From: an uncultured Fibrobacterota bacterium | GTDB taxonomy: Bacteria > Fibrobacterota > Chitinivibrionia > Chitinivibrionales > FEN-1185 | NCBI GenBank assembly: GCA_963753345.1 | Contig: CAVWBU010000047.1 | Span: forward strand, 32,001 to 96,000 | DNA: 64,000 nt | Direction: 5' to 3' | In this document: piece after piece, positions 1 through 64,000 of the stretch | Layout: each line of letters starts with the position of its first letter | Position numbering within the stretch: position 1 is the first letter of the stretch | Notes under the pieces: generated by a model | The model's input: only the letters and a program-made list of their open reading frames with translations | The model's database searches: none | Told to the model about the DNA's origin: nothing | Translations under genes and position numbers: made by a program

Positions 1-3000
1 TTTTTATCCACGGCGTCTTTACCGTGGGATTGACCCATGCGCTCATCGAAACAGTCTGCATCGTGGGCAAAAGCCCTGCGCTCAAGTACCTCCCGTTTGC
101 CAGGCTGTCTGCTCCTGCAACGATCCCGGAACCGTAACTTATGGTGGGATTTATGTCGCCGCCCATTCCGCCCAACGGGGACGTATTGAACTGCGCCTGC
201 ACGGAATTGACGTTCGTCGTCGGCGATCCGTCGTTCATGTGCCATACGCCCACGTATCCGGACGCCGCGTCGAACACGGCAGTACCGTTCGAGCTGTCGA
301 TTGCGGAACCGCTGCCCCAGGTCATCACGATGTACTGCGAATCGCTGGACGGGATGATTGCGTCCACCTTGACCCATACCTCGGCGAGGCACGCGGTGTT
401 GTCCCAGCGCTCTATCTGGTACGGCAGCGGCGTTCCAGTGGAATTTTTAAACCGCACGTCGCGTCCGTTCGGCGCGGCCTGGGCGAAATTCGCTCTTGTA
501 AAGATCGTTGTGTCGAGACGGACCAGCAGGGGAAATCCGTACAGGGTGCCGGTGATGGCGGCGCCGCTGCTCAGGGTGCTTATGTAAATCTTGCCGGTAA
601 AGGGCTCGGGGCCCGGGCGCACCGTAGGTGATGAAGAACCTGAGCGAGTCCGCATGGCCGGCGCGGTCGGTCACCGATACGAGCAGGGTGTCCTTGGACC
701 GGCCGTTCGGAGGCGTCGGCGGCAGAATGACCTTGAACAGCCCGGTTGAGTCAGCGGCGAATTGGGTCTGGCCCGACGGCCACTTCACGGTGACGACGTG
801 CCGCTCCACCGCGGGAAGATCGGGGTCCAAGATGGAAAAGAAAAGCGTGTCCGCGGTCGTCTGGCCGTACATGTTGAGCTCGCCGTCGGACGTCACCGGG
901 ATCGAATAGTTCACGGCGAGCGTGCACGGCCGGTTGGGCGGCACCACGGTGACGGGGAACAGGGCCGACACGCTCCGGTGGTTCACGTCCGTGACGGTCA
1001 CGCCGATCGTCTGCTTTCCTGTGTCGCCGAGGCCCGGATGCCATACACACAGCGGGCCCGCCATGGGAAGCGCGGCGCCGTTGAGCGTCGCGGCGAAGGA
1101 AAGCGGCGCGTTGCCCGAATCGTTGCGGATCTTGACATTCAGTACAAGGCTGTCGCTGTTCGCTTCAAGATAGGCCGGGACCGCCATTCCCGCAGTGTCA
1201 ATCTGCACGGCGGGCGGAAGGCTGCCTGCCGCTGTCACGAACACCTGGAACGAATCCGTGGTGGTCTGGTATCCGTCCGACAGATTGATCATTACCTTCT
1301 TGAGCCCGGTGTCCGAGGGGAGCTGCGGCGTCCAGGACAGCTGGAGCAGCTGGCCGAACGCAACCGCGTTCATGCTGTCGGGACCCTTGGCCTTCTGCGC
1401 CTTGACAGGATCGTTGTCCGGATCGGTCCAGACAATCGTATCAACAAGACGGCTGCCAAGGGGAATGGTGTCGCTCACGGGCGGGGCGCGCAGAATCTGC
1501 GGCGGCCTGTTCTGGCACAGGACGATCGAGACCGTGTCGCGGTTGAGCGCATTGTCAACCGCAATGATGGCGAAGGCGCTGCCGTCCGGGCGGTGCGCCA
1601 CGCTTACGGTGTCGAACCAGATGAACCCGTTGCCCTGGGCGCTCTGGGCAAGCGGCCGCTTGTTGACAAGAAGGGAGTCTATGCCCGACCCTTCGTCGAA
1701 GGCGATGATCCGGAGCACGGCCGTGGAGTCGGTGACAAATTTGTTTGCAACGGGCGCGCCGTTCACCGTGATATCGACGATCACCGGCGGCGTGCTGTCT
1801 TTCAGGGCGGTGTCGCAGACGATCAGGAGCGATTTTCCGGCGATTGAATCGCCGTTCGCGGCAGTAGGCCGCAAGCCGCACCATGTTCGACCCGATTGCA
1901 AGGGGAAGACTGAAGCTCCAATCCGCCTTGCCCTTGCCGCGCACGGTGTCGGCCAGGCTATTCTTCGCGTTGTTCTCCCACAGCTTCACAATAACAAGAA
2001 TCGAATCGTGCACATAGTCCTCAATGTGTCCGAAAATCACCTTGCTGCGCGACGAGGTCACCGAGGTGTCGGTGCTCGGATCGGTCACCGAGAACAGCAC
2101 GCCCCCGCCGTGCGCCATGGTGCTGCTGAACTGGAACCAGAATGTCTTGGTGGAAGAGACCAGGAACTGCGGGTTGTTGACGGCCGAAACCGTCACCGGG
2201 AACAGGCGAACGTTCGTGTCCAAGCGCGTGAGGACGCAAATGTAAAAAGGATCGTCGTCGATGTCGAAACTCCGTCCGTTGACAGATGCGCTTTGCACCG
2301 CGCCCGTCTGCGCCGGGTCCCAGATCTGAACCTTAAAGTAGAACGTCGTGTCGCCGGTGACAATGGTGTCCTTGCCGACGTAGCCGGCGCTGACGCACTT
2401 GATAATGGGGCCGGTGGTGTCCTTAAGGGCATAGGTGAAGGGGACCGCGGGCGAGGGGTGCGCGCCCGACGGATCGGACACCCACAGGCTGCCGGCGTTG
2501 GACAGCGAACTCATCTTTACTGATGCGACCGTCTTCGGCTTCGACGACGAGACAACGAAACCGCCGCCGAAACCCCAGTGATAGGCCACATCCGTGTCGC
2601 CGACGGGCGTGGTCGAAAGCGCCACGCTGTCGCCGAACGCGCCGCTCAGGGGGGGCTGGCCAAGCGGTGACCGCAGGTACAGGAAAAACTCCTGCGGAAC
2701 CCGATCGCCGTTGTTGCGGTAGGTGGTGACCGTAATCGTTTTCCAGCCGGTGTCGGTGAGCGAAAGGAGGTATGTGTACGGCCCGGACTCAAGCGGCTGA
2801 TGCTTTCGTACCGTAAACGTATCCGCAAGGCGGCGGTTCGAAGGGGCCGTAATCGAGAACGAGTCGACAAGCTCGCAGTTGGCCACCCTCACCACAAGGG
2901 TCTCGGTTGTAAAGATATTGAGCGTGTCGACGTCGTTAAACGACTTGTGCGTCACCACTGCGCGCGCCTTTGAAAGGTCGGTAAACGGGTTGTAATCGTT

Positions 3001-3075
3001 CGAGCACGACACCAGCGCAAATGCCGCGACCCATGCCCAGCGCACCCGGAATCGGAAGTGAATGTTCATCGGCAC
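1..3075 (-). CDS. Large surface lipoprotein with Ig/cadherin-like repeats and C-terminal DUF2341 + LamG-like domains; runs off the window; apparent frameshifts near 1860 and 612
   Basis: ORFs 1555..3075 and 447..1901 join by frameshift. Lipobox LVSC. Hand translation of 1..610 gives FPLLVRLD..NGRDVRF..LPYQIERWD..AEVWVKVD (DUF2341-like) and GVWHM..SMSAWVNP (LamG-like). Confidence 0.7.
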
Positions 3076-3076
3076 C

Positions 3077-3937
3077 TTAGAAGAAGAAGGAATACGTGAA
3101 ACCGCACGCGCCCGCCAGTCCTACGATATAGCCCGCCGTCATGAACCCCGCATTGCTGTTCCGGCCGCTCTGCGCCGCTTTGAAATCGGCGTCCCCGTTC
3201 GGATTATACAGGTCGCCCGTCACCTGGGTCATGCGCTGCTTCGACGCGTCCCACTGCTCGGTGAACACCGCGCCGACCACGGCGCCCACCACCAGCAGCG
3301 ACAGCCCCGTATAGCGAATTGCGTTCCGCTTGGGCGCGTCCGGGTCCGTAAGGATCTTCACCGGCACGCCGTCGACGGACGCGTTCTTTACGGAAAGCGA
3401 ATACGAGTACGGCTCAGCGCCGACGTTCTGCGTCTGGCCCTCGATGGTGAGGCTGGCCCGTCCGTTTTCCCTGAACACGCCCTCCAGAATCCGGACGAAT
3501 TTGGTGAGCGAGTTGATGCCGTAGACCGAATACGCCACTTCCACGTGCTGCAGGTCGGTCCCGATGGCGTCGTCGTGGACAAAGATGCCGTTCCAGTCGT
3601 AGGGGTTGGGAAGCAGGGCCGCCCCGGGGTTGAAGCGTTTGTCGTTCTCGGAAGTAAACACCACGGGGCGGGCGGCGGTGCCCTTCGCAACGAGCATGCC
3701 CTGCACGTGCAGTCCCGTGAAATTCCTGAAAAGAAAGACCGTCCCTGCCTCGACCGACACCGTTTTTCCCGCCGGCACAAAAACATCCGACGTGACAAGG
3801 TACGGGCCCTTCTCGGCCGCAACCGTTCTGGGAAGGTCGCCCACGAGCGTCGCAAAGCCGCCGAACGAGGCACGGGTAATAAGGCCGCACAGGAGCGCGG
3901 CGGCCCACAGCGGGAGATTGCGGCCGGAATGCGTCAT
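3077..3937 (-). CDS. Secreted/membrane hypothetical protein, beta-helix-like N-terminus and C-terminal TM segments
   Basis: ORF 3077..4051, likely ATG 3937 just after the kinase stop. GPYLVTSDVFVPAGKTVSVEAGT..PVVFTS..DWNGI pattern; two hydrophobic C-terminal stretches. Confidence 0.6.
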   Translation of the reverse strand: MTHSGRNLPLWAAALLCGLITRASFGGFATLVGDLPRTVAAEKGPYLVTSDVFVPAGKTVSVEAGTVFLFRNFTGLHVQGMLVAKGTAARPVVFTSENDKRFNPGAALLPNPYDWNGIFVHDDAIGTDLQHVEVAYSVYGINSLTKFVRILEGVFRENGRASLTIEGQTQNVGAEPYSYSLSVKNASVDGVPVKILTDPDAPKRNAIRYTGLSLLVVGAVVGAVFTEQWDASKQRMTQVTGDLYNPNGDADFKAAQSGRNSNAGFMTAGYIVGLAGACGFTYSFFF

Positions 3938-3939
3938 GG

Positions 3940-5799
3940 CTACCCCCGCACGTCCTTTGCCCTGTCCGCGATCCTTTGCATTTCGGAAACCGCCTTCTGA
4001 TAATGGTTGTTTTCGGGCGTCGAGCGGAAGAGCAGCTTGACCTCGAACCACGCGTCAAAGGCGTTCTTCATGGTCGCCTGGCCCGGATGATCGTCGAATT
4101 CCCTGGAATAGCTGAGCGCACGGTAGTACAGGACGTCCTGGCGGAGGACGACCGGATTGACGATCTCGCAGTGCGATTTAAGACTTGCGTCCAGAAAGTA
4201 TAGGCACTTTTCGAGATTGCCCGTCCTGAAGTGATACTTCGCCTGGGCCAGGTAAAATTCCCCGTCGTCAAGCGTTGACGACTGCAGGACGTTGTCCAGG
4301 GATTTGGTGTCGCCCAGCGCCTCGAGCACAAGGATGCGGCACAGCACCGCGGACTTCGACTGCTGCTGCTCGGCGGTCATTGCCCCGTACACGGTGGAGG
4401 CCTGCTCGTATTTCCCGAGTTTGACTTGCTTGACAAAAAGCTCCAACAGGTCCGTTGTGCCGTACTGTGCCTTGAGTTCGTCCAGGGGCGAGACCGTCGG
4501 CAGCGGCTGCGACGCCGTCTTTTCGGCCGGCGCGGCGAACGCTATCACGGGTTTATGGGAGGGCTTCGGCGCGGACATGAGCTTTTCACGCACGCCGGCC
4601 GCGGTGGGCTCGCTATGCGGGGCCGGTACAGCCTTCGGAACCTGACGCGCGGCCGATTGGGCCGCCTGCCGCTGCGCCAACCGGTGCTGGTAGGCAAGAT
4701 AGCCTGCGGCCGTAACGGCCGCAATCACGGCGGCCGCGGTCAGCACGCCGGCAATGGCGCGCAAGGGCAGCCGCCGCCGGTACCCCACTTCGGTCCTGCC
4801 GCCGTTTTCCGATCCCGTAAAGGACTGCATGACCGCTTCCGGCGACAGCGCAGTGAGGCTTTTGTGCACCCTGGTGAGCTCGGCGAGCAGGACCGCCGCG
4901 TCCTGCGGCCGGCGCTCGCGCTCCCGGCTGAGGCACTGCTGGATGACGCGCCTGAGCCTCGCCGGGATTTTGATCTTGAACGAATCAAGCGGCTTAAACT
5001 CGTTCTTCACCTTGGACAGCATCAATTTGGAGATGTTGTCTTCGGCGAATGCCTTGGTCCCGGTCACCAGCTCGTACAATATGGCGCCGAGGGAATAGAT
5101 GTCGGTGCGCACGTCCGCGGTCTTTCCTTCGAGCGTCTCCGGAGAGAGATACTGCATGCTGCCGAGCACCGAGGAATTGTCGGTGGTGTGAATGGATGCG
5201 TCGATGGGCCGCGCGATGCCGAAGTCCATGAGCTTGACGGTGCCGTCGTCGGCCACCATGATGTTGTTGGGCTTGAGGTCGCGGTGGATGATGCCGTGAT
5301 ACGTTTCCCCGTACAGCGCATACTCGTGGCTGTGAGCGTAGCGCAGCGCGCGGCAGATAAGAATACCGATGGAGGTGCATACGTCAAAGGGCAACCCGCC
5401 GCGGTCCGACACCAGCTTTTCCAGGGTGACGCCCTGGATTTTTTCCATTTCGATGAACGGCAGGCCGTTCCATTCGCCCACGGCGTGGATTTCGACGATG
5501 TTCGGATGGTCGAGCTTGGCGGTTATCTTTATTTCCGTTTCAAACCGCTCCTTTGAATCCTTCGAATAATTCGGATGGAGAAGTTTGACCGCGCGCTTCA
5601 TTTCGAGATGATTGTTCCAGATCTCATACACGTTCGCCATGCCGCCCACGCCCAAAAGCGCGGTGACCGTTCCGGAACCGAGCTCAACGGGCTTGGAGCC
5701 ATCGGGCAGGATCATCACATGAGGCACCCGCTTGTAGGAAAACGAGCCGCCATCCTGCTGGGTTGGCCGGGCCTTTTCCTGATTGTTTTCAGAATCCAT
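3940..5799 (-). CDS. Hanks-type Ser/Thr protein kinase with TM segment and C-terminal TPR-like region
   Basis: LGVGGMANVY, AVK, HRDLKPNN, DFG, GSMQYLSPE and DIYSLG motifs; central hydrophobic helix. Confidence 0.92.
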   Translation of the reverse strand: MDSENNQEKARPTQQDGGSFSYKRVPHVMILPDGSKPVELGSGTVTALLGVGGMANVYEIWNNHLEMKRAVKLLHPNYSKDSKERFETEIKITAKLDHPNIVEIHAVGEWNGLPFIEMEKIQGVTLEKLVSDRGGLPFDVCTSIGILICRALRYAHSHEYALYGETYHGIIHRDLKPNNIMVADDGTVKLMDFGIARPIDASIHTTDNSSVLGSMQYLSPETLEGKTADVRTDIYSLGAILYELVTGTKAFAEDNISKLMLSKVKNEFKPLDSFKIKIPARLRRVIQQCLSRERERRPQDAAVLLAELTRVHKSLTALSPEAVMQSFTGSENGGRTEVGYRRRLPLRAIAGVLTAAAVIAAVTAAGYLAYQHRLAQRQAAQSAARQVPKAVPAPHSEPTAAGVREKLMSAPKPSHKPVIAFAAPAEKTASQPLPTVSPLDELKAQYGTTDLLELFVKQVKLGKYEQASTVYGAMTAEQQQSKSAVLCRILVLEALGDTKSLDNVLQSSTLDDGEFYLAQAKYHFRTGNLEKCLYFLDASLKSHCEIVNPVVLRQDVLYYRALSYSREFDDHPGQATMKNAFDAWFEVKLLFRSTPENNHYQKAVSEMQRIADRAKDVRG

Positions 5800-5993
5800 C
5801 GGGCTTCCGCCGGGGTTGCGATGCACTGCAAAATTTTTGGCGAACAGGCTGGTTTTGGCGAAACCATCCAGGGCCAAGGTCTACCATTATACATAATAGC
5901 ACAATAAGGGAAATATTTCCATTGATTTTCGCACTATTTGCGCAATGGAATGCAAACCGAGTTTGGAGAAATCGCGCGGAAGTGAGATCAGGG

Positions 5994-7145
5994 CTAAGAA
6001 CGGTTCGCCCCGGAGCGGGGGCTGTGATCCTCAACCGGCATGAACCATTTCTGGGCGACAAAAGTCGGAATGACCGCGCTTGCCACAACGACACCAACTA
6101 AAATAGAATATTGAGATTGGTTGATAATTCCCGATTGTAAGCCGAAAAGGCTTGAAATAGTTCCAAAGGTCAAGCCGGTGCTCATGAGCAGCGTCGTATA
6201 CATACTACCCTGAGGAATGTATTTCTTTGCAAGAAAATAGACCCCGGCAAATTTGGCGATTATTTTGAGGAAGAAAAACAATAAAAACAGGCCAAGGCTT
6301 GCGACAATCAAAGGGTAAGAAATCCTAAGGCCGCCAACGATGAAGAAAACCGGGGTTATAATGGCATAGGCCACTGTGCGGAGACGTTGTATAACCAAAT
6401 GGTGTTCCGATTCCTTTCCGAAATACTTGGACATGAATAGGCCAAGCACAAAAGCGGGAAGCACTGCATGTCCTTCACCGAGGTTGGCGAAATAAATAAG
6501 GGTCAATAAAAGCACGAAAATGTACTTGATCTCGGATTCAACCACCTTATTCTTGAATACCGAATGGCTAAAAAGGTAATGAGAAAACAGGGACGCAACG
6601 ATTATCACTGCAATAGAAACGACATAAAATAGAAGCGTGAACCATGTCGGCTTTACAAAAATAACACTTAGCGTCAAAGCCGTACCCATGTCCGTGATGA
6701 ACGTTGACGACATTAGAAGCTTACCTATGCGAGTATCCGACAGACCGCTTTCCACAAGGACGGAATAAATGACAGCTAGGGACGTCGTTGATAAGGCTAT
6801 TCCCGCAACAAGTGCAGCTTGAATACCCCAGTGCAGCGCAAACAACGCAACGACTGCCACTACAATAAACGGTAGCAAAAATGAAAAACCGCCGATCAGC
6901 AGACTGCTTTTCAGGTTCTCCTTCATCATTTTCGTGTCGATTTCGGTTCCGGCAAGAAACGTGAGAATAATACCGCCGAATCCTGCCAGGTACTGCATCC
7001 ATTCTGCCGTATGCAGGCCGAAATTACCGGCAATAGAACCAAGAAGAATTTCGACAATCGCTACTGAAATACCGAGACGCAATGAGATTATGCTTGCGAC
7101 AAAGATAATCAGACCTGTGAATAAAGGATTTAAATCCGCGTGCAT
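5994..7145 (-). CDS. Cation:proton antiporter (Na+/H+ exchanger family, CPA2-like)
   Basis: 383 aa, highly hydrophobic; FLAGTEID, ALSTTSLAVI and TDMG motifs; RBS AGGAGG upstream. Confidence 0.88.
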   Translation of the reverse strand: MHADLNPLFTGLIIFVASIISLRLGISVAIVEILLGSIAGNFGLHTAEWMQYLAGFGGIILTFLAGTEIDTKMMKENLKSSLLIGGFSFLLPFIVVAVVALFALHWGIQAALVAGIALSTTSLAVIYSVLVESGLSDTRIGKLLMSSTFITDMGTALTLSVIFVKPTWFTLLFYVVSIAVIIVASLFSHYLFSHSVFKNKVVESEIKYIFVLLLTLIYFANLGEGHAVLPAFVLGLFMSKYFGKESEHHLVIQRLRTVAYAIITPVFFIVGGLRISYPLIVASLGLFLLFFFLKIIAKFAGVYFLAKKYIPQGSMYTTLLMSTGLTFGTISSLFGLQSGIINQSQYSILVGVVVASAVIPTFVAQKWFMPVEDHSPRSGANRS

Positions 7146-7176
7146 GACAGCCTCCTATGAGAAAATGAAGCAAACC

Positions 7177-7240
7177 ATAGGAGTCATCAGCCACATCTTG
7201 AGAGAAGAAGAATAGCGGTTTAAGGTGGAACTCCATCACC
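7177..7240 (-). ncRNA. Fluoride riboswitch (crcB motif) #2, upstream of the antiporter; translational platform
   Basis: Minus strand reads GGTGATGGAGTTCCACC-TTAAACC-GCTAT..GTGGC-TGATGACTCCTA: P1 GGTG/CACC, pseudoknot GGAGT/ACTCC, conserved GATG and TGATG. Downstream CTCCTATG pairs with CATAGGAG over the RBS. Confidence 0.9.
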
Positions 7241-7266
7241 TACGAACAATTAATATTCTTAAAACG

Positions 7267-7703
7267 TTATTTCCGGTCAGGCCTCCTCACAATTAATACA
7301 TCGCAGTGGGCCGTTTCACTGATTCGGTCCGCCGTTGGTCCAAGAACCCTGCCGATAAAGCCGGAGTGGCCGACTTGACCAATTACAATTAGATCAAAGC
7401 CGTTTTTTTCGGCATACTGTACTATCTCGCGAGAAGCGTTTCCCCGCAGATTTACCGATTGCACGTTCATATTATGATCAACTGCGCCTTTTTCGGCATA
7501 GCTCTTAAGATTATTGAAATATTCCTCCACCGCTTCGATTTCACCCTCAATTCGTCCTTTCTCACAGCTTGACGAGGTAGGTCATCACGAACCCATCCTA
7601 TGGTGATTGAGGCATTGTGTTCCTGAGCAACAGTAAATGCACGGGCAAGCGCGGCCTTCGACCCGTCCGATCCGTCAAAGGCAGCAAGGATTTTTTTATA
7701 CAT
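7267..7703 (-). CDS. Universal stress protein (UspA family), apparent frameshift near 7540
   Basis: N-terminal [19 protein letters not shown] in ORF 7467..7757; C-terminal [30 protein letters not shown] in ORF 7267..7530. Confidence 0.85.
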
Positions 7704-7704
7704 A

Positions 7705-8986
7705 TCACCTCGCATTCTTGAATGATTTCTTTCCGGCAAAAACAGCCTGTTTCCCAAGGAATTCTTCGATTCGAATCAATTGATTGAACTTGGCGGTGCG
7801 CTCGCTCCGGCAGCCTGAGCCGGTTTAGGGGTGCTGCACAAGTTACGACTGTCAAGTCCGCTATCGTCGTGTCTTCGGTTTCGCCGGAACGGTGCGAAAC
7901 GAAACAGTTGTAATTATTCTTCACCGCCAATGCAATTGTATCGAACGTCTCGGTAAGCGTACCGATCTGGTTCAGCTTTATGAGAATGGAATTTGCAATG
8001 CCCTTTGCAATGCCCTGCGCCAGAATGGCCGGGTTTGTGCAGAAAATATCATCACCCACAATTTCGATTTTGCCGCCGAGTTCATCGGTCAACAATTTCC
8101 AGCCATCCCAGTCATTTTCCGCCATGCCGTCTTCGAGGAGAACAATCGGATATTTGTCTGCCCAACTTGCCCAATGCTTGACCATCTGTTCGGAGGTCTT
8201 TGACGATTTGTCAGACTTGAAAAACACATATTTGCCGCTATCCCACATTTCACTTGCAGCCGGGTCAAGGCAGATTGAAATATCTTTGCCCGGCTGATAT
8301 CCTGCTTTAGTGATGGCATCGAGGATAACTTCTACAGCCTCTTCATTGGATTTAAGATTCGGGGCAAAACCTCCTTCGTCGCCGACCGCCGTGCTATAGC
8401 CCTTTTTCGAAAGAACAGATTTCAGCGTATGAAACGTCTCGATTCCCATTCGTATCGAAGTGCGAAAATCGGGGGCATTGTGCGGAGCGATCATGAATTC
8501 CTGAAAGTCAACGTTGTTATCGGCATGCTTTCCACCGTTAATGATGTTCATGCAGGGAACCGGAAGGAGGCTGGCGTTCACGCCGCCCAAGTACCTGAAC
8601 AAGGGTACATTAAGATTGTTGCATGCCGCCCGAGCCACCGCAAGAGACACGGCGAGGATCGCATTTGCACCCAATACTGATTTATTAGGAGTGCCGTCGA
8701 GTGAAAGCATGACAGCGTCAATTTCTCTCTGATTCAGGGCGGACATTCCTTTGACGGCCGGTGCGATTTTCGTATTTGCGTTTTCGACTGCTTTAAGAGT
8801 GCCTTTGCCGAGATAGCGTTTTTTGTCCCCGTCTCTTAGCTCAACCGCTTCCTTTTCGCCGGTCGATGCACCGGACGGGACAATTGCACTGCCCTTTATG
8901 CCATTTTCAAGGGTTACCTCAGCTTCAACAGTGGGATTTCCCCTTGAATCCAATACTTCTCTTGCATGGACATTTGTGATTTTCAT
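7705..8986 (-). CDS. eno: Enolase (phosphopyruvate hydratase), apparent frameshift near 7830
   Basis: [50 protein letters not shown]; the C-terminus [17 protein letters not shown] continues in a shifted frame to TGA at 7705. Confidence 0.96.
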
Positions 8987-9027
8987 AAGGATTCCTTTCT
9001 TGGTGGCTGTTTTATCGCCATTGGGAC

Positions 9028-9065
9028 AAAAAAAACTCCTACTGATACTTTTTACCAGTAGGAGT
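9028..9065 (-). terminator. Intrinsic terminator forming the expression platform of fluoride riboswitch #1
   Basis: ACTCCTACTG-11 nt loop-CAGTAGGAGT followed by a U-tract; the 5' arm overlaps the aptamer pseudoknot strand ACTCC. Confidence 0.88.
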
Positions 9066-9107
9066 CATCAGCCGAAATTCAGGCGTTTATAGGCGAACTC
9101 CATCGCC
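9057..9107 (-). ncRNA. Fluoride riboswitch (crcB motif) #1, upstream of eno
   Basis: Minus strand reads GGCGATGGAGTTCGCC-TATAAAC-GCC..GGC-TGATGACTCCTAC, matching the known fluoride aptamer consensus. Confidence 0.93.
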
Positions 9108-9114
9108 AGAAATC

Positions 9115-9143
9115 AAAATACATCAAAAAGAAATATAATCCAA
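9115..9143 (-). promoter_or_regulatory. Putative sigma70-type promoter for the riboswitch-eno operon
   Basis: TTGGAT-17 bp-TATTTT, ending 7 nt before the first aptamer nucleotide. Confidence 0.5.
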
Positions 9144-9228
9144 GATGCCTGTTTTCCACTTTAACGCCGCACCTTTGTATTTCTGCGCGGCGTTCTTTGG
9201 GTGCGCATTGCACACAACGAGGCCCAAT

Positions 9229-10269
9229 CTACGTCTCCCGCACCTCGTCCCAGTCGGCCTTGACCATGATCTCGACGAGCTTGTCAAACGAGACTGACGG
9301 CTTCCACCCGAGACTTCTTCGCGGCCTTGGCCGGGATTGCCGAGCAAGCAGGTCCACTTCGGCGGGCCGGAAATACTTCGCGTCCACGCGGATCACCACG
9401 TTGCCGCTCGCGGTATCGGTGCCGGTCTCGTTGACTCCCTCGCCCGACCATCGGATGGGCATGCCCAGCGCGCTAAACGCCTTCTCCGCGAATTCCCGCA
9501 CCGAATGCGTCTCACCCGTGGCGATCACATAATCGTCCGGCTTGTCCTGCTGAAGCATGCGCCACATTGCCTCCACGTAGTCGGGCGCATAGCCCCAGTC
9601 GCGCTTGGCGTTGAGGTTGCCTATGTAAAGGCACTGTTTCTTGCCTGCCTTGATGGCCGCCGCGGCCATGGTGATCTTGCGCGTGGAGAAATTCTCGCCC
9701 CTGCGCGGCGACTCGTGGTTGAACAGGATGCCGTTGCTCGCGTGGAGGCCGAAGGCCTCGCGGTAGTTCACCACGATCCAGTACGCGTACAGCTTGGCGA
9801 CCGCATAGGGCGACCGGGGATGAAACGGCGTGGTCTCGCTCTGCGGGACCTCGTGCGCCTTGCCGAACAGCTCCGACGTCGATGCCTGGTAGAACCGGGT
9901 CTGGATGCCGGTCTCCTTGATTGCGTCGAGGATGCGGAGGGTGCCGGTCGCGTCGACGTCGGCCGTGTACTCGGGCACCTCGAACGACACCGCCACGTGC
10001 GACTGGGCCGCCAGGTTGTAAATCTCGTGGGGCTTTATCTTCTCCAGGAGCCTGTTCATGTTGCTCGAATCGGACATGTCGCCGTAGTGGAGAAAGAAAT
10101 TGACGTTCTTGTCGCGCGAGTCGCGGAACAGGTGGTCGATGCGCTTCCGGTTGAAGTAGCTGGCCCTGCGGATCTGGCCGTGGACTTCGTACCCCTTGTC
10201 AAGCAGCAGCTCCGCAAGGTACGAGCCGTCCTGGCCCGTAACGCCGGTGATGAACGCGCGCTTTGTCAT
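9229..10269 (-). CDS. gmd: GDP-mannose 4,6-dehydratase
   Basis: [57 protein letters not shown]; a short garbled stretch near 9330 suggests compensating indels. Confidence 0.96.
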
Positions 10270-10450
10270 GAGATCCTTTCGGTGCGCCCAGGACCGCGGC
10301 ATGGCCGCGAAAGTCTGTTCCCGGGTGCGGGGTGCATTGTATTTTTACATGCGCCCGCCTGTGTGGAAGCGCTTCGGGCCGGGGCACACTCCAAAAATAA
10401 TACAGCGAACACACGTCTGTTTACAACAAAGCAATCGGATCAACCGCTTC

Positions 10451-12682
10451 ATGGACCAGCCGCTCACCACACCGCAGACCCCTCCCCCGCCGGCGCCCCC
10501 CGTGGCCGGCAAACGGGTGGCCGCGGTCGTTCTGGCCGCGGTGTTCCTGTGCTCCTGCGCGTTCGCCGCGGCCGGGTGGTTCCTCTACCGCATGTACGAG
10601 ACCCTGCCCACGCTCGACCAGCTCGAGAACATCGAACCGCCGCTCTCGTCGAAAGTCCTGGGAAAGGACGGCTCCCTCATCCACGAGTTCTCCATTGAAA
10701 AGCGCTCGTGGGTATCGCTCAAGGACATTCCGCAGAACCTCGTCAATGCGGTGATCGCCATCGAAGACCGCAAGTTCTATACGCACTGGGGCGTTGACCT
10801 CAAGAGAATCCTCGGCGCCGTGTTCGTGAACCTCGGCAGGCGCCACTACGCCCAGGGCGCGTCCACGCTCACCCAGCAGCTCGCGCGCAACGTGTACCTG
10901 TCAAGCAAGACCTCCATGGTCCGCAAGATCCGCGAAGCCATGACCGCGATGCAGATCGAGCAGTACTACGCCAAGAGCGAAATCCTCGAGCTCTACCTCA
11001 ACCAGGTGTACCTCGGCGCGGGCGTGTACGGCGTAGAGGCCGCCAGCCAGTGCTACTTCTCAAAACACGTGTCGCAGCTTTCGCTCAACGAATGCGCCGT
11101 GCTCGCCGGGCTCATCCAGCTGCCCGAGCGGTACCGGCCCGACCGCAAGGCGAACCTGAAAAACACGGCAGCCCGGCGCGCGCGGGTGCTTGCCGCCATG
11201 GTGTCGATGCACTATCTCGACAGGGCGGCCGCCGACGCCGTTGACAAAGCGGACGTTCCCTCCAGGCCGCAGACCGACGTGTCGAAATGCGCCCCGTATT
11301 TCGTGGAGATGGTGCGGCAGTACTGCGAGCAGAAATACGGCGACGACATGCTCTACAACGGCGGCCTCACCATCTACACCACGCTCGACCCCGGGGCCCA
11401 GGATTCCACCGAAACGGCGACCACGGCGCACCTCGCCGGGCTCCAGAAAAAAATGAACGGGATCTACCTTGACAAAACGCGCATGTTCAAGAAGCTCAAG
11501 ATCTCCCGCGATTTCTTTGCCGCGCATTTCGACTCGGTCTATGCCGCCCACCGCGCCGAGTGCGAGGCCTTCCCCGATTCCCTGCGCCTGCGGATCGTCC
11601 AGACCGCGGTGGTCGCCATGGACGTGAGCAGCGGCGCCGTCCTCACCCTGGTAGGCGGCCGCAACTTTCTCGAAAGCAAATTCAACCGCGCCGTGCAGTC
11701 GGTGCGCCAGCCCGGGTCCGCCTTCAAGCCCATCGTGTACACCGCGGCCATCAATCACGGGTTTACGCCCGCGAGCGTCATCCTCGACCAGCCCATCACC
11801 CTCCAGACGCCGCAGGGCGAGTGGCGGCCCGAGGACTTCGACGGCACGTTTCAGGGGCCGGTGACGCTGCGCCACGCGCTCAACCATTCGCTCAACCTGG
11901 TCGCCATCCAGGTGTTCATGCAGGTGGGCGGCGACACCGTGGTGAGTTACGCGCGCAGGATGGGCCTGCGCCAGCGCATAGAGCCCGTGCCGTCGCTGGC
12001 CATCGGTTCGTGCGAGGTGGTGCCCATGGAGCTGCTCGCGGCCTACGCCATTTTTCCCAACAAGGGAATGCGCAACGAACCGTATTTCGTGGAGCGCATT
12101 ATTGACAAAAACGGAAACGTCCTGGAGGAGCACGATCCCGCGCCCGTGCAGGTCCTGTCGGCCCAGACCTCGTACATGATGTGCGACCTGCTTCGGACCG
12201 TGGTCCAGCGGGGGACCGCCGCTGCTATTCCCGGCCTGGGCTTTACCCGGCCCTCGGCCGGAAAAACCGGCACGTCCAACGATTTCTCAGATGCGTGGTT
12301 TGTGGGCTTCACCCCGCAGATCGCGTGCTGCGTGTGGGTGGGCATGGACGAGCGGCTCTCCCTCGGCTACGGCGTGACCGGTTCCGCCGGCGCCGTGCCG
12401 CTTTACGTAAAGGCAATGATCGCCCTGCACCGCAAGGTGCCCATTGAGAATTTCGCGAAACCGGACAGCATCGTGACCGAGAAGGTGTGCCCCATTTCCC
12501 ACAAGATCGCCACTGCCTACTGCCCCCAGCCCTACGACGAGACGTTCATCGAAGGCCAGACGCCCGAACAGTGCGACATGCACGGACCGGGAAAGGTGAA
12601 GAGCGAGAATTCCACCAATATGTTCGGGCCGAAGGAGAAGACGGGGGAGAAAGTTCCTGCTAAAAAGAGATTAATGTTCTAA
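10451..12682 (+). CDS. mrcA: Class A penicillin-binding protein (PBP1A family)
   Basis: Transglycosylase motifs EDRKFYTHWG, QGASTLTQQL, RKIRE; transpeptidase SAFK, SLN, KTG; N-terminal TM helix. Confidence 0.93.
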   Translation: MDQPLTTPQTPPPPAPPVAGKRVAAVVLAAVFLCSCAFAAAGWFLYRMYETLPTLDQLENIEPPLSSKVLGKDGSLIHEFSIEKRSWVSLKDIPQNLVNAVIAIEDRKFYTHWGVDLKRILGAVFVNLGRRHYAQGASTLTQQLARNVYLSSKTSMVRKIREAMTAMQIEQYYAKSEILELYLNQVYLGAGVYGVEAASQCYFSKHVSQLSLNECAVLAGLIQLPERYRPDRKANLKNTAARRARVLAAMVSMHYLDRAAADAVDKADVPSRPQTDVSKCAPYFVEMVRQYCEQKYGDDMLYNGGLTIYTTLDPGAQDSTETATTAHLAGLQKKMNGIYLDKTRMFKKLKISRDFFAAHFDSVYAAHRAECEAFPDSLRLRIVQTAVVAMDVSSGAVLTLVGGRNFLESKFNRAVQSVRQPGSAFKPIVYTAAINHGFTPASVILDQPITLQTPQGEWRPEDFDGTFQGPVTLRHALNHSLNLVAIQVFMQVGGDTVVSYARRMGLRQRIEPVPSLAIGSCEVVPMELLAAYAIFPNKGMRNEPYFVERIIDKNGNVLEEHDPAPVQVLSAQTSYMMCDLLRTVVQRGTAAAIPGLGFTRPSAGKTGTSNDFSDAWFVGFTPQIACCVWVGMDERLSLGYGVTGSAGAVPLYVKAMIALHRKVPIENFAKPDSIVTEKVCPISHKIATAYCPQPYDETFIEGQTPEQCDMHGPGKVKSENSTNMFGPKEKTGEKVPAKKRLMF

Positions 12683-12709
12683 TTTCAATATTTCTATTAA
12701 TAATTAAGC

Positions 12710-12903
12710 TGGGCGTTCCCCCTATTGTAAAGGCGCAGAATTCTGCGCCTTTACAATAGGGGGCGGTTCTCCTTCCGGTCTCGGCCTCCGGCCTCGGGCC
12801 GCCTGCCACGAGGGCCCTGCGGGCCGTGGTCAGGCGGCATCCCGCTTTGGCGGGACCTCCAGTCGCCCCTAACGCGCGGCAGAGGAAATCCTGTTCCGTC
12901 AAG
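12710..12903 (+). repeat. Intergenic palindromic repeat family A, copy A1 (contains a perfect 46-bp palindrome 12718-12763)
   Basis: TGGGCGTTCCCC...CCGGTCTCGGCCTCCGGCCTCGGGCCGCC...GCATCCCGCTTTGGCGGGACCTCCAGTC...CTAACGCGCGGCAGAGG...GTCAAG; blocks recur at about 10 loci. Confidence 0.85.
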
Positions 12904-12980
12904 ATCACAATCTTGCGCCTGGCTCTCGAAATAGATAACTTCACAATTCATCATCTGCTTTTCCCTACCAACCACCCTCC

Positions 12981-13130
12981 GTGGGTGCCCCCACACAGGT
13001 GTATGGTTCTGCAACTACTTTGTCAAGGGGGCTACCCTGGAGGGGGTAGCGGAGGCCTGGCCGCGCAGTTCCATACTTCTTTTTTGTGAAGCTGCGCGGC
13101 CAAGCCGTAGCGAGGGGGATACTTCCCCCC
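12981..13130 (+). repeat. Intergenic repeat family B, copy B1
   Basis: GGGTGCCCCC...GGGGGCTACCC..GAGGGGGTAGCGGAGG...GCGAGGGGGATACTTCCCCC; recurs at 6 loci. Confidence 0.85.
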
Positions 13131-13180
13131 CTTATACCTCTTTGTATTTTCGGCTTCATTTCTCATTGTATTTTCAAGCC

Positions 13181-14998
13181 ATGGCCTCAAAAGAACTTAT
13201 AGAATCATTAGACCGCTTCCCCGAAAGCCCGGGTGTCTATTTAATGAAAGACGCATCCGGCGGGCTGCTTTACATAGGCAAGGCAATAAACCTCAAATCA
13301 CGAGTCAAATCTTATTTCCTTGACACGCACGAAGACCGGCCGCAGATTCCCTTCATGCTGGCACGGCTCGACCACGTGGACTGGATCGCCACACGCAGCG
13401 AGACCGAGGCGCTCATCCTCGAGGCGAACCTGATACGCAAGCATAAGCCGAAGTTCAACATAGACCTCAAGGACGACAAGCATTACCCCTATCTCAAGAT
13501 AACCGTGCAGGAGCCGTTTCCGCGGCTCCTGGTGGTGCGCAGGGTGGAAACCGACGGTAGCCGCTACTTCGGGCCGTACACCGATGCACGGGCCATGCGC
13601 AGGCTCATTCACTTTGCAAAACGGATTTTTCAGATACGCGACTGCAACCGCGACCTTCCGCTCAAGAAGCCTTCACGGCCGTGCGTGAATTTCGGGATCG
13701 GCCGCTGCAGCGGCGCATGCGCCGCCAAGATTTCGCAGGACGAATACCGCGCCAACGTGGACATGCTGGTCCGCTTTCTTATGGGCCGCAGAAAGGACGT
13801 AGTGCGCGAGCTTGAAGCGAGAATGGAGGCAGCCGCCGCCGCGACGCGGTTCGAGGAGGCGGCGCTCATGCGCGACCAGATCCGCCTCATTGGCGACGCA
13901 TCGCAGGCCCAGAAGGTCGACCTTGCCGCACTCGACGAGGACTGCGACGTTTTCGGCGTTTTCAAAGGCGACCGCTCGCTGTGCCTCGCGGCGCTTTGCG
14001 TGCGCGAGGGCCTGCTCATGTCGGCGCGAAGGTTCGCGTTCGACAAGGCATCGTGGGAGGCGCAGGGCGCGGGCATGGAAACGCTGCTGATGCAGTTCTA
14101 CCTTGACGCAGGAGAACAGCCTCCGCCCGAAGTGCTCGTGTCGCAGGAGGCGGGCATCGATCCCGCGCTTCTGGAGCAGGCTTTTCTGTCACAGTTCGGC
14201 CGCGCCGTGAACGTCGCGGTGCCGCAGAAGGGCGCGAAGCGCGGCCTTGCCGATATGGCCGTGAAAAACGCTCGCCTGTACCTGATGCAGAAGCTTCCAC
14301 CGAACGCGCTCGACGACCTTACCGAGCTGCAGACCATTCTCCACCTTCCCAGGTTCCCGCATGTCATCGAGGCGTTCGACATATCGAACATGGGCGAGAC
14401 CAACGCGGTCGCAGGCATGGTGCGGTTCGTGGAAGGCGAGGCGGACAAATCCGGATACCGGCGGTACAAAATAAAGACCGTAACCGGCCAGAACGACTTC
14501 GCCATGCTCATGGAGGCGGTAACGCGCAGACTGTCGCGCCAAGATGAAGAAAGCAGGCAGTTTGCCGACCTTTATCTTATCGACGGCGGGCTCGGTCAAC
14601 TGCACGCTGCGATGGAAGCAATGGGGAAATTTGAAAACCCGCCGATGGCGATTGCGCTTGCCAAAAGGGAGGAGCTCATCTATTCTCCCTATGGCAAGGA
14701 ACCGGTTCGCCTTCCGTCAACGCACCCGGTGCGCAAGTTCCTGGAACGCATCCGCGACGAGGTGCACCGGTTTGCCATCGCCTATCATCGTACCCTGCGC
14801 GGTCACCGGCTGGCCGTGTCTGCACTGCAGTCGGTGCCGGGCATGGGCAAGAAACGTGTTGTGCTGCTGTTGCGCCATTTCGGTTCGCTGTCGGCCGCGC
14901 GCAAGGCGAGCGTGGAGGAGATTGCGAAAGTGAAGGGCATTCCGGCAACGCTGGCGCAGGAGATTAAGAAGTTTTTGGAAGACATGGCAGCGGATTGA
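13181..14998 (+). CDS. uvrC: Excinuclease ABC subunit C
   Basis: PGVYLMKD..YIGKA (GIY-YIG), EALILEANLI, IEAFDISN, LIDGGLGQ, IRDEVHRFAI, C-terminal HhH motifs. Confidence 0.96.
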   Translation: MASKELIESLDRFPESPGVYLMKDASGGLLYIGKAINLKSRVKSYFLDTHEDRPQIPFMLARLDHVDWIATRSETEALILEANLIRKHKPKFNIDLKDDKHYPYLKITVQEPFPRLLVVRRVETDGSRYFGPYTDARAMRRLIHFAKRIFQIRDCNRDLPLKKPSRPCVNFGIGRCSGACAAKISQDEYRANVDMLVRFLMGRRKDVVRELEARMEAAAAATRFEEAALMRDQIRLIGDASQAQKVDLAALDEDCDVFGVFKGDRSLCLAALCVREGLLMSARRFAFDKASWEAQGAGMETLLMQFYLDAGEQPPPEVLVSQEAGIDPALLEQAFLSQFGRAVNVAVPQKGAKRGLADMAVKNARLYLMQKLPPNALDDLTELQTILHLPRFPHVIEAFDISNMGETNAVAGMVRFVEGEADKSGYRRYKIKTVTGQNDFAMLMEAVTRRLSRQDEESRQFADLYLIDGGLGQLHAAMEAMGKFENPPMAIALAKREELIYSPYGKEPVRLPSTHPVRKFLERIRDEVHRFAIAYHRTLRGHRLAVSALQSVPGMGKKRVVLLLRHFGSLSAARKASVEEIAKVKGIPATLAQEIKKFLEDMAAD

Positions 14999-15090
14999 GA
15001 ATGTTTTGTGACGCCCTTACAGGGCTTGTGATGATTCCCTATTGTTATAACCCTCATCGTTCATGCCGAATCATTTGAAAGGAGATGCTG

Positions 15091-15792
15091 ATGAAACCGA
15101 AGGAGTCAACCACAAAGGCCGTGGGGTTTTTGCCCATCACCCTGCCAAAGCCGTCGGACTGGCACGGAAAATCGGTCTACGCTGCCCTCAAGGTAAGAAG
15201 GACAACACGCAAGATCAGTTCAAAGGCATTTTCTTTACAGATGCTTTCCAACCTGCTCTGGGCGGCAGATGGCGTTAACCGCAAATCCGGCCCCTTCGGG
15301 CTTCCCGGCAGAACCGCGGCCTCGGCAAGCAACTCCCGGGAAATAGAGGTGTACGCAGCAATGGAGAAAGGCGTTTACCTTTACGAGCCCGCCGGCCATC
15401 GCCTTGTTCCGGTTGCTCAAGGCGACTTTCGCCCCATGGCGATCGGCTACGGCCAGAAGACCTGGGGATCGAACGCGGCCATACGCCTTATCTATGTTGC
15501 GGACATTGACAAATTCAAAAAGTCCGGGTTTGACGAACCCAGGCTGCACGAGCCGGAAGGCCAAAAGGCCTATTACTACACCGACACCGGCCTTGTTGCG
15601 GGAAACGTGTACCTGTTCGCCGCCTCGCAGGGCCTTGCGGCGTGGTTTCACAACTGCGACAGGGAGATGGTGTCAAAGGTATTAAAATTACCGGAAAGCA
15701 AGAGGCCGCTGTTCGGGCAGACCATTGGATATGCGGGAAAACAATTATATGAAAGAGATGGGCGTTCCCCTCGCTATTCGTTACTGGAATAA
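15091..15792 (+). CDS. Nitroreductase-like (SagB/ThcOx family) protein
   Basis: ITLPKP..ALKVRRTTR, LSNLLWAADGVNR, RTAASASN, DTGLVAGNVYLFAASQGL; the last codons read into a repeat-A fragment at 15759. Confidence 0.85.
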   Translation: MKPKESTTKAVGFLPITLPKPSDWHGKSVYAALKVRRTTRKISSKAFSLQMLSNLLWAADGVNRKSGPFGLPGRTAASASNSREIEVYAAMEKGVYLYEPAGHRLVPVAQGDFRPMAIGYGQKTWGSNAAIRLIYVADIDKFKKSGFDEPRLHEPEGQKAYYYTDTGLVAGNVYLFAASQGLAAWFHNCDREMVSKVLKLPESKRPLFGQTIGYAGKQLYERDGRSPRYSLLE

Positions 15793-15799
15793 AAACACT

Positions 15800-15961
15800 T
15801 GGGCGCCCCGCCGCTTTGCGGCGGCGGCCCTCCCTCCGGGCTCGGCTGTTCGCCTCGTTGCCGGATGGCCCTATGCCTGTCGGCCGGGTCGGCCGGCAAC
15901 GCGCTCTTGCGCGCCCTACGGTCCTGCCTGGCGCGCGGCAACAGAAGTGTATTCAGTCAAG
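15800..15961 (+). repeat. Repeat family A, copy A2 (diverged)
   Basis: TGGGCGCCCCG..CTCCGGGCTCGGC..GGTCCTGCCTGGCGCGCGGCAACAG..GTCAAG. Confidence 0.7.
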
Positions 15962-16044
15962 ATTAAATCTTGCGCCAGCCTGAATTCTCGAGCGAAGAAG
16001 TAAAATTCCTTTGTGTGGTTTTTGACTTCTTAACTGCTTGACTC

Positions 16045-16207
16045 TTCAACTCTATTTCTAGGTGCCCCCGCAGCCGAGGTTTCTTTCTTGCAAACCAACT
16101 TTCATGGGGGCTACCCACGAGGAGGTAGCGGAGGACCGGACGCGCTTCTGGAATGTTGATTTGTAGAGCGGCGCGACCGGGCCGAAGCGAGGGGGATACT
16201 TCCCCCA
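16045..16207 (+). repeat. Repeat family B, copy B2
   Basis: Closely similar to the reverse complement of 19536-19700, including TTTCTTTCTTGCAAACCAACTTTC. Confidence 0.85.
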
Positions 16208-16227
16208 CATGAACATCTTTAATTCAT

Positions 16228-18216
16228 TTATAAAATATTACCAAATAGATTTGTCTGCTCACTCTCCGCAACTTTCTTTACTTTCATCGCCTTTGCCTTC
16301 TCATACGTCTTTAGCTCTTCCTTGATATCCGCGAGAAAAGGCGACGGCCGGCCTTCTTGCGTTTTTCCATACATGGTCCGCCTCCGTGCGTGCGTAAGGT
16401 ACAGACGCTCCTTTGCGCGGGTCATGCCCACATAAAACAGCCGCCGCTCCTCAGCAGTATCAAGATCTTTTCCTTCCCGAATCAGAGGCACGATCCCGTT
16501 TTCACACCCTGCAATGAACACCACGGGAAACTCAAGCCCCTTTGAAGCGTGGAGCGTAAGCAGCGACACTTTTTCGGCGCGGTATTCGCCTTCGTCCTCA
16601 CTTTGCTGCAGTAAGATATGATCCATGAATAACCGAAAATCACCCCGAACTCTCGCAATCCGCAATAGCCTTTCGAACAGATCTCCGGCTTTTTTATCTT
16701 TGTCAAGCAACGCATAAAAATCAGGATGATCCTTCATGCATCCAAGCGCGCCGGACGCCCCAGATTCCTTCATAACCGCTCCCGCGTTTTCAACAACCCG
16801 CTTGATTGCAGATGCGCTCATTCGTATGACCCGGAAGCCCGCCGGCGGAAGCTTCGGCATCGTCGCGCCGTCCGCGGCCGAAAGCACGTCGAGAATATCC
16901 TTCACAAACGGATACTCCCCAAGTGCCAGCTCTCCCGACACCTGAAACGGAATGCCGCTTCTTTCGAATGCCTCGACAAGCGGGCCTGCCTGCGCATTGG
17001 TGCGGTACAGCGCCGCGCAGTCGCCGAACGTGCGGTCCGCGGAATCGCTGTTGTCAACGCGGTCGCTGTCGAGCGAGAACATGCTGGTTCCGCCCACAAG
17101 CCGCTCTATCTGATGCACCACGAATTCAGCCTCGGCCCGGTCGGTTGCCGCCTCGTGGATCATAAGCCGTCCCTCGAGGAACAGCCTGGCGGCAAGCGGC
17201 GGAACTGAGGCCGCCTGTCCCGCACTGATAACATGTCCGCACGCTTCCAGGATGTTCGCAGCAGTACGGTAGTTCTCGGAAAGAAACATGGTGACCGCAC
17301 CGGGGAACGAATCGGCGAACCGGTCGAAGAACCGCACGTCGGACCCCCGGAACCCATAGATTGCCTGGTTTGGGTCGCCGATGGCGGTGAGCGTCACGCC
17401 GTCCTTTGCAAGATGCATGAGAAGGTCATGCTGAATTGCGTTGATGTCTTGATATTCGTCCACAAAAATATGGCGATACATTTTCCTGACATTGCCTGCG
17501 GCTGTCGCGCTCGACGCAAGCAGCCGCACCGCCTCTTCGAGTAGGTCGTCGAAATCGAGAAGGCCGGCGCTGCGCAGTTCCTTCTTGTAAATGGCAGTAT
17601 CGCCGCCTTCCGGACACAGCGCACCGGCGCGGTGCTTCGAGATTGCCTCAAGCTTGGCCCTGCGCTGGCTATGGGTGGAAAAAGGCCATGCCCGTGCAGC
17701 GGCGGCCAGCCGCTCGTCGTCGGATGCAATGCGGAAATTTTGGGGAAGTCCGGCTTCAGCGGCATAATCGCGCAAGAGGGTAAGGCAGAACCGGTGGAAC
17801 GTTCCCGCAAAGATGCTGTTGAGCGCATTCTCACCGCACTGCGCAACGATCCGCTCGCGCAGCTCCTCGGCCGCCTTGTTGGTAAACGTGATCGCGAGGA
17901 TCTTTCCACCTGATACGCAGCGTACTGCCGTCTTTGCAATTCGGCTGATGAGCGTATGCGTCTTGCCCGTACCCGGTCCGGCGATAATAAGAAGATAGAG
18001 GCCGGGGTAATTTACCGCGGCGATTTGCGCTTTGTTAAGTGTTGCGGGTGCCGGGGTTTCCTTGTTTCCTTCGTCGCCCGGCGGCTGATCGGGGGATGCA
18101 CGCTTTTTCCGGGCTTTTTTTTTGACGCCATACCCGGTGACTGGTTCCTTATCACGGGAGTCCTGCTTTTTCATCAACGACACCTGAGGCGGGGAATCAT
18201 CACCAAAAAGATTCAC
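16228..18216 (-). CDS. UvrD/REP family helicase, probably the C-terminal part of an EndoQ-UvrD fusion
   Basis: AGPGTGKT, AITFTNKAA, VDEYQD, IGDPNQAIYGFRG, ENYRT, TLHASKGLEFP, EERRLFYVGMTRA. Confidence 0.93.
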   Translation of the reverse strand: MNLFGDDSPPQVSLMKKQDSRDKEPVTGYGVKKKARKKRASPDQPPGDEGNKETPAPATLNKAQIAAVNYPGLYLLIIAGPGTGKTHTLISRIAKTAVRCVSGGKILAITFTNKAAEELRERIVAQCGENALNSIFAGTFHRFCLTLLRDYAAEAGLPQNFRIASDDERLAAAARAWPFSTHSQRRAKLEAISKHRAGALCPEGGDTAIYKKELRSAGLLDFDDLLEEAVRLLASSATAAGNVRKMYRHIFVDEYQDINAIQHDLLMHLAKDGVTLTAIGDPNQAIYGFRGSDVRFFDRFADSFPGAVTMFLSENYRTAANILEACGHVISAGQAASVPPLAARLFLEGRLMIHEAATDRAEAEFVVHQIERLVGGTSMFSLDSDRVDNSDSADRTFGDCAALYRTNAQAGPLVEAFERSGIPFQVSGELALGEYPFVKDILDVLSAADGATMPKLPPAGFRVIRMSASAIKRVVENAGAVMKESGASGALGCMKDHPDFYALLDKDKKAGDLFERLLRIARVRGDFRLFMDHILLQQSEDEGEYRAEKVSLLTLHASKGLEFPVVFIAGCENGIVPLIREGKDLDTAEERRLFYVGMTRAKERLYLTHARRRTMYGKTQEGRPSPFLADIKEELKTYEKAKAMKVKKVAESEQTNLFGNIL

Positions 18217-18223
18217 CTGCCAT

Positions 18224-19489
18224 TTACTTCCCCGACCGCTCCTTGTCGGAAAAAATCTTAATAATCCCGTATTCGCCGTCGTATCCCGCCTTCACCGAGA
18301 TTTCGCCGCTCCTCACCCGGCGTATCCCCTCGGCAAGAAGCGATCCGCCTGCGTTTTCGATTATGTCAAGGGGAGCATCCATCAGGATGGAAAACTCGCT
18401 GCCCGCATTTCCGACAAGTTTCCAGTACAGGGTGTCTGCCTTTTGTGACCCCGGCCCGACTCCCAAACAGTCCCCGATGATTTCCGAAAGCGGTATCATG
18501 CTGTGATACGGCCGCCAGCGCTTTCCCTTTCCACCCTCGGGCCGGTCGGCAAGCTGCTCCACCCGCGCCATGACGCCCACGGTCACCGGCTTGCCGCACA
18601 CCGGGCAAAGGCCCTTGTTCTTTATGGTTTCCCTCGGGTGCAGACGCGTTTCGCATTTCCTGTGGCCGTCAAAGTGGTACTTGCCCTCCTCGGGGAAGAA
18701 TTCCACGGTTCCCGAAAGACCCCTGTCGCCGGGATTTCGCATTGCGTCAAGAATGCCGCTGTACGAGAGGTCCGTCTCAAAGATGTTTGCTTCCCGTCCC
18801 AGCTTACTCGGCGAATGCGCGTCCGAATTCGACACGAGCACGAACGGGTCGAGCGAGGAGAGCCGCCAGTTCATGGCCGGATCCGAAGATAGGCCCGTTT
18901 CCAGGGCATAGATATATTTCGTCAAGTCGCCGAAGCATTCGTCGATCGAATCGAACCCGCTCTTGGACCCGAGCACCGAGAACCACGGCGTCCACACGTG
19001 GGCGGGAATGAGGAACCCGTCGGGATGGCACGAGAGCAGGATGTCGAGCAAATCGCGAGAGTCAAGACCAAGGATGGGCCTTCCGTCGGAGCGGATGTTG
19101 CCGATGCTACCGAGCTTCGCCGCGAGCTTCGCCGCGGAGGCGAAATCGGGAAGGTACACAACGTTGTGTACCTTCCGCACCTTGCCGTCGCGTTTGTAAA
19201 TGCTGGAAATCTCGCTGGAAAGAATGAACCGCACCTCCGCGTTGCACGAAGCCGGAACTTGCGCCGCGAGCGGCGCGCGGAATTCCTCTTTAAGTTCAAA
19301 CAAGCCGTTTCCACACGGAGAAAGTTTCTCGGACAGTTCCTTGGACCAGCCCGGGTGGATGCAGTCGCCAGTGGCCACCACCGAAATTCCCTTGATCTGC
19401 GCCCACAGCCACAGGTGTTCCAGGTCGAGCTCGGGGCTTGTCGCGCGGGAATATTTAGAATGTATGTGGAGGTCGGCGTAATAATGCAT
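18224..19489 (-). CDS. Endonuclease Q family (PHP-domain, TIGR00375-like) protein
   Basis: ADLHIHSKYSRATS, PAHVWTPW, ETGLSSDP, SNSDAHS, FFPEEGKYHFDGHRKC, CPVCG zinc knuckle, GYDGEYG. Confidence 0.9.
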   Translation of the reverse strand: MHYYADLHIHSKYSRATSPELDLEHLWLWAQIKGISVVATGDCIHPGWSKELSEKLSPCGNGLFELKEEFRAPLAAQVPASCNAEVRFILSSEISSIYKRDGKVRKVHNVVYLPDFASAAKLAAKLGSIGNIRSDGRPILGLDSRDLLDILLSCHPDGFLIPAHVWTPWFSVLGSKSGFDSIDECFGDLTKYIYALETGLSSDPAMNWRLSSLDPFVLVSNSDAHSPSKLGREANIFETDLSYSGILDAMRNPGDRGLSGTVEFFPEEGKYHFDGHRKCETRLHPRETIKNKGLCPVCGKPVTVGVMARVEQLADRPEGGKGKRWRPYHSMIPLSEIIGDCLGVGPGSQKADTLYWKLVGNAGSEFSILMDAPLDIIENAGGSLLAEGIRRVRSGEISVKAGYDGEYGIIKIFSDKERSGK

Positions 19490-19535
19490 GGAGAAAATAT
19501 AGATAATCCATACAATACTATAACACATAGTTATT

Positions 19536-19700
19536 GGGGGGGGAGGTCTCCCCCTCGCTCCGGCCCGGTCGCGCGTTCACAGACCAAGATTCCGAGTCTG
19601 CGCGACCGATCCTGCGCTACCCCCTCGTGGGTAGCCCCCGAGAAAGTTGGTTTGCAAGAAAGAAACTTCGCCTGCGGGGGCACCGAGAAATAGAGTTGAA
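19536..19700 (-). repeat. Repeat family B, copy B3 (inverted relative to B2)
   Basis: Reverse complement aligns with 16045-16207. Confidence 0.85.
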
Positions 19701-19775
19701 TGTTGACAGTTATCGGTTGACAGCAAATCAAATGTCTGTTGGATTATCCGGGATTCCGGATGGCGGAAAAATCAT

Positions 19776-19957
19776 CTTGACCAATGATATTTCTTATACC
19801 GCGCGTTAGGGGCGACTGGAGGCCGCGTTGGAACGCGGTGCCGCCCGGACCCGCCGCTACTGCGGCATAGGGCCGTGGCGGCCCGAGGGCAAGGCCCGAG
19901 ACCGTAAGGAGAACCGACCCGACCCCGAGCGGAGTCGAGGGGGGAGGGGAACGCCCA
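19776..19957 (-). repeat. Repeat family A, copy A3
   Basis: CTTGAC..GCGCGTTAGGGGCGACTGGAGG...GAGACCGTAAGGAGAACCGACCC...GGGGAACGCCCA on the plus strand. Confidence 0.82.
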
Positions 19958-20142
19958 ATTTTTATTTTATTATTATTTCAAAATAAAATATTTCCCCGAA
20001 ACGTAGTCCTGGTGTCTTTGAAATCAGAAAGAGGAAATTTCAAGAACATAATCAACAACATTTTTCGATATTCCCCCTCGGCGACTGACAGATGCAACTT
20101 CTTTCCAAAGGAGAAGGGGCGCTGTCAGCCGCCGCCCCCTTT

Positions 20143-20505
20143 TTAGCGGTCCCTTCTCACCGATTCCGGCGCAAACGCAGGCACGCACACCGCGATGTAT
20201 TCCGCGCCGTCCGCGCCCGGCGTCGAGTATTGCACCCATTCCCCTGCCGCAGCGATAACGGCCTGACCGGCCTGAATATCATACGTCCCGCTTTTCGATG
20301 CCACGCGAAGGAAGCCCCTCAGCACCAGGGAATACTCATCGAACAGCGGTGTCTGGCCGGGCTCAACCCAGCCCTGCGGGCTCTTCATGCGCGCTACGCT
20401 CACGCTTTGCGTATGCGAATTAACCCGGCCGATGAATTCTTCAATCTTCTTGGGTTTGTTGCCGGCTGCGGTGATGATGGTTGGTTTTTCGATGAGGTGG
20501 GGCAT
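20143..20505 (-). CDS. Cupin-domain protein (EutQ-like)
   Basis: PKKIEEFIGRVNS, GWVEPGQTPLFDEYSLVLRG, GEWVQYSTP, EYIAVCVPAF. Confidence 0.8.
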   Translation of the reverse strand: MPHLIEKPTIITAAGNKPKKIEEFIGRVNSHTQSVSVARMKSPQGWVEPGQTPLFDEYSLVLRGFLRVASKSGTYDIQAGQAVIAAAGEWVQYSTPGADGAEYIAVCVPAFAPESVRRDR

Positions 20506-20600
20506 GGAAAATGTTCCTTTCTATGAGGTGCTTACATATTCATGGAGTTTGAACTAAAAAAATGTATCCGGCAAAATGTTGCAAGAGATTTTTCCTTCGA

Positions 20601-20788
20601 CCTCACCCCCTGCCCCTTCTCCGATTGGAGAGGGGGCTTTCGCATTTGACTGTATTCTTGTTTTCATGGCCGCGAAGCGGCATACCTTAGCGGTTGCGTT
20701 GCGAGCCGGAGCACCGTAGGCGCGGAGGCCACGCGCGAAGCGCGCCCGAAGGGGTGCGAAGCATGAACGGGCGACGCTTCGCAATGAC
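20601..20788. repeat. Cluster of REP-like palindromes
   Basis: CCTCACCCCCTGCCCCTTCTCC..GGAGAGGGG hairpin (20601-20636) and TTGCGAGCC..CGAAGC..GCTTCGCAATGAC element (about 20695-20788). Confidence 0.6.
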
Positions 20789-20825
20789 CCGCAAATTCTT
20801 ATATTTTTGCTACCACAATCACCTC

Positions 20826-20945
20826 GTGGGTGCCCCCCAACCGGGATATCTTTCTCGCAAATCAACTTACTTGGGGGCCACCCAGGAGAGGGGAGTGCCG
20901 AGGACCGCACGGCGGGCAGAGGCCGGGGGAGATACCTCTCCCCCG
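20826..20945 (+). repeat. Repeat family B, copy B4 (same subtype as B5)
   Basis: GTGGGTGCCCCCC...GGGGGCCACCCAGGAGAGGGGAGTGCCGAGGAC...GAGGCCGGGGGAGATACCTCTCCCCCG. Confidence 0.8.
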
Positions 20946-21002
20946 ACAAATCCAAAGAAAACTCTTTATTCTCTCCCTCATGCAAAACTATTTTGATACC
21001 CG

Positions 21003-21551
21003 ATGAAGCAGCTCGAACTCCTTATGGACGCGACTGCCTTGGACCGGGCCCTCACCCGCATTTCCCACCAGATCCTCGAAAAAAATCCCGACACCTGCAA
21101 CCTCGGCATCGTGGGTATGCAGACGCGCGGCGTATACCTTGCGCGGCGCATCGCGGCCAAGATCAACGCGCTCGAAAAAACCAAGCTTGCCACCGGCGTA
21201 CTCGACATCACCCTGTACCGCGACGATTACCGAAGGGCGCTCAAGCAGCCCAAGGTAAAGGTCACCAACATTCCCTTCGACATCAACGGCATCGACATGG
21301 TCCTTGTCGACGACGTGCTGTACACCGGAAGAACCGTGCGGGCCGCGCTCGAGGCGCTCAACGATTTCGGCAGGCCTAAAACCATTCAGCTCGCCGTGCT
21401 TGTCGACCGCGACTTCCGCGAAATGCCGATCCGCGCCGACTATGTCGGCCAGACGGTCACCACGCGCAAGAACCAGGAAGTGGCCCTCAAGGTGAAGGAA
21501 ATAGACGGCGAAGACTCGCTGTGGCTCATGGAACTTGAAAAAGGGGACTAG
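21003..21551 (+). CDS. pyrR: Pyrimidine regulatory protein / uracil phosphoribosyltransferase PyrR
   Basis: RALTRISHQILE, LDITLYRDD, VLVDDVLYTGRTVRAAL, LAVLVDR, PIRADYVG. Confidence 0.95.
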   Translation: MKQLELLMDATALDRALTRISHQILEKNPDTCNLGIVGMQTRGVYLARRIAAKINALEKTKLATGVLDITLYRDDYRRALKQPKVKVTNIPFDINGIDMVLVDDVLYTGRTVRAALEALNDFGRPKTIQLAVLVDRDFREMPIRADYVGQTVTTRKNQEVALKVKEIDGEDSLWLMELEKGD

Positions 21552-21552
21552 C

Positions 21553-22479
21553 GTGCCGCTCTCCATAAAGCACCTGCTCGGCCTCGAAGGGGTTTCACGG
21601 GAAGACATCACCCTGATCCTCGACACGGCCGACAGCTTTTACGAGGTGCTCCAGCGCGACATTCCCCAGGTCCCCACCCTGCGCGGCAGGACCATCGTGA
21701 ACCTCTTCTTCGAGAACAGCACGCGCACCCGCATGTCGTTTGAGCTTGCCGAAAAGCGTCTCTCCGCCAATCCGCTCAACTTCTCAACGTCCACCAGTTC
21801 GGTTGCAAAAGGGGAATCCCTGCGCGACACCATGCGCAACATCGAGGCCATGAAGATCGACATGGTGGTGGTGCGCCACGGCGCGGCAGGCGCGCCCGCG
21901 TTCCTCACGCGCTGCACCGACGCGGCCATCGTCAACGCGGGCGACGGCCTGCACGAACACCCGACGCAGGCGCTGCTTGACATGATGACCATACGGCAGA
22001 AATTGAAGCGGCTCGACGGCCTCAAGGTGGCCATCATCGGCGACATCCTCCACAGCCGCGTGGCGCGCAGCAACGCCTGGGGCATGAAGACCATGGGCAT
22101 GGACGTCACGCTCTGCGGTCCGCCCACGCTCCTCCCCCAGCACCCGGACGTGCTCGGCGTGCGCGTGACCGACAGCATGGATGCCGCCTTAAGCGGCGCG
22201 AACGTGGTGATGCTTTTGCGGCTCCAGCTCGAGCGCCAGGGCGCGGGGCTGTTCCCGTCGATCCGCGAATACCGCGAGCGTTACGGGCTCGACCTTGACA
22301 AACTCAACAAACTTCCCGGCGACATCGTGGTGATGCACCCCGGCCCCATCAACCGCGGCATCGAGCTCGCCTCCAACGTGGCCGACAGCGACAAAAGCGT
22401 CATCTTGGACCAGGTGACCAACGGCGTCGCGGTGCGCATGGCGGTGCTCTTTCTGCTCGGAGGGGGCGAGAATGCATAA
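21553..22479 (+). CDS. pyrB: Aspartate carbamoyltransferase catalytic subunit
   Basis: FFENSTRTRMSFE, NAGDGLHEHPTQALLD, GDILHSRVARS, MHPGPINRG. Confidence 0.97.
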   Translation: MPLSIKHLLGLEGVSREDITLILDTADSFYEVLQRDIPQVPTLRGRTIVNLFFENSTRTRMSFELAEKRLSANPLNFSTSTSSVAKGESLRDTMRNIEAMKIDMVVVRHGAAGAPAFLTRCTDAAIVNAGDGLHEHPTQALLDMMTIRQKLKRLDGLKVAIIGDILHSRVARSNAWGMKTMGMDVTLCGPPTLLPQHPDVLGVRVTDSMDAALSGANVVMLLRLQLERQGAGLFPSIREYRERYGLDLDKLNKLPGDIVVMHPGPINRGIELASNVADSDKSVILDQVTNGVAVRMAVLFLLGGGENA

Positions 22480-23815
22480 GAAACCCGACGGCCGCGCCGT
22501 CTACCTTCCCGGGCTGGAGGCCCACCCCGCGTGCATCCTCATCAAGAACGGCCGCGTGATCGACCCCGCAAACCGCGTCGACGCCGAGCTCAACGTGGGC
22601 GTGGAAAGCGGCGTTATCCGCTTTGTCAACAAGGAGATCCCGTCGGGGTTCCGGCCCCAGGAGGAGATCGATGCCGAAGGCATGTGGGTGGTGCCCGGCC
22701 TTATGGACATGCACGTGCACCTGCGCGAGCCCGGCCGCGAGGACAAGGAGACCATAGAGACCGGCACGCAGGCCGCGGCGGCCGGCGGCTTTACCGCGGT
22801 GGCCTGCATGCCCAACACCAACCCGGTGCTCGACGAGGAATCGAAAATCCGCTACGTGGTCCAGCGCGGGCAGCACTGCCCGTGCCGCATCTTTCCCGTG
22901 GGCTCCATCACCAAGGGGCTGCTCGGCGAGGAACTGTCGCCGTTCGGCGAGATGGTGCGCGCCGGCGCCCGCGCGGTGAGCGACGACGGCAAGAGCGTGC
23001 GCAAGTCCAACATGATGAAGAGCGCGCTCAACTACTCAAAATCGTTCAGGATACCGGTGATCTGCCACTGCGAGGATTGCGACCTCTCCGCCGGCGGCCA
23101 TATGAACGAGGGCCTTGTGTCAACGCGCCTGGGCCTGCGCGGCATCCCGGCCATCGCCGAGGATATTATTGTCGCGCGCGACATCATGCTCGCGGAATAC
23201 ACCGGCGCGCGCATCCATATTGCGCACGTGTCAACCGCCGGCAGCGTGCGCGCCATCCGCGAGGCGAAGAAGCGCGGGGTGCACGTCACCTGCGAGACCT
23301 GCCCGCACTACTTTACGCTGTGCGACGGCGACATCGGCGACTACGACACCAACCGCAAGATGAACCCGCCCCTGCGCACCGCCGCGGACCGCGCCGAGAT
23401 CGTGGCCGCGCTCGCCGACGGCACCATCGACGTCATCGCGTCGGACCACGCGCCGCATGTTTCCGAGGAAAAGGACGTTGAATTCGACGCGGCCAGCTTC
23501 GGCGTGATCGGCCTGGAAACGTCGCTGGGCATCGCGCTCACCTATCTCGTTGACAAAGACATCCTCATGCCCGCCGATCTCGTGGAGAAGATGAGCCTTG
23601 TGCCCAACCGCATTCTCGGGCTCGACGGCGGCACACTTTCTCCCGGCAAACGCGCCGACATCACCATCATCGACCCGAAGACAACATGGAAGGTCGACCC
23701 CTCCACCTTCTTCTCCAAGTCCCGCAACACGCCCTTCGAAGGGTTCGACCTCAAGGGCTATGCCCACGCGACGATTCTCGGCGGGGCCATTGTGTATTTG
23801 AGAAATACAAAATAG
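22472..23815 (+). CDS. pyrC: Dihydroorotase
   Basis: DMHVHLREPG, MPNTNP, HIAHVST, KMNPPLR, ASDHAPH, SKSRNTPF; operon with pyrR-pyrB. Confidence 0.95.
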   Translation: MHKKPDGRAVYLPGLEAHPACILIKNGRVIDPANRVDAELNVGVESGVIRFVNKEIPSGFRPQEEIDAEGMWVVPGLMDMHVHLREPGREDKETIETGTQAAAAGGFTAVACMPNTNPVLDEESKIRYVVQRGQHCPCRIFPVGSITKGLLGEELSPFGEMVRAGARAVSDDGKSVRKSNMMKSALNYSKSFRIPVICHCEDCDLSAGGHMNEGLVSTRLGLRGIPAIAEDIIVARDIMLAEYTGARIHIAHVSTAGSVRAIREAKKRGVHVTCETCPHYFTLCDGDIGDYDTNRKMNPPLRTAADRAEIVAALADGTIDVIASDHAPHVSEEKDVEFDAASFGVIGLETSLGIALTYLVDKDILMPADLVEKMSLVPNRILGLDGGTLSPGKRADITIIDPKTTWKVDPSTFFSKSRNTPFEGFDLKGYAHATILGGAIVYLRNTK

Positions 23816-23826
23816 AATTCAGGAGT

Positions 23827-23970
23827 TGGGCGCCCCGCTGCTTCGCAGCGGCGGCCGTCCTTCCGGTCTCGGCCTCCGGCCTCGGGCTGCCACGGCCCTA
23901 TGCCGCGGTAGCGGCCGGGTCCGGGCAGCATCCCGCTTTGGCGGGACCTCCAGTCCTGCCTGGCGCGTGG
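23827..23970 (+). repeat. Repeat family A, copy A4
   Basis: Shares CCTTCCGGTCTCGGCCTCCGGCCTCGGGC and GCATCCCGCTTTGGCGGGACCTCCAGTC with A1. Confidence 0.85.
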
Positions 23971-24062
23971 CATCAGGAACATTCCACAATCAACATATGC
24001 CTTACTAATAAGAATTCACTTGCACGGTTCCATAACAATTCCGGATGGCGCTAGAATTAGTT

Positions 24063-24343
24063 CTTGACAGAAGATATTTCTGTTGCCGCGCGTTAGGTGG
24101 ACTGGAGGGTGAGCTGAAGCGAATTGTCACTGCGTTCCCCAAGGTATGGAAATAGCGCTTCGCGCTTCATTATTGTGTCACTTGCCTTGTGCCGCCTGAC
24201 GACCCTTGGAAGCACCCGAAGGGGTGTTACGGCCCGAAGGGCCCTTGTGGCAGGCGGCAACGAGGCCGACAGGCCGAGCCCGGAAGGAGACCGACCCCAT
24301 GTAAAGCCGCACGGTGGTGCGGCTTTACATGGGGGAACGCCCA
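24063..24343 (-). repeat. Repeat family A, copy A5 (inverted to A4; carries internal insertions)
   Basis: CTTGAC..GCGCGTTAGGTGGACTGGAGG...GGCCCTTGTGGCAGGCGGC..CCGGAAGGAGACCGACCCC..GGGGAACGCCCA; hairpin with 18-bp arms at 24295-24334. Confidence 0.8.
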
Positions 24344-24357
24344 ATTTGTCTTATCCT

Positions 24358-25389
24358 TTATTGAATTACAAGCACTAATTTTCCTGTTTTGTCAATGTAC
24401 CCTCTTGTCGTCCCTGTTCTCACCCTCGCAAGGCCGTCGGAAAATGGCGAAGCATCATCGAACGTAGGTTGCACCACGAAAGCCCCGGCCTTGTCAATAA
24501 AGCCCCATTTGTTATCGCTGCGCACCGCGGCGAGGCCTTCGGTGAACGGGAGCCCCGTTTCGAAACGCGCGGCGATCGCAAACGCTCCGGTCGTGTCGAT
24601 GTAGCCGGTTTTGCCGCCGGCAAGGAACCCGAATTCGTCGCGCACGCCGCCGCTCACCACGGCGGCAAGGCCCTGCGAAAAGCCGTGCGCGATGTCGAAC
24701 TGCGGCGCGATAAGGAACTCGCCGCTTTTGCCGATGTACCCGCATTTTTCCGGGAGCCCCTCGCCGTATTCCTCGGCCGCCGCGTGCACGATCGCCATGG
24801 CGCGGCCGTTGCCGAAATCGCCGGCAAGATCGAACCTCGGGTTGATCACGATGCGTCCCTTGGCGTCGATGAACCCGCGCCTGCCGCCCGGGTCGTCGCC
24901 GATGCGCACCTTGGCGAGACCTTGGTGGAACGGATAGGCCGCGTCGAACTGCGGCGGTATCGCGACGGTTCCTGTTTTGTCAATGTATCCCCATTTGCCG
25001 TGCACCGACACGGCGGCCATACCTTCGGAAAAATCGCCGGCAAGCTCGAACTGCGGATTGACCACGAACCTGCCCGCCGCGTTGATGAATCCCCGCCGCG
25101 CGCCGGCGTCGGCCCCCACTTTCACGCGCGCGAGTCCGTCGTGGAATTCCCATGCGCCGTCGAACTGCGGCACAATCACGCTCTCGCCCTTCTTGTCAAT
25201 ATATCCCCACAGGCCCTTGCTCTGCACCGCCGCAAGCCCCTCGGCAAAGTCCCGATGTGCGGTGCAGGGAAGTTTTACGGTAACGGCGGCCGGCGTTCCC
25301 TCCGGGGTCTTGGCGGCGGATTTGGGACTGCCGTAGGCACATGCGCACAACGAAAGCGCAGCAAACAACGCGGTAAAAACTGTTTTCAT
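24358..25389 (-). CDS. Secreted WG-repeat (KWG Leptospira-type) protein
   Basis: Repeated F.EGLA.V....K(W/R)G(Y/F)IDK.G..VI.PQF units; signal peptide. Confidence 0.9.
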   Translation of the reverse strand: MKTVFTALFAALSLCACAYGSPKSAAKTPEGTPAAVTVKLPCTAHRDFAEGLAAVQSKGLWGYIDKKGESVIVPQFDGAWEFHDGLARVKVGADAGARRGFINAAGRFVVNPQFELAGDFSEGMAAVSVHGKWGYIDKTGTVAIPPQFDAAYPFHQGLAKVRIGDDPGGRRGFIDAKGRIVINPRFDLAGDFGNGRAMAIVHAAAEEYGEGLPEKCGYIGKSGEFLIAPQFDIAHGFSQGLAAVVSGGVRDEFGFLAGGKTGYIDTTGAFAIAARFETGLPFTEGLAAVRSDNKWGFIDKAGAFVVQPTFDDASPFSDGLARVRTGTTRGYIDKTGKLVLVIQ

Positions 25390-25611
25390 CACCAGACTCC
25401 TTGGCTTGTCACCCGATGGGACAGCACACAAAAATAATTAAGGCTGTGGACGCGTACCCGACCGCGCCGACCTTTGACCGGGGAATGTGCCGTGCAACAC
25501 ACGCGGCGTTTGGCATCACGGCGTTCCTTAGTTTATATTAGCCTCATGCCCGCGAGTCCGCCCAGACGGCGTGGGTTTACAAATGCCATCACCTCAACAA
25601 GGAGCCGTTTC

Positions 25612-26250
25612 ATGAAACGTTTGCATTGTGTCGCCGCCGTTGCGGCCGCCGGTTTGGTCCTTCTGATGATCGGATGCGCCAAGGAACCCGCCCGCGAAAT
25701 GGCCGCCGCCAAGGCTGCGGTGGACTCCGCCAAGGCGGCGCAGGCCGATGTGTACCTGCCCGACCAATTTGCTTCGGTCAGCGAGTCTCTCAATGCCGCC
25801 CTCGCCGACATCGACAAGCAGAAGGCCGGTTCTCCCATGAAAAGGAATTACGAAAAGGACAAGCAAAGCCTTGCCACCGTGGCAACCACTGCGTCGGACC
25901 TCAAGGCGAAGGTGGGTGCGGAGAAGGCGCGCGTGCAGGCCGGCGTGGAATCATCCATTGCCCGGGCGTCAGCGTCGGTCGAGGAAATAAAGGCCAGCCT
26001 TAAGAAGCCTGCAAAGAGCAAGAAGGCCAAGGCCGCGCTTGCGGCACAGAAGAGCAAACTGGGCCCCATTGAGACATCCATCAGCGACGCGAAAAGCGCG
26101 CTCGTCAGCGGCGATGTTCTCGGCGCGCGCACGAAAATCGATGCAGCAACTGCCGATCTTGCGGCGCTCAAGGCACCGCCCGCGGCCCCGGAACAGAAAC
26201 CGGCAAAGGCGGCAAAAGGAAAGGCAAAGGCGAAGAAGCACCACCGATAA
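25612..26250 (+). CDS. Ala/Lys-rich coiled-coil lipoprotein (DUF4398-like)
   Basis: RBS AAGGAG, lipobox MIGC, AKAAVDSAKAAQADVYLP pattern. Confidence 0.7.
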   Translation: MKRLHCVAAVAAAGLVLLMIGCAKEPAREMAAAKAAVDSAKAAQADVYLPDQFASVSESLNAALADIDKQKAGSPMKRNYEKDKQSLATVATTASDLKAKVGAEKARVQAGVESSIARASASVEEIKASLKKPAKSKKAKAALAAQKSKLGPIETSISDAKSALVSGDVLGARTKIDAATADLAALKAPPAAPEQKPAKAAKGKAKAKKHHR

Positions 26251-26293
26251 TAACAGGCTGCGGCAAGAGGCACCATCGTGCCGATCGATGTAC

Positions 26294-26327
26294 AAAACGC
26301 CGGGGGAAATTCCCTCCGGCGTTTTTT
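26294..26327. terminator. Bidirectional intrinsic terminator between convergent genes
   Basis: AAAACGCCGGGGG-loop-CCCTCCGGCGTTTTTT. Confidence 0.8.
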
Positions 26328-26328
26328 G

Positions 26329-27039
26329 TCACTCCATGAACTGCTCGGGCGGTTCCTTCTGTGCCGCCTCCAGAATTTTTCCCGCAACCTGGTCTGCGCT
26401 GTCGGCAGCGGGCGCCGACTCGCGCTGGAACGACCGCATCTGCTGGTTCCCCAGCGCGTTTTTGCCGAAATCCGTGGCCGTCATCCGCGGATAGACGGTG
26501 ATCAGGCGGATGTTGTCGGCCGCGAGTTCGACGCGGGCGGTGTCGGTGAGCATGTTGAGCGCGCACTTGGTGGCCGCATAGGCGCCCAGCCCGGGAATTT
26601 TCATCCGGGAAACCATCGAAGAAATGTTGATGATGAGTCCGCCGCCCTTTGCGCGCATCTTCGGGACGGCCGCCTGTATCGCGTAGAGGGGCCCGAACAC
26701 GTTGAGAATAAAAATGCTCTTGAAATGGTCGGGGGTGACCTCGGCAATGGTTCCGGCCGCCGACTGTCCCGCGTTGTTGATGAGGATGTCGATCCTGCCG
26801 AACCGTTCCATGGTCTTGTCGATCAGATTGACCACCTCGGTTTTGTCCCGCATGTCGGTGGGAACGGCAAACGCCTCGTGGTGCTGGTTGTGCAGTTCTG
26901 CCGCCAAGGCCGTGAGCTTGTCTGCCGTGCGCGCCGCGAGCACCACCTTCGCGCCTTCGGCGGCAAACCGTTTGGCCGTCGCCCGGCCGATTCCGGCCGA
27001 CGCGCCCGTGATGACAACGACTTTTCCCGGTATGTCCAT
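26329..27039 (-). CDS. Short-chain dehydrogenase/reductase
   Basis: ITGASAGIG, NNAG, YAATK. Confidence 0.92.
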   Translation of the reverse strand: MDIPGKVVVITGASAGIGRATAKRFAAEGAKVVLAARTADKLTALAAELHNQHHEAFAVPTDMRDKTEVVNLIDKTMERFGRIDILINNAGQSAAGTIAEVTPDHFKSIFILNVFGPLYAIQAAVPKMRAKGGGLIINISSMVSRMKIPGLGAYAATKCALNMLTDTARVELAADNIRLITVYPRMTATDFGKNALGNQQMRSFQRESAPAADSADQVAGKILEAAQKEPPEQFME

Positions 27040-27083
27040 TGCTGCGTTCCTCCTCGTTGTTGTATATGTCAATTAGCGGCTCT

Positions 27084-27473
27084 TTAGCCTCCGATGCCGG
27101 CGGCAGCGATGATCCCTCCCGCGATGTAGGCGACCACCCACCAGCCGTAGGCGATCCGCGTATACCAATGGATGCCGCGCGGCACCAGTCTCCCGCCGCG
27201 GTTTCTTCGCCAGTGTCCCCAGATCAGCATGGTGTCGACCAGCATCGCAAGAAGCGCGGAATAGCCGATAACGCCGTGCACCGTGATGGGGATGTTGCGC
27301 GACCCGACAATCATGTACAGCGTGGCGGTGAGGTCGCACGCGAGGCCGGCGGTGAGGAACACCAGCACCATGCTTGATACAATAGACTTTCGCTGTTCGG
27401 CGATCACCGCGACTGAATAGAACAGCAGGGCGAACGTGACGATCACCACGCCGGTTGCAAGGGTCGGATTCAA
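27084..27473 (-). CDS. Small 4-TM membrane protein (HsmA-like family)
   Basis: ALLFYSVAV, GLACDLTAT, HGVIGYSALLAM, WWVVAYIAG. Confidence 0.65.
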   Translation of the reverse strand: MNPTLATGVVIVTFALLFYSVAVIAEQRKSIVSSMVLVFLTAGLACDLTATLYMIVGSRNIPITVHGVIGYSALLAMLVDTMLIWGHWRRNRGGRLVPRGIHWYTRIAYGWWVVAYIAGGIIAAAGIGG

Positions 27474-27580
27474 GATCTGAGTCCTGTCTCACCGTCAAAT
27501 GCGGCCTCAAAAAACTTCGCCCGAAAAATAGTATATCCTGAGCCCTGCGTGGCATCGGCTTCTGTTACAAGAGACATAAC

Positions 27581-28081
27581 TCAATACACAAAGGGAATCA
27601 GCTTGCGCACCCGGCGGCGGTAGGATTGATATGCCGGGAATTTCTCCGCGAGCCATTGTTCTTCCCGCCGGGACTTGATGTCGAGCAGGACAAAAAGCAG
27701 AACGGCAAAGCTAATGGTAAGCCATCCGTGGACCAGCATTCCGAAACCGAATGACGCGAATATGAGACCGCTGTAGATAGGGTGACGCACAAGACCGTAC
27801 GGCCCGGATTCAACAAGAGCACCGTTATCTTTAGGAAACGGCAGGGGCGTAAGGTTTTCTCCCAATGCAATCATGCCCCATCCTGCAATGAGAGCGCCGA
27901 ACACCAAATCTAGCGCTCCGAGAGCGAAAGCGCTTTGTGCAAGTGCGGCGTTCCACAAAGGCAATCCCGGAACCGTCCGCGGTCCGACGCCCACCAGTGC
28001 GAGCAGCACGAACTGGCCCGCAACATACCATTCGCCGCGGCTTCCCTTCCACCATGGAGCTCGAAAAGATGCGGTGTCCAT
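27581..28081 (-). CDS. Isoprenylcysteine carboxylmethyltransferase/PEMT family membrane protein
   Basis: LTPLPFP..LVESGPYGLVRHPIYSG, REEQWL..FPAY..Y. Confidence 0.88.
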   Translation of the reverse strand: MDTASFRAPWWKGSRGEWYVAGQFVLLALVGVGPRTVPGLPLWNAALAQSAFALGALDLVFGALIAGWGMIALGENLTPLPFPKDNGALVESGPYGLVRHPIYSGLIFASFGFGMLVHGWLTISFAVLLFVLLDIKSRREEQWLAEKFPAYQSYRRRVRKLIPFVY

Positions 28082-28151
28082 GACGTCTCCAGATACAGCA
28101 AAGGGACTCGCTTGCACGGGTCCCCTTACAAAAGTATATTGCCGCCGTCTG

Positions 28152-29192
28152 CTATTTCCTAAATAGAAAGATCTTGCCCTGCGTGGTCTTGTTGCCCTGT
28201 GTCATGCGGACAAAAACCATTCCCGAGGCCGGGACCCTGCTCTTGAGAGAAATGTGATTGTACCCCATGGCGACGTTGTTCATCGCTTCGGTAAACAGCA
28301 GGGAGCCGCGGGCGTCAAAGCACTGGACTGTTGCGGGCGCCGCGTCGGCTGCGGTGAAATTCAGCTGAAGGGTGCGGTTGCGGTCTGCGGAGTGATGCTT
28401 TTTAGCGCCAGGCCGCCATTTATGAGAGTTGAAATAGGCGCGGTCGGCTACGGAGACTGGGCCCATGTAGTTGAAGTCGACGAAGTCGACATTCATGGGC
28501 CCGTTTCCCTTCGGATTCGTGCAGACCTGGTATCTGAACAACTGCATTCCGGAATCAAGCGCCAGTCGGCGGTAGTCTTTCATATACCACCAAGAGTGAA
28601 AATCATACTGACAGCCACTGGTAAGATGCAGGGTGTCTGTTCCGGTACTTATGGAATCGGCGCCGTTCAACAGGGACATCTCAACGTATGGACCCCACGG
28701 GGTGTCAATGTCGGCCGCCGTCTGAAAAATGCTCAGACTGTAAATGCCGGGTTGTTTCACATAAACCGTATATTTTGTCCAGTCACCCATATTGGCGTCT
28801 GCCAGATAGCAATCGGTGCTGGCGGAATCATGAACATAGTCCGGACCAACCCAGCCATTACTCATGCAATCGTTGCCCTCACCCATCACTTGCAGGCTGG
28901 GTCCGGTAATCGCGCGCAAATAATGGCAAGCCCATTGACCAACAGCCATATAATCGTGCCAGGTTACGCCATTTGTGTTTGCATCAAGTGTCGCTTCGGG
29001 CTGTGTCTTGCCTGCCATTCCCTGATCGAAGCGGGAAAGCCTGACTCTTCCCGGGATCTGCTGGATAGTATCGTGATAGGGAAAGCCCTTGTACCCGGCA
29101 GGGATTGCGGAATCCGCGGGAAAACTGATGAACAGGACGGCAAGGAACGATCCGGCAACAGCCAGGCGCTGCGCCGCAGAAAAGAAATTCAT
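28152..29192 (-). CDS. Secreted carbohydrate-binding (CBM-like) protein with C-terminal sorting-like domain
   Basis: Signal peptide; QQIPGRV..FDQG, GDWTKYTVYVKQPGIY, MNVDFVDF; tail CFDARGSLL..GMVFVRM. Confidence 0.65.
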   Translation of the reverse strand: MNFFSAAQRLAVAGSFLAVLFISFPADSAIPAGYKGFPYHDTIQQIPGRVRLSRFDQGMAGKTQPEATLDANTNGVTWHDYMAVGQWACHYLRAITGPSLQVMGEGNDCMSNGWVGPDYVHDSASTDCYLADANMGDWTKYTVYVKQPGIYSLSIFQTAADIDTPWGPYVEMSLLNGADSISTGTDTLHLTSGCQYDFHSWWYMKDYRRLALDSGMQLFRYQVCTNPKGNGPMNVDFVDFNYMGPVSVADRAYFNSHKWRPGAKKHHSADRNRTLQLNFTAADAAPATVQCFDARGSLLFTEAMNNVAMGYNHISLKSRVPASGMVFVRMTQGNKTTQGKIFLFRK

Positions 29193-29335
29193 ACATCCCC
29201 CTCTACTTTAACATGTGGTCTCTTCCCGGAATGTAATATAAACAAAAAAAGGCTAGGTATCAAAACAGAATAGATTCCCAATAAAAAAGAAATTGTTAAA
29301 CGAAATATGTTCCATTCTTTAAATGCTATGGTTTT

Positions 29336-31582
29336 TTACTTTTCGGTATAACCTACCCGGAAACCACATGCACCATAGTCCCATGGGTATTCGATTGGTG
29401 AAGACCTTCGAGTTGCACAAGCGGCAAGACCCATTTGAACATTGGCTCCTCTACAAACTAATGAAACATTTGAATTATGTGGTGGCGGGCCCAATGGATC
29501 CACAGGTTGATAATAATCATATGTTGAATCATAGTAGTCATTAACAAATTCCATTGCATTGCCGAGCATGTCATATAATCCGAAACCGTTCGGTTTTTTA
29601 GAGGCAACAGGGCTTAGATTTCCAAGCGGGAAATACCATTCATATTGACTCGCACCAGAAGTGTCGTTCCCCCAATAGTATGTAGTCGTCGTTCCCGCTC
29701 TGCAGGCGAATTCCCATTGGGCTTCAGTAGGTAAATGATATCCATTTGCTTTTAAGGAATCATACAGTATGGTTCCCAAAGCGCATCCATTGCCGGGTAT
29801 TCCTGTAATTGAGGAATAACGGTAGATAGTATCAAGTCCGTCCCTTTTACTTCTTGCATTGCAATACAGAATCGCGTCACACCAGGTAATCTTAAATTCA
29901 GGATAATTATCACCATCCGTCGGCAACAGATTTGGCGCTGTTGCAGAAAAATTCGGATATGTCGCCGTCATAAGAGAAACATAATCTTTCTGCGTTACTT
30001 CCGTCGAATCCATCCAGAAATTATGGGAAAACGCAACAGAGTGAACGGGCTCCGCCACGCCGACCTCGCCCATACTAAAAGATTGTGCTTGGGACAGGAT
30101 TTTTTTCATTCCCCTCGGTAATGCCGTTGTTTTTCTCACGACAGGGCTAAAATCCGACACCGCCCCCTTGTTTGTCGTTGAGGTCACGGCAATCGAGTAC
30201 TCCTGCCCAACCTTAAGATTTTTTATCAGACACGGAGAGACTGCATTAGCAATCTTTGCCGCGCCGGCCTCGGTCACGGTATCTCCCTCCGCAAAATAGA
30301 CCGTATCCGAAACCGACTCACTCCCTTTTGTCCACGTTACCTTTATCCACGTCACTCCGGAATCCGCAGCTACGCTTGTCGGCGCAGCCGGCCTTGTCAC
30401 CACAATCGCCTTCTTCAGCGAATCAACCGTTACGCCGGTTGCCAGCAGCCTCACCGTGTATGTTCCGGGCGCCGAAAACGTGTGTATGGGGTTCTTGTCC
30501 GTTGACGTAATTCCATCTCCGAAATCCCACGAAAAACTCGTGGCGTTAGCCGAGTTATTGGTGAACGTCACGGCGAGCGGGTATTCTCCCGTAAGCGCGC
30601 TCGGGGTGAAATCAGCCTTTGTGGGGCTGGAGGATACGGTCATGATTATGGTCGCCGAATCCGACAGCGGCGGCGCGCCGTTGTCGGTCACGGAGAAAAC
30701 CACTGTATCCAAACCGACGAATCCGGTCGGCGGAGTCCATTGGTATGTCGTGTCGGCCAGGGATCCGCCTGCCGGGCCGCTTACCACTTTGTAAGTTAAG
30801 ATCTGGCCCGGGTCTGGGTCTGTAGCCGAAAGGATCAGTTGGCACGTTTGGCCGGCTGTGATGGTCATGGTTCCTTTAACCACAAGTGAGGGTTTGTGGT
30901 TAACGGGAGAGTTCTGTATTACGGTGAGAAGGGCGGGCGCGCTTGTGACGGAATCACCCCACTGGTCTTTTATCACGCACGCGTACCGCCCCGCGCTTGA
31001 AATTAAAACCGGGTTGATGATCAGCGTATCATGGGTGGCGTTAGGAACAGCAGTACCATCCTTGTACCATTGGTAGAAAAACGATTGCCCGGCGCCCGAG
31101 GCTTTTACGAATAAGAGGGCGGAGGAATCCTCATCGGCCGATGTGCTGACAGGGTCAACGATCTGTACAGGCTTTCCGGCAACAATAATGCTTGCGGTAT
31201 AGTATTTATCCTTTTCATCTTTCACCGAGACAATTACGGTAACGGTTCTCGTGCCGATTGAATGGAACGCGATCTTTATCCATTGGGTGTCAGTCCATGA
31301 AATGGGGCCCAGAAAGGTGAGCGACGTGTCCGTGTCCGAAGCGCCTTTGGCGATAGCGACTGAAATTTTGGTGATGTAGGAGGGAAGATAGGCCGCAATG
31401 CCCACGCGCACTATTTTCTCAACAGTATCAGTGACCGAAGCAGTGTCTTGCACGCCGCTTGAGTTCTGGACAAAGAGGCTGATTCTTGCGTCCTTCGGCT
31501 TGAACGGGCTTTCACTGCCGCCACAAGAAAGAAGAAGCGGGAGTGAAACGGCAATAATGAAGTAGTAAAGTCTTGAATGCAT
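29336..31582 (-). CDS. Lipoprotein with Ig, PKD and FN3-like domains and a C-terminal FGE-sulfatase (C-type lectin fold) domain
   Basis: Lipobox LLSC; YQWYKDG, WDFGDG (PKD), FWMDSTEVTQ, LPTEAQWEFACRAG, PNGFGLYDMLGN, GFRV. Confidence 0.88.
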   Translation of the reverse strand: MHSRLYYFIIAVSLPLLLSCGGSESPFKPKDARISLFVQNSSGVQDTASVTDTVEKIVRVGIAAYLPSYITKISVAIAKGASDTDTSLTFLGPISWTDTQWIKIAFHSIGTRTVTVIVSVKDEKDKYYTASIIVAGKPVQIVDPVSTSADEDSSALLFVKASGAGQSFFYQWYKDGTAVPNATHDTLIINPVLISSAGRYACVIKDQWGDSVTSAPALLTVIQNSPVNHKPSLVVKGTMTITAGQTCQLILSATDPDPGQILTYKVVSGPAGGSLADTTYQWTPPTGFVGLDTVVFSVTDNGAPPLSDSATIIMTVSSSPTKADFTPSALTGEYPLAVTFTNNSANATSFSWDFGDGITSTDKNPIHTFSAPGTYTVRLLATGVTVDSLKKAIVVTRPAAPTSVAADSGVTWIKVTWTKGSESVSDTVYFAEGDTVTEAGAAKIANAVSPCLIKNLKVGQEYSIAVTSTTNKGAVSDFSPVVRKTTALPRGMKKILSQAQSFSMGEVGVAEPVHSVAFSHNFWMDSTEVTQKDYVSLMTATYPNFSATAPNLLPTDGDNYPEFKITWCDAILYCNARSKRDGLDTIYRYSSITGIPGNGCALGTILYDSLKANGYHLPTEAQWEFACRAGTTTTYYWGNDTSGASQYEWYFPLGNLSPVASKKPNGFGLYDMLGNAMEFVNDYYDSTYDYYQPVDPLGPPPHNSNVSLVCRGANVQMGLAACATRRSSPIEYPWDYGACGFRVGYTEK

Positions 31583-31914
31583 GGGATATCTTCTCCGATC
31601 CGGGTTGGGCCGGCTGGGACTCAATGGGGAAAATAATAAAAGGGAACAAGAGAACGCGTTTTGAACTTAACATAAGATACGGAAGAGGGAAACTGTCCGC
31701 CCGCTATTCAACTCAGCCGCCTTGTTTGACAAAATGAGTTCTTTCGCTTTCATGCTGATTGGAAAACATCTGAAAGACGGGCCATTTTGTTTCTTGACAA
31801 AGACATTCAAAACCTATGTGTCTTTAGCGTTTCGAGTAACTATTTTATCTGTAGTTTCCGTTGCAAGGCGTGATCCCGTTTTCCCGTCGTTACCAGCCTT
31901 CCAAAAGGTGGCGC

Positions 31915-34900
31915 ATGGACAAGAAGACCGCTGCGAAACAGGCGCTTTCCAGCCTCATTAACGAATTCTCAAAACTCGACAGGAAGGGCATTCTTAAGGG
32001 TCAATCGGAAGCGACCGCCCGTTCCTGGGTGGAAAAGTTTTTAATGATCTTTGATTGGGACTGCTCCAACCCTCATCAGGTGCGGCAGGAATACCGGATC
32101 CAGGGCCGGGCCGCCAGAAGGCTCAAGTCGGAGGGCACGTCCCACCGCCGCCCCGATTATTGCCTCATTTCAAACAACCAACGACTTTTGTATATCGACG
32201 CAAAAAAATTTGACGCCGATATAAAGAACGACTCCGGCATTTCTTACCAGGTGCGATGCTACGGCTGGTCTGAAGGGTTCAAGGTAAGCTATGCTTTCGA
32301 TTTTGAAGAACTTGCCGTGTACGATTGCCGCATCCGTCCGAAAGATTCAGACGAAGCGGACATGGCCCGCGTGCTTTACTTGCACCAATCTGAATATCTT
32401 GATAATTTCGACGCGGTGTGGGAGTATTTCTCAAGAAAAGCCATCGATACGGGTTCGCTGTCGCGTTTGCTCCCCGATGATGAGAAGCCCCAAGGCGGCA
32501 AGACCCTTGATCAGGATTTTGAAGAGAACCTTTCGGCATGGAGAAAGGAACTCGCTAAATCCATTCTTCGCTACGGAAAAATCCGCGAGGCCGATATTAT
32601 TTCCGCGGCCAGCCAGAGGATTCTGGACAGGATCGTTTTCCTGCGCATTTGCGAGGAATTCGGTTTCGAAGAACTCGGCACGTTGCTGGAGATGGGCCAA
32701 AATGAAGACGGCTTCTGGCCCCTTTTCATGGAAGAACACGACAAGCGCTATTGCAAAGTGTACGACGGCATTCTTTTTCCGGCCTCGGGCGAGGACGACC
32801 CGACCGGCGTGGACACGCACCTGCGGTCATGGTGGCTCAAGGGCCGTATTTTCCGGGACATTGTCGAGACGCTCTATTTTCCACATCCTTACCGGTTTGA
32901 CGTCGTGCCCATCGAGTTGCTGGGCGGCGTTTACGAACGATACCTGGGAAAAAGATTGCGGGTCATCGGCAACGATGTCCAGGACGAGTACAAACTTGAG
33001 TATCAACGGACCAAGGGGGCGGTTTACACACCGCCCTGGATCGTAAAACGCATTGTTGAAAAGACACTTAGCCCGCTTGTAAAGGACAAAGATCCCGATG
33101 AACTTTTGAAGCTTCGCGTTCTTGACCCCGCGTGCGGCAGCGCCGGCTTCCTGCTCGGGGTCTACGATTTTCTCGCCGACCATATCGTGACCTGGTTCGG
33201 CCATCACCTTTCGGACAGGCGGCGAACGGCGTATGTCGCGGAAACGGAGGACGGACCGCGCGTCGCGCCCCGCATCGCGCACGATATCATCAATAATTGT
33301 ATTTGCGGCGTGGACATTGACCCCGAAGCCGTGGAAGTGGCCCGGATGTCCCTTGCTTTGCGGTATCTGGAACAAACATCTTCGATGAGCGGCGAACCGC
33401 ACCTTCTTCTCAAGGGGATCGGCCTTAATATCCGCCAGGGAAATTCACTGGTGGGGCCGGACATTGTCGGATTGGGGATCGACGCGGAAAAGGTGATTTC
33501 GGAAACCATGCCGTTTGACTGGCACAGCATAACCACGGGTTTCGGCGCCGTCATGGAAAAGGGCGGGTTCGACGCGGTGGTGGGAAATCCACCGTACATA
33601 GAGGTAAAAAGGTATAAAGAATGGATGCCTTCGCAATACAGGTACTTCAAGGAAAGCGGTGTGTTCGAAACCACGGCGGAAGGCAAAACCGACATCGCGA
33701 TGCCGTTCATGGAACAGGGCCTTAAATTGCTCAATAAGAATGGCAGGCTGGGATTCATCATCCAGAACAGGTTTTTCAAGACGGATTACGGCGAAATCGT
33801 GCGCTCGTGGCTCAAGCGCAACAAGGCCATCGCCGAAATCGAGGACTTCCGCGACTTGCAGATTTTTGAAGGCCGCACCACCTACACTACGGTCCTGATT
33901 CTGCAAAAGAACAGCCCGTCGGTCAATTACCGCACCTACGACACGGTAACGGATGCGGCTGCCGATAATCCCAGCGTACAGTGCACCCTCAAATGGGACG
34001 CGATAGACGGCAACGTCTGGTCTTTCGACCAGCCCGACCTTCTCGAAGTCCACCACTACCTGGCGCAGAAACACGGCACAATCGGCCGGCACACCCAGTT
34101 GCAGATTTCCGTGGGGCTGCAAACGCTCTATGGAAAGTTGTATCAGTTCGAACCCGTGGAAGTCAAGCCGCGGACCGTTGTCGGCAGAAACGGCGAAGGC
34201 GAAATAATCACGCTTGAAAAAGCGGCGCTCAGGCCGCTGTGCCGCAACCGCGGGTTCTATCCGTTTCGTCAAGACAATGCCGATGCCTGGGTGATTTTTC
34301 CCTATGATGTCGCCGAAGGCGAGGCGAGCGAAATCGGGTGGAAGGAGTTTAAGGAAAGGTTCCCCAAGGCAGCTTCGTACCTGGAGGAGAGAAAAAGAAA
34401 GTTGCTCAAGGCCGTGGACGCGGAAGAAGGCGTTAACCGGTGGCATTTGTATAGATACCCGAAGAACCTAGCAAGCCAAGCAAGCGCGAAGGTGTTGTTC
34501 CCCTCCACCATCGAAGATACCATCGCGGCAGTTGACGAAAAGGGTGACATTTATCAAGATAATGTACGGATGAACTCAATTTCCTTCCGCAACGCGACAA
34601 TAACTCAATTGAAATCGCTGGCGTGCCTAGTCAATTCAACAACTTTTAGCGCGCTTGCACGGCTCAAGGCAGGACTCAGCGATTCCGGCTGGCGCCAGTT
34701 CAACCGGCAATATGCCGAGCTTGTCCCTTTTCCCATCGCGATCATCAACGACCCGGACACGGTCAGAACGCTTTCCGGTCTTGCCGACAAGATCGGCGAC
34801 TTGCAAGCCAAATCCATTTCCGCTTCAACCGAAGGCGCAAAAACCGGGTTTCGCGCTACAATCGAGTCGTTGTGGCGGCAACTCGACGGCGTTGTCGAAG

Positions 34901-35013
34901 AAGTGTATGGGTTGACTAAATCGCAAAAAGAGGTATTGAGGAAATATCCAAGGAAGGTCAACCGGTTCGACCTTCTCACCAGACAGACGGTTGTGGAGGA
35001 AGACGGGGAATAA
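31915..35013 (+). CDS. Type IIG restriction-modification enzyme (Eco57I-like fused nuclease, N6-adenine MTase and TRD)
   Basis: N-terminal RPDY..IDAKK (PD-D/ExK), GAVYTP, VLDPACGSAGFL, GVDID, VVGNPPY. Confidence 0.88.
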   Translation: MDKKTAAKQALSSLINEFSKLDRKGILKGQSEATARSWVEKFLMIFDWDCSNPHQVRQEYRIQGRAARRLKSEGTSHRRPDYCLISNNQRLLYIDAKKFDADIKNDSGISYQVRCYGWSEGFKVSYAFDFEELAVYDCRIRPKDSDEADMARVLYLHQSEYLDNFDAVWEYFSRKAIDTGSLSRLLPDDEKPQGGKTLDQDFEENLSAWRKELAKSILRYGKIREADIISAASQRILDRIVFLRICEEFGFEELGTLLEMGQNEDGFWPLFMEEHDKRYCKVYDGILFPASGEDDPTGVDTHLRSWWLKGRIFRDIVETLYFPHPYRFDVVPIELLGGVYERYLGKRLRVIGNDVQDEYKLEYQRTKGAVYTPPWIVKRIVEKTLSPLVKDKDPDELLKLRVLDPACGSAGFLLGVYDFLADHIVTWFGHHLSDRRRTAYVAETEDGPRVAPRIAHDIINNCICGVDIDPEAVEVARMSLALRYLEQTSSMSGEPHLLLKGIGLNIRQGNSLVGPDIVGLGIDAEKVISETMPFDWHSITTGFGAVMEKGGFDAVVGNPPYIEVKRYKEWMPSQYRYFKESGVFETTAEGKTDIAMPFMEQGLKLLNKNGRLGFIIQNRFFKTDYGEIVRSWLKRNKAIAEIEDFRDLQIFEGRTTYTTVLILQKNSPSVNYRTYDTVTDAAADNPSVQCTLKWDAIDGNVWSFDQPDLLEVHHYLAQKHGTIGRHTQLQISVGLQTLYGKLYQFEPVEVKPRTVVGRNGEGEIITLEKAALRPLCRNRGFYPFRQDNADAWVIFPYDVAEGEASEIGWKEFKERFPKAASYLEERKRKLLKAVDAEEGVNRWHLYRYPKNLASQASAKVLFPSTIEDTIAAVDEKGDIYQDNVRMNSISFRNATITQLKSLACLVNSTTFSALARLKAGLSDSGWRQFNRQYAELVPFPIAIINDPDTVRTLSGLADKIGDLQAKSISASTEGAKTGFRATIESLWRQLDGVVEEVYGLTKSQKEVLRKYPRKVNRFDLLTRQTVVEEDGE

Positions 35014-35123
35014 GGGGATTTATCGAACGATATAACCCGGAAAATTTCTTATATTATGGAAGGGAAGCCAAAACATCACGTCATATCCTCAATAAAAAAC
35101 TGATAATTGATAAAAGGGGGAAT

Positions 35124-36464
35124 ATGAAACCCGTCTCACGCCTTTTAATCTCCGCATTGCTCGTTCTGCCAATATCCCAAATAACAATCGCCGACGAATT
35201 CTCACCCGACTCGATCACCGCCATCATGCGCAAGGTCGCGCAATACCGTTTGTCGCATGGCGTCAACAGCCTCGGCGACTGGTTCGCCAGCGGAACAAAC
35301 TGGGACGCGGGCGCGTACATGACCGGCATCTGCGGCCTGTACCGCCGCACGAACGACAAACAATACCTCGACAGCATCGTCAAGTTCGGCACGGGCGTGA
35401 ACTGGACCCCGGCAAGCAGCAATCCCGATAACGAATGTTGCGCACAGACCTTCTGCGAATCATATATGTTCGCAGCAGACACCACGAAAAAATATATGTA
35501 CCAGCCCTGGCTTGACCGCGTCACAGCGGATTTTATTACCCACTCGCCGTCGGGCCGCTCGTACTGGTACTGGTGCGATGCGCTGTACATGGCGCCGCCC
35601 GGCCTTGCCATGATTGCGTATATTACCGGACAAACGCGCATCCTCGACTCGCTTTACAAATGCTGGTGGGACGATGCGCAGGTGATCTACAGTGACACGT
35701 TCCACCTGTACTGGCGGGATCCGGGATACAAGCCGCCCAAGCTTGCGGCGAACGGCAAACCCATATTCTGGGCGCCGGGCGAGGCCTGGGTTCTGGGCGG
35801 CCAGGCGCGCATCCTCAAGTATACCCCTGTCAATTTCCACGGACGCGACTCAATGATAACCCAGTTCCGCGACCAGTTGACAGCCGTCGCTGCGCTTCAA
35901 CAGGGAGACGGGTTGTGGACCACGAGCCTTCTCGATTCGGTGCAGTTTCCCATACACGAAACAAGCTCCACCGCGTTTTTTTGCTTTGCCATGGCATGGG
36001 GCATCAACAACGAAATCCTGGATTCGGCAACGTTCACCCCGCCCATGCGCAAAGCCTGGTCGGGCCTTGTGCGGAACATCGGACCCGGCGGCATGCTCAT
36101 GTACTGCCAGACCGTGGGCCAGGAACCGGGCGACAACATGTTCAACAATTATTCCAGCTCGGAAGGCGAGGGCGCGCTGCTGCTTGCAGGGGAGGAACTA
36201 TACAAGCGGGTGACCGGCGCTGTGCGGGTCAACAGCAGGCCTGTCCAATCACCACAAAACGCACTACGACCCGAATATGCCGTTCTTGCAAATGTAAACG
36301 GCCGCATTGTTGTGCCGCAAGGCATGAACAAATTCGAAGTGTATTCAATCGACGGAAGAAAAGTCTGGTCCGGGGAGAGTTTCTCTGTTCGGGATGAAAA
36401 ATCGCTTGAGATGCCGAGGTCTGTTCGTGGCAACGGTATCTATGTGATAAAGTTCAGCAGATAG
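35124..36464 (+). CDS. Secreted glycoside hydrolase GH105/GH88 family with C-terminal sorting-like domain
   Basis: WYWCDALYMAPP, LQQGDGLW, ETSSTAFFCFA..GIN; tail VYSIDGRKV..GIYVIK. Confidence 0.85.
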   Translation: MKPVSRLLISALLVLPISQITIADEFSPDSITAIMRKVAQYRLSHGVNSLGDWFASGTNWDAGAYMTGICGLYRRTNDKQYLDSIVKFGTGVNWTPASSNPDNECCAQTFCESYMFAADTTKKYMYQPWLDRVTADFITHSPSGRSYWYWCDALYMAPPGLAMIAYITGQTRILDSLYKCWWDDAQVIYSDTFHLYWRDPGYKPPKLAANGKPIFWAPGEAWVLGGQARILKYTPVNFHGRDSMITQFRDQLTAVAALQQGDGLWTTSLLDSVQFPIHETSSTAFFCFAMAWGINNEILDSATFTPPMRKAWSGLVRNIGPGGMLMYCQTVGQEPGDNMFNNYSSSEGEGALLLAGEELYKRVTGAVRVNSRPVQSPQNALRPEYAVLANVNGRIVVPQGMNKFEVYSIDGRKVWSGESFSVRDEKSLEMPRSVRGNGIYVIKFSR

Positions 36465-36496
36465 ACACCGCAGCCGCCGGAGAGAATTCCGTCCTG

Positions 36497-37015
36497 TCAC
36501 AGAAGAAGATTCTTGATCTTCTTGATTATGTCTGCGGCCACGGGACTCGGGTCGGCCTTCCGCGACGCACTCGCTATCGCGTCCACGCCGGCGGGGTTCC
36601 TTTTCGGCAGCCACTTCCCGCTGGCCGAAGTCGTAAGGACAATAACATTTGCCGCGTTCTTTTTCCCCTTTAGAAATTTCTGGATATTCCGGTCCCAGTC
36701 CCAGGCCATGCAGGTATTGATCAGCACGATCGCCCGGTATGCCGACGCGTCCTCGAACTTCAGTCTGGACAGCCCGATGCATTTGATGTAGACGGAATCG
36801 CCTTTGAGCCCCTCTTTTATTTTTTCCACGAGCGCGCGCTTGTAGTCGCCGGCGCGGGACGCGACAAGAATTTTCTTTGCCAGCGCCGGCTGGTATACGG
36901 ACGAGGAATCCATGTCCTTCTGCGGCCAGAAGAGCTGGGGAAACGAAAACGAATGGGCCGAGAGGGCGATGACGAAAACGATTCCTGCGGTGAGTATTGC
37001 CAAGCGTTTTGCCAT
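36497..37015 (-). CDS. Secreted hypothetical protein (flavodoxin-like alpha/beta pattern)
   Basis: Signal peptide; KILVAS..YK, YRAIVLINTCMAW, VLTTS..VDAIASAS. Confidence 0.6.
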   Translation of the reverse strand: MAKRLAILTAGIVFVIALSAHSFSFPQLFWPQKDMDSSSVYQPALAKKILVASRAGDYKRALVEKIKEGLKGDSVYIKCIGLSRLKFEDASAYRAIVLINTCMAWDWDRNIQKFLKGKKNAANVIVLTTSASGKWLPKRNPAGVDAIASASRKADPSPVAADIIKKIKNLLL

Positions 37016-37219
37016 TGCAAACTCCTTGAGAAGGGGACTTTCAATCAGAAAATTACGTTACGGCTGGAATTTGAAAATTACAATCCGCAATGCTGGCACC
37101 GGTGCTCAATGTGGCGGCGGGGGCCGCCCAAGGCGAGTTGTTGAAAAGTTGAATGGTTGAAAAGCCTGACAAGATGCCCGGTGATTTCTTACCCACGACG
37201 AGTAGCGCAAGAATACGGG

Positions 37220-37482
37220 GTTGACTGAAGGGAACTCCGTTGCCGCGCGTTAGGCAGGACTGTAGGCCGCGCTGGAGCGCGGTGCTGCCTGGACTCTTAA
37301 TTGTAGATTTTAGATTGATGATTGTAGATTGAAAAAATATTCCGGTTAGTCTTCGCATTTCAAATCTACATTCTACAATCTACATTCTAAAATTAGATGG
37401 CCCGAGGCCGACGACCCTTGGAAGCACCCGAAGGGGTGGACCGGAAGGACGGCCGACCCGAGCGCAGCGAGGGGAACGCCCA
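37220..37482 (-). repeat. Repeat family A, copy A6, interrupted by an inverted heptamer block and a 27-bp module
   Basis: GTTGAC..GCGCGTTAGGCAGGACTG..; CCGGAAGGACGGCCGACCCGAGCGCAGCGAGGGGAACGCCCA is close to the reverse complement of A7. Confidence 0.82.
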
Positions 37483-37686
37483 AGGATTCTTCTTGAATTA
37501 TTGACGAAGGCTCGGGGGAATCGCCCAAATTTTTCATTTATCCCATAACACCTTGCTGCCTCCCCAAAACTTGCCTTTTCGCAAGAAAATCGTTGCTTAT
37601 CCGATCAATTGAGCGTAAATTATGGACTGAGGGGGGGTGAACGGCATGTGTATAATGCCATCCACCTCTAGCGAAGGGATGTCCGG

Positions 37687-39928
37687 ATGAGAAAGGCAGG
37701 GTTAGCGGTTTTTTGTCTTGTCTTTGCGGTTTTCGGTCAGAGCATCAACATTTCCGGCAAGGTCTCAAACTCTTCGGCGCAAGGGATCGCAGGCGCAGCG
37801 GTGAAACTCTTCGGGGTTTCCTTGGCCTGCACCACCACGTCAGACGGTACATACCTCCTGTCCGGTCAGACCGGCATCTCAATGCCGGGTTACTCCTCCA
37901 AGGTTGATGCAATCAGTATCTCGTGCAGAAACAATTCTTTTGTCTTCAATGCTCCGTCATCCTTCCCGGCTGCGGTGAGGTTGTATGACCTGCGCGGCAG
38001 GATGGTCGCTCAGGTGTTCAGCGGCATTCTCAGGCCGGGTTCCACAAAGGTGCCGTTCCCAAAAAACGTTTCGGCCCGCGCCATGTTTATCCTGCGTGTG
38101 TCCGCCGGAACTTCGGACGCGGAATACACGATAGTGCCCGCGGCGGGCGGATCGTATGCGCTGCATGCCGGCGGCTTGACGGAAGGCAGACTGAGCAAGA
38201 CCGCTTCGGTTGACTGGCTGCAGGCCAGCAAGGCCGGCTATGCGTCGAGTATCCAGACCATAGACGCCTACACCGGGGTTGTCAATTTCACCCTGGGTGC
38301 GCTTGCAAACCCGGATTTCGGGTCGAATGTTTATGTTTTCGATCCCTCCATGGCCTCGATCCAGAATGTTATGGACGGCCTCAATAGCTCAACCGGACAA
38401 TTCAGCACCCAACGCACGGCATACCTGTTCAAGCCGGGGAGTTACTCCGTGACCGTAACGTGCAATTACTATATCCAGGCCTATGGCATGGGACTGTCTC
38501 CCGAAGACGTGCAGATAACAGGGGCGGTACAAAATTTAAGCGGAGGCCTCACGGCTTTCTGGCGCGGTGCGGAAGGTTTTTCCGTTACGCCGACAGGCGG
38601 CACCGATACGTGGGGTGTGTCGCAGGCCGACCCTTTCCGGCGCATGCACGTAAAGGGTGCTTTGAATCTTTCGAATGGCGGGTCCAGCGGCGGCTTCATG
38701 GCCGACTGCAAAATCGACGGCGCGATCAACCCCGGATCACAGCAACAATTTTATTTCCGGAACAACACCCTGGGCGGCTGGAGCGGCGGAAACTGGAACA
38801 TGCTCTTTCAGGGATGCGACAATCCTCCAGCGGAGAATTTCCCCGGTGGAGCCATTACCGTGGCAGCCAAGACGCCGCTTGTCCGCGAAAAACCATACCT
38901 TGTTTTTGATGCGTCGGGCAATTACTCGGTGTTTGTTCCTGCATTGCGCACAAATTCGCAGGGAACCACCTGGTATACCCAGACGCCCAGCGGCGAGTCT
39001 TTGCCGATCGACCAGTTTTATGTCGCCTTGTCCGCGATCGACAACGCAGCCACCATTAATGCGGCGCTCGCTCAGGGCAAGAACCTGCTCCTCACGCCGG
39101 GCATTTACTCGGTGGACGCGCCAATTCTTGTCCAGCGTCCCGGCACGGTCGTGCTGGGCCTCGGCATGGCAACACTCAAGCCGAACAACGGCGTGGTCGC
39201 AATGAAGACCAGCGATGCAGGCGGCATTATCATCGCCAACATTCTGTTTGATGCCGGCACCGTCGAATCTCCGGCGCTCCTGCAAGTGGGCGACTCGGGC
39301 AGCGTGCGCGACAACAGCGCCAATCCGCCGTTTCGTATTCGATATTTTCGCCCGCATCGGCGGCGCCGGTGCAGCCCAGGCAAACGTTGCGGTGGTCCTT
39401 AACAGCAACAATACCATCCTTGATCATTGCTGGCTCTGGCGCGCCGACCATGGTGCAGGCGCGGGCTGGACAACGAATCCCGCTAAAACGGCCTTGTCGT
39501 CAACGGCAAGCATGTGATTACCTACGGCCAACAGGTTGAACATTTTCAACAGCACAATACCGTTTGGAACGGCGACTACGGGTCAGACTTATTTCTACCA
39601 GAACGAGCTTCCGTACGACGTTGCCACAGCAATCCGACATTCATGGACTGGAACCAAGGACGGATATTCGGCCTATTACGTGACCAACGGCGTTACCAAT
39701 TTCACTGGCTGGTGCCTGGGCATTTATTCCTTTTTCAACAAGGCGCCGATCATCGAATCCAATGCCATGGAAGTTCCCCGAGTGTCGGGTATCAAGATTC
39801 ACCATGTCGTCACTTACTCTCTGGGCAGCGACCAGGGCCAGATTACGCATGTTGTAAACGATACCGGAGCAACGGCGAAATGGGGCGCAACGCCCATGAT
39901 AAGGTTCGGTGACTATGTAGGACATTGA
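37687..39928 (+). CDS. Secreted GH55-like beta-1,3-glucanase, paralog 1; apparent frameshifts near 39331 and 39490-39590
   Basis: PDFGSNVYVFDPSM, FWRGAE, WGVSQADPFRRMHV, SSGGFMAD, GSQQQ, REKPYL, WLWRADHG, FYQNELPYD, similar to bacterial GH55 enzymes. Confidence 0.78.
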
Positions 39929-39960
39929 TTTAGCGCGAAGACATGTTTTGAAAAGTTGGA

Positions 39961-39986
39961 AGGGTGATCGTGAGGTCACCCTTTTT
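39961..39986 (+). terminator. Intrinsic terminator after GH55 paralog 1
   Basis: AGGGTGAT-CGTGAG-GTCACCCT followed by Ts; identical copy after paralog 2. Confidence 0.8.
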
Positions 39987-40173
39987 ATTTCCTCGGAAAC
40001 CGCTTGGTGGTGAGCTTTGCCGCCCAACGTCAACCCGGCATCAAAATCATATTCCTCTTTTTGAAAAATATCCCCTATTTGAAACAAAATAAGTGGAATA
40101 AACGGTTGAATATCCTTATATTATCAGCGGAGGGGCAATTTCAAACACTGCGTGAGGGGGGCAATAAGGAGGA

Positions 40174-42445
40174 ATGGTGAGAAAGACAGTTTTAAGCGTT
40201 TTAGTGTCAGCGGTTGTTCTAAGCTCATTTGCCCAAAACGTTAACATTTCAGGAAAGGTCTCCACCACTTCAGGCGCTGCAATTTCAGGCGCCGTGGTCA
40301 GAATCTTTAATACCCCAATGGCATGCACCTCAAAAACCGACGGGACCTATCTGCTGGTCGGGTCAACAGGAATTGCCGGATCCGGAGCGACCGTCTCCCG
40401 CACGAACAGCATCATGTACCGGAACGGTTCGTTCATCTTCAACGTTTCATCACCAACACAGGCAAGCGCGAACCTTTACGATCTGGCGGGACGTTTGGTT
40501 GCCAAGGTTTTTAACGGCAGGTTGAATCAGGGATCTGCGAGCGTCCCGTTTTCATTCGACCGCCTGGGACACACCATGCTTGTCCTGCGCATCAAATTAG
40601 GTGATGCAAGCTCAACCCGTATTTTGAACCCCGCGGCAAGCGCAGGCCTTGCAATCACTCAACAGTCCCTGGCGAATGGTGCTTTGGCAAAAATCGCGGC
40701 CGTTGACTGGCTGCTGGCGGTTAAGTCCGGCTATGCATCTTATATGCAGACCATCGATGCCTACACCGGCGTCATCAATATCACCATGACCGCGCTCTCA
40801 GGCACCGCCCCAAATTTCGGACCGAACACGAGTATCTTCGATGCGTCAATGTCGTCTAGCTCGATCCAGTCCGTTCTTGACGCGGCGCACGCTGCATCAA
40901 GCCAGTTCGGCACCAACCGAGCCGCATTCTTCTTTAAACCCGGCAGCTATACCGTGAACATCACGGTCAGGTATTACATGCAGGCGTATGGTTTGGGAAT
41001 GTCTCCCGAAGACGTGCAGGTAACGGGAACGGTACAGGCGACGGAGGACGGCACAGGATCTTTCTGGCGCGGCGTGGAAGGCTTTTCCGTCAACCCGACA
41101 GGCGGGAACGCTGTCTGGGCGGTTTCGCAGGCCGACCCCTTCCGCCGCATGCATGTGAAAGGCACATTACTTATATGCAACAGCGGCGCCAGCGGCGGCT
41201 TCATATCCGATTCCAAAATCGACGGTGCGATAACCTCTGGTTGTGCACAACAGTTTTATATAAGAAACACCATCCTTAATGGAATCAATGCCGGCGGCAA
41301 TTGGAACTTTATGGTACAAGGCTGCGACAATCCCCCGGCCGAGACGTGGCCGACGGGCGGAATAAATGTGGTCGCAAAGACGCCGCTGGTGCGCGAGAAA
41401 CCGTACCTGGTGTTCGACAACACTTCCGGATTGTACTCCGTTTTCGTTCCGGCGCTTCGCACCAATTGCCAGGGAATCACGTGGGGCAACGGCAACTCCG
41501 GCCGGCGAACTGCTGCCTATCGACCAGTTCTATATTGCACTCGCAGCCACCGACAACGCCTCCACCATAAACGCGGCGCTTGCCCAGGGCAAGAACCTCA
41601 TTCTCACCCCGGGTATTTACGTGGTCAATACGCCGATCTATGTACAACGGCCCGGTACCGTTGTGCTAGGCCTGGGAATGGCCACACTGCAGGCGCAGAA
41701 CGGCTCAATTTGCCTCAAGACCGCGGACGCAGACGGCATCACCATCGCCAACATCCTGTATGAAGCCGGCTCAGGTGGTACTTCGCCTTGTTTGCTCCAG
41801 GTAGGCGATTCCGGCAGCGTGGCTGACCACAGCGCCAACCCTCCGTTCGTTTTCGATCTCTTCGCCCGCTGCGGCGGCTCTGTTGCCGGCCTGACAAAAG
41901 TTGGAGAGATTTTCAACAGCAACAACACAATCCTTGATCATTCCTGGACCTGGCGTGCAGACCATGGGGCGGGCGCGGGATGGAATTCTGACTCCAACGT
42001 CATAAGAAACGGCCTTGTCGTCAACGGCAACAACTGCATCACCTACGGACTGATGGTGGAGCATTGGCAAAAGTACAACACGGTCTGGAACGGCGACAAC
42101 GGCCAGCAATATTTCTATCAGAATGAGCTTCCCTACGATGTGCCTAACCAGGCGTCGTGGATGGAGGGCACTGTCCCGGGGATACCTGCCATCAAGGTAA
42201 CCGACCGGGCTACGAAATTCTACGGATGGGGACTGGGCATCTATTCCTACATGAGGGTGACCGCGATCACCACCACCAATGCGATGGAAGCCCCGAAGGT
42301 GCCGGGGATATCGGTCCATCGCGTGGTTACCTTTGCGCTTGGCGGAGACAAGGGAACGATCTTGCATGCAGTAAATGATACAGGAGCAGCCGTGCAGAAT
42401 CCGAGTCCCACCATGATCAGATTCGGGGATTATGTAGGACATTGA
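40174..42445 (+). CDS. Secreted GH55-like beta-1,3-glucanase, paralog 2; apparent frameshift near 41495
   Basis: Same motif series as paralog 1; both end MIRFGDYVGH; RBS AAGGAGG. Confidence 0.8.
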
Positions 42446-42497
42446 TTGATGCGATAAGAGTAAGAAAAGTCCTTAGTGAAATTAGTGAAAATTGAAG

Positions 42498-42523
42498 AGG
42501 GTGATCGTGAGGTCACCCTTTTT
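42498..42523 (+). terminator. Intrinsic terminator after GH55 paralog 2
   Basis: AGGGTGATCGTGAGGTCACCCTTTTT, identical to 39961-39986. Confidence 0.8.
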
Positions 42524-42559
42524 CTATTTTCCAATTCAATTAATTCCTAAATGCAAATC

Positions 42560-42728
42560 TGGGCGTTCCCCTCGCTGCGCTCGGGTCGGCCCTCCTTACG
42601 GTCTCGGCCTCCGGCCTCGGGCCGCCTGCCACAAAGGCCCTGCGGGCTGTGGTCAGGCAGTACCGCGCTCCAGCGCGGCCTCCAGTCCTGCCTAACGCCG
42701 GGCAGAAGGCACTGCCATATTTGTCAAG
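42560..42728 (+). repeat. Repeat family A, copy A7 (close to consensus)
   Basis: TGGGCGTTCCCCTCGCTGCGCTCGGGTCGG..GGTCTCGGCCTCCGGCCTCGGGCCGCCTGCCAC..CCTCCAGTCCTGCCTAACGC..TTGTCAAG. Confidence 0.87.
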
Positions 42729-42887
42729 ATAGCCTGCGGCAATGGTTGAGTTTGGGGGAGGAAGTTGACATGCTGAAACGTGTTGGATTTTAATTTAGGA
42801 CGTCCGTGGGCTTGAACGGATACAACATCTTTCCTTCACAACTGCCGCTCCAAGGATGCGCGCTTGTGTAAATGCATTTCCCTATTC

Positions 42888-42949
42888 TCTCCCTCTCCCC
42901 GTGGCGACCCTTGGAAGTACCCGAAGGGGTAGAGAGGGTGGGGTGAGGT
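42888..42949. repeat. REP-like hairpin (CCCTCTCCCC..GAGAGGGTGGGGTGAGG) containing the 27-bp module
   Basis: Inverted arms CCCTCTC/GAGAGGG flank CGACCCTTGGAAGTACCCGAAGGGGT. Confidence 0.65.
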
Positions 42950-43046
42950 TTCCGGTCTTGCCACAGCCCCAACCACGCCGCACCCGGCGAAGCTCCCAAA
43001 GGCATTTTAATTTATTGATTGTAAGAGTTGATTGTCAGGTGAATAC

Positions 43047-43310
43047 TCAATATGATAGCAATTCCAATTTCTTCTTCCTCGGCAACCTCTTAACTTCGTG
43101 TTCCCGGCTCATCGCCTCGCCCCGCGTCCCGCATTTCTCAACATGCCTAAGCGCTACGGGCAAATGTGCCCTTGTATATTTCGCTCCCCTGCCCGCCTGA
43201 TGCGCGGCGAGCCGCGCCTGCACGTCATTTGAAATCCCCGTGTACAATGAACCGTCGCGGCATTCGAGTATGTAAAGAAACCAAGCTGCCTTCCGGCGTT
43301 TCTTCGTCAT
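43047..43310 (-). CDS. Small GIY-YIG nuclease family protein (UPF0213-like)
   Basis: WFLYILECRDGSLYTGISND..RLAAHQAGRGAKYTR..P..AMSREHEVKRLPRKKK. Confidence 0.9.
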   Translation of the reverse strand: MTKKRRKAAWFLYILECRDGSLYTGISNDVQARLAAHQAGRGAKYTRAHLPVALRHVEKCGTRGEAMSREHEVKRLPRKKKLELLSY

Positions 43311-45949
43311 TAAAAAATCGACAGTTTATTTAAGGTTCGTTCTCCTGCCTGCGTCATCTCAAGCAAATAGATCCCTTTGCTTAACGAGGATGTTTCAAGA
43401 ACAAGACCGCCGGCCGGGATGTTGTGGGTTTTGATCACCCGCACCACCCTGCCGGAACAATTCAGGAGCTTGACAACTGCGCCGACCTTTGCATCCCATC
43501 CGGAAAAGGCAAGCATGAAATTCCCATCGGCAAGTTTCTTTATGTTCATGCGCTTTGTGTGCAGGGAACTGGGGTTCGGGCCGATGGGCTGGCCAACGCT
43601 CACTCCGGGGCGTATGCCGTATAAAAATCCGTATAAGGCGATTTTCCCCCTCATGGTCTGCTGCGGGGTAAATTCGGAATGGGCATACACGTAACGGGTA
43701 TTGAAGTAGACCTCACCAACGGGCCAGGTCGAATTATCCGGATAGCTGAAGGCCGTCATCCAGCTTGGATTGCCCATCACCATGCCGCCGCCCCAATCCA
43801 CCACGTTGAAGTACGGCGTCATGCCGGGATGCTGGCCCGGAGTACCATCGTTCTGGCCGGAGATGTACATGGCGTCGACGCTGCGTTTTGTTGAAAGAGG
43901 CGTTGATGCCGTTGTCATCTGGATCAGGTTCGCCGGATTTCTGCCAAGTCCCCAGTCTGCTTCCAGTATCAGGGCATTCTCCAGAAAATCCTTGTCCGCC
44001 TGGGTTGTCGCAACCGAACGGGCAAGGATGGTCCGTTGAACATTCTGTTCGGTATGGAACCAGCCGGTATTATTATCCGTGGAGCGCCGTGAAGGCCTGA
44101 TGGTACTGTAGTTGGCCTCGCTGTTTTTCGCCTCGTTGATAATTGAGGCTTTCATGTTGCTGTAAAGCGTCGGATAATTTACCGTGCGGTTGGTGAAAAG
44201 ATACGCGGCGGTCGCCCATAGCTGGTTATAGGCGGTCACGTCGATAATTGTGGAAGTGGTATTGGTAACCTTGCTTTCGGCATTAATTTCGTTTTCGTAA
44301 ACCGTATTTCCCGTTACATTGTAAAGGTAGGCTGCGGCCAGCATCTTAAGGTCTCTGCCCCGCACAATTCCATCGCCGATACCTTGCTTGAAGTCCAGCA
44401 TCTGATCGGTTAGTCCGCCGGCATAATTGTAGGCATTGACGGCCGAGTCGCGATAGGTGTTCATGAGGGTCGTTTGACCGGCAATGCGGAACGCTTCGGC
44501 CAGCATGGCCGCGTTGGCTGCGCTGGCCCACGCTCCGATTGCGTTGGCGCCGGCCTGATAGAAAACATTGCTGCTGTTGGGGTTGGTGAGTCCGTAGCCA
44601 TATGCCTGTCCGTCGCGCAAATTCAGCCAGAAATCCACTTCGTTTCTGGCTTCGTCGATGATGTCCGGAATGCCGTTGCCGCTCTCCGGTATGCCGAGGT
44701 TGTCGTCGCCGATGGCGCCGTTTGTCAATATATAGGGAAGGAGTATGTCATAGATGTTTGAAATGTGGGTCATGTTCCTGTCCCAGTCGGCCGCGTCCGC
44801 ATGCCCGCCGATTGCCCGCTGGTTGGTCCTGCCGGTGGAATAGGGCAGCCCACGCATCGGGATTATCGTAGACGATCCCCGCCGGAAAAGGTCGCCCAGT
44901 TGGCATTGTTCGGCTCCATGGTGGTGATATACACCACCGTGCTGGGCGGGTTGACGCCCGGGATATACAACGGCCGGCGGGGAACCGGCCGCACGCCGGC
45001 GCTGTCCTGGCCGATGCGCATGTAAAAATACCCGCGCTCGTTTACCATAAACGGATCATGATACACATCATTGGCAATCTTGAAATCCTGGCTGCAGCCG
45101 ACGCCGTCAATTACCAGGCGGTAGGTGCCTGGCGCGTAGCTGCCGGTAAAATCCGCTTTCCAAACATTGGACATGGTAAAATTGTACCCCTGCGCTTCGC
45201 CCGCGCTTGCTTTCCAGAAAGCGACCGTGGCCACCTGCTGCGACGCTTGGGTGACGGCGTTATACAGATAAACATTGTTTCCCTGAAAACCTGTGTAATC
45301 CCTGGCGCCGCCGTTGCCCGTCCAGCAGTAAAGGTCTGCGGCTTTGATGGTCGCGGCGGTCGAATAGCCCACAAGGTTGACATGCACGGCTTCGGAACGG
45401 CTGTTGTAAATGTCATACGTAAACGTTTTTGAGGTGGAGTCGGCGTTGGTGTTTGCGTTGATCTGGAGCGTGTAGGTCTTTCCCTGCACCATGGAACTGG
45501 GCAGCTTCAGATAAATGGAGTGTTCCATGGTATGCTGATAGGCAAAATCGCTGCCGGTCCAATTGCCCTCGTACATGCCGTTGAGTTTTGATTTCCGATA
45601 GCAGTTAGTGGGCGAAAGGCCTGCTGTCCCGTACGCGGCATCGTCGGTTGAGGTCAGCTTCCAGGAGGCCGTCGCCACGGCATTGGCGGTATTGAGGGCC
45701 GTGCCATAGTTTACAATGTTGTTGTTGCTCGCATCGTGGCCGAGATTAAGATAGGCAGTCGGCCCCTGACCATTATCCACAAAGGTGACGTCCCCGTCTT
45801 TGAAATAGACCTGGAGGTAATCCTTGTCAACCACTTTCACTTCTGCAAGCATTGACGCCTGCAAATGTCTGAAAGAATGAAAGCAACAGGATACATCCCA
45901 GAATAGAAACGGCATTGCGTGCATTGAGGGGTTGTCTTTGGCTTTGCAT
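43310..45949 (-). CDS. Secreted GH9-like glycoside hydrolase with N-terminal Ig-like domain and C-terminal sorting-like domain; apparent frameshifts near 45860 and 44860
   Basis: RBS AAGGAG + ATG 45949 with signal peptide; VHVNLVGY, PGTYRLVIDGVGCSQDF, GGHADAADWD, PESGNGIPDIIDEA, LGRNP, EFT; tail LSKGIYLL. Confidence 0.75.
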
Positions 45950-46094
45950 GCGTGCTCCTTTACTTGATGTTTTCTGGAGGGTACGGTCATCCGACAGAAG
46001 CAAAATAGTTCCATGCGGAAGAGGGAGTAATTTAATAAAGAGAAAGATCTGGGCGTTCCCCTAGGTGGAGTTGCGGGGCGTAATAAAAAAGAAC

Positions 46095-46221
46095 TGGGCG
46101 TTCCCCCAAGTATAGCCGCATGACAATGCGGCTATACTTGGGGTCGGCCGGCAATCCCGCTATGGCGGGACCACTCCGGTCCACCTAACGCAGGGTAGAG
46201 GACGTTGCCATAATTGTCAAG
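46095..46221 (+). repeat. Repeat family A, copy A8 (short; hairpin with 18-bp arms at 46104-46143); extra 5' fragment at 46050
   Basis: TGGGCGTTCCCCC..GGGTCGG..ATCCCGCTATGGCGGGAC..CCTAACGC..TTGTCAAG. Confidence 0.8.
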
Positions 46222-46382
46222 AGGGTTGTGATTGACAAAGGGGTTTCCCCCTTTCCAAGGGGGTGGCGGCGCTTGGGCCGCCGGGGGTTGTTATTGTAAG
46301 CATTTTCCTTGCCGGGTCTTAGGGCCGGTGAGGCCCTACCTGCATTTAATTATTCTTCGCCCTACGCATTTCCGCCGTGGGC

Positions 46383-46525
46383 CACAATCATCCTTGATAA
46401 TGCACCATCTGTCAAGAGCATTTCTCACCCCTTCCCCACATACTTCACCACCCCCCTTGTCGAAAACGCCAGCACCACCGACGCGGCCATGAGCATCACC
46501 GACAGCGCGTTGATCACCGGCGACA
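46383..46525. repeat. Direct repeat copy 1: duplicate of the 3' end of the ABC permease remnant
   Basis: About 100 bp near-identical to 47526-47631, plus about 40 bp of weaker similarity to 47485-47525. Confidence 0.9.
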
Positions 46526-46595
46526 TGTTGTCTCCTGCCGCAAAATCTCTCAATCACCACATCTTCATTGATGAACGAAAGGTATATTTACGTGC

Positions 46596-47066
46596 ATGAA
46601 GCGGACCGTATACATAGAAACTTCCATTCCCAGTTTCTATCATGAAACAAGAAATGACGCAATTTCCGTTGCATGGCGTGAGATTACTCGTTCCTGGTGG
46701 GATAGTCAGAGACGTTTTTATCAGGTGGTTACCAGCGACGTGGTACGCGTTGAACTTGAGGAGGGCAAACATCCTCACCAGAAGGAAAAGATTGCCTTGA
46801 TAGTCGGACTGGAAATACTTGAATATGTACCCATTATTGACGAAATTGCCGGCGTTTACATCCGGAACAAACTCGTTCCGGCGGAAACCGGCGGTGACGC
46901 TTATCACCTGGCGTTCGCATCATATTACGCCGTTGATTTTCTTTTGACATGGAATTGCTTGCATCTTGCCAATCCAAATAAATTCGGCCACATCCGAGCC
47001 GTTAATGAACGGCTTCGCTTGCCGACGCCGATATTATGTACACCAGAACAATTACTGTCGGAGTAA
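46596..47066 (+). CDS. PIN-domain (VapC-like) toxin
   Basis: VYIETSIPS, SDVVRVEL, DAYHLAFA, DFLLTWNCLHLAN, ILCTPEQL. Confidence 0.88.
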   Translation: MKRTVYIETSIPSFYHETRNDAISVAWREITRSWWDSQRRFYQVVTSDVVRVELEEGKHPHQKEKIALIVGLEILEYVPIIDEIAGVYIRNKLVPAETGGDAYHLAFASYYAVDFLLTWNCLHLANPNKFGHIRAVNERLRLPTPILCTPEQLLSE

Positions 47067-47080
47067 AGGACGGGCCAGCC

Positions 47081-47242
47081 ATGAAAAAATCAATTCACCC
47101 CGCTATTGAAGAAATCCATGAGGTGCGCCGGACTCTTTTCAGGAGATTCAGCTGCGACACCAAAACCTTTGGCAAGTATCTTGCCGAGCGTCAGCGGATG
47201 CACAAAAAATCCGGCCAAAAAAAGGTAAGAGCGGCCGCCTGA
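47081..47242 (+). CDS. Small putative antitoxin partner of the PIN toxin
   Basis: 53 aa, RBS AAGGA, PAIEEIHEVRR motif; directly downstream of the toxin. Confidence 0.6.
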   Translation: MKKSIHPAIEEIHEVRRTLFRRFSCDTKTFGKYLAERQRMHKKSGQKKVRAAA

Positions 47243-47528
47243 TCGTAGATCTCCAGTGGAATACCACTTGGGGGAACCGGATGCGTAACACAATCAAGAA
47301 GGCGATTTCTGAGTCCGTAAGGGACCTTATGTGTGCCGGGATTGGCACATCATTTACCCAAAGAGAATTGCGTGGGCTCGGGGTCGAAATTCCATCCGTC
47401 CATATCAACCACACAAGAATCAAACATATTCCCAGAAAGGCGCACCCTTTACGCCGTGTGAAGTAAAACAATTTCAAACTGTTTCACAAAATCATCCTTA
47501 ATCGTGTGTCATCTGTAAAGATTACTTC

Positions 47529-47878
47529 TCACCCCTTCCCCGCCACATACTTCACCACCCCCTTGTCGAAAACGCCAGCACCACCGACGCGGCCATGAGC
47601 ATCACCGACAGCGCGTTGATCACCGGCGACACGCCGAAGCGGATCATCGAATAAATGTGCAGCGGCAGCGTTGACGAGCCGGGGCCTGCCACAAAAAACG
47701 TTATCACGAAATCCTCGAGCGACAGCGTTATGGACACAAGGAACGCGGCAATGATGCCGGGGATGGACACGGGCACGACCACGCGCAGGAGCGCCTGGGG
47801 CTCGGTGGCGCGCAGGTCGTAGGCCGCCTCCACGATTGAATAGTCGAATTCGTCAAGCCGCGACGGGGCGATGCTCAT
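47529..47878 (-). pseudogene. 5'-truncated ABC transporter permease (PotC-like); its 3' end is direct repeat copy 2
   Basis: EAAYDLRA (EAA loop), SLEDFVITFFVAGPGSSTLPLHIYSMIRFGVSPVINALS; only about 110 C-terminal codons, abutting the divergent hisH start. Confidence 0.8.
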
Positions 47879-47908
47879 GGCGGCAGTGCCCTATAGTATT
47901 TTTCCTTT

Positions 47909-48529
47909 ATGATTTCCATCATCGATTACAAAGCCGGCAATCTCACCTCTGTCAAGCGGGCGCTCGACTTTCTCGGCATTGCGTGCGCCATAACGCAGGA
48001 CGCGGATGTGATCCGGAAGAGCCAGCGCATCATATTCCCGGGCGTGGGAAACGCGGCAAGCGCCGTGCCCGTGATACGCGAGCGCGGCATAGACGCGGCG
48101 CTTGCCGAGGCGTTTAGCGCCGGCACGCCGATTCTGGGCATCTGCCTGGGTACGCAGATAATCCTGTCGCGCTCCGAGGAGGGCGACACGGAATGCCTCG
48201 GATTGATAAAAGGCAATGTCGCGCGGTTTGCCCTTTCCGACCCGTCGCTTAAGGTGCCGCACATGGGCTGGAACGAGCTTCTTGTCCGTCAAGAGCACGT
48301 TCTGCTGAAGGACGTTTTGCCCGGCACGCAGATGTACTTCGTGCACTCGTTCTATCCGCGACCGAGCGACGCCTCGGCCGTCATTGCCGAATGCGAATAC
48401 GGAATAACCTTTCCCTGCGCCATCGGCACGCGCAATTTGTTCGCGACGCAGTTTCACCCGGAAAAGAGCGGCCCAGCCGGGCTTTCCATACTTAAAAATT
48501 TCGCTGCGTGGGAGCCGCAAGCATGCTGA
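47909..48529 (+). CDS. hisH: Imidazole glycerol phosphate synthase, glutaminase subunit
   Basis: [42 protein letters not shown]. Confidence 0.96.
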
Positions 48530-49300
48530 GCAAACGGATAGTATCCTGTCTTGACGTGCGCGACGGCAACCTCGCAAAGAGCGTCAAGTTCGTCAACACC
48601 AAGGACATCGGCGACCCGGTTTCCACGGCCAAGCGATACTACGAAAACGGCATCGACGAGCTGGTGTTCTACGACATCACGGCCTCAAGCGACAAACGCG
48701 ACATCATGCTCGACGTGGTGAGCAGGGTCGCCGCGCGAGATATTCATCCCGTTTTCGGTGGGCGGCGGCCTGCGTTCGGTTGACGACTGCAAAAAAGTCC
48801 TGCTGGCCGGGGCCGAAAAGGTGAACGTGAACACCGCGGCAGTGGCGCGGCCCGAACTCATCGCCGAGGCATCGGCGGCCTTCGGCGCGCAGTGCGTGGT
48901 GCTGTCCATGGACGTGCTTGGGGTGCCGAAGTCCGCTGCCACACCCTCGGGGTACGAAATCGTCACGCACGGCGGCCGCACCCGCACGGGCCTGGACGCA
49001 ATCGCCTGGGCAAAGCGCGGGGAAAAGCTTGGTGCCGGCGAGCTTGTGGTGAACTCCATCGATGCCGACGGCACCAAGGAAGGATACGAACTTCGGCTCA
49101 CCCGCATGATGGCCGAGGCCGTCGGCATACCGGTGATCGCGTCCGGCGGCGGCGGAACTCCCGAGCATTTGTATCAGGTGCTCACTGAGGGAAAAGCGGA
49201 TGCGGCGCTTGTGGCGTCGATCCTTCACTATGGGGAATACTCGATACGGGAAGTCAAGGAGTACTTGAAGAAGAAGGGCGTGAGGGTGAGGATGACGTGA
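48523..49300 (+). CDS. hisF: Imidazole glycerol phosphate synthase, cyclase subunit; apparent frameshift near 48735
   Basis: [26 protein letters not shown], then [33 protein letters not shown]. Confidence 0.94.
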
Positions 49301-49312
49301 ACTCTCATTGAT

Positions 49313-49843
49313 TTATCTGACAAATAGACTGCAAGTATCCTTCCGTAGAATTCCGTAATCATCAACACCTTCCAAATAGAACATGTTAACCCCTCTCACA
49401 AAGACGGTTTGCTTTCCAATCAGGATCAATTGCTGTATAGAATATTCTTGATATCCCGCCGGGTAAAGTAACTTCTTGTTGCTATCCAGGAAGAGATTGT
49501 CACCAACTTTTATTGTATCTTGTGCCACGACGATGTTGTTGTCACAGGCAACAATGACGTTGCTGTCAGGAATTCTCGCGGGAAGGTTAGGATATCCTGC
49601 ATTAACACTTGAGGAGCTTAAGGAATCATCCTTTACGGAAAAGAATGCTAGTACAACGCTATCACCATTTGAAATAGTATCAATTTTGGGGATACTTGCA
49701 TAAGGATGTAAAGGATGTATAAGAGGTATTTCTAAGAATGAGTAAAATCCAAATTCAAAAGTGAATGACGGCATGCCGGAATCGTGATCCAAACGCAATA
49801 ACAGACCCGAGGCTGTTGCAAAAAAAAGATATCTATTTTTCAT
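49313..49843 (-). CDS. Hypothetical protein, low GC
   Basis: 176-aa ORF filling an AT-rich segment; no recognised motif. Confidence 0.45.
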   Translation of the reverse strand: MKNRYLFFATASGLLLRLDHDSGMPSFTFEFGFYSFLEIPLIHPLHPYASIPKIDTISNGDSVVLAFFSVKDDSLSSSSVNAGYPNLPARIPDSNVIVACDNNIVVAQDTIKVGDNLFLDSNKKLLYPAGYQEYSIQQLILIGKQTVFVRGVNMFYLEGVDDYGILRKDTCSLFVR

Positions 49844-50074
49844 GCCTGATCATCCCCCTGCTTCTCCGCCCTGACGAGCGGCCTGCTCACCTCAGAATAT
49901 AGGGTTTTTTTGCGCTTCTTCATCCATAAGAAACGAATATCATCAAACAATGACAAATCTTGTCCTAATTTTCCTTCACCGTAACCCGCAGCGGATATAT
50001 TTTCTGTCTTCGTTTTTTCCGGGTTGCGCCGTCGCTTTCAGAAAAGTCTCGCAGGCAGGAATCGGAGGTGTTTT

Positions 50075-50542
50075 GTGAAAGAAGCGGATGCCCGCGTCGA
50101 TCTTGACCAGCACCAGTTGCTTCTGTACGTCGAAAAGGAAGACGGATCGTACGGCCCTCTTCAGACGGGTGCCTACCTTGTAAAGAATTATTCGGACGAT
50201 TTCTTTCAGAAACGCCACAACATCGAAACCGAGTGCATGGACAAACTCACCAGGGGCGAGATAAGCCCGGTGGTGTACTATATGCTGCTGTACAATATGA
50301 CCCCGGCCGACATTGCGGTGCGGGTCGGGATCTCTAAGGCAAAGGTGCTCAAGCACCAGACGCCCAAGGGCTTTGCCGCTGCGTCCGTTGAGGTTGTCAA
50401 GCGGTACGCCGACGTGTTCGGTGTCTCGGTGGCGAACATGTTCCAGCTGGTGGTGCCCAAGGAGAAGGATCTGAATATTTCCAGCAGAAAGACCGCGAAT
50501 CCGTTTCTGTCGGTTCTTGAAATAGGCAAGGGAAACGCATGA
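50075..50542 (+). CDS. Conserved hypothetical protein with C-terminal HTH-like region
   Basis: RBS GGAGG + GTG; LYVEKEDGSY, GEISPVVYYM, DIAVRVGIS, RYADVFGVS; ATGA overlap with the next gene. Confidence 0.7.
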   Translation: MKEADARVDLDQHQLLLYVEKEDGSYGPLQTGAYLVKNYSDDFFQKRHNIETECMDKLTRGEISPVVYYMLLYNMTPADIAVRVGISKAKVLKHQTPKGFAAASVEVVKRYADVFGVSVANMFQLVVPKEKDLNISSRKTANPFLSVLEIGKGNA

Positions 50543-51557
50543 GCCGGATCCCGTTCGAGCACAAACTGGCCGCGCATTGCGAATCGGGAATGCTGTCGGC
50601 GCTCCTCAATCACAACGGGCTGCAAATCAGCGAGCCCACGGTGCTCGGCATCACCGGCGCCATCTTCTTCGTGTTTATCAAGACGCCCCACATGGTGTTC
50701 CCCGTGTTCGACATGAGGAGCAGGCCGGGCGACATGCGCAAGAACCTGGGAAAGCGGCTCGGCGTTGAGTTCTGCACGCAGAAATTCCGCGATCCCGTAA
50801 CGGCGCGCGCCTCGCTCGAAGCGCTGGTCGCCCGGGGCATTCCGACCACGGTCCAGGTCGACATGTTCTACATGGACTACATCCCCTCGTATATGCGCGT
50901 GCATTTCAACGCGCATTTCATTGTGGTGCTGGGCAAGGAAGGCAATGACTTCCTGGTGAGCGACTGTTATTATCCGTCGATTTCGAGGCTCTCGCAGGAC
51001 TCGCTTGACAAAGCGCGCTTTGCAAAAAGCGATTTCGCGCCCAAGGGGTTCCAGTTCTACGTTGACATCGGTGCCCGCCGGACGGCGTGAGCGACGACGT
51101 GCTCAGGGCGGCGGCCATCAGGGGAATTAAACAGGCAGCCTCCAACATGGTGAAGCTGCCGGTGCCCTTTATCGGCATAAAAGGCATGCGCCGCTTCGCC
51201 GACAACATTCCCTCGTGGCCTAAAATCGCGCGCAACACGGACGCGCTGTCGCACGCAATAATGTCAATCCACATCACGCTAGAGGAGCGCGGCACGGGCG
51301 GCGGGGGATTCCGGTTCATGTATGCCTCGTTTCTGCAGGAGGCGGCAAAGCTCTGCAACAGGCCGGAATTTTCCGACATGTCAAAACGGATCATGGGCAT
51401 CGGGGACCGGTGGAGGGAGCTGTCGCTCTTTGTGGCGCGCATCGGCAAGGACCGCGACCTGGGCGACAAAAGGATGCAGGAGATTCGCACAATGATCCGC
51501 GCCCGCGCCGACGAAGAAGAGGCCTTTTTCAAAGACCTCCTTGCCATGGTCAAATAG
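50539..51557 (+). CDS. BtrH N-terminal domain (papain-like peptidase fold) + DUF4872-like protein; apparent frameshift near 51075
   Basis: FEHKLAAHCESG, VDMFYMDY, HFNAHFIVV, EERGTGGGGFRFMYASFLQEAA. Confidence 0.82.
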
Positions 51558-51606
51558 GAAATTTGATACCGCCCGGAAGGGCTTTACCAGAACCACGAGT
51601 GAAACA

Positions 51607-51915
51607 ATGCCAGACCCCACGCCGCGGATTGCGTCCCCGGAACTCAAGATGGAAATCAAGAAGCTTATCCTCGAGACGCTCAAAATATCGGATGTCAAGC
51701 CCGAGGACATCGACAACGCCGCATCCCTGTTCGAAAACAACCCCGTTGTCCAGCTCGACAGCGTCGACGCGCTGGAAATCGTGATGGCGCTGCAGCGCGC
51801 CTACGGCGTGCACATCGACGACCAGAACATCGGCCGGTTCATTATCAAGTCGGTGGATTCGATAGCCGAGTTCGTGGCGAAGGAAAAGGCGAAGGCTAAT
51901 AGTTATTTATCATGA
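51607..51915 (+). CDS. Acyl carrier protein
   Basis: LDSVDALEIV phosphopantetheine attachment motif; acidic, about 100 aa. Confidence 0.88.
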   Translation: MPDPTPRIASPELKMEIKKLILETLKISDVKPEDIDNAASLFENNPVVQLDSVDALEIVMALQRAYGVHIDDQNIGRFIIKSVDSIAEFVAKEKAKANSYLS

Positions 51916-51916
51916 C

Positions 51917-52030
51917 ACCGGGGGAGAGGTTTCTCCCCCGGCCTCGGCCCTGCAGTCCTCGGCACTCCCCTCTCCTGCGTGGCCCCCTTGATGGTGTAGT
52001 TGCGAGACCGATACCTCGGCTGGGGGGCAC
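51917..52030 (-). repeat. Repeat family B, copy B5
   Basis: Reverse complement aligns with B4 (GGAGAGGGGAGTGCCGAGGAC, GAGGCCGGGGGAGA.ACCTCTCCCCCG). Confidence 0.8.
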
Positions 52031-52198
52031 GCACGAGCAGCGGCTGGCGGGTTCTTCAATATTCGCAAATTCTCCCTTCGAATGAGTATCGAGAAAACTG
52101 TTTTCATCCTGTGTGGCCTGGATCTTCGATCCAGGTTCCTCCAAACAGAACCGTAAAATTCAAGAATCACCTATTATTCATGATTGTATATTCTTGAA

Positions 52199-53791
52199 AT
52201 GAATCGACTACAAATCATTTCATCGATATTCTTTCTCCTTCTCGTTTTTTCCTGCCAGCAGAAACCGCAGCGCCTCGGCATGCCTGCGAATTTCAACGGC
52301 ACGATCCCGGACACCATCACTATCGTTTCCTACAACGTTGAAAACCTGTTCGATATGGTTGACAACGGGGACGAGTATCCCGAATACAAGCCGAACCACA
52401 GCAACTGGACGAACAACACCTATCAGATCAAGTGCGCCAATATTGCGTCGGTGCTTGCGCAGATCAACGCGGACATTGCGGTGCTTGTCGAAGTGGAAAA
52501 TGAAAACGCGCTATCCGGGCTTCGAGCCGCGCTTGCGGAACGGAAGTGCTTTTATCCCTATTACGCCCTTGGCAACGGGGCAGGAAACAGCAGCGTGATG
52601 CCGGCGGTGCTGTCGAAATTTCCCCTGCTGTGGGAGAAAACGTTCGGGGTTGCGGCCGGCGCGTGGCAACACAGCAGAAACATGCTTGAGACCGCAGTGT
52701 ATCTGGGTTCGGACACGCTTATCGTGCTCGCGTGCCACTGGCCGAGCAAGACCCACAAGGAATCGGACAGGCTTGCAAACGCGAAACTCCTTGCCGACAC
52801 GCTCGCTTTGCTTCCGAAAAGCAGGGACTATGTTGTGGCCGGAGATTTCAACGAGGACTACGACGAATGCGAAACGTTCCACACCACAGGGCTCGATGAC
52901 ACCAAGGGTGTGACCGGACTGAACCATGTACTCGGAACCGCGAGCTCTGCGCCGGGGAAATTTGTGGTCTTCAGGCGCAAAAGCGAGGTCGCGTCGGACA
53001 CGGCCATTGCGCTTTTCGATCCGTGGCTGGAGCTTCCCGAAGCGCGGCGGCTTACCACCGTGTACAAGGGCAGGCCCGAAACGCCCGACCATATCCTGCT
53101 TCCCGCGTCGATGTTTGACACAATGGGAATCTCCTATGTCGACAATTCATTCACGCCGTTCACCTGGAACGGCAGGCTCACCAAGGACGGCGCGCCCTTC
53201 CGCTGGCAGATGCGCTTTACAAAAAACGGGCCCATCCACATGGGGGAAGGTTATTCGGACCATCTGCCGGTATTGGCAAAGCTGTGCCGGAAGCCGTACC
53301 GATGGCCGGATGGCCGGCGTGGCGGCATTGACAAGCCGGAACGCGCGATGTGCCAAGGGAGATTTTGAGGACGGCGTTGACGGATGGGTCTCATGCGTCA
53401 AGCACGTGGCCGTGGCGCGCGACTCCGCCTCTCCCCATTCGGGCAGCTATTGCCTTGCTATAACCGGCAGGGCGGCCGCGAACGCCTCTGCCGCGAGGTG
53501 CAGAATCTCGGTTTCCGGCGCCTGCCCAAACGATTCCCGCGCGCTTATCATTCTGGCTCAAAGGTTCCGGCAGCCTATGCTTCCGCCTGTGCCAGGGCGT
53601 CGGAGAATAACTGGATGTATTTCAGGGGTGAAGACTTTACTCCCGCGAAAGCAGGAAAGTATACGGATTATATGTTTGACAAATGGACGAACATTTCACT
53701 GCCACTCGTAGCTATGTCAGGAACTGAAAAGGAAATTGATGTGGAACTAAGGACGAAGAAAGATAAAGAGATGAGAATTATTTATGGATGA
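52199..53791 (+). CDS. Endonuclease/exonuclease/phosphatase family lipoprotein with a C-terminal extra domain; apparent frameshifts near 53320 and 53560
   Basis: Lipobox VFSC; SYNVENLFD, LVEVEN, HWPSK, GDFNE, PDHIL, GYSDHLPV. Confidence 0.82.
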
Positions 53792-53938
53792 TGTAAAAAT
53801 TGTTTGCAATTAGCAATAAATGGATTTAAGAGTCTGGGCGTTCCCCTTGCCTATCACGGCGATAGTGCGAAGGAATACAATCCCTTTTTCAACAATCGCA
53901 TATCAACCACAGGATATTCGAGCAAGCACTTGTCATAT

Positions 53939-54079
53939 GCGCGTGCGTTAGGGACGACTGGAGGTCCCGCCAAAGCGGGATGCCGCCCGGACCCGGCCTG
54001 TGGGCCATAGGGCCGAGGCGGCCCGAGGCCGGAGGCCGAGACCGGAAGGAGAACCGACCCGCGTAGCGGGGAACGCCCA
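53939..54079 (-). repeat. Repeat family A, copy A9; opposing 5' fragment at 53835
   Basis: GCGTTAGGGACGACTGGAGGTCCCGCCAAAGCGGGATGCCGCC..GCCCGAGGCCGGAGGCCGAGACCGGAAGGAGAACCGACCC..GGGGAACGCCCA. Confidence 0.87.
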
Positions 54080-54106
54080 TCTTGTTTGTAAATTAGTAAA
54101 TTGGGA

Positions 54107-55257
54107 CTAGAGCCTTCTTATCGCCATCATCGTAATATCATCCGACTGCTCGACATCACCCACATACTTCGCCAGTTCCGCCTCTATTCTCATCAGCAGC
54201 GTCCGCGCGTTCTGCGGTTTTGAATCAAAAATCGGAACAAGCCGCTCCCTGCCGAAAAGCTCTTCCGCGGCGTTTTTCGCCTCGATCACGCCGTCGGTAT
54301 AGGCGAGCAGCATGTCTCCTCGGGAAAGAATCGCCTCCCTCACCACATAGTCCGGCTCCGGAACAATGCCGAGCGCGGGGCCGCACAACCGGAGCGACGT
54401 GACCGCGCCGCCGGGCGAGAGGATCACGGGCGGATAATGTCCCGCCGCAATGTAGCGCAGGCCGCCTTCCCTGGTGTCAAGAACGCCGAACAGAAGGGTG
54501 GTGAACAGATAGCTTTTCTTGAGGCGGTGGTGCCGCGTGAGGTAGCTGTTGGTGAGCGTCACCGCATCCAGGATGTCGGCGTCGCCCTTGGCCTGCTCGG
54601 AAAAGGCGCGCATAAGGCTGCGCACAAGCGCCATGAACAGCGCCGCGCCCACGCCCTTGCCGCACACGTCCGCGATCATGAAGCAGAGCCTGTTGTCGCC
54701 GAGCATGAACGCGTCATAGAAATCGCCCGCCACCTCGAAGGCGGGCGCGAACGACGCCTTCACTTCCCAGCCCTCGGGCTGCGGAAGCTGCCTCGGGCAG
54801 GAAATCCGCCTGGATCTGGCGGCCCAGCTCCAGCTCGTGCTTGACATGGAGCATATACTCCTGCTCCTGGTCGCGCAGCCGTTTCTTTTCGAGCGAGGCC
54901 GAGACGCGCGCGTTGAGAATCACCCTGTTGACGGGCTTGTACAGAGTAATCCTCGGCGCCGAGTTCGATGCATTTCACCACGTTGTCGATGTCGTCGATG
55001 GCAGAGACCACGATGACCGGAACATGGCGGAGCGTTTCGTCGTCCTTGAGCCGCGAGAGCGTCTCGATGCCGCCCATCACGGGCATCATGATGTCGAGCA
55101 GGATGCAGTCAAATTGACTTTTGACAATCATGGCGAGCGCCTCCGCGCCGTTCGACGCGGCCGCGGTGGCGTGTCCCTGGCGGGACAGGAGACGGCAGAG
55201 AAGCTCGCGGTTGTCCGGAATGTCGTCCACGACGAGGATACGCGCCTGTTGGGTCAT
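54107..55257 (-). CDS. Response regulator receiver + SpoIIE/PP2C phosphatase (RsbU-like); apparent frameshifts near 54940 and 54795
   Basis: RILVVDD, ILLDIMMP, GAEDY; VAGDFYD, IADVCGKGVGAAL, YTDGVIEA, DDIT. Confidence 0.86.
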
Positions 55258-55632
55258 GACGGGCCGCCTTTGCGGATAAGGGTTTCCATCGCGGCAATGA
55301 GCCGGTCGAATTCCAGGGGCTTTGTCTCGTACCGGTCGCAGCCCGCCGCAAGGCCGCGGCTCTTGTCTTCGGCCATGGCGTGCGCGGTGAGCGCGACCAC
55401 CGGGATGGCCGCGGTGGCGGGCGACGCCTTGAGCCGGCGGGTGGCTTCCCATCCGTCAAGAACAGGGAGGCCCATGTCCATAATGACAAGGTCGGGCTGC
55501 CGCTTTTTTGCCAGGTCCACGCCCGTTGCGCCGTCGGCCGCCGTGATCACCTCATAGCCCTTTCGCGCAAGCCTGCGCGAGAGCATGTCGGCGTCGAGGG
55601 GATTATCTTCGATGATCAGGACAAGCGGCCAT
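55254..55632 (-). CDS. Single-domain response regulator (DivK/CheY-like)
   Basis: VLIIEDN, DLVIMDMGLPVLDGWEATRRLK, ALTAHAM, GCDRYETKP; the ATG at 55632 is one base out of frame (probable indel). Confidence 0.88.
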
Positions 55633-55760
55633 GATATTATCCTTTGCAACACGAGAAAGAATTGGGCGCCCCGCTGCTGTGCAGCGGCGACCCCAAAGAA
55701 GCATGAGCAGGCACATGACAAAATGAGAATGATTGGAAGTCGGATCATGGCTGATTTCAC

Positions 55761-56387
55761 CTAAAAGATGTCCAAAATGGCGGATAGGCCGATCATGATT
55801 TCAAACCAGTTCGTGCCGAAATCTGCTTCTCCCAAATTCCGGATGGTGTTAGTACTGTCGTTTTGATCAATGGTCACTCTATTGATGGACGAGCCAGTTG
55901 AATGTCCTAAATAATCCATATCAATTTGAATCCTGAAATAATTGTTCACACGGTATCCGAAGGCGACTGTCGTCCCAAAACCAGATTGAAAAGATTCAGT
56001 ATTATTCGGCCAATACAGAATGCCCAGGGAATACGATAAGTAAAGGTTGCTGAATTTCTGGCTTGGAGCCACCATACTCGCCACGGCAACATAAGATAAT
56101 TGCTGAAATCGCTCGTAGGAACGGTTGCTCCACATCATGAAATGAGAATAGCGTAGAAAGAGCGAAAAACGGGGATTGATTTCCAGGCCCATGTCAAGCG
56201 ACGGAATGAGCGACCCTTTTGAAAACGGACCCGCGCGGGAAGTAGAATCAAATTCGCTCCAGTATTCCCAAGAAAGCGCATACGCCCCTTCCGCGCCGAT
56301 ATCCAACCTGAATTTCGGTATGAAATGCTCCTTTGAAAAGCACAGGCAGGCACATGACAAAATGAGAATGATTGTTAGCCGGTTCAT
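55761..56387 (-). CDS. Putative outer-membrane beta-barrel protein, low GC
   Basis: Signal peptide MNRLTIILILSCACLC, amphipathic beta-strand pattern, C-terminal Phe. Confidence 0.6.
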   Translation of the reverse strand: MNRLTIILILSCACLCFSKEHFIPKFRLDIGAEGAYALSWEYWSEFDSTSRAGPFSKGSLIPSLDMGLEINPRFSLFLRYSHFMMWSNRSYERFQQLSYVAVASMVAPSQKFSNLYLSYSLGILYWPNNTESFQSGFGTTVAFGYRVNNYFRIQIDMDYLGHSTGSSINRVTIDQNDSTNTIRNLGEADFGTNWFEIMIGLSAILDIF

Positions 56388-56604
56388 GGCGAATTCCAAT
56401 AAATCAATATCGGACAAACAGGATACTGCCCCGTTGACAGCCTCCCCGGGGGGAGGTTGGTGGGGCGATACAATAAGCATTTTGTCATTTCATTTCTTAA
56501 GGGTATGGTAATGGTGCTTCGCACCTTCTATTATGTCTTTTCCCCTTTCCTTACGGGGTTTTAGGGGCGGAGCCCCTACCATATCTTGGTTTTGTATTGA
56601 TATC

Positions 56605-59229
56605 TTAATTGGTATTCTCCTCCGGTTCTTCTTTGTTTTCCACCCTCACCGGCAGCATAATCACAAACTCCGACCCTTTCCCGGGCTCGCTCGACACCGT
56701 GATGTCGCCGCCCATGAGCCTGCACAGGCTCCGCGAAATGGCGAGCCCGAGTCCCGTGCCGCCGTAAGTCCGCGCGGTCGACGAGTCGCCCTGGGCGAAC
56801 GCGGCGAACACGCTTTCGGCCTGCTCCTGCGTCATGCCGATGCCGGTGTCGCTTATCGAAATCCTGTACCACTCCTTTCCCTCCCGCCATTCGCGGCCGG
56901 CAAAAAGCCGCACCTCTCCTTCCTTGGTGAACTTGGCCGCGTTGCTCAGGATGTTGATCGCTATCTGCCGTACTTTAGTACTGTCGCCGTACATGACGCC
57001 CACGGTTTCCTCGCAGCCGGTGACAAGCGTAATGGAGCGGCCGACAATCTGCGGCCGCACCGCGTCGGCCGCGCCGTTCAAAACGAGCGGCAGATCGAAT
57101 TCCTCCAGATACAGGCTCATCTTCCCGGCCTCGATTTTGGAAAGGTCGAGAATGTCGTTGACAATTGCGCGAAGGTGGACGCCGGCCGCGCTGACCTTGT
57201 CGAGGTCGGCGGCAAGCTGCGCGTCGTTCTTTCCCGCCGCGTCTTCGGCGAGCATTTCGCTGTATCCCACGATGGCGTTGAGCGGCGTACGCAGCTCGTG
57301 GCTCATGCTGGCGAGGAAAACGCTTTTCGACCTGTTGGCGGTCTCGGCCGCCTCCTTGGCCTTGGACAGCTCGATCTCGGTCTCTTTTCTCTGGAACACC
57401 TCCGATTCGAGCCGGCGGTTGGCGAGCGCGAGGTCGCTCGTCTGGTCGTGGACTTTCTTCACGAGAATCGACGCGTTGAGCGCCGCGGAGATCTGTTCCG
57501 ACAGGATGGCAAAAAGGTGCAGCTGCATGAAGCCGGCCTCGAGAAGCAGGAAGCCGAGCAGGTCGTCGCCCGCAGAAAGAGGAACGGCGATCATGGAGAA
57601 CGGCTGCTCAAAGCGGAGAAGGCCCGGAGGAAAAAGCTGCTGCGCGGGAAAGGAAAGCCCGTGGGGCGGATACGTCTCGGTCCTGCCGCCTTCAAACGAC
57701 AGCACGAGGACCAGACCCGGCGGTCGCGGTCGCTCAAGCGCGCTCGGCCCTATAAGCGATGCGGCGATTTCCTCGCACAGCACCACGTGTCCGCGGGGAA
57801 TGCCCAGCTCCCAGAGGCCCCGGGCCGTTTCGTCGAGAAGACGGCCGGGGTCGAACGTGGTGAGCAGGGTGTGCGCTATGGCGCTAATGATTGACATCAG
57901 GGACTCTTCCCGGAGCTTTGCGAAACCCTGGGCGCGGCGGGCGCTCTCGGCGATCATGGTGGTGCCGCGCTGGAGCAGGTCTTCGGCGACGAGCGCCTCC
58001 GCCGGCGAAAGGATGGTCCTCGCGCTGGAGCGCAGGGCCCACAGCGCATCGTGCCACGCCAGGACATTTTCCCCTTTTTCAAGCGTGGCCTGCAGCGCTT
58101 CGTCGAGGACCTGCAAAAAGACGTTGGAGAGCTTTCCCTTTGTGTCAACAAAGAACGCCTTGAAGAGCCTGGCCGCGAGTTCCTTGCGGAACGTCGCCAG
58201 ATGGTCCTGCGGCGACGCCTCGGTGACCGCTGCGGCCATCTCGGTGACGATGCGCTCCTTTGCGGCCCGAAACGAGCCTTCGGTCCGGTGTTTCTCCGGT
58301 ATCGCATGGCGCTCGTGGATCTTCTGCAGGTTCGCGCCGAACGGACACCCGCACGATTGACGGAGTATCATGGCGGAAGCAAGAAAGACCCTGCGCGACA
58401 CCGCTTTGCCCGCAATGAGATCAAGCACCATGTCCGCGGCCTGGCTGCCGATGTTGTAGAGCGGCTGGCGCACCGTGGTGAGCGGCGGCGACACGAAACT
58501 GCACTCTTCGATGTCGCCGAAGCCCGTGACGGCAATGTCGTACGGCACGCGCAGGCCGCGCGCCGCAAGCCCTGCAAGGGCGCCGAGCGCCATCTCGTCG
58601 TTTGCCGCGACGACGGCTTCAAACTCGATGCGCCATTTGTCAAGCATCACCGACACGGCGCGCTCGCCGGAACGCCTCGACCAGTCGCCCTGCGCCACGC
58701 GCTTGGGATCGGCCGCAAGTCCGTATTCGGTGAGCGTGTCGAGGAACACCCGGAACCGGAGCTCGGCGCCGGGGTTATCAACGGGCCCGCGGATAAACGC
58801 GATCCGCTTGAAACGGTGTTCGTGGAGCAGGTGACGCATGAGGTCGCGGAATCCCGATTCCTTGTCGACAAACACGGCCGGCATGTCGCCGAGCGCCTGA
58901 TCGATGCTCACCACGGGTTTGGGCAGATATCGGCTGTACACGCTCATGAACTCTTCGGGGGACACATACGTGCCGAGTGTGCCGGATATGATCAGGCCGT
59001 CAACGTCCGCAGGGCTCACATGGTAGAACAGGGGGGAGGTTGACCCGGCCGGGCCGGTCGGAACTTTTTCTGAGACCTGGCCCGGTATGCAAATCATGCT
59101 TGCCCCGCGCTGGCGCGCGGCATCGGCGGCCCCGAAAAACAGTCCGGCCTGGTACGCAATCGGGACGTCTTCCAGAAACAGCCCGATCAGCGGATGACGT
59201 TTCCTGTCTTTGTGGACTTGCCTGGTCAT
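56605..59229 (-). CDS. Cytoplasmic histidine kinase with N-terminal LacI-type ligand-binding domain
   Basis: RIAFIRGP, AANDEMALG, RVPYDIAVTGFGD, PPLTTVRQP; FLASMSHELRTPLNAI, NILSNAAKFT, DTGIGM, GGTGLGLAI. Confidence 0.92.
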   Translation of the reverse strand: MTRQVHKDRKRHPLIGLFLEDVPIAYQAGLFFGAADAARQRGASMICIPGQVSEKVPTGPAGSTSPLFYHVSPADVDGLIISGTLGTYVSPEEFMSVYSRYLPKPVVSIDQALGDMPAVFVDKESGFRDLMRHLLHEHRFKRIAFIRGPVDNPGAELRFRVFLDTLTEYGLAADPKRVAQGDWSRRSGERAVSVMLDKWRIEFEAVVAANDEMALGALAGLAARGLRVPYDIAVTGFGDIEECSFVSPPLTTVRQPLYNIGSQAADMVLDLIAGKAVSRRVFLASAMILRQSCGCPFGANLQKIHERHAIPEKHRTEGSFRAAKERIVTEMAAAVTEASPQDHLATFRKELAARLFKAFFVDTKGKLSNVFLQVLDEALQATLEKGENVLAWHDALWALRSSARTILSPAEALVAEDLLQRGTTMIAESARRAQGFAKLREESLMSIISAIAHTLLTTFDPGRLLDETARGLWELGIPRGHVVLCEEIAASLIGPSALERPRPPGLVLVLSFEGGRTETYPPHGLSFPAQQLFPPGLLRFEQPFSMIAVPLSAGDDLLGFLLLEAGFMQLHLFAILSEQISAALNASILVKKVHDQTSDLALANRRLESEVFQRKETEIELSKAKEAAETANRSKSVFLASMSHELRTPLNAIVGYSEMLAEDAAGKNDAQLAADLDKVSAAGVHLRAIVNDILDLSKIEAGKMSLYLEEFDLPLVLNGAADAVRPQIVGRSITLVTGCEETVGVMYGDSTKVRQIAINILSNAAKFTKEGEVRLFAGREWREGKEWYRISISDTGIGMTQEQAESVFAAFAQGDSSTARTYGGTGLGLAISRSLCRLMGGDITVSSEPGKGSEFVIMLPVRVENKEEPEENTN

Positions 59230-59373
59230 TGCTTGCCGCTCTGCGGTTGCGTGCGGGTGCGCGCGGGCGAGCGGCGGGTGTTCACGCTTGTGTGGGGATT
59301 ACTCCGAATAAACCCGCCGCAGGGAATCTGCCAATAGTATACCAATACGGCAGCCTTGGAGAGAAGCGCAATG

Positions 59374-60126
59374 TTAGAGCGCAAAAACATCCCTGAGCAG
59401 ATGTCTCCCGCCGTCAACGAAAATGATTTCGCCGGTGATAAACGGGCTTAAGGCAAGAAACAGAACCGCCCGTGCGATGTCGTCGGCGCTGCCGTGCATT
59501 CTGAGCGGAACCCTGGCTGCGAGCGAATCAAGGTAGGCCTCGGTTTTTCCCGCGGGCGGGAGAATAAGGCCGGGCGCCACGCCGTTGACGCGGATGCGGG
59601 GCGCGAACTCCAATGCGCAGATTTTCGTGAGCGCTGCCAGGAGGTGTTTCGAAAGAATGTAGGCGGCGTGGGTTGCGTCGCGGCCCGCGATCCGCGCATC
59701 GAGCAGGTTCACGATACAGCCCTTTTTCGCGGTTGTTGCAAACGCCCTTGAAAGACACAGCGGCGCCCAGGCGTTAGCGCCGATATGCTCCGTCATGTCG
59801 CGCAGGGTGATGCGCGACAGCGCGCCCTCGCGGAACAGCGAAGCGTTGTTCACCAGAAGAGACAGCGTGTTTGCGCTCAGGGAATTTGCCGTGCGGATGA
59901 GCGACCGGCAGCCCGTGGGGCTGCCGAGAGCGCCGCCGCAGGCCCATGCCCGGACGCCGCGGCTTTCGAGCTCGCGCGCAAGGCGCAGCGCCTCGGATCT
60001 TGATTTCCGGTAATGGACCACGACGTTCATCCCGGCCGCGGCGCACGCAAGCGCAATGGCCCGCCCCACGCGCCGCGCTCCTCCCGTGATGAGCGCGGTT
60101 GCATTTGTAAAGGATTGTCCGGCCAT
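59374..60126 (-). CDS. SDR oxidoreductase, pteridine reductase/FolM-like
   Basis: TGGARRVG, VVVHYRKS, LVNNASLF, YILSK, RVNGVAPGLIL, VDGGRHL. Confidence 0.85.
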   Translation of the reverse strand: MAGQSFTNATALITGGARRVGRAIALACAAAGMNVVVHYRKSRSEALRLARELESRGVRAWACGGALGSPTGCRSLIRTANSLSANTLSLLVNNASLFREGALSRITLRDMTEHIGANAWAPLCLSRAFATTAKKGCIVNLLDARIAGRDATHAAYILSKHLLAALTKICALEFAPRIRVNGVAPGLILPPAGKTEAYLDSLAARVPLRMHGSADDIARAVLFLALSPFITGEIIFVDGGRHLLRDVFAL

Positions 60127-60132
60127 GGAACG

Positions 60133-60732
60133 CTACCTGGTTGCTGGCCCCGCTGCGGTGTCGGCCGGCTGGCCCGGCTGCCGTGCGGGTGCGGCCGGCT
60201 GCGGGGGTTGCTGCGCCTGCGGAACGGATTGTTCCTGCTTTTCGGGCGGCTGCGCGGTCTGCTTCGGTTCCGTGGCGGGAGAGGCCGCAGCGGGCGCCCG
60301 CTTCTGCACGGGAGGTTCCGCGGACTCGTTCTCGTCCCTGTTCGCGGATGATTTCTGTTTCTTCTTGTAGCGGGTGATGTCGAAGTAATAGAAGTGTTTC
60401 TCCCCGACCTTGGGTATCTCCACCTGGACCATGTCGTAGGTTCTCCCGCTGTCAACGACCGTGGTCTTCTCCACGAGCCGCCAGTCCTTGTCCTTTATTC
60501 CCCAGGAACTCGAGATGAATCCGTCTTCGGCGTTCACCGCCTCGGTATAGTCCTTGCCTCCGGTGATTTTCACGGCCGTTTCATAGGAATCGCCGAGGCC
60601 TCCGGACGCGCGGGCGGATTCGGACTTCTTCACCGGATTTTCGCCTTTGCCCATGGTCTGCCTCGAAAGGCATCCGGCAACGGCCAGCGCGCAGGCAACG
60701 CAAATCGACAATCGGAAGAAAAGGGGTTTCAT
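60133..60732 (-). CDS. Hypothetical lipoprotein with Pro/Gln/Ala-rich tail
   Basis: RBS AGGAGG, lipobox VAGC, GDSYETAVKI..YD..YYFDIT domain. Confidence 0.7.
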   Translation of the reverse strand: MKPLFFRLSICVACALAVAGCLSRQTMGKGENPVKKSESARASGGLGDSYETAVKITGGKDYTEAVNAEDGFISSSWGIKDKDWRLVEKTTVVDSGRTYDMVQVEIPKVGEKHFYYFDITRYKKKQKSSANRDENESAEPPVQKRAPAAASPATEPKQTAQPPEKQEQSVPQAQQPPQPAAPARQPGQPADTAAGPATR

Positions 60733-60830
60733 CCAGTCCTCCTTTAATCCATGGTCAGTATCTAAATAAAATAGATTTCCACGCTGCGTAAAGCCAATAT
60801 TGCGTTGGTAGATATAATTACAAGAGCCCT

Positions 60831-60925
60831 TGGGCGTTCCCCTCGCCTTCGCTATCGCTCAGGCTCGGGTCGGTTCTCCCTCCGGTCGCCCCTACCGCGC
60901 GGCAGAGGAAGTCTTGTCAGTCAAC
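60831..60925 (+). repeat. Repeat family A, copy A10 (internally deleted)
   Basis: TGGGCGTTCCCCTCGC..GCTCGGGTCGGTTCTCCCTCCGGTCGCCCCTACCGCGCGGCAGAGG..GTCAAC. Confidence 0.8.
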
Positions 60926-61021
60926 TATTTCTCCCCGCGCCAATCGGCATGCGCAATAAATCAATCCTGCTCGTTGTTGACTTTCAAACTTTTCAACGAT
61001 TCAACGTTTCAACGGCTCTCC

Positions 61022-61147
61022 ATGGGTGCCCCCACAACAGAGTATGGTTTAACAACTACTTTTTCTAGGGGTGCACCCAGGAGGGGGTAGCGCAGGACAC
61101 CGCAGGCCGAAGGCCGAGGGGGCCGGAGCGAGGGGGAAACATCCCCC
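61022..61147 (+). repeat. Repeat family B, copy B6
   Basis: TGGGTGCCCCCACA..GTATGGTT..CAACTACTTT..GGAGGGGGTAGCGCAGG..AGCGAGGGGGAAACATCCCCC, similar to B1. Confidence 0.82.
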
Positions 61148-61349
61148 GCTCATATTCTTGAATATCCTTCTTTGAAAATGCCATAACTTTTGCTGCTCTT
61201 TAGAAATCCCACATTTGCTGTTTTCATTGTGCTCTTGGGAAATCTATATTCTATGGTGCTAATAGTGCCCGGCGGAGAATAATCGTGCCGGTGTCGCGGC
61301 GAATTCTTTATTGAAGGATACCTTCTTTCTCTCAACAGGATGGATCTCC

Positions 61350-64000
61350 ATGCCTAACGATGTTTTTGCCGGACGCAGAGGATTTCTCAGGTGCTTTCGG
61401 GAAAGCCTGTTTGCCCTGGCAACGGACCAAAAGGAATCAAAAGTCAAGGTCAAGAGACAGAAGGACTTTCAGGTTTCTTTCCCCCAGCTTTTTATTGTGT
61501 GCGGCGAAGCGGGATGGGGCAAGAGCGCACTTGTGCGGCGATGCGTTGCCTTGACAGCCGAGGTTGAGGCCGAGACGAAAAAGGAGTTCAAGACGATCGT
61601 CATCGACTTTGACGACCCCCTGTTTACCCGCAACATTCTGCCGTTTACGCCCCGGATGATGGTGCAATATCTGCACGCCGTTCTTGTCGATCCGTCCCTC
61701 GGCCTGGAAGACTGTTTCTCGGAATATGCCTCCGTGGAGCAAAGGCTCGAAAAGGTGATCGCCGGCGTCAACGCGCTCCACAGGGACGAATGGCTTTCGG
61801 CGACCGAAAACAACGAGCCGGTTGATTTTACGGAAGACCCCGCTCAAAAGGCGGCCTTGCGCGCCGCCGACGCTGTGAATGGCGCATCCCCCCACGCGCG
61901 CACGGCACGGCAGGAGGCAGAGGCCGCCTTTTTGCGCTGGCTCAGGGAGAAGAAGCGTCTCCCCGAAGAGGATTGCGACCTTTTCGAAAACGCGGATTTC
62001 CGGCTCACCAAGGCTCTCGTGAGCGGGCTCCAGGCGCTCTCGGCGGATCGTCCGGTGGTGCTCGCGATTGACAATCTGGAACGCGTTGCAAACCCGCTGG
62101 TCCTCGAATGGCTCAGGTCGATGTTCTTCGGCCAGCTTTTCGAAACGAAAAACAGGGTGGCGGCAATCGTGAGCTGCCGCGACCGATTGCTCAGGTCGTA
62201 CCGCAACGGGTTTCCGGAAGAGCTCCTGTGCTCCCTCTCACCCGAGGAATTAGCGCTCTGCTCCCCGGACATCGAAGAATGCAATCAGGCGATGCGCCTC
62301 GGCCTTTCCGCGGAAACCGTGGCCGCCGTCGAAGAGGCGACGGGCGGCGTAGCCATGGTGGTCCGCGATATATTGACATATGCAAATAACGGAACCGTTC
62401 CGGCAGACCTGCTCGACGCCGCGGCAAGCGCCGAAACCATGCACGACAAGATGGCAACCGTCGTCGCGCGCTTCCTCGCCGCCCCAACGGACGAGCGCAC
62501 CAAGCGCCGCATCGTGCACCTGGCCATGCTCGGCAGAGCCGACGCGGGGCTCCTTGCCGCCCTATGGAATGTTTCCGCGTCGGAGACAAGCGCCGAAATT
62601 CTCCGGCTCTCGGAGCACTATCCGTTCGTTGAGGAAAAAGCCATGCACGACGGCGTGTCGCTGCTCCTTAGGAGACATCTCATCGGCTGGCTTGCCAAAG
62701 CTTCCTCACCGTACGCCGGCGTTATCAAGGAGTTTGGACAGGCCGCGGTTGCCTACTACAACGACCAGCTGTCCCAGCTCGCCTCAGCGACACCTGCGCC
62801 CGACAAGAGATTTGTTGATGACCGCTTTGAGGAGGCCTTGCTCGGCAGCATAAGAACCCTCCTGTGGCACGACCATGCAAAGCTCAAGGGTGTCGTTCCG
62901 GGAATTTTCCTCGAGTGTCTCCTGTACAACCAGGTCCTTGCCGGGAGGATCCTTGCCGCGGCCGAAGAATTCGCTGCCGCGCTCAAGCCCGATCTTGCCA
63001 GCCTGTTCAATTCCCTTTCCGCAGGGCTTCTCGCCGCGGAAGGCCAGCCGCTGTTCGGCGGTGAAAAACCCGCGCCGGCCGAGCTTGCCATGCTTGCGGC
63101 TCTCGAAACCGCGGCCGGCGCCCTCACCCCGCCGCAGCAGGCGATCCTCAGGCTGCGCGCGGCGTCCTGCGCCTGCAGGGAGCTCGACTACCAGCGCGCG
63201 CTCGACGAGCTTGAAAAATGCGAACATTTTGCGGACGAATCGGACCTGTTCTGCCAGGCGCTCGTGGAAGGATACTGCGGAGCGGGTAGCGCGTTCTATT
63301 CGGCCGAAAAGTACGAAATGTCAATTAAGGCGTTCGGCAAGGCCGCCGAGATCCGGCCCGGGCTGTTCGACGCATGGTACTGTCTCGGCTCTTCCTATGC
63401 CGCACTCAAGCGGCATGCTCAGGCCGAAGACTCGTTTTCAAAGGCAGCCGCGTGCAGGCCCGAAAGCTTTGAAGCGCACAACGCGCTCGCGACGGCGCGG
63501 TTCGCGCAGAAGAAATACGGGGACGCTGCGGGGTCGTACGCCAAAGCGGCCGGCCTCAACCCTGGCGAGGCCGAAACGTGGCACATGCTCGGTCTTTCGC
63601 ACGCGGCGCTGTCGCGCAGCGCCGAAGCCGTGGAGGCATACAGGAAAGCAATCGCGATCTCCGCAGGCGACGCCGCTCTCTGGTTGGACCTTGCGGAAAG
63701 CCAGGCCGCCGTGGGAAGCGCCGAAGACTCCATTGTGTCGTGCAGAAAAGCGCTCGAACTGAACCCGTCCCTTCAGAGGGCCGCCGTGCTGCTCGGCCGT
63801 CAATTGAGCACCGCAGAGAATTTTCCCGAAGCCGCAAAAGCCTTTGAAACTGCCGCCCGTCTCAGCCCGAAAGACGACAGTGTTTGGTACAGCCTCGGCT
63901 GCGCCCAGCTGGAAAGCGGGGATGCGAAAAAGGCCGTGCAATCCTTTGCAAAAGCGACCGACATCAACAAGGATTTCGCCGACGCTCACAATAAAGCGGG
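61350..64000 (+). CDS. P-loop (STAND/AAA-like) ATPase with C-terminal TPR array; runs off the window
   Basis: Absent from the ORF track, consistent with no stop in the window. Spot hand translation from ATG 61350 stays in one frame: FAGR, Walker A GEAGWGKS, Walker B VVLAIDNLE, ATGGVAMVV, TPRs such as AFGKAAEIRPGLFDAWYCLG. Confidence 0.82.
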   Translation, partial: MPNDVFAGRRGFLRCFRESLFALATDQKESKVKVKRQKDFQVSFPQLFIVCGEAGWGKSALVRRCVALTAEVEAETKKEFKTIVIDFDDPLFTRNILPFTPRMMVQYLHAVLVDPSLGLEDCFSEYASVEQRLEKVIAGVNALHRDEWLSATENNEPVDFTEDPAQKAALRAADAVNGASPHARTARQEAEAAFLRWLREKKRLPEEDCDLFENADFRLTKALVSGLQALSADRPVVLAIDNLERVANPLVLEWLRSMFFGQLFETKNRVAAIVSCRDRLLRSYRNGFPEELLCSLSPEELALCSPDIEECNQAMRLGLSAETVAAVEEATGGVAMVVRDILTYANNGTVPADLLDAAASAETMHDKMATVVARFLAAPTDERTKRRIVHLAMLGRADAGLLAALWNVSASETSAEILRLSEHYPFVEEKAMHDGVSLLLRRHLIGWLAKASSPYAGVIKEFGQAAVAYYNDQLSQLASATPAPDKRFVDDRFEEALLGSIRTLLWHDHAKLKGVVPGIFLECLLYNQVLAGRILAAAEEFAAALKPDLASLFNSLSAGLLAAEGQPLFGGEKPAPAELAMLAALETAAGALTPPQQAILRLRAASCACRELDYQRALDELEKCEHFADESDLFCQALVEGYCGAGSAFYSAEKYEMSIKAFGKAAEIRPGLFDAWYCLGSSYAALKRHAQAEDSFSKAAACRPESFEAHNALATARFAQKKYGDAAGSYAKAAGLNPGEAETWHMLGLSHAALSRSAEAVEAYRKAIAISAGDAALWLDLAESQAAVGSAEDSIVSCRKALELNPSLQRAAVLLGRQLSTAENFPEAAKAFETAARLSPKDDSVWYSLGCAQLESGDAKKAVQSFAKATDINKDFADAHNKA

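Follow-up and report, generated by a model that had tools for sequence, protein, structure and literature searches.

A fluoride-response cassette with two riboswitches of one class and a CPA2-type antiporter as its apparent core lies in the 64,000-nt stretch of DNA analysed here (the window), on a high-GC, Chitinivibrionia-like Fibrobacterota chromosome. Taken together, base composition and our RNA and protein models make it likely that the cassette is foreign, that a terminator and a Shine–Dalgarno (SD) region form its two fluoride gates, that the antiporter is the payload, and that eno and usp are accessory. The kind of cassette is already known, riboswitch-controlled eno, usp and Na+/H+ antiporter genes having been described in the literature. 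On the minus strand, aptamer 1, eno, usp, aptamer 2 and the antiporter gene follow one another (Rfam and Pfam), the two aptamers bracketing eno and usp and the second standing upstream of the antiporter. The compact minus-strand eno–usp–antiporter unit recognized in the initial annotation is confirmed by Pfam, with all genes co-oriented. The features are as follows.

5994..9143, minus-strand genes: the islet within the 64,000-nt window
About 9125..6022, minus strand: fluoride-response cassette, roughly 3.1 kb, between gmd and a Ser/Thr kinase gene
9052..9116, minus strand: aptamer 1 (RF01734), before eno; 59.4 bits, E = 6.2e-14, model positions 1–64 of 64
9034..9066, minus strand: intrinsic terminator of riboswitch 1; 14-bp stem, 5-nt loop and T-run (terminator scan)
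7705..8986, minus strand: eno (phosphopyruvate hydratase), interrupted; Pfam, TIGR01060 and three-frame translation
7822..7828, minus strand: eno frame break; CTAAACC in the window versus TTAAAAACA in the intact gene of locus L054
7267..7703, minus strand: usp (universal stress protein), interrupted; N-terminal part 7703..about 7560 and C-terminal part about 7557..7267, in different frames
7545..7581, minus strand: usp frame-break interval (net −1 nt), from three-frame reading
7171..7249, minus strand: aptamer 2 (RF01734), whose P2 loop is long, immediately 5′ of the antiporter gene; 50.5 bits, E = 4.7e-11, model positions 1–64 of 64
7152..7183, minus strand: SD-sequestering hairpin of riboswitch 2 (minimum free energy (MFE) fold)
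5994..7145, minus strand: CPA2-type cation:proton antiporter, 383 aa, intact; Na_H_Exchanger 136 bits, positions 2–372 of 375

Two fluoride riboswitches with different predicted platforms

In the fluoride aptamer, conserved nucleotides join two short helices, and the 3′ tail ACUCCU pairs with the P1 loop GGAGU to form a pseudoknot. This RNA, the crcB motif, was reportedly first described by Baker et al. in 2012. A cmscan search with Rfam 15, run over the entire window and cut at the gathering thresholds, returned exactly two matches, both to RF01734 (Fluoride) and both on the minus strand. The initial annotation had called two complete fluoride aptamers, at 9057–9107 and 7177–7240, and proposed checking them with the Rfam covariance model; both calls are borne out, falling inside the Rfam spans, and the scores of 59.4 and 50.5 bits exceed the gathering score of 34 bits. 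Helices, joining nucleotides and pseudoknot complementarity are present in each; in both alignments to the Rfam model the loop contains GAUGGAGUU and the tail CUGAUGACUCCUA. Against our own model R1, aptamers 1 and 2 score 74.1 and 55.9 bits. Aptamer 1 is 86.7% identical across 98 nt to positions 7645–7742 of the related locus L001, and counterparts of aptamer 2 occupy the equivalent position in L001 (7890–7963) and L003 (7884–7962). When 66 aptamers were aligned, 89.5% of cells paired, both-side changes occurred at 5 of 8 pairs and the covariation score was reached by none of 500 shuffles, all in an alignment fitted to the model.

Both aptamers have an expression platform that competes for the aptamer 3′ strand. 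For riboswitch 1 this is the terminator, whose 5′ arm is the aptamer 3′ strand ACUCCUAC and whose stem is followed by U8; the fold has a free energy of −19.9 kcal/mol (z = −5.1), and none of 200 shuffles was equally stable. The stem is kept in L003 and, via a two-sided change from CUAC/GUAG to CUGC/GCAG, in L001. For riboswitch 2 the platform is an SD pairing, in which CUCCUAUGG (7183–7175) of the aptamer 3′ strand pairs with UCAUAGGAG (7160–7152); the antiporter SD, AGGAGG, lies at 7156–7151 and the AUG at 7145. Taken alone, this 9-bp hairpin is weak (z = −0.6; 57 of 200 shuffles as good). An analogous SD pairing appears in the MFE fold of 36 of 54 related leaders, and the bases adjoining CUCC/GGAG vary between loci yet pair. 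The usp stop codon is 17 nt from aptamer 2, which leaves no room for a terminator between them.

In the mechanism that we propose, transcription is predicted to start just 5′ of aptamer 1; a sigma-70 scan of the minus strand found nothing promoter-like either 5′ of aptamer 1 or within the operon. When fluoride is absent, the 3′ strand of aptamer 1 would form the 14-bp terminator and the transcript would stop before eno; with fluoride bound, this strand would be held in the pseudoknot and RNA polymerase would continue through eno and usp. Aptamer 2 would act as a second, translational gate, its 3′ strand pairing with the antiporter SD region in the absence of fluoride and the SD being free in its presence. 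The earlier proposal that the last gene is gated twice is thus structurally plausible, with terminator 1 and SD pairing 2 as the predicted gates. If eno and usp were untranslated pseudogenes, polarity could end the long transcript before the antiporter and the double gating would be moot.

Probable core and accessory genes in related loci

A contig search with the antiporter as query gave 63 related loci, labelled with many bacterial and archaeal phyla and forming 19 label groups in the antiporter tree. A fluoride aptamer lies at most 200 nt before the antiporter in 56 of them, at a median gap of 25 nt; among the seven loci lacking one, L057 starts at the edge of its contig and L063 is fragmentary. 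In tblastn searches with the window proteins, eno was found near the antiporter in 4 of the 63 loci and usp in 1, and elsewhere the neighbours of the antiporter are unrelated genes. From these sequence comparisons, the conserved and selected core appears to be aptamer 2 with the antiporter, and eno and usp appear to be accessory passengers.

The nearest antiporter clade consists of the window, L001, L003 and L002 (SH-aLRT 100). In L003, aptamer 1 is followed by a decayed eno 5′ remnant of ~100 nt, a usp that is intact, aptamer 2 and the antiporter. L001 retains aptamer 1 with its terminator, followed by a fusion of the eno start region with the final usp codons, aptamer 2 and the antiporter; with eno and usp lost, its aptamers are about 170 nt apart. 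L002 carries a single aptamer directly 5′ of the antiporter.

Interrupted eno and usp genes

Enolase is a fluoride-inhibited enzyme, of which the cassette would supply an extra copy. The window eno, whose best named matches are from Chitinispirillaceae (83–85%), is in the correct frame over 8986..7826, and the remainder with its stop (7824..7705) is in the next frame; read uncorrected, the open reading frame (ORF) spans 8986..7598. Enolase_N is matched over 1–131 of 131 positions and Enolase_C over only 3–254 of 296, and TIGR01060 scores 598 bits over the first 386 aa. Comparison with the L054 DNA and protein places the break in the A-run at 7826–7824, a net loss of 2 nt by which the conserved LKTGS motif loses its Lys and about the last 39–41 codons are shifted into another frame. 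All 12 fetched homologues have the motif, as (H)LKTGS or (H)IKTGS. The window sequence accordingly holds no full-length, one-frame enolase with both domains and the (H/Q)(I/L)KTGS Lys, and it would hold one if the 2-nt loss were an assembly error.

In usp, the Pfam Usp domain is divided between two ORFs, with positions 1–55 of 141 in 7703..7467 and 73–141 in 7530..7267, so that one continuous domain of about 141 positions (PF00582) is not found in the window. The intact 145-aa homologue at L003:7433–7870 matches both parts in a single frame, and its Usp domain is continuous over 1–141. The second frame in the window opens past TGA TGA (7587–7582), and a conserved 11-residue stretch is already in that frame. 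The A-run at 7560–7558 is the likeliest site of the break; adding one base gives a VR-to-EEYF spacing equal to that of the L003 usp, 26 residues by manual count. A single small A-run indel interrupts each gene. These interruptions had been overlooked in the initial annotation. Its proposal that fluoride induces an extra enolase and a USP fails for the window sequence because both frames are broken, eno lacking 2 nt and usp being split into two frames.

At least three Pfam-supported genes outside the islet (hisF, BtrH_N/DUF4872 and Response_reg/SpoIIE) are also frame-broken, which makes sequence error as probable a cause as real decay, and we weigh the two evenly. If the frameshifts are consensus errors, the cassette is intact in the organism, and fluoride would induce the antiporter, a USP and a functional additional enolase, as the initial annotation proposed; we put this at an even chance. 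Besides the A-runs at both breaks and the broken genes elsewhere in the window, the state of the coding sequence speaks for it. Intact 427-aa homologues of eno are known at 91% identity, the proper frames of eno and usp contain no stops, and there are no secondary lesions. The out-of-frame tail of eno is as conserved as the rest (32 of 37 residues identical to P0122 after the break, 351 of 385 before it). Of the 263 columns invariant in the 12 homologues, eno deviates at 7, and at only 3 once the break is set aside; in a leave-one-out comparison, the eight homologues at 88–91% identity (P0122, P0123, P0125–P0127 and P0129–P0131) deviate at 0–4.

Against consensus error, the remaining four deviations, at residues 381–387, are changes at otherwise invariant positions within the 7 residues preceding the break, and a simple slip in a homopolymer does not account for the eno lesion. 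Two breaks fall in the 3.15-kb islet and three in the other 60.85 kb (Poisson expectation 0.155, P(≥2) = 0.011), a figure that weakens if unconfirmed GC3 frame switches elsewhere in the window are included, and the density of A/T runs is only 1.6–2 times higher within the islet. In the three closest relatives, deletions have removed eno, alone or together with usp, and early decay of both genes in the window would match them.

Extending real decay to the whole clade, we consider, at somewhat less than an even chance, that an ancestral Fibrobacterota aptamer–eno–usp–aptamer–antiporter cassette is recurrently shedding its metabolic passengers, with the window as the first step. Point frameshifts in the window, deletion of eno in L003, deletion of eno and usp in L001 and a single aptamer in L002 would then form a series, an ordering that we hold with the same reserve. 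Whatever the origin of the breaks, the antiporter would remain under fluoride control in our model.

Origin of the cassette

The islet (5994–9143) has a GC content of 46.6%, compared with 61.1% for positions 1–5900 and 60.5% for 9230–16000. It has the lowest GC among all 3,150-nt stretches of the window, the next being 29201–32350 at 49.0%. GC3 likewise departs from the host, at 0.45–0.53 in the islet genes and 0.74–0.87 in the kinase gene, gmd, PBP1, uvrC, hisH and pyrB. The contrast of about 40% with 58% GC given in the initial annotation holds as a contrast, with values several points off the measured 46.6% and about 61%. Its description of a horizontally acquired module stands as to foreign composition and not as to mobility signatures at the borders. 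No tRNA was found in the 64-kb window, where the Rfam scan matched only the two riboswitches; no flanking repeats at the islet borders stand out among short chance-level families; and no mobility gene adjoins the islet by Pfam. It is thus composition that argues for recent acquisition.

Alternatively, the cassette could be old and vertically inherited in Fibrobacterota, its low GC reflecting the constraints of a membrane protein and AU-rich leaders. This we regard as unlikely, although several observations fit it: the grouping of the window antiporter with three Fibrobacterota loci, the Chitinispirillaceae matches of eno, a host UvrC that points to Chitinivibrionales and Chitinispirillaceae, the plain borders, and a module GC below that of the flanks in L001–L003 and L052 too. 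The low GC3, however, extends to all three genes, the soluble enolase included. Kinase or gmd flanks occur in none of the 63 related loci, and the four clade members lie in four different contexts, that of L003 having an IS5-type transposase downstream of the module. DNA similarity to L001, L002 and L003 ends at 6027–6028, inside the last antiporter codons, as expected of an insertion junction, so those codons would be read from host DNA. Elsewhere in the family, phylum labels intermingle along the antiporter tree: the 19 groups show 22 label changes, and Methanobacteriota and Micrarchaeia rows stand among bacterial ones. We keep to the reading of a compositionally foreign cassette; because the antiporter groups with three Fibrobacterota metagenome-assembled genomes and the host UvrC likewise points to Fibrobacterota, any transfer was probably within the phylum.

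A variant CPA2 antiporter

The intact antiporter is a full-length match to Na_H_Exchanger (PF00999; 136 bits, cut-off 26.2) and stays below the NCBIfam CPA2 cut-off (TIGR00932; 97.7 bits, cut-off 238.3). It is 92% identical to P0001 and 89% to the L001 protein. As reference positions in NapA of Thermus thermophilus we take D157 and K305, and we take the CPA2 motif, as in NapA, to be an Asp–Asp ion-binding pair in TM5 with a partner Lys in TM10. NapA (4bwz, 5bz2 and 5bz3; nearest 4bwz) was the only solved relative found, and a distant one, aligned over residues 14–364 with E = 3.2e-7 from the single sequence and 6.4e-11 from the family profile. The Asp and Lys equivalent to D157 and K305 are kept in the family, as Asp152 in 119 of 121 sequences and Lys298 in all 121, whereas the first Asp of the pair is replaced by Thr (Thr151 in 120 of 121), so that the NapA-like Asp–Asp pair is absent. 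A structural model of the antiporter had a pLDDT of 48.8 and was not of use. With predicted CPA2-fold cation/proton exchange, the antiporter would, as the payload, most likely counter the effects of HF entry, namely an acid load and a fall in proton-motive force.

It is improbable, in our judgement, that the protein instead handles fluoride itself as a non-canonical substrate and represents a third transporter class of fluoride resistance. The near-obligate coupling to its own aptamer (56 of 63 loci) would suit such a role, as would the Thr substitution and the unusually high conservation, members from different bacterial and archaeal phyla being 57–70% identical and 87 of the 383 columns invariant among 121 sequences. 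Among the matches listed, our literature search found no paper linking CPA2 with a fluoride riboswitch and no test of substrate for the aptamer-linked clade. By contrast, the retained Asp and Lys fit a cation site, and the solved relatives found are Na+/H+ antiporters only. The available part of a review (PMC11139923), in which Na+/H+ antiporters are the next commonest riboswitch-associated class after exporters, attributes this association to pH homeostasis.

We give next to no credence to a last reading, in which the breaks in eno and usp are programmed ribosomal frameshift sites that regulate the two genes: both do lie in A-rich stretches, but the homologues examined are all read in a single frame (for eno, those of L054, L026 and L010 and the 12 fetched proteins; for usp, that of L003), eno would need a net two-base shift and has a conserved Lys codon deleted, and unrelated window genes are broken as well.

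Relation to known systems

In tandem and other multiple riboswitch arrangements, one ligand is sensed twice on the way to one gene. In our model the window likewise senses one ligand twice on the path to the antiporter, but 1.8 kb and intervening genes separate its aptamers, which would act on termination and then on translation initiation rather than as a cooperative unit. A literature search on tandem fluoride riboswitches found no description of one in the titles and abstract openings of the matches listed.

As far as the available parts of two papers go (PMC11139923 and PMC5533749), the literature agrees with the statement in the initial annotation that crcB-motif RNAs precede eno, usp and Na+/H+ antiporter genes; enolase is frequent in fluoride riboswitch operons according to the former. 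The window shares the aptamer class and the Na+/H+ antiporter and enolase gene classes with the regulon described there (PMC11139923, available part). It differs in having no fluoride exporter (Fluc/CrcB or CLC-F) in the unit, in having two aptamers in one unit, one predicted to be transcriptional and one translational, and in the broken frames of two of its three genes.

A further comparison is with GI3 of Enterobacter cloacae FRM (PMC5533749), which, in the part of that paper available, is described as a horizontally acquired, transposase-flanked island with a riboswitch-controlled ppaC–uspA–eno–gpmA–crcB operon for fluoride resistance, in which fluoride induced eno 176-fold and uspA 120-fold. 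Riboswitch-controlled uspA and eno are common to the two. In that account GI3 has one riboswitch, ppaC, gpmA and crcB and no CPA2 antiporter, whereas the window has two riboswitches and the antiporter; and GI3 has flanking transposases and measured induction, whereas no mobility gene adjoins the islet, which is known from sequence.

Implications

None of these results overturns current knowledge. For annotation, both RNA switches are real and the antiporter is the gene that counts; eno and usp should not be transferred as functional without read-level confirmation. In bacteria and archaea alike, members of this CPA2 antiporter clade nearly always have a fluoride aptamer of their own, and the clade is a clear candidate for transport assays. 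If the proposed reduction is true, selection would keep only the Thr–Asp variant CPA2 antiporter joined to its own translational fluoride switch. Tandem fluoride riboswitches would then arise naturally as a by-product of deletions that juxtapose same-ligand aptamers, as in L001, and so would two-level gating of one transporter, by termination and translation. The four Fibrobacterota loci would then provide a small, datable example of gene loss turning separate switches into a tandem pair.

Two fluoride aptamers and their expression platforms

The islet lies between gmd and a Ser/Thr kinase gene. An initial annotation had named its parts as eno, usp and antiporter genes with two fluoride riboswitches; these are real and correctly named. 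Scanning all 64,000 bases with Rfam 15 at gathering thresholds gave two matches, both to the fluoride riboswitch family RF01734, both on the minus strand and both spanning the full 64-position model, and the aptamers as first annotated fall inside them.

Features of the islet and its borders
Ending at 9229: gmd (TIGR01472, 561 bits)
9116–9052, minus strand: aptamer 1, before eno (RF01734, 59.4 bits, E = 6.2e-14)
9066–9034, minus strand: terminator-like hairpin after aptamer 1 (14 bp, then U8)
8986 (start) to 7707–7705 (proper stop), minus strand: eno
7703–7267, minus strand: usp, starting four bases past the proper eno stop
7249–7171, minus strand: aptamer 2, before the antiporter (RF01734, 50.5 bits, E = 4.7e-11)
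7145 (AUG) to 5994, minus strand: antiporter open reading frame (ORF)
5877–3940: Ser/Thr kinase gene, after the antiporter ORF

The 3′ strand of aptamer 1, ACUCCUAC, doubles as the 5′ arm of the terminator-like hairpin, which folds with −19.9 kcal/mol (z = −5.1) and is matched in stability by none of 200 shuffles. The tail of aptamer 2, CUCCUAUGG (7183–7175), pairs in the fold with UCAUAGGAG (7160–7152), and this pairing covers the antiporter Shine–Dalgarno sequence AGGAGG (7156–7151); by itself, the 9-bp Shine–Dalgarno hairpin does not stand out from shuffled sequences (z = −0.6). Aptamer 2 starts 17 nt past the usp stop, leaving no room for a terminator between the two. A promoter scan, which may not cover the promoter type of the host, gave 6 sites where 4.7 were expected, and neither aptamer has one upstream of it on the minus strand. 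By eye, a sigma-70-like TTGGAT-17-TATTTT that fails the scan criteria stops 7 nt short of P1 in aptamer 1; as a promoter it is a guess.

An antiporter coupled to its own aptamer across bacteria and archaea

Protein searches returned thousands of antiporter homologues, the best 92% identical, and a scan of species-representative genomes gave 63 antiporter loci (L001–L063). The closest three are from Fibrobacterota metagenome-assembled genomes (MAGs; L001, 89%; L002, 80%; L003, 79%); the remaining full-length matches are 57–70% identical, and their titles span many bacterial phyla as well as several archaeal groups (Methanoperedens, Methanobacteriaceae, Micrarchaeota and Woesearchaeota). A fluoride aptamer precedes the antiporter in all eight loci tested with Rfam. 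Our own covariance model, built from 12 aptamers, matches 66 times across the window and these loci, and in 56 of the 63 loci the antiporter has an aptamer ending no more than 200 nt upstream of it, with a median gap of 25 nt. The seven loci without one are L057 (a contig end), L063 (a fragment), L020, and L030, L042, L045 and L047, the last four forming one clade (SH-aLRT 94). Seven loci carry extra aptamers.

In the minimum free energy fold, 36 of 54 leaders have 75% or more of the Shine–Dalgarno sequence paired, mostly with the ACUCCU of the aptamer; runs of five or more U occur in 10 of the 54. The bases flanking CUCC/GGAG vary by locus with the pairing kept (UAUGG/UCAUA in the window, UAC/GUA in L001, UGCC/GGCG in L005).

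Other gene neighbours of the antiporter are unrelated across loci, and the window's kinase, gmd, PBP1 and uvrC occur in none of the 63. Matches to eno lie nearby in four loci (L010, L026, L046 and L054) and to usp in one (L003). These counts come from tblastn queries with the proteins of the window, by which distant Usp proteins would be missed, because the Pfam search of neighbours took in 102 of 205 same-strand ORFs and 33 chosen ORFs and so covered the other half only partly. For the closest eno and antiporter protein clusters (P0127 and P0001) the longest contig is 8954 nt in each case, and for P0130 and P0018 it is 7417 nt, which hints that intact eno and antiporter genes stand together on these contigs. 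In the eno–usp–antiporter islet of the initial annotation, the conserved core is the antiporter with its own aptamer.

Several loci have other partners. L052 (5992–7964, titled Planctomycetales) and L053 (82–1929, titled Syntrophaceae) share an almost identical unit of aptamer, ILVD_EDD gene (dihydroxy-acid/6-phosphogluconate dehydratase family), second aptamer and antiporter, with end branches of 0.004 and 0.012 in the tree; their near-identity therefore reflects recent transfer or a binning error. A dynamin-family GTPase accompanies the antiporter and an intact eno in two Ignavibacteriaceae loci, L054 (4055–7977) and L010 (346–5540); L054 has the order aptamer, GTPase, two small ORFs, eno, aptamer, antiporter. 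DUF6062 proteins follow the aptamer in L012 (140–712) and the antiporter in L059 (9181–10494), and in L046 (3122–3707) a low-scoring aptamer match (24.8 bits) is followed by a NUDIX hydrolase.

A reductive series in the nearest clade

In the antiporter tree (59 rows; L039, L050, L060, L062 and L063 omitted as truncated), the window and L001, L002 and L003 form one clade with SH-aLRT 100. We compared these loci with the window by sensitive blastn and alignment. In L003 the first match, to window 9122–8898, takes in aptamer 1 with its terminator, then the ribosome-binding site of eno and roughly 90 nt of the gene, a remnant that has a frameshift and a stop in L003; the next match, to 7703–7179, covers usp, intact in this locus, and aptamer 2. 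L001 is 86.7% identical to the window over 9125–9028, which holds aptamer 1 and the terminator, and the double change CUAC/GUAG to CUGC/GCAG preserves its terminator stem; the match resumes at 7334–7138, running from the last usp codons through aptamer 2 to the start of the antiporter. In L002 a single aptamer, most like aptamer 1, stands directly 5′ of the antiporter. From these matches and the shared clade, the full cassette is ancestral to the four, and eno and usp were lost on two or more independent occasions.

Frame breaks in eno and usp

The initial annotation lacked one feature of the window: two of the three islet genes, eno and usp, are frame-broken. In eno, the Pfam Enolase_C match stops at position 254 of 296, and three-frame translation places the C-terminal 39 residues in the next frame. 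Where the intact eno of L054 has TTAAAAACAGG, the window has CTAAACCGG, so that an A-run is shorter by a net two bases and LKTGS has lost its Lys; all 12 fetched homologues (425–440 amino acids) keep (H)LKTGS or (H)IKTGS in a single frame. The window eno deviates at 7 of 263 columns invariant among these 12, with four of the seven deviations within residues 381–387, adjoining the break; in leave-one-out comparisons over the same kind of columns, eight homologues of 88–91% identity deviate at 0–4 columns each. Identity to the homologue P0122 is 32/37 in the out-of-frame tail and 351/385 upstream of the break. In usp, Pfam positions 1–55 and 73–141 fall in two frames. The second opens at 7581 and already contains a conserved 11-residue stretch; one extra base restores the length of the intact 145-residue Usp of L003, and the missing base would most simply lie in the A-run 7560–7558.

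Whether these breaks are real or artefactual is close to an even call. The main argument that they could be real is that relatives in the same clade have lost eno and usp. Elsewhere in the window, hisF (48508–49300, plus strand) is split at GCCGCGCGAG near 48735, with His_biosynth positions 1–71 in ORF 48508–48783 and 78–227 in ORF 48758–49300. BtrH_N and DUF4872, and likewise Response_reg and SpoIIE, normally form one protein. Here BtrH_N (50539–51090) and DUF4872 (51087–51557, profile from 31), on the plus strand, are in different frames, split at about 51085, as are Response_reg (54760–55452, profile 1–96 of 111) and SpoIIE (54107–54847), on the minus strand, split at about 54930; both are probable frame breaks. 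Given these three splits, either the sequence is indel-prone or the genome is rich in pseudogenes. Two breaks in the 3.15-kb islet against three in the other 60.85 kb exceed expectation (Poisson P = 0.011, a value that weakens if unconfirmed frame switches elsewhere are counted), and A/T runs are only 1.6–2 times as dense in the islet as elsewhere. The count excludes candidates near 1850–1900, 41500 and 53330 (the last two approximate) from a noisy scan for frame switches in third-position GC, which had no Pfam support. Programmed ribosomal frameshifting at the eno and usp breaks was weighed and rejected.

A 108-residue ORF at 47552–47878 (minus strand) matches BPD_transp_1 at positions 76–169 of 184 only, and may be a gene fragment or a further broken gene.

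Origin of the islet

GC content is 46.6% across 5994–9143, against 61.1% (1–5900) and 60.5% (9230–16000) in the flanks, so that the contrast first annotated stands and its figures, 40% versus 58%, were imprecise. No 3,150-nt stretch of the window is lower in GC, and third-position GC is 0.45–0.53 in the three islet genes versus 0.74–0.87 in six host genes. The four clade members sit in four different genomic contexts; in L003 the antiporter is immediately followed by an IS5/IS4-type transposase (9373–10234, minus strand) split over two overlapping frames (DUF4096 and DDE_Tnp_1). Similarity to all relatives ends at 6027–6028, inside the last antiporter codons, and the ORF end (5994–6027) reads HSPRSGANRS in place of the relatives' acidic tail (for example, EDILEEE in L001); 5994–6027 is probably the junction of islet and host DNA. 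Composition, the four contexts, the IS5-type transposase of L003 and the break-off of similarity at 6027 support a putative transfer.

At the islet borders we found no mobility genes and, besides the shared aptamer cores D10 and D16, only short, chance-level repeat families, and the Rfam scan found no tRNA in the window. The claim that the islet was acquired is favoured by composition and context and is not proven. Window UvrC is 76% identical to that of a Chitinivibrionales MAG, 57–59% to Chitinispirillaceae and 56% to Fibrobacter (best other matches, 80–81%), and the best eno matches among named organisms are Chitinispirillaceae (83–85%). Since both point to Fibrobacterota lineages, any transfer was probably within the phylum, from a lower-GC donor. 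A T9SS sorting domain lies at 43310–44857.

The second lowest-GC stretch of the window, 29201–35013 (49.0% over 29201–32350), may be another acquired segment. It holds a 762-residue FGE-sulfatase/PKD/Ig-domain protein (29336–31624, minus strand) and, adjoining it, a 1050-residue Eco57I-type restriction–modification methylase (31861–35013, plus strand).

Antiporter function and relation to known systems

Pfam Na_H_Exchanger covers the antiporter at full length; its NCBIfam CPA2 score, 97.7, is below the cut-off of 238.3. A profile search of the PDB found entries for NapA, the CPA2 antiporter of Thermus thermophilus, and nothing beyond them. An AlphaFold2 model was poor (mean pLDDT 48.8, pTM 0.47; 22-sequence alignment). 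Where NapA has its Asp–Asp pair, the family has Thr151–Asp152 (T in 120 of 121 sequences, D in 119 of 121), whereas the Lys aligned to the TM10 Lys of NapA is invariant. The retained Asp and Lys suggest a cation site, and we therefore keep the textbook reading, cation/proton exchange that would offset acidification by HF, as a review describes for riboswitch-associated Na+/H+ antiporters (PMC11139923); that the antiporter has a novel substrate is very improbable.

That riboswitches control Na+/H+ antiporters and enolase is already described (PMC11139923), and, like the characterised Enterobacter cloacae FRM island with uspA and eno (PMC5533749), the islet is a riboswitch-controlled unit with eno and a universal stress protein gene. 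Within a limited literature collection, the paper listed as joining CPA2, fluoride and riboswitch is unrelated, and no title or abstract start among those listed describes tandem fluoride riboswitches. The main value of the islet, a modest one, lies in its reductive series and in the tight coupling of aptamer and antiporter across bacteria and archaea.
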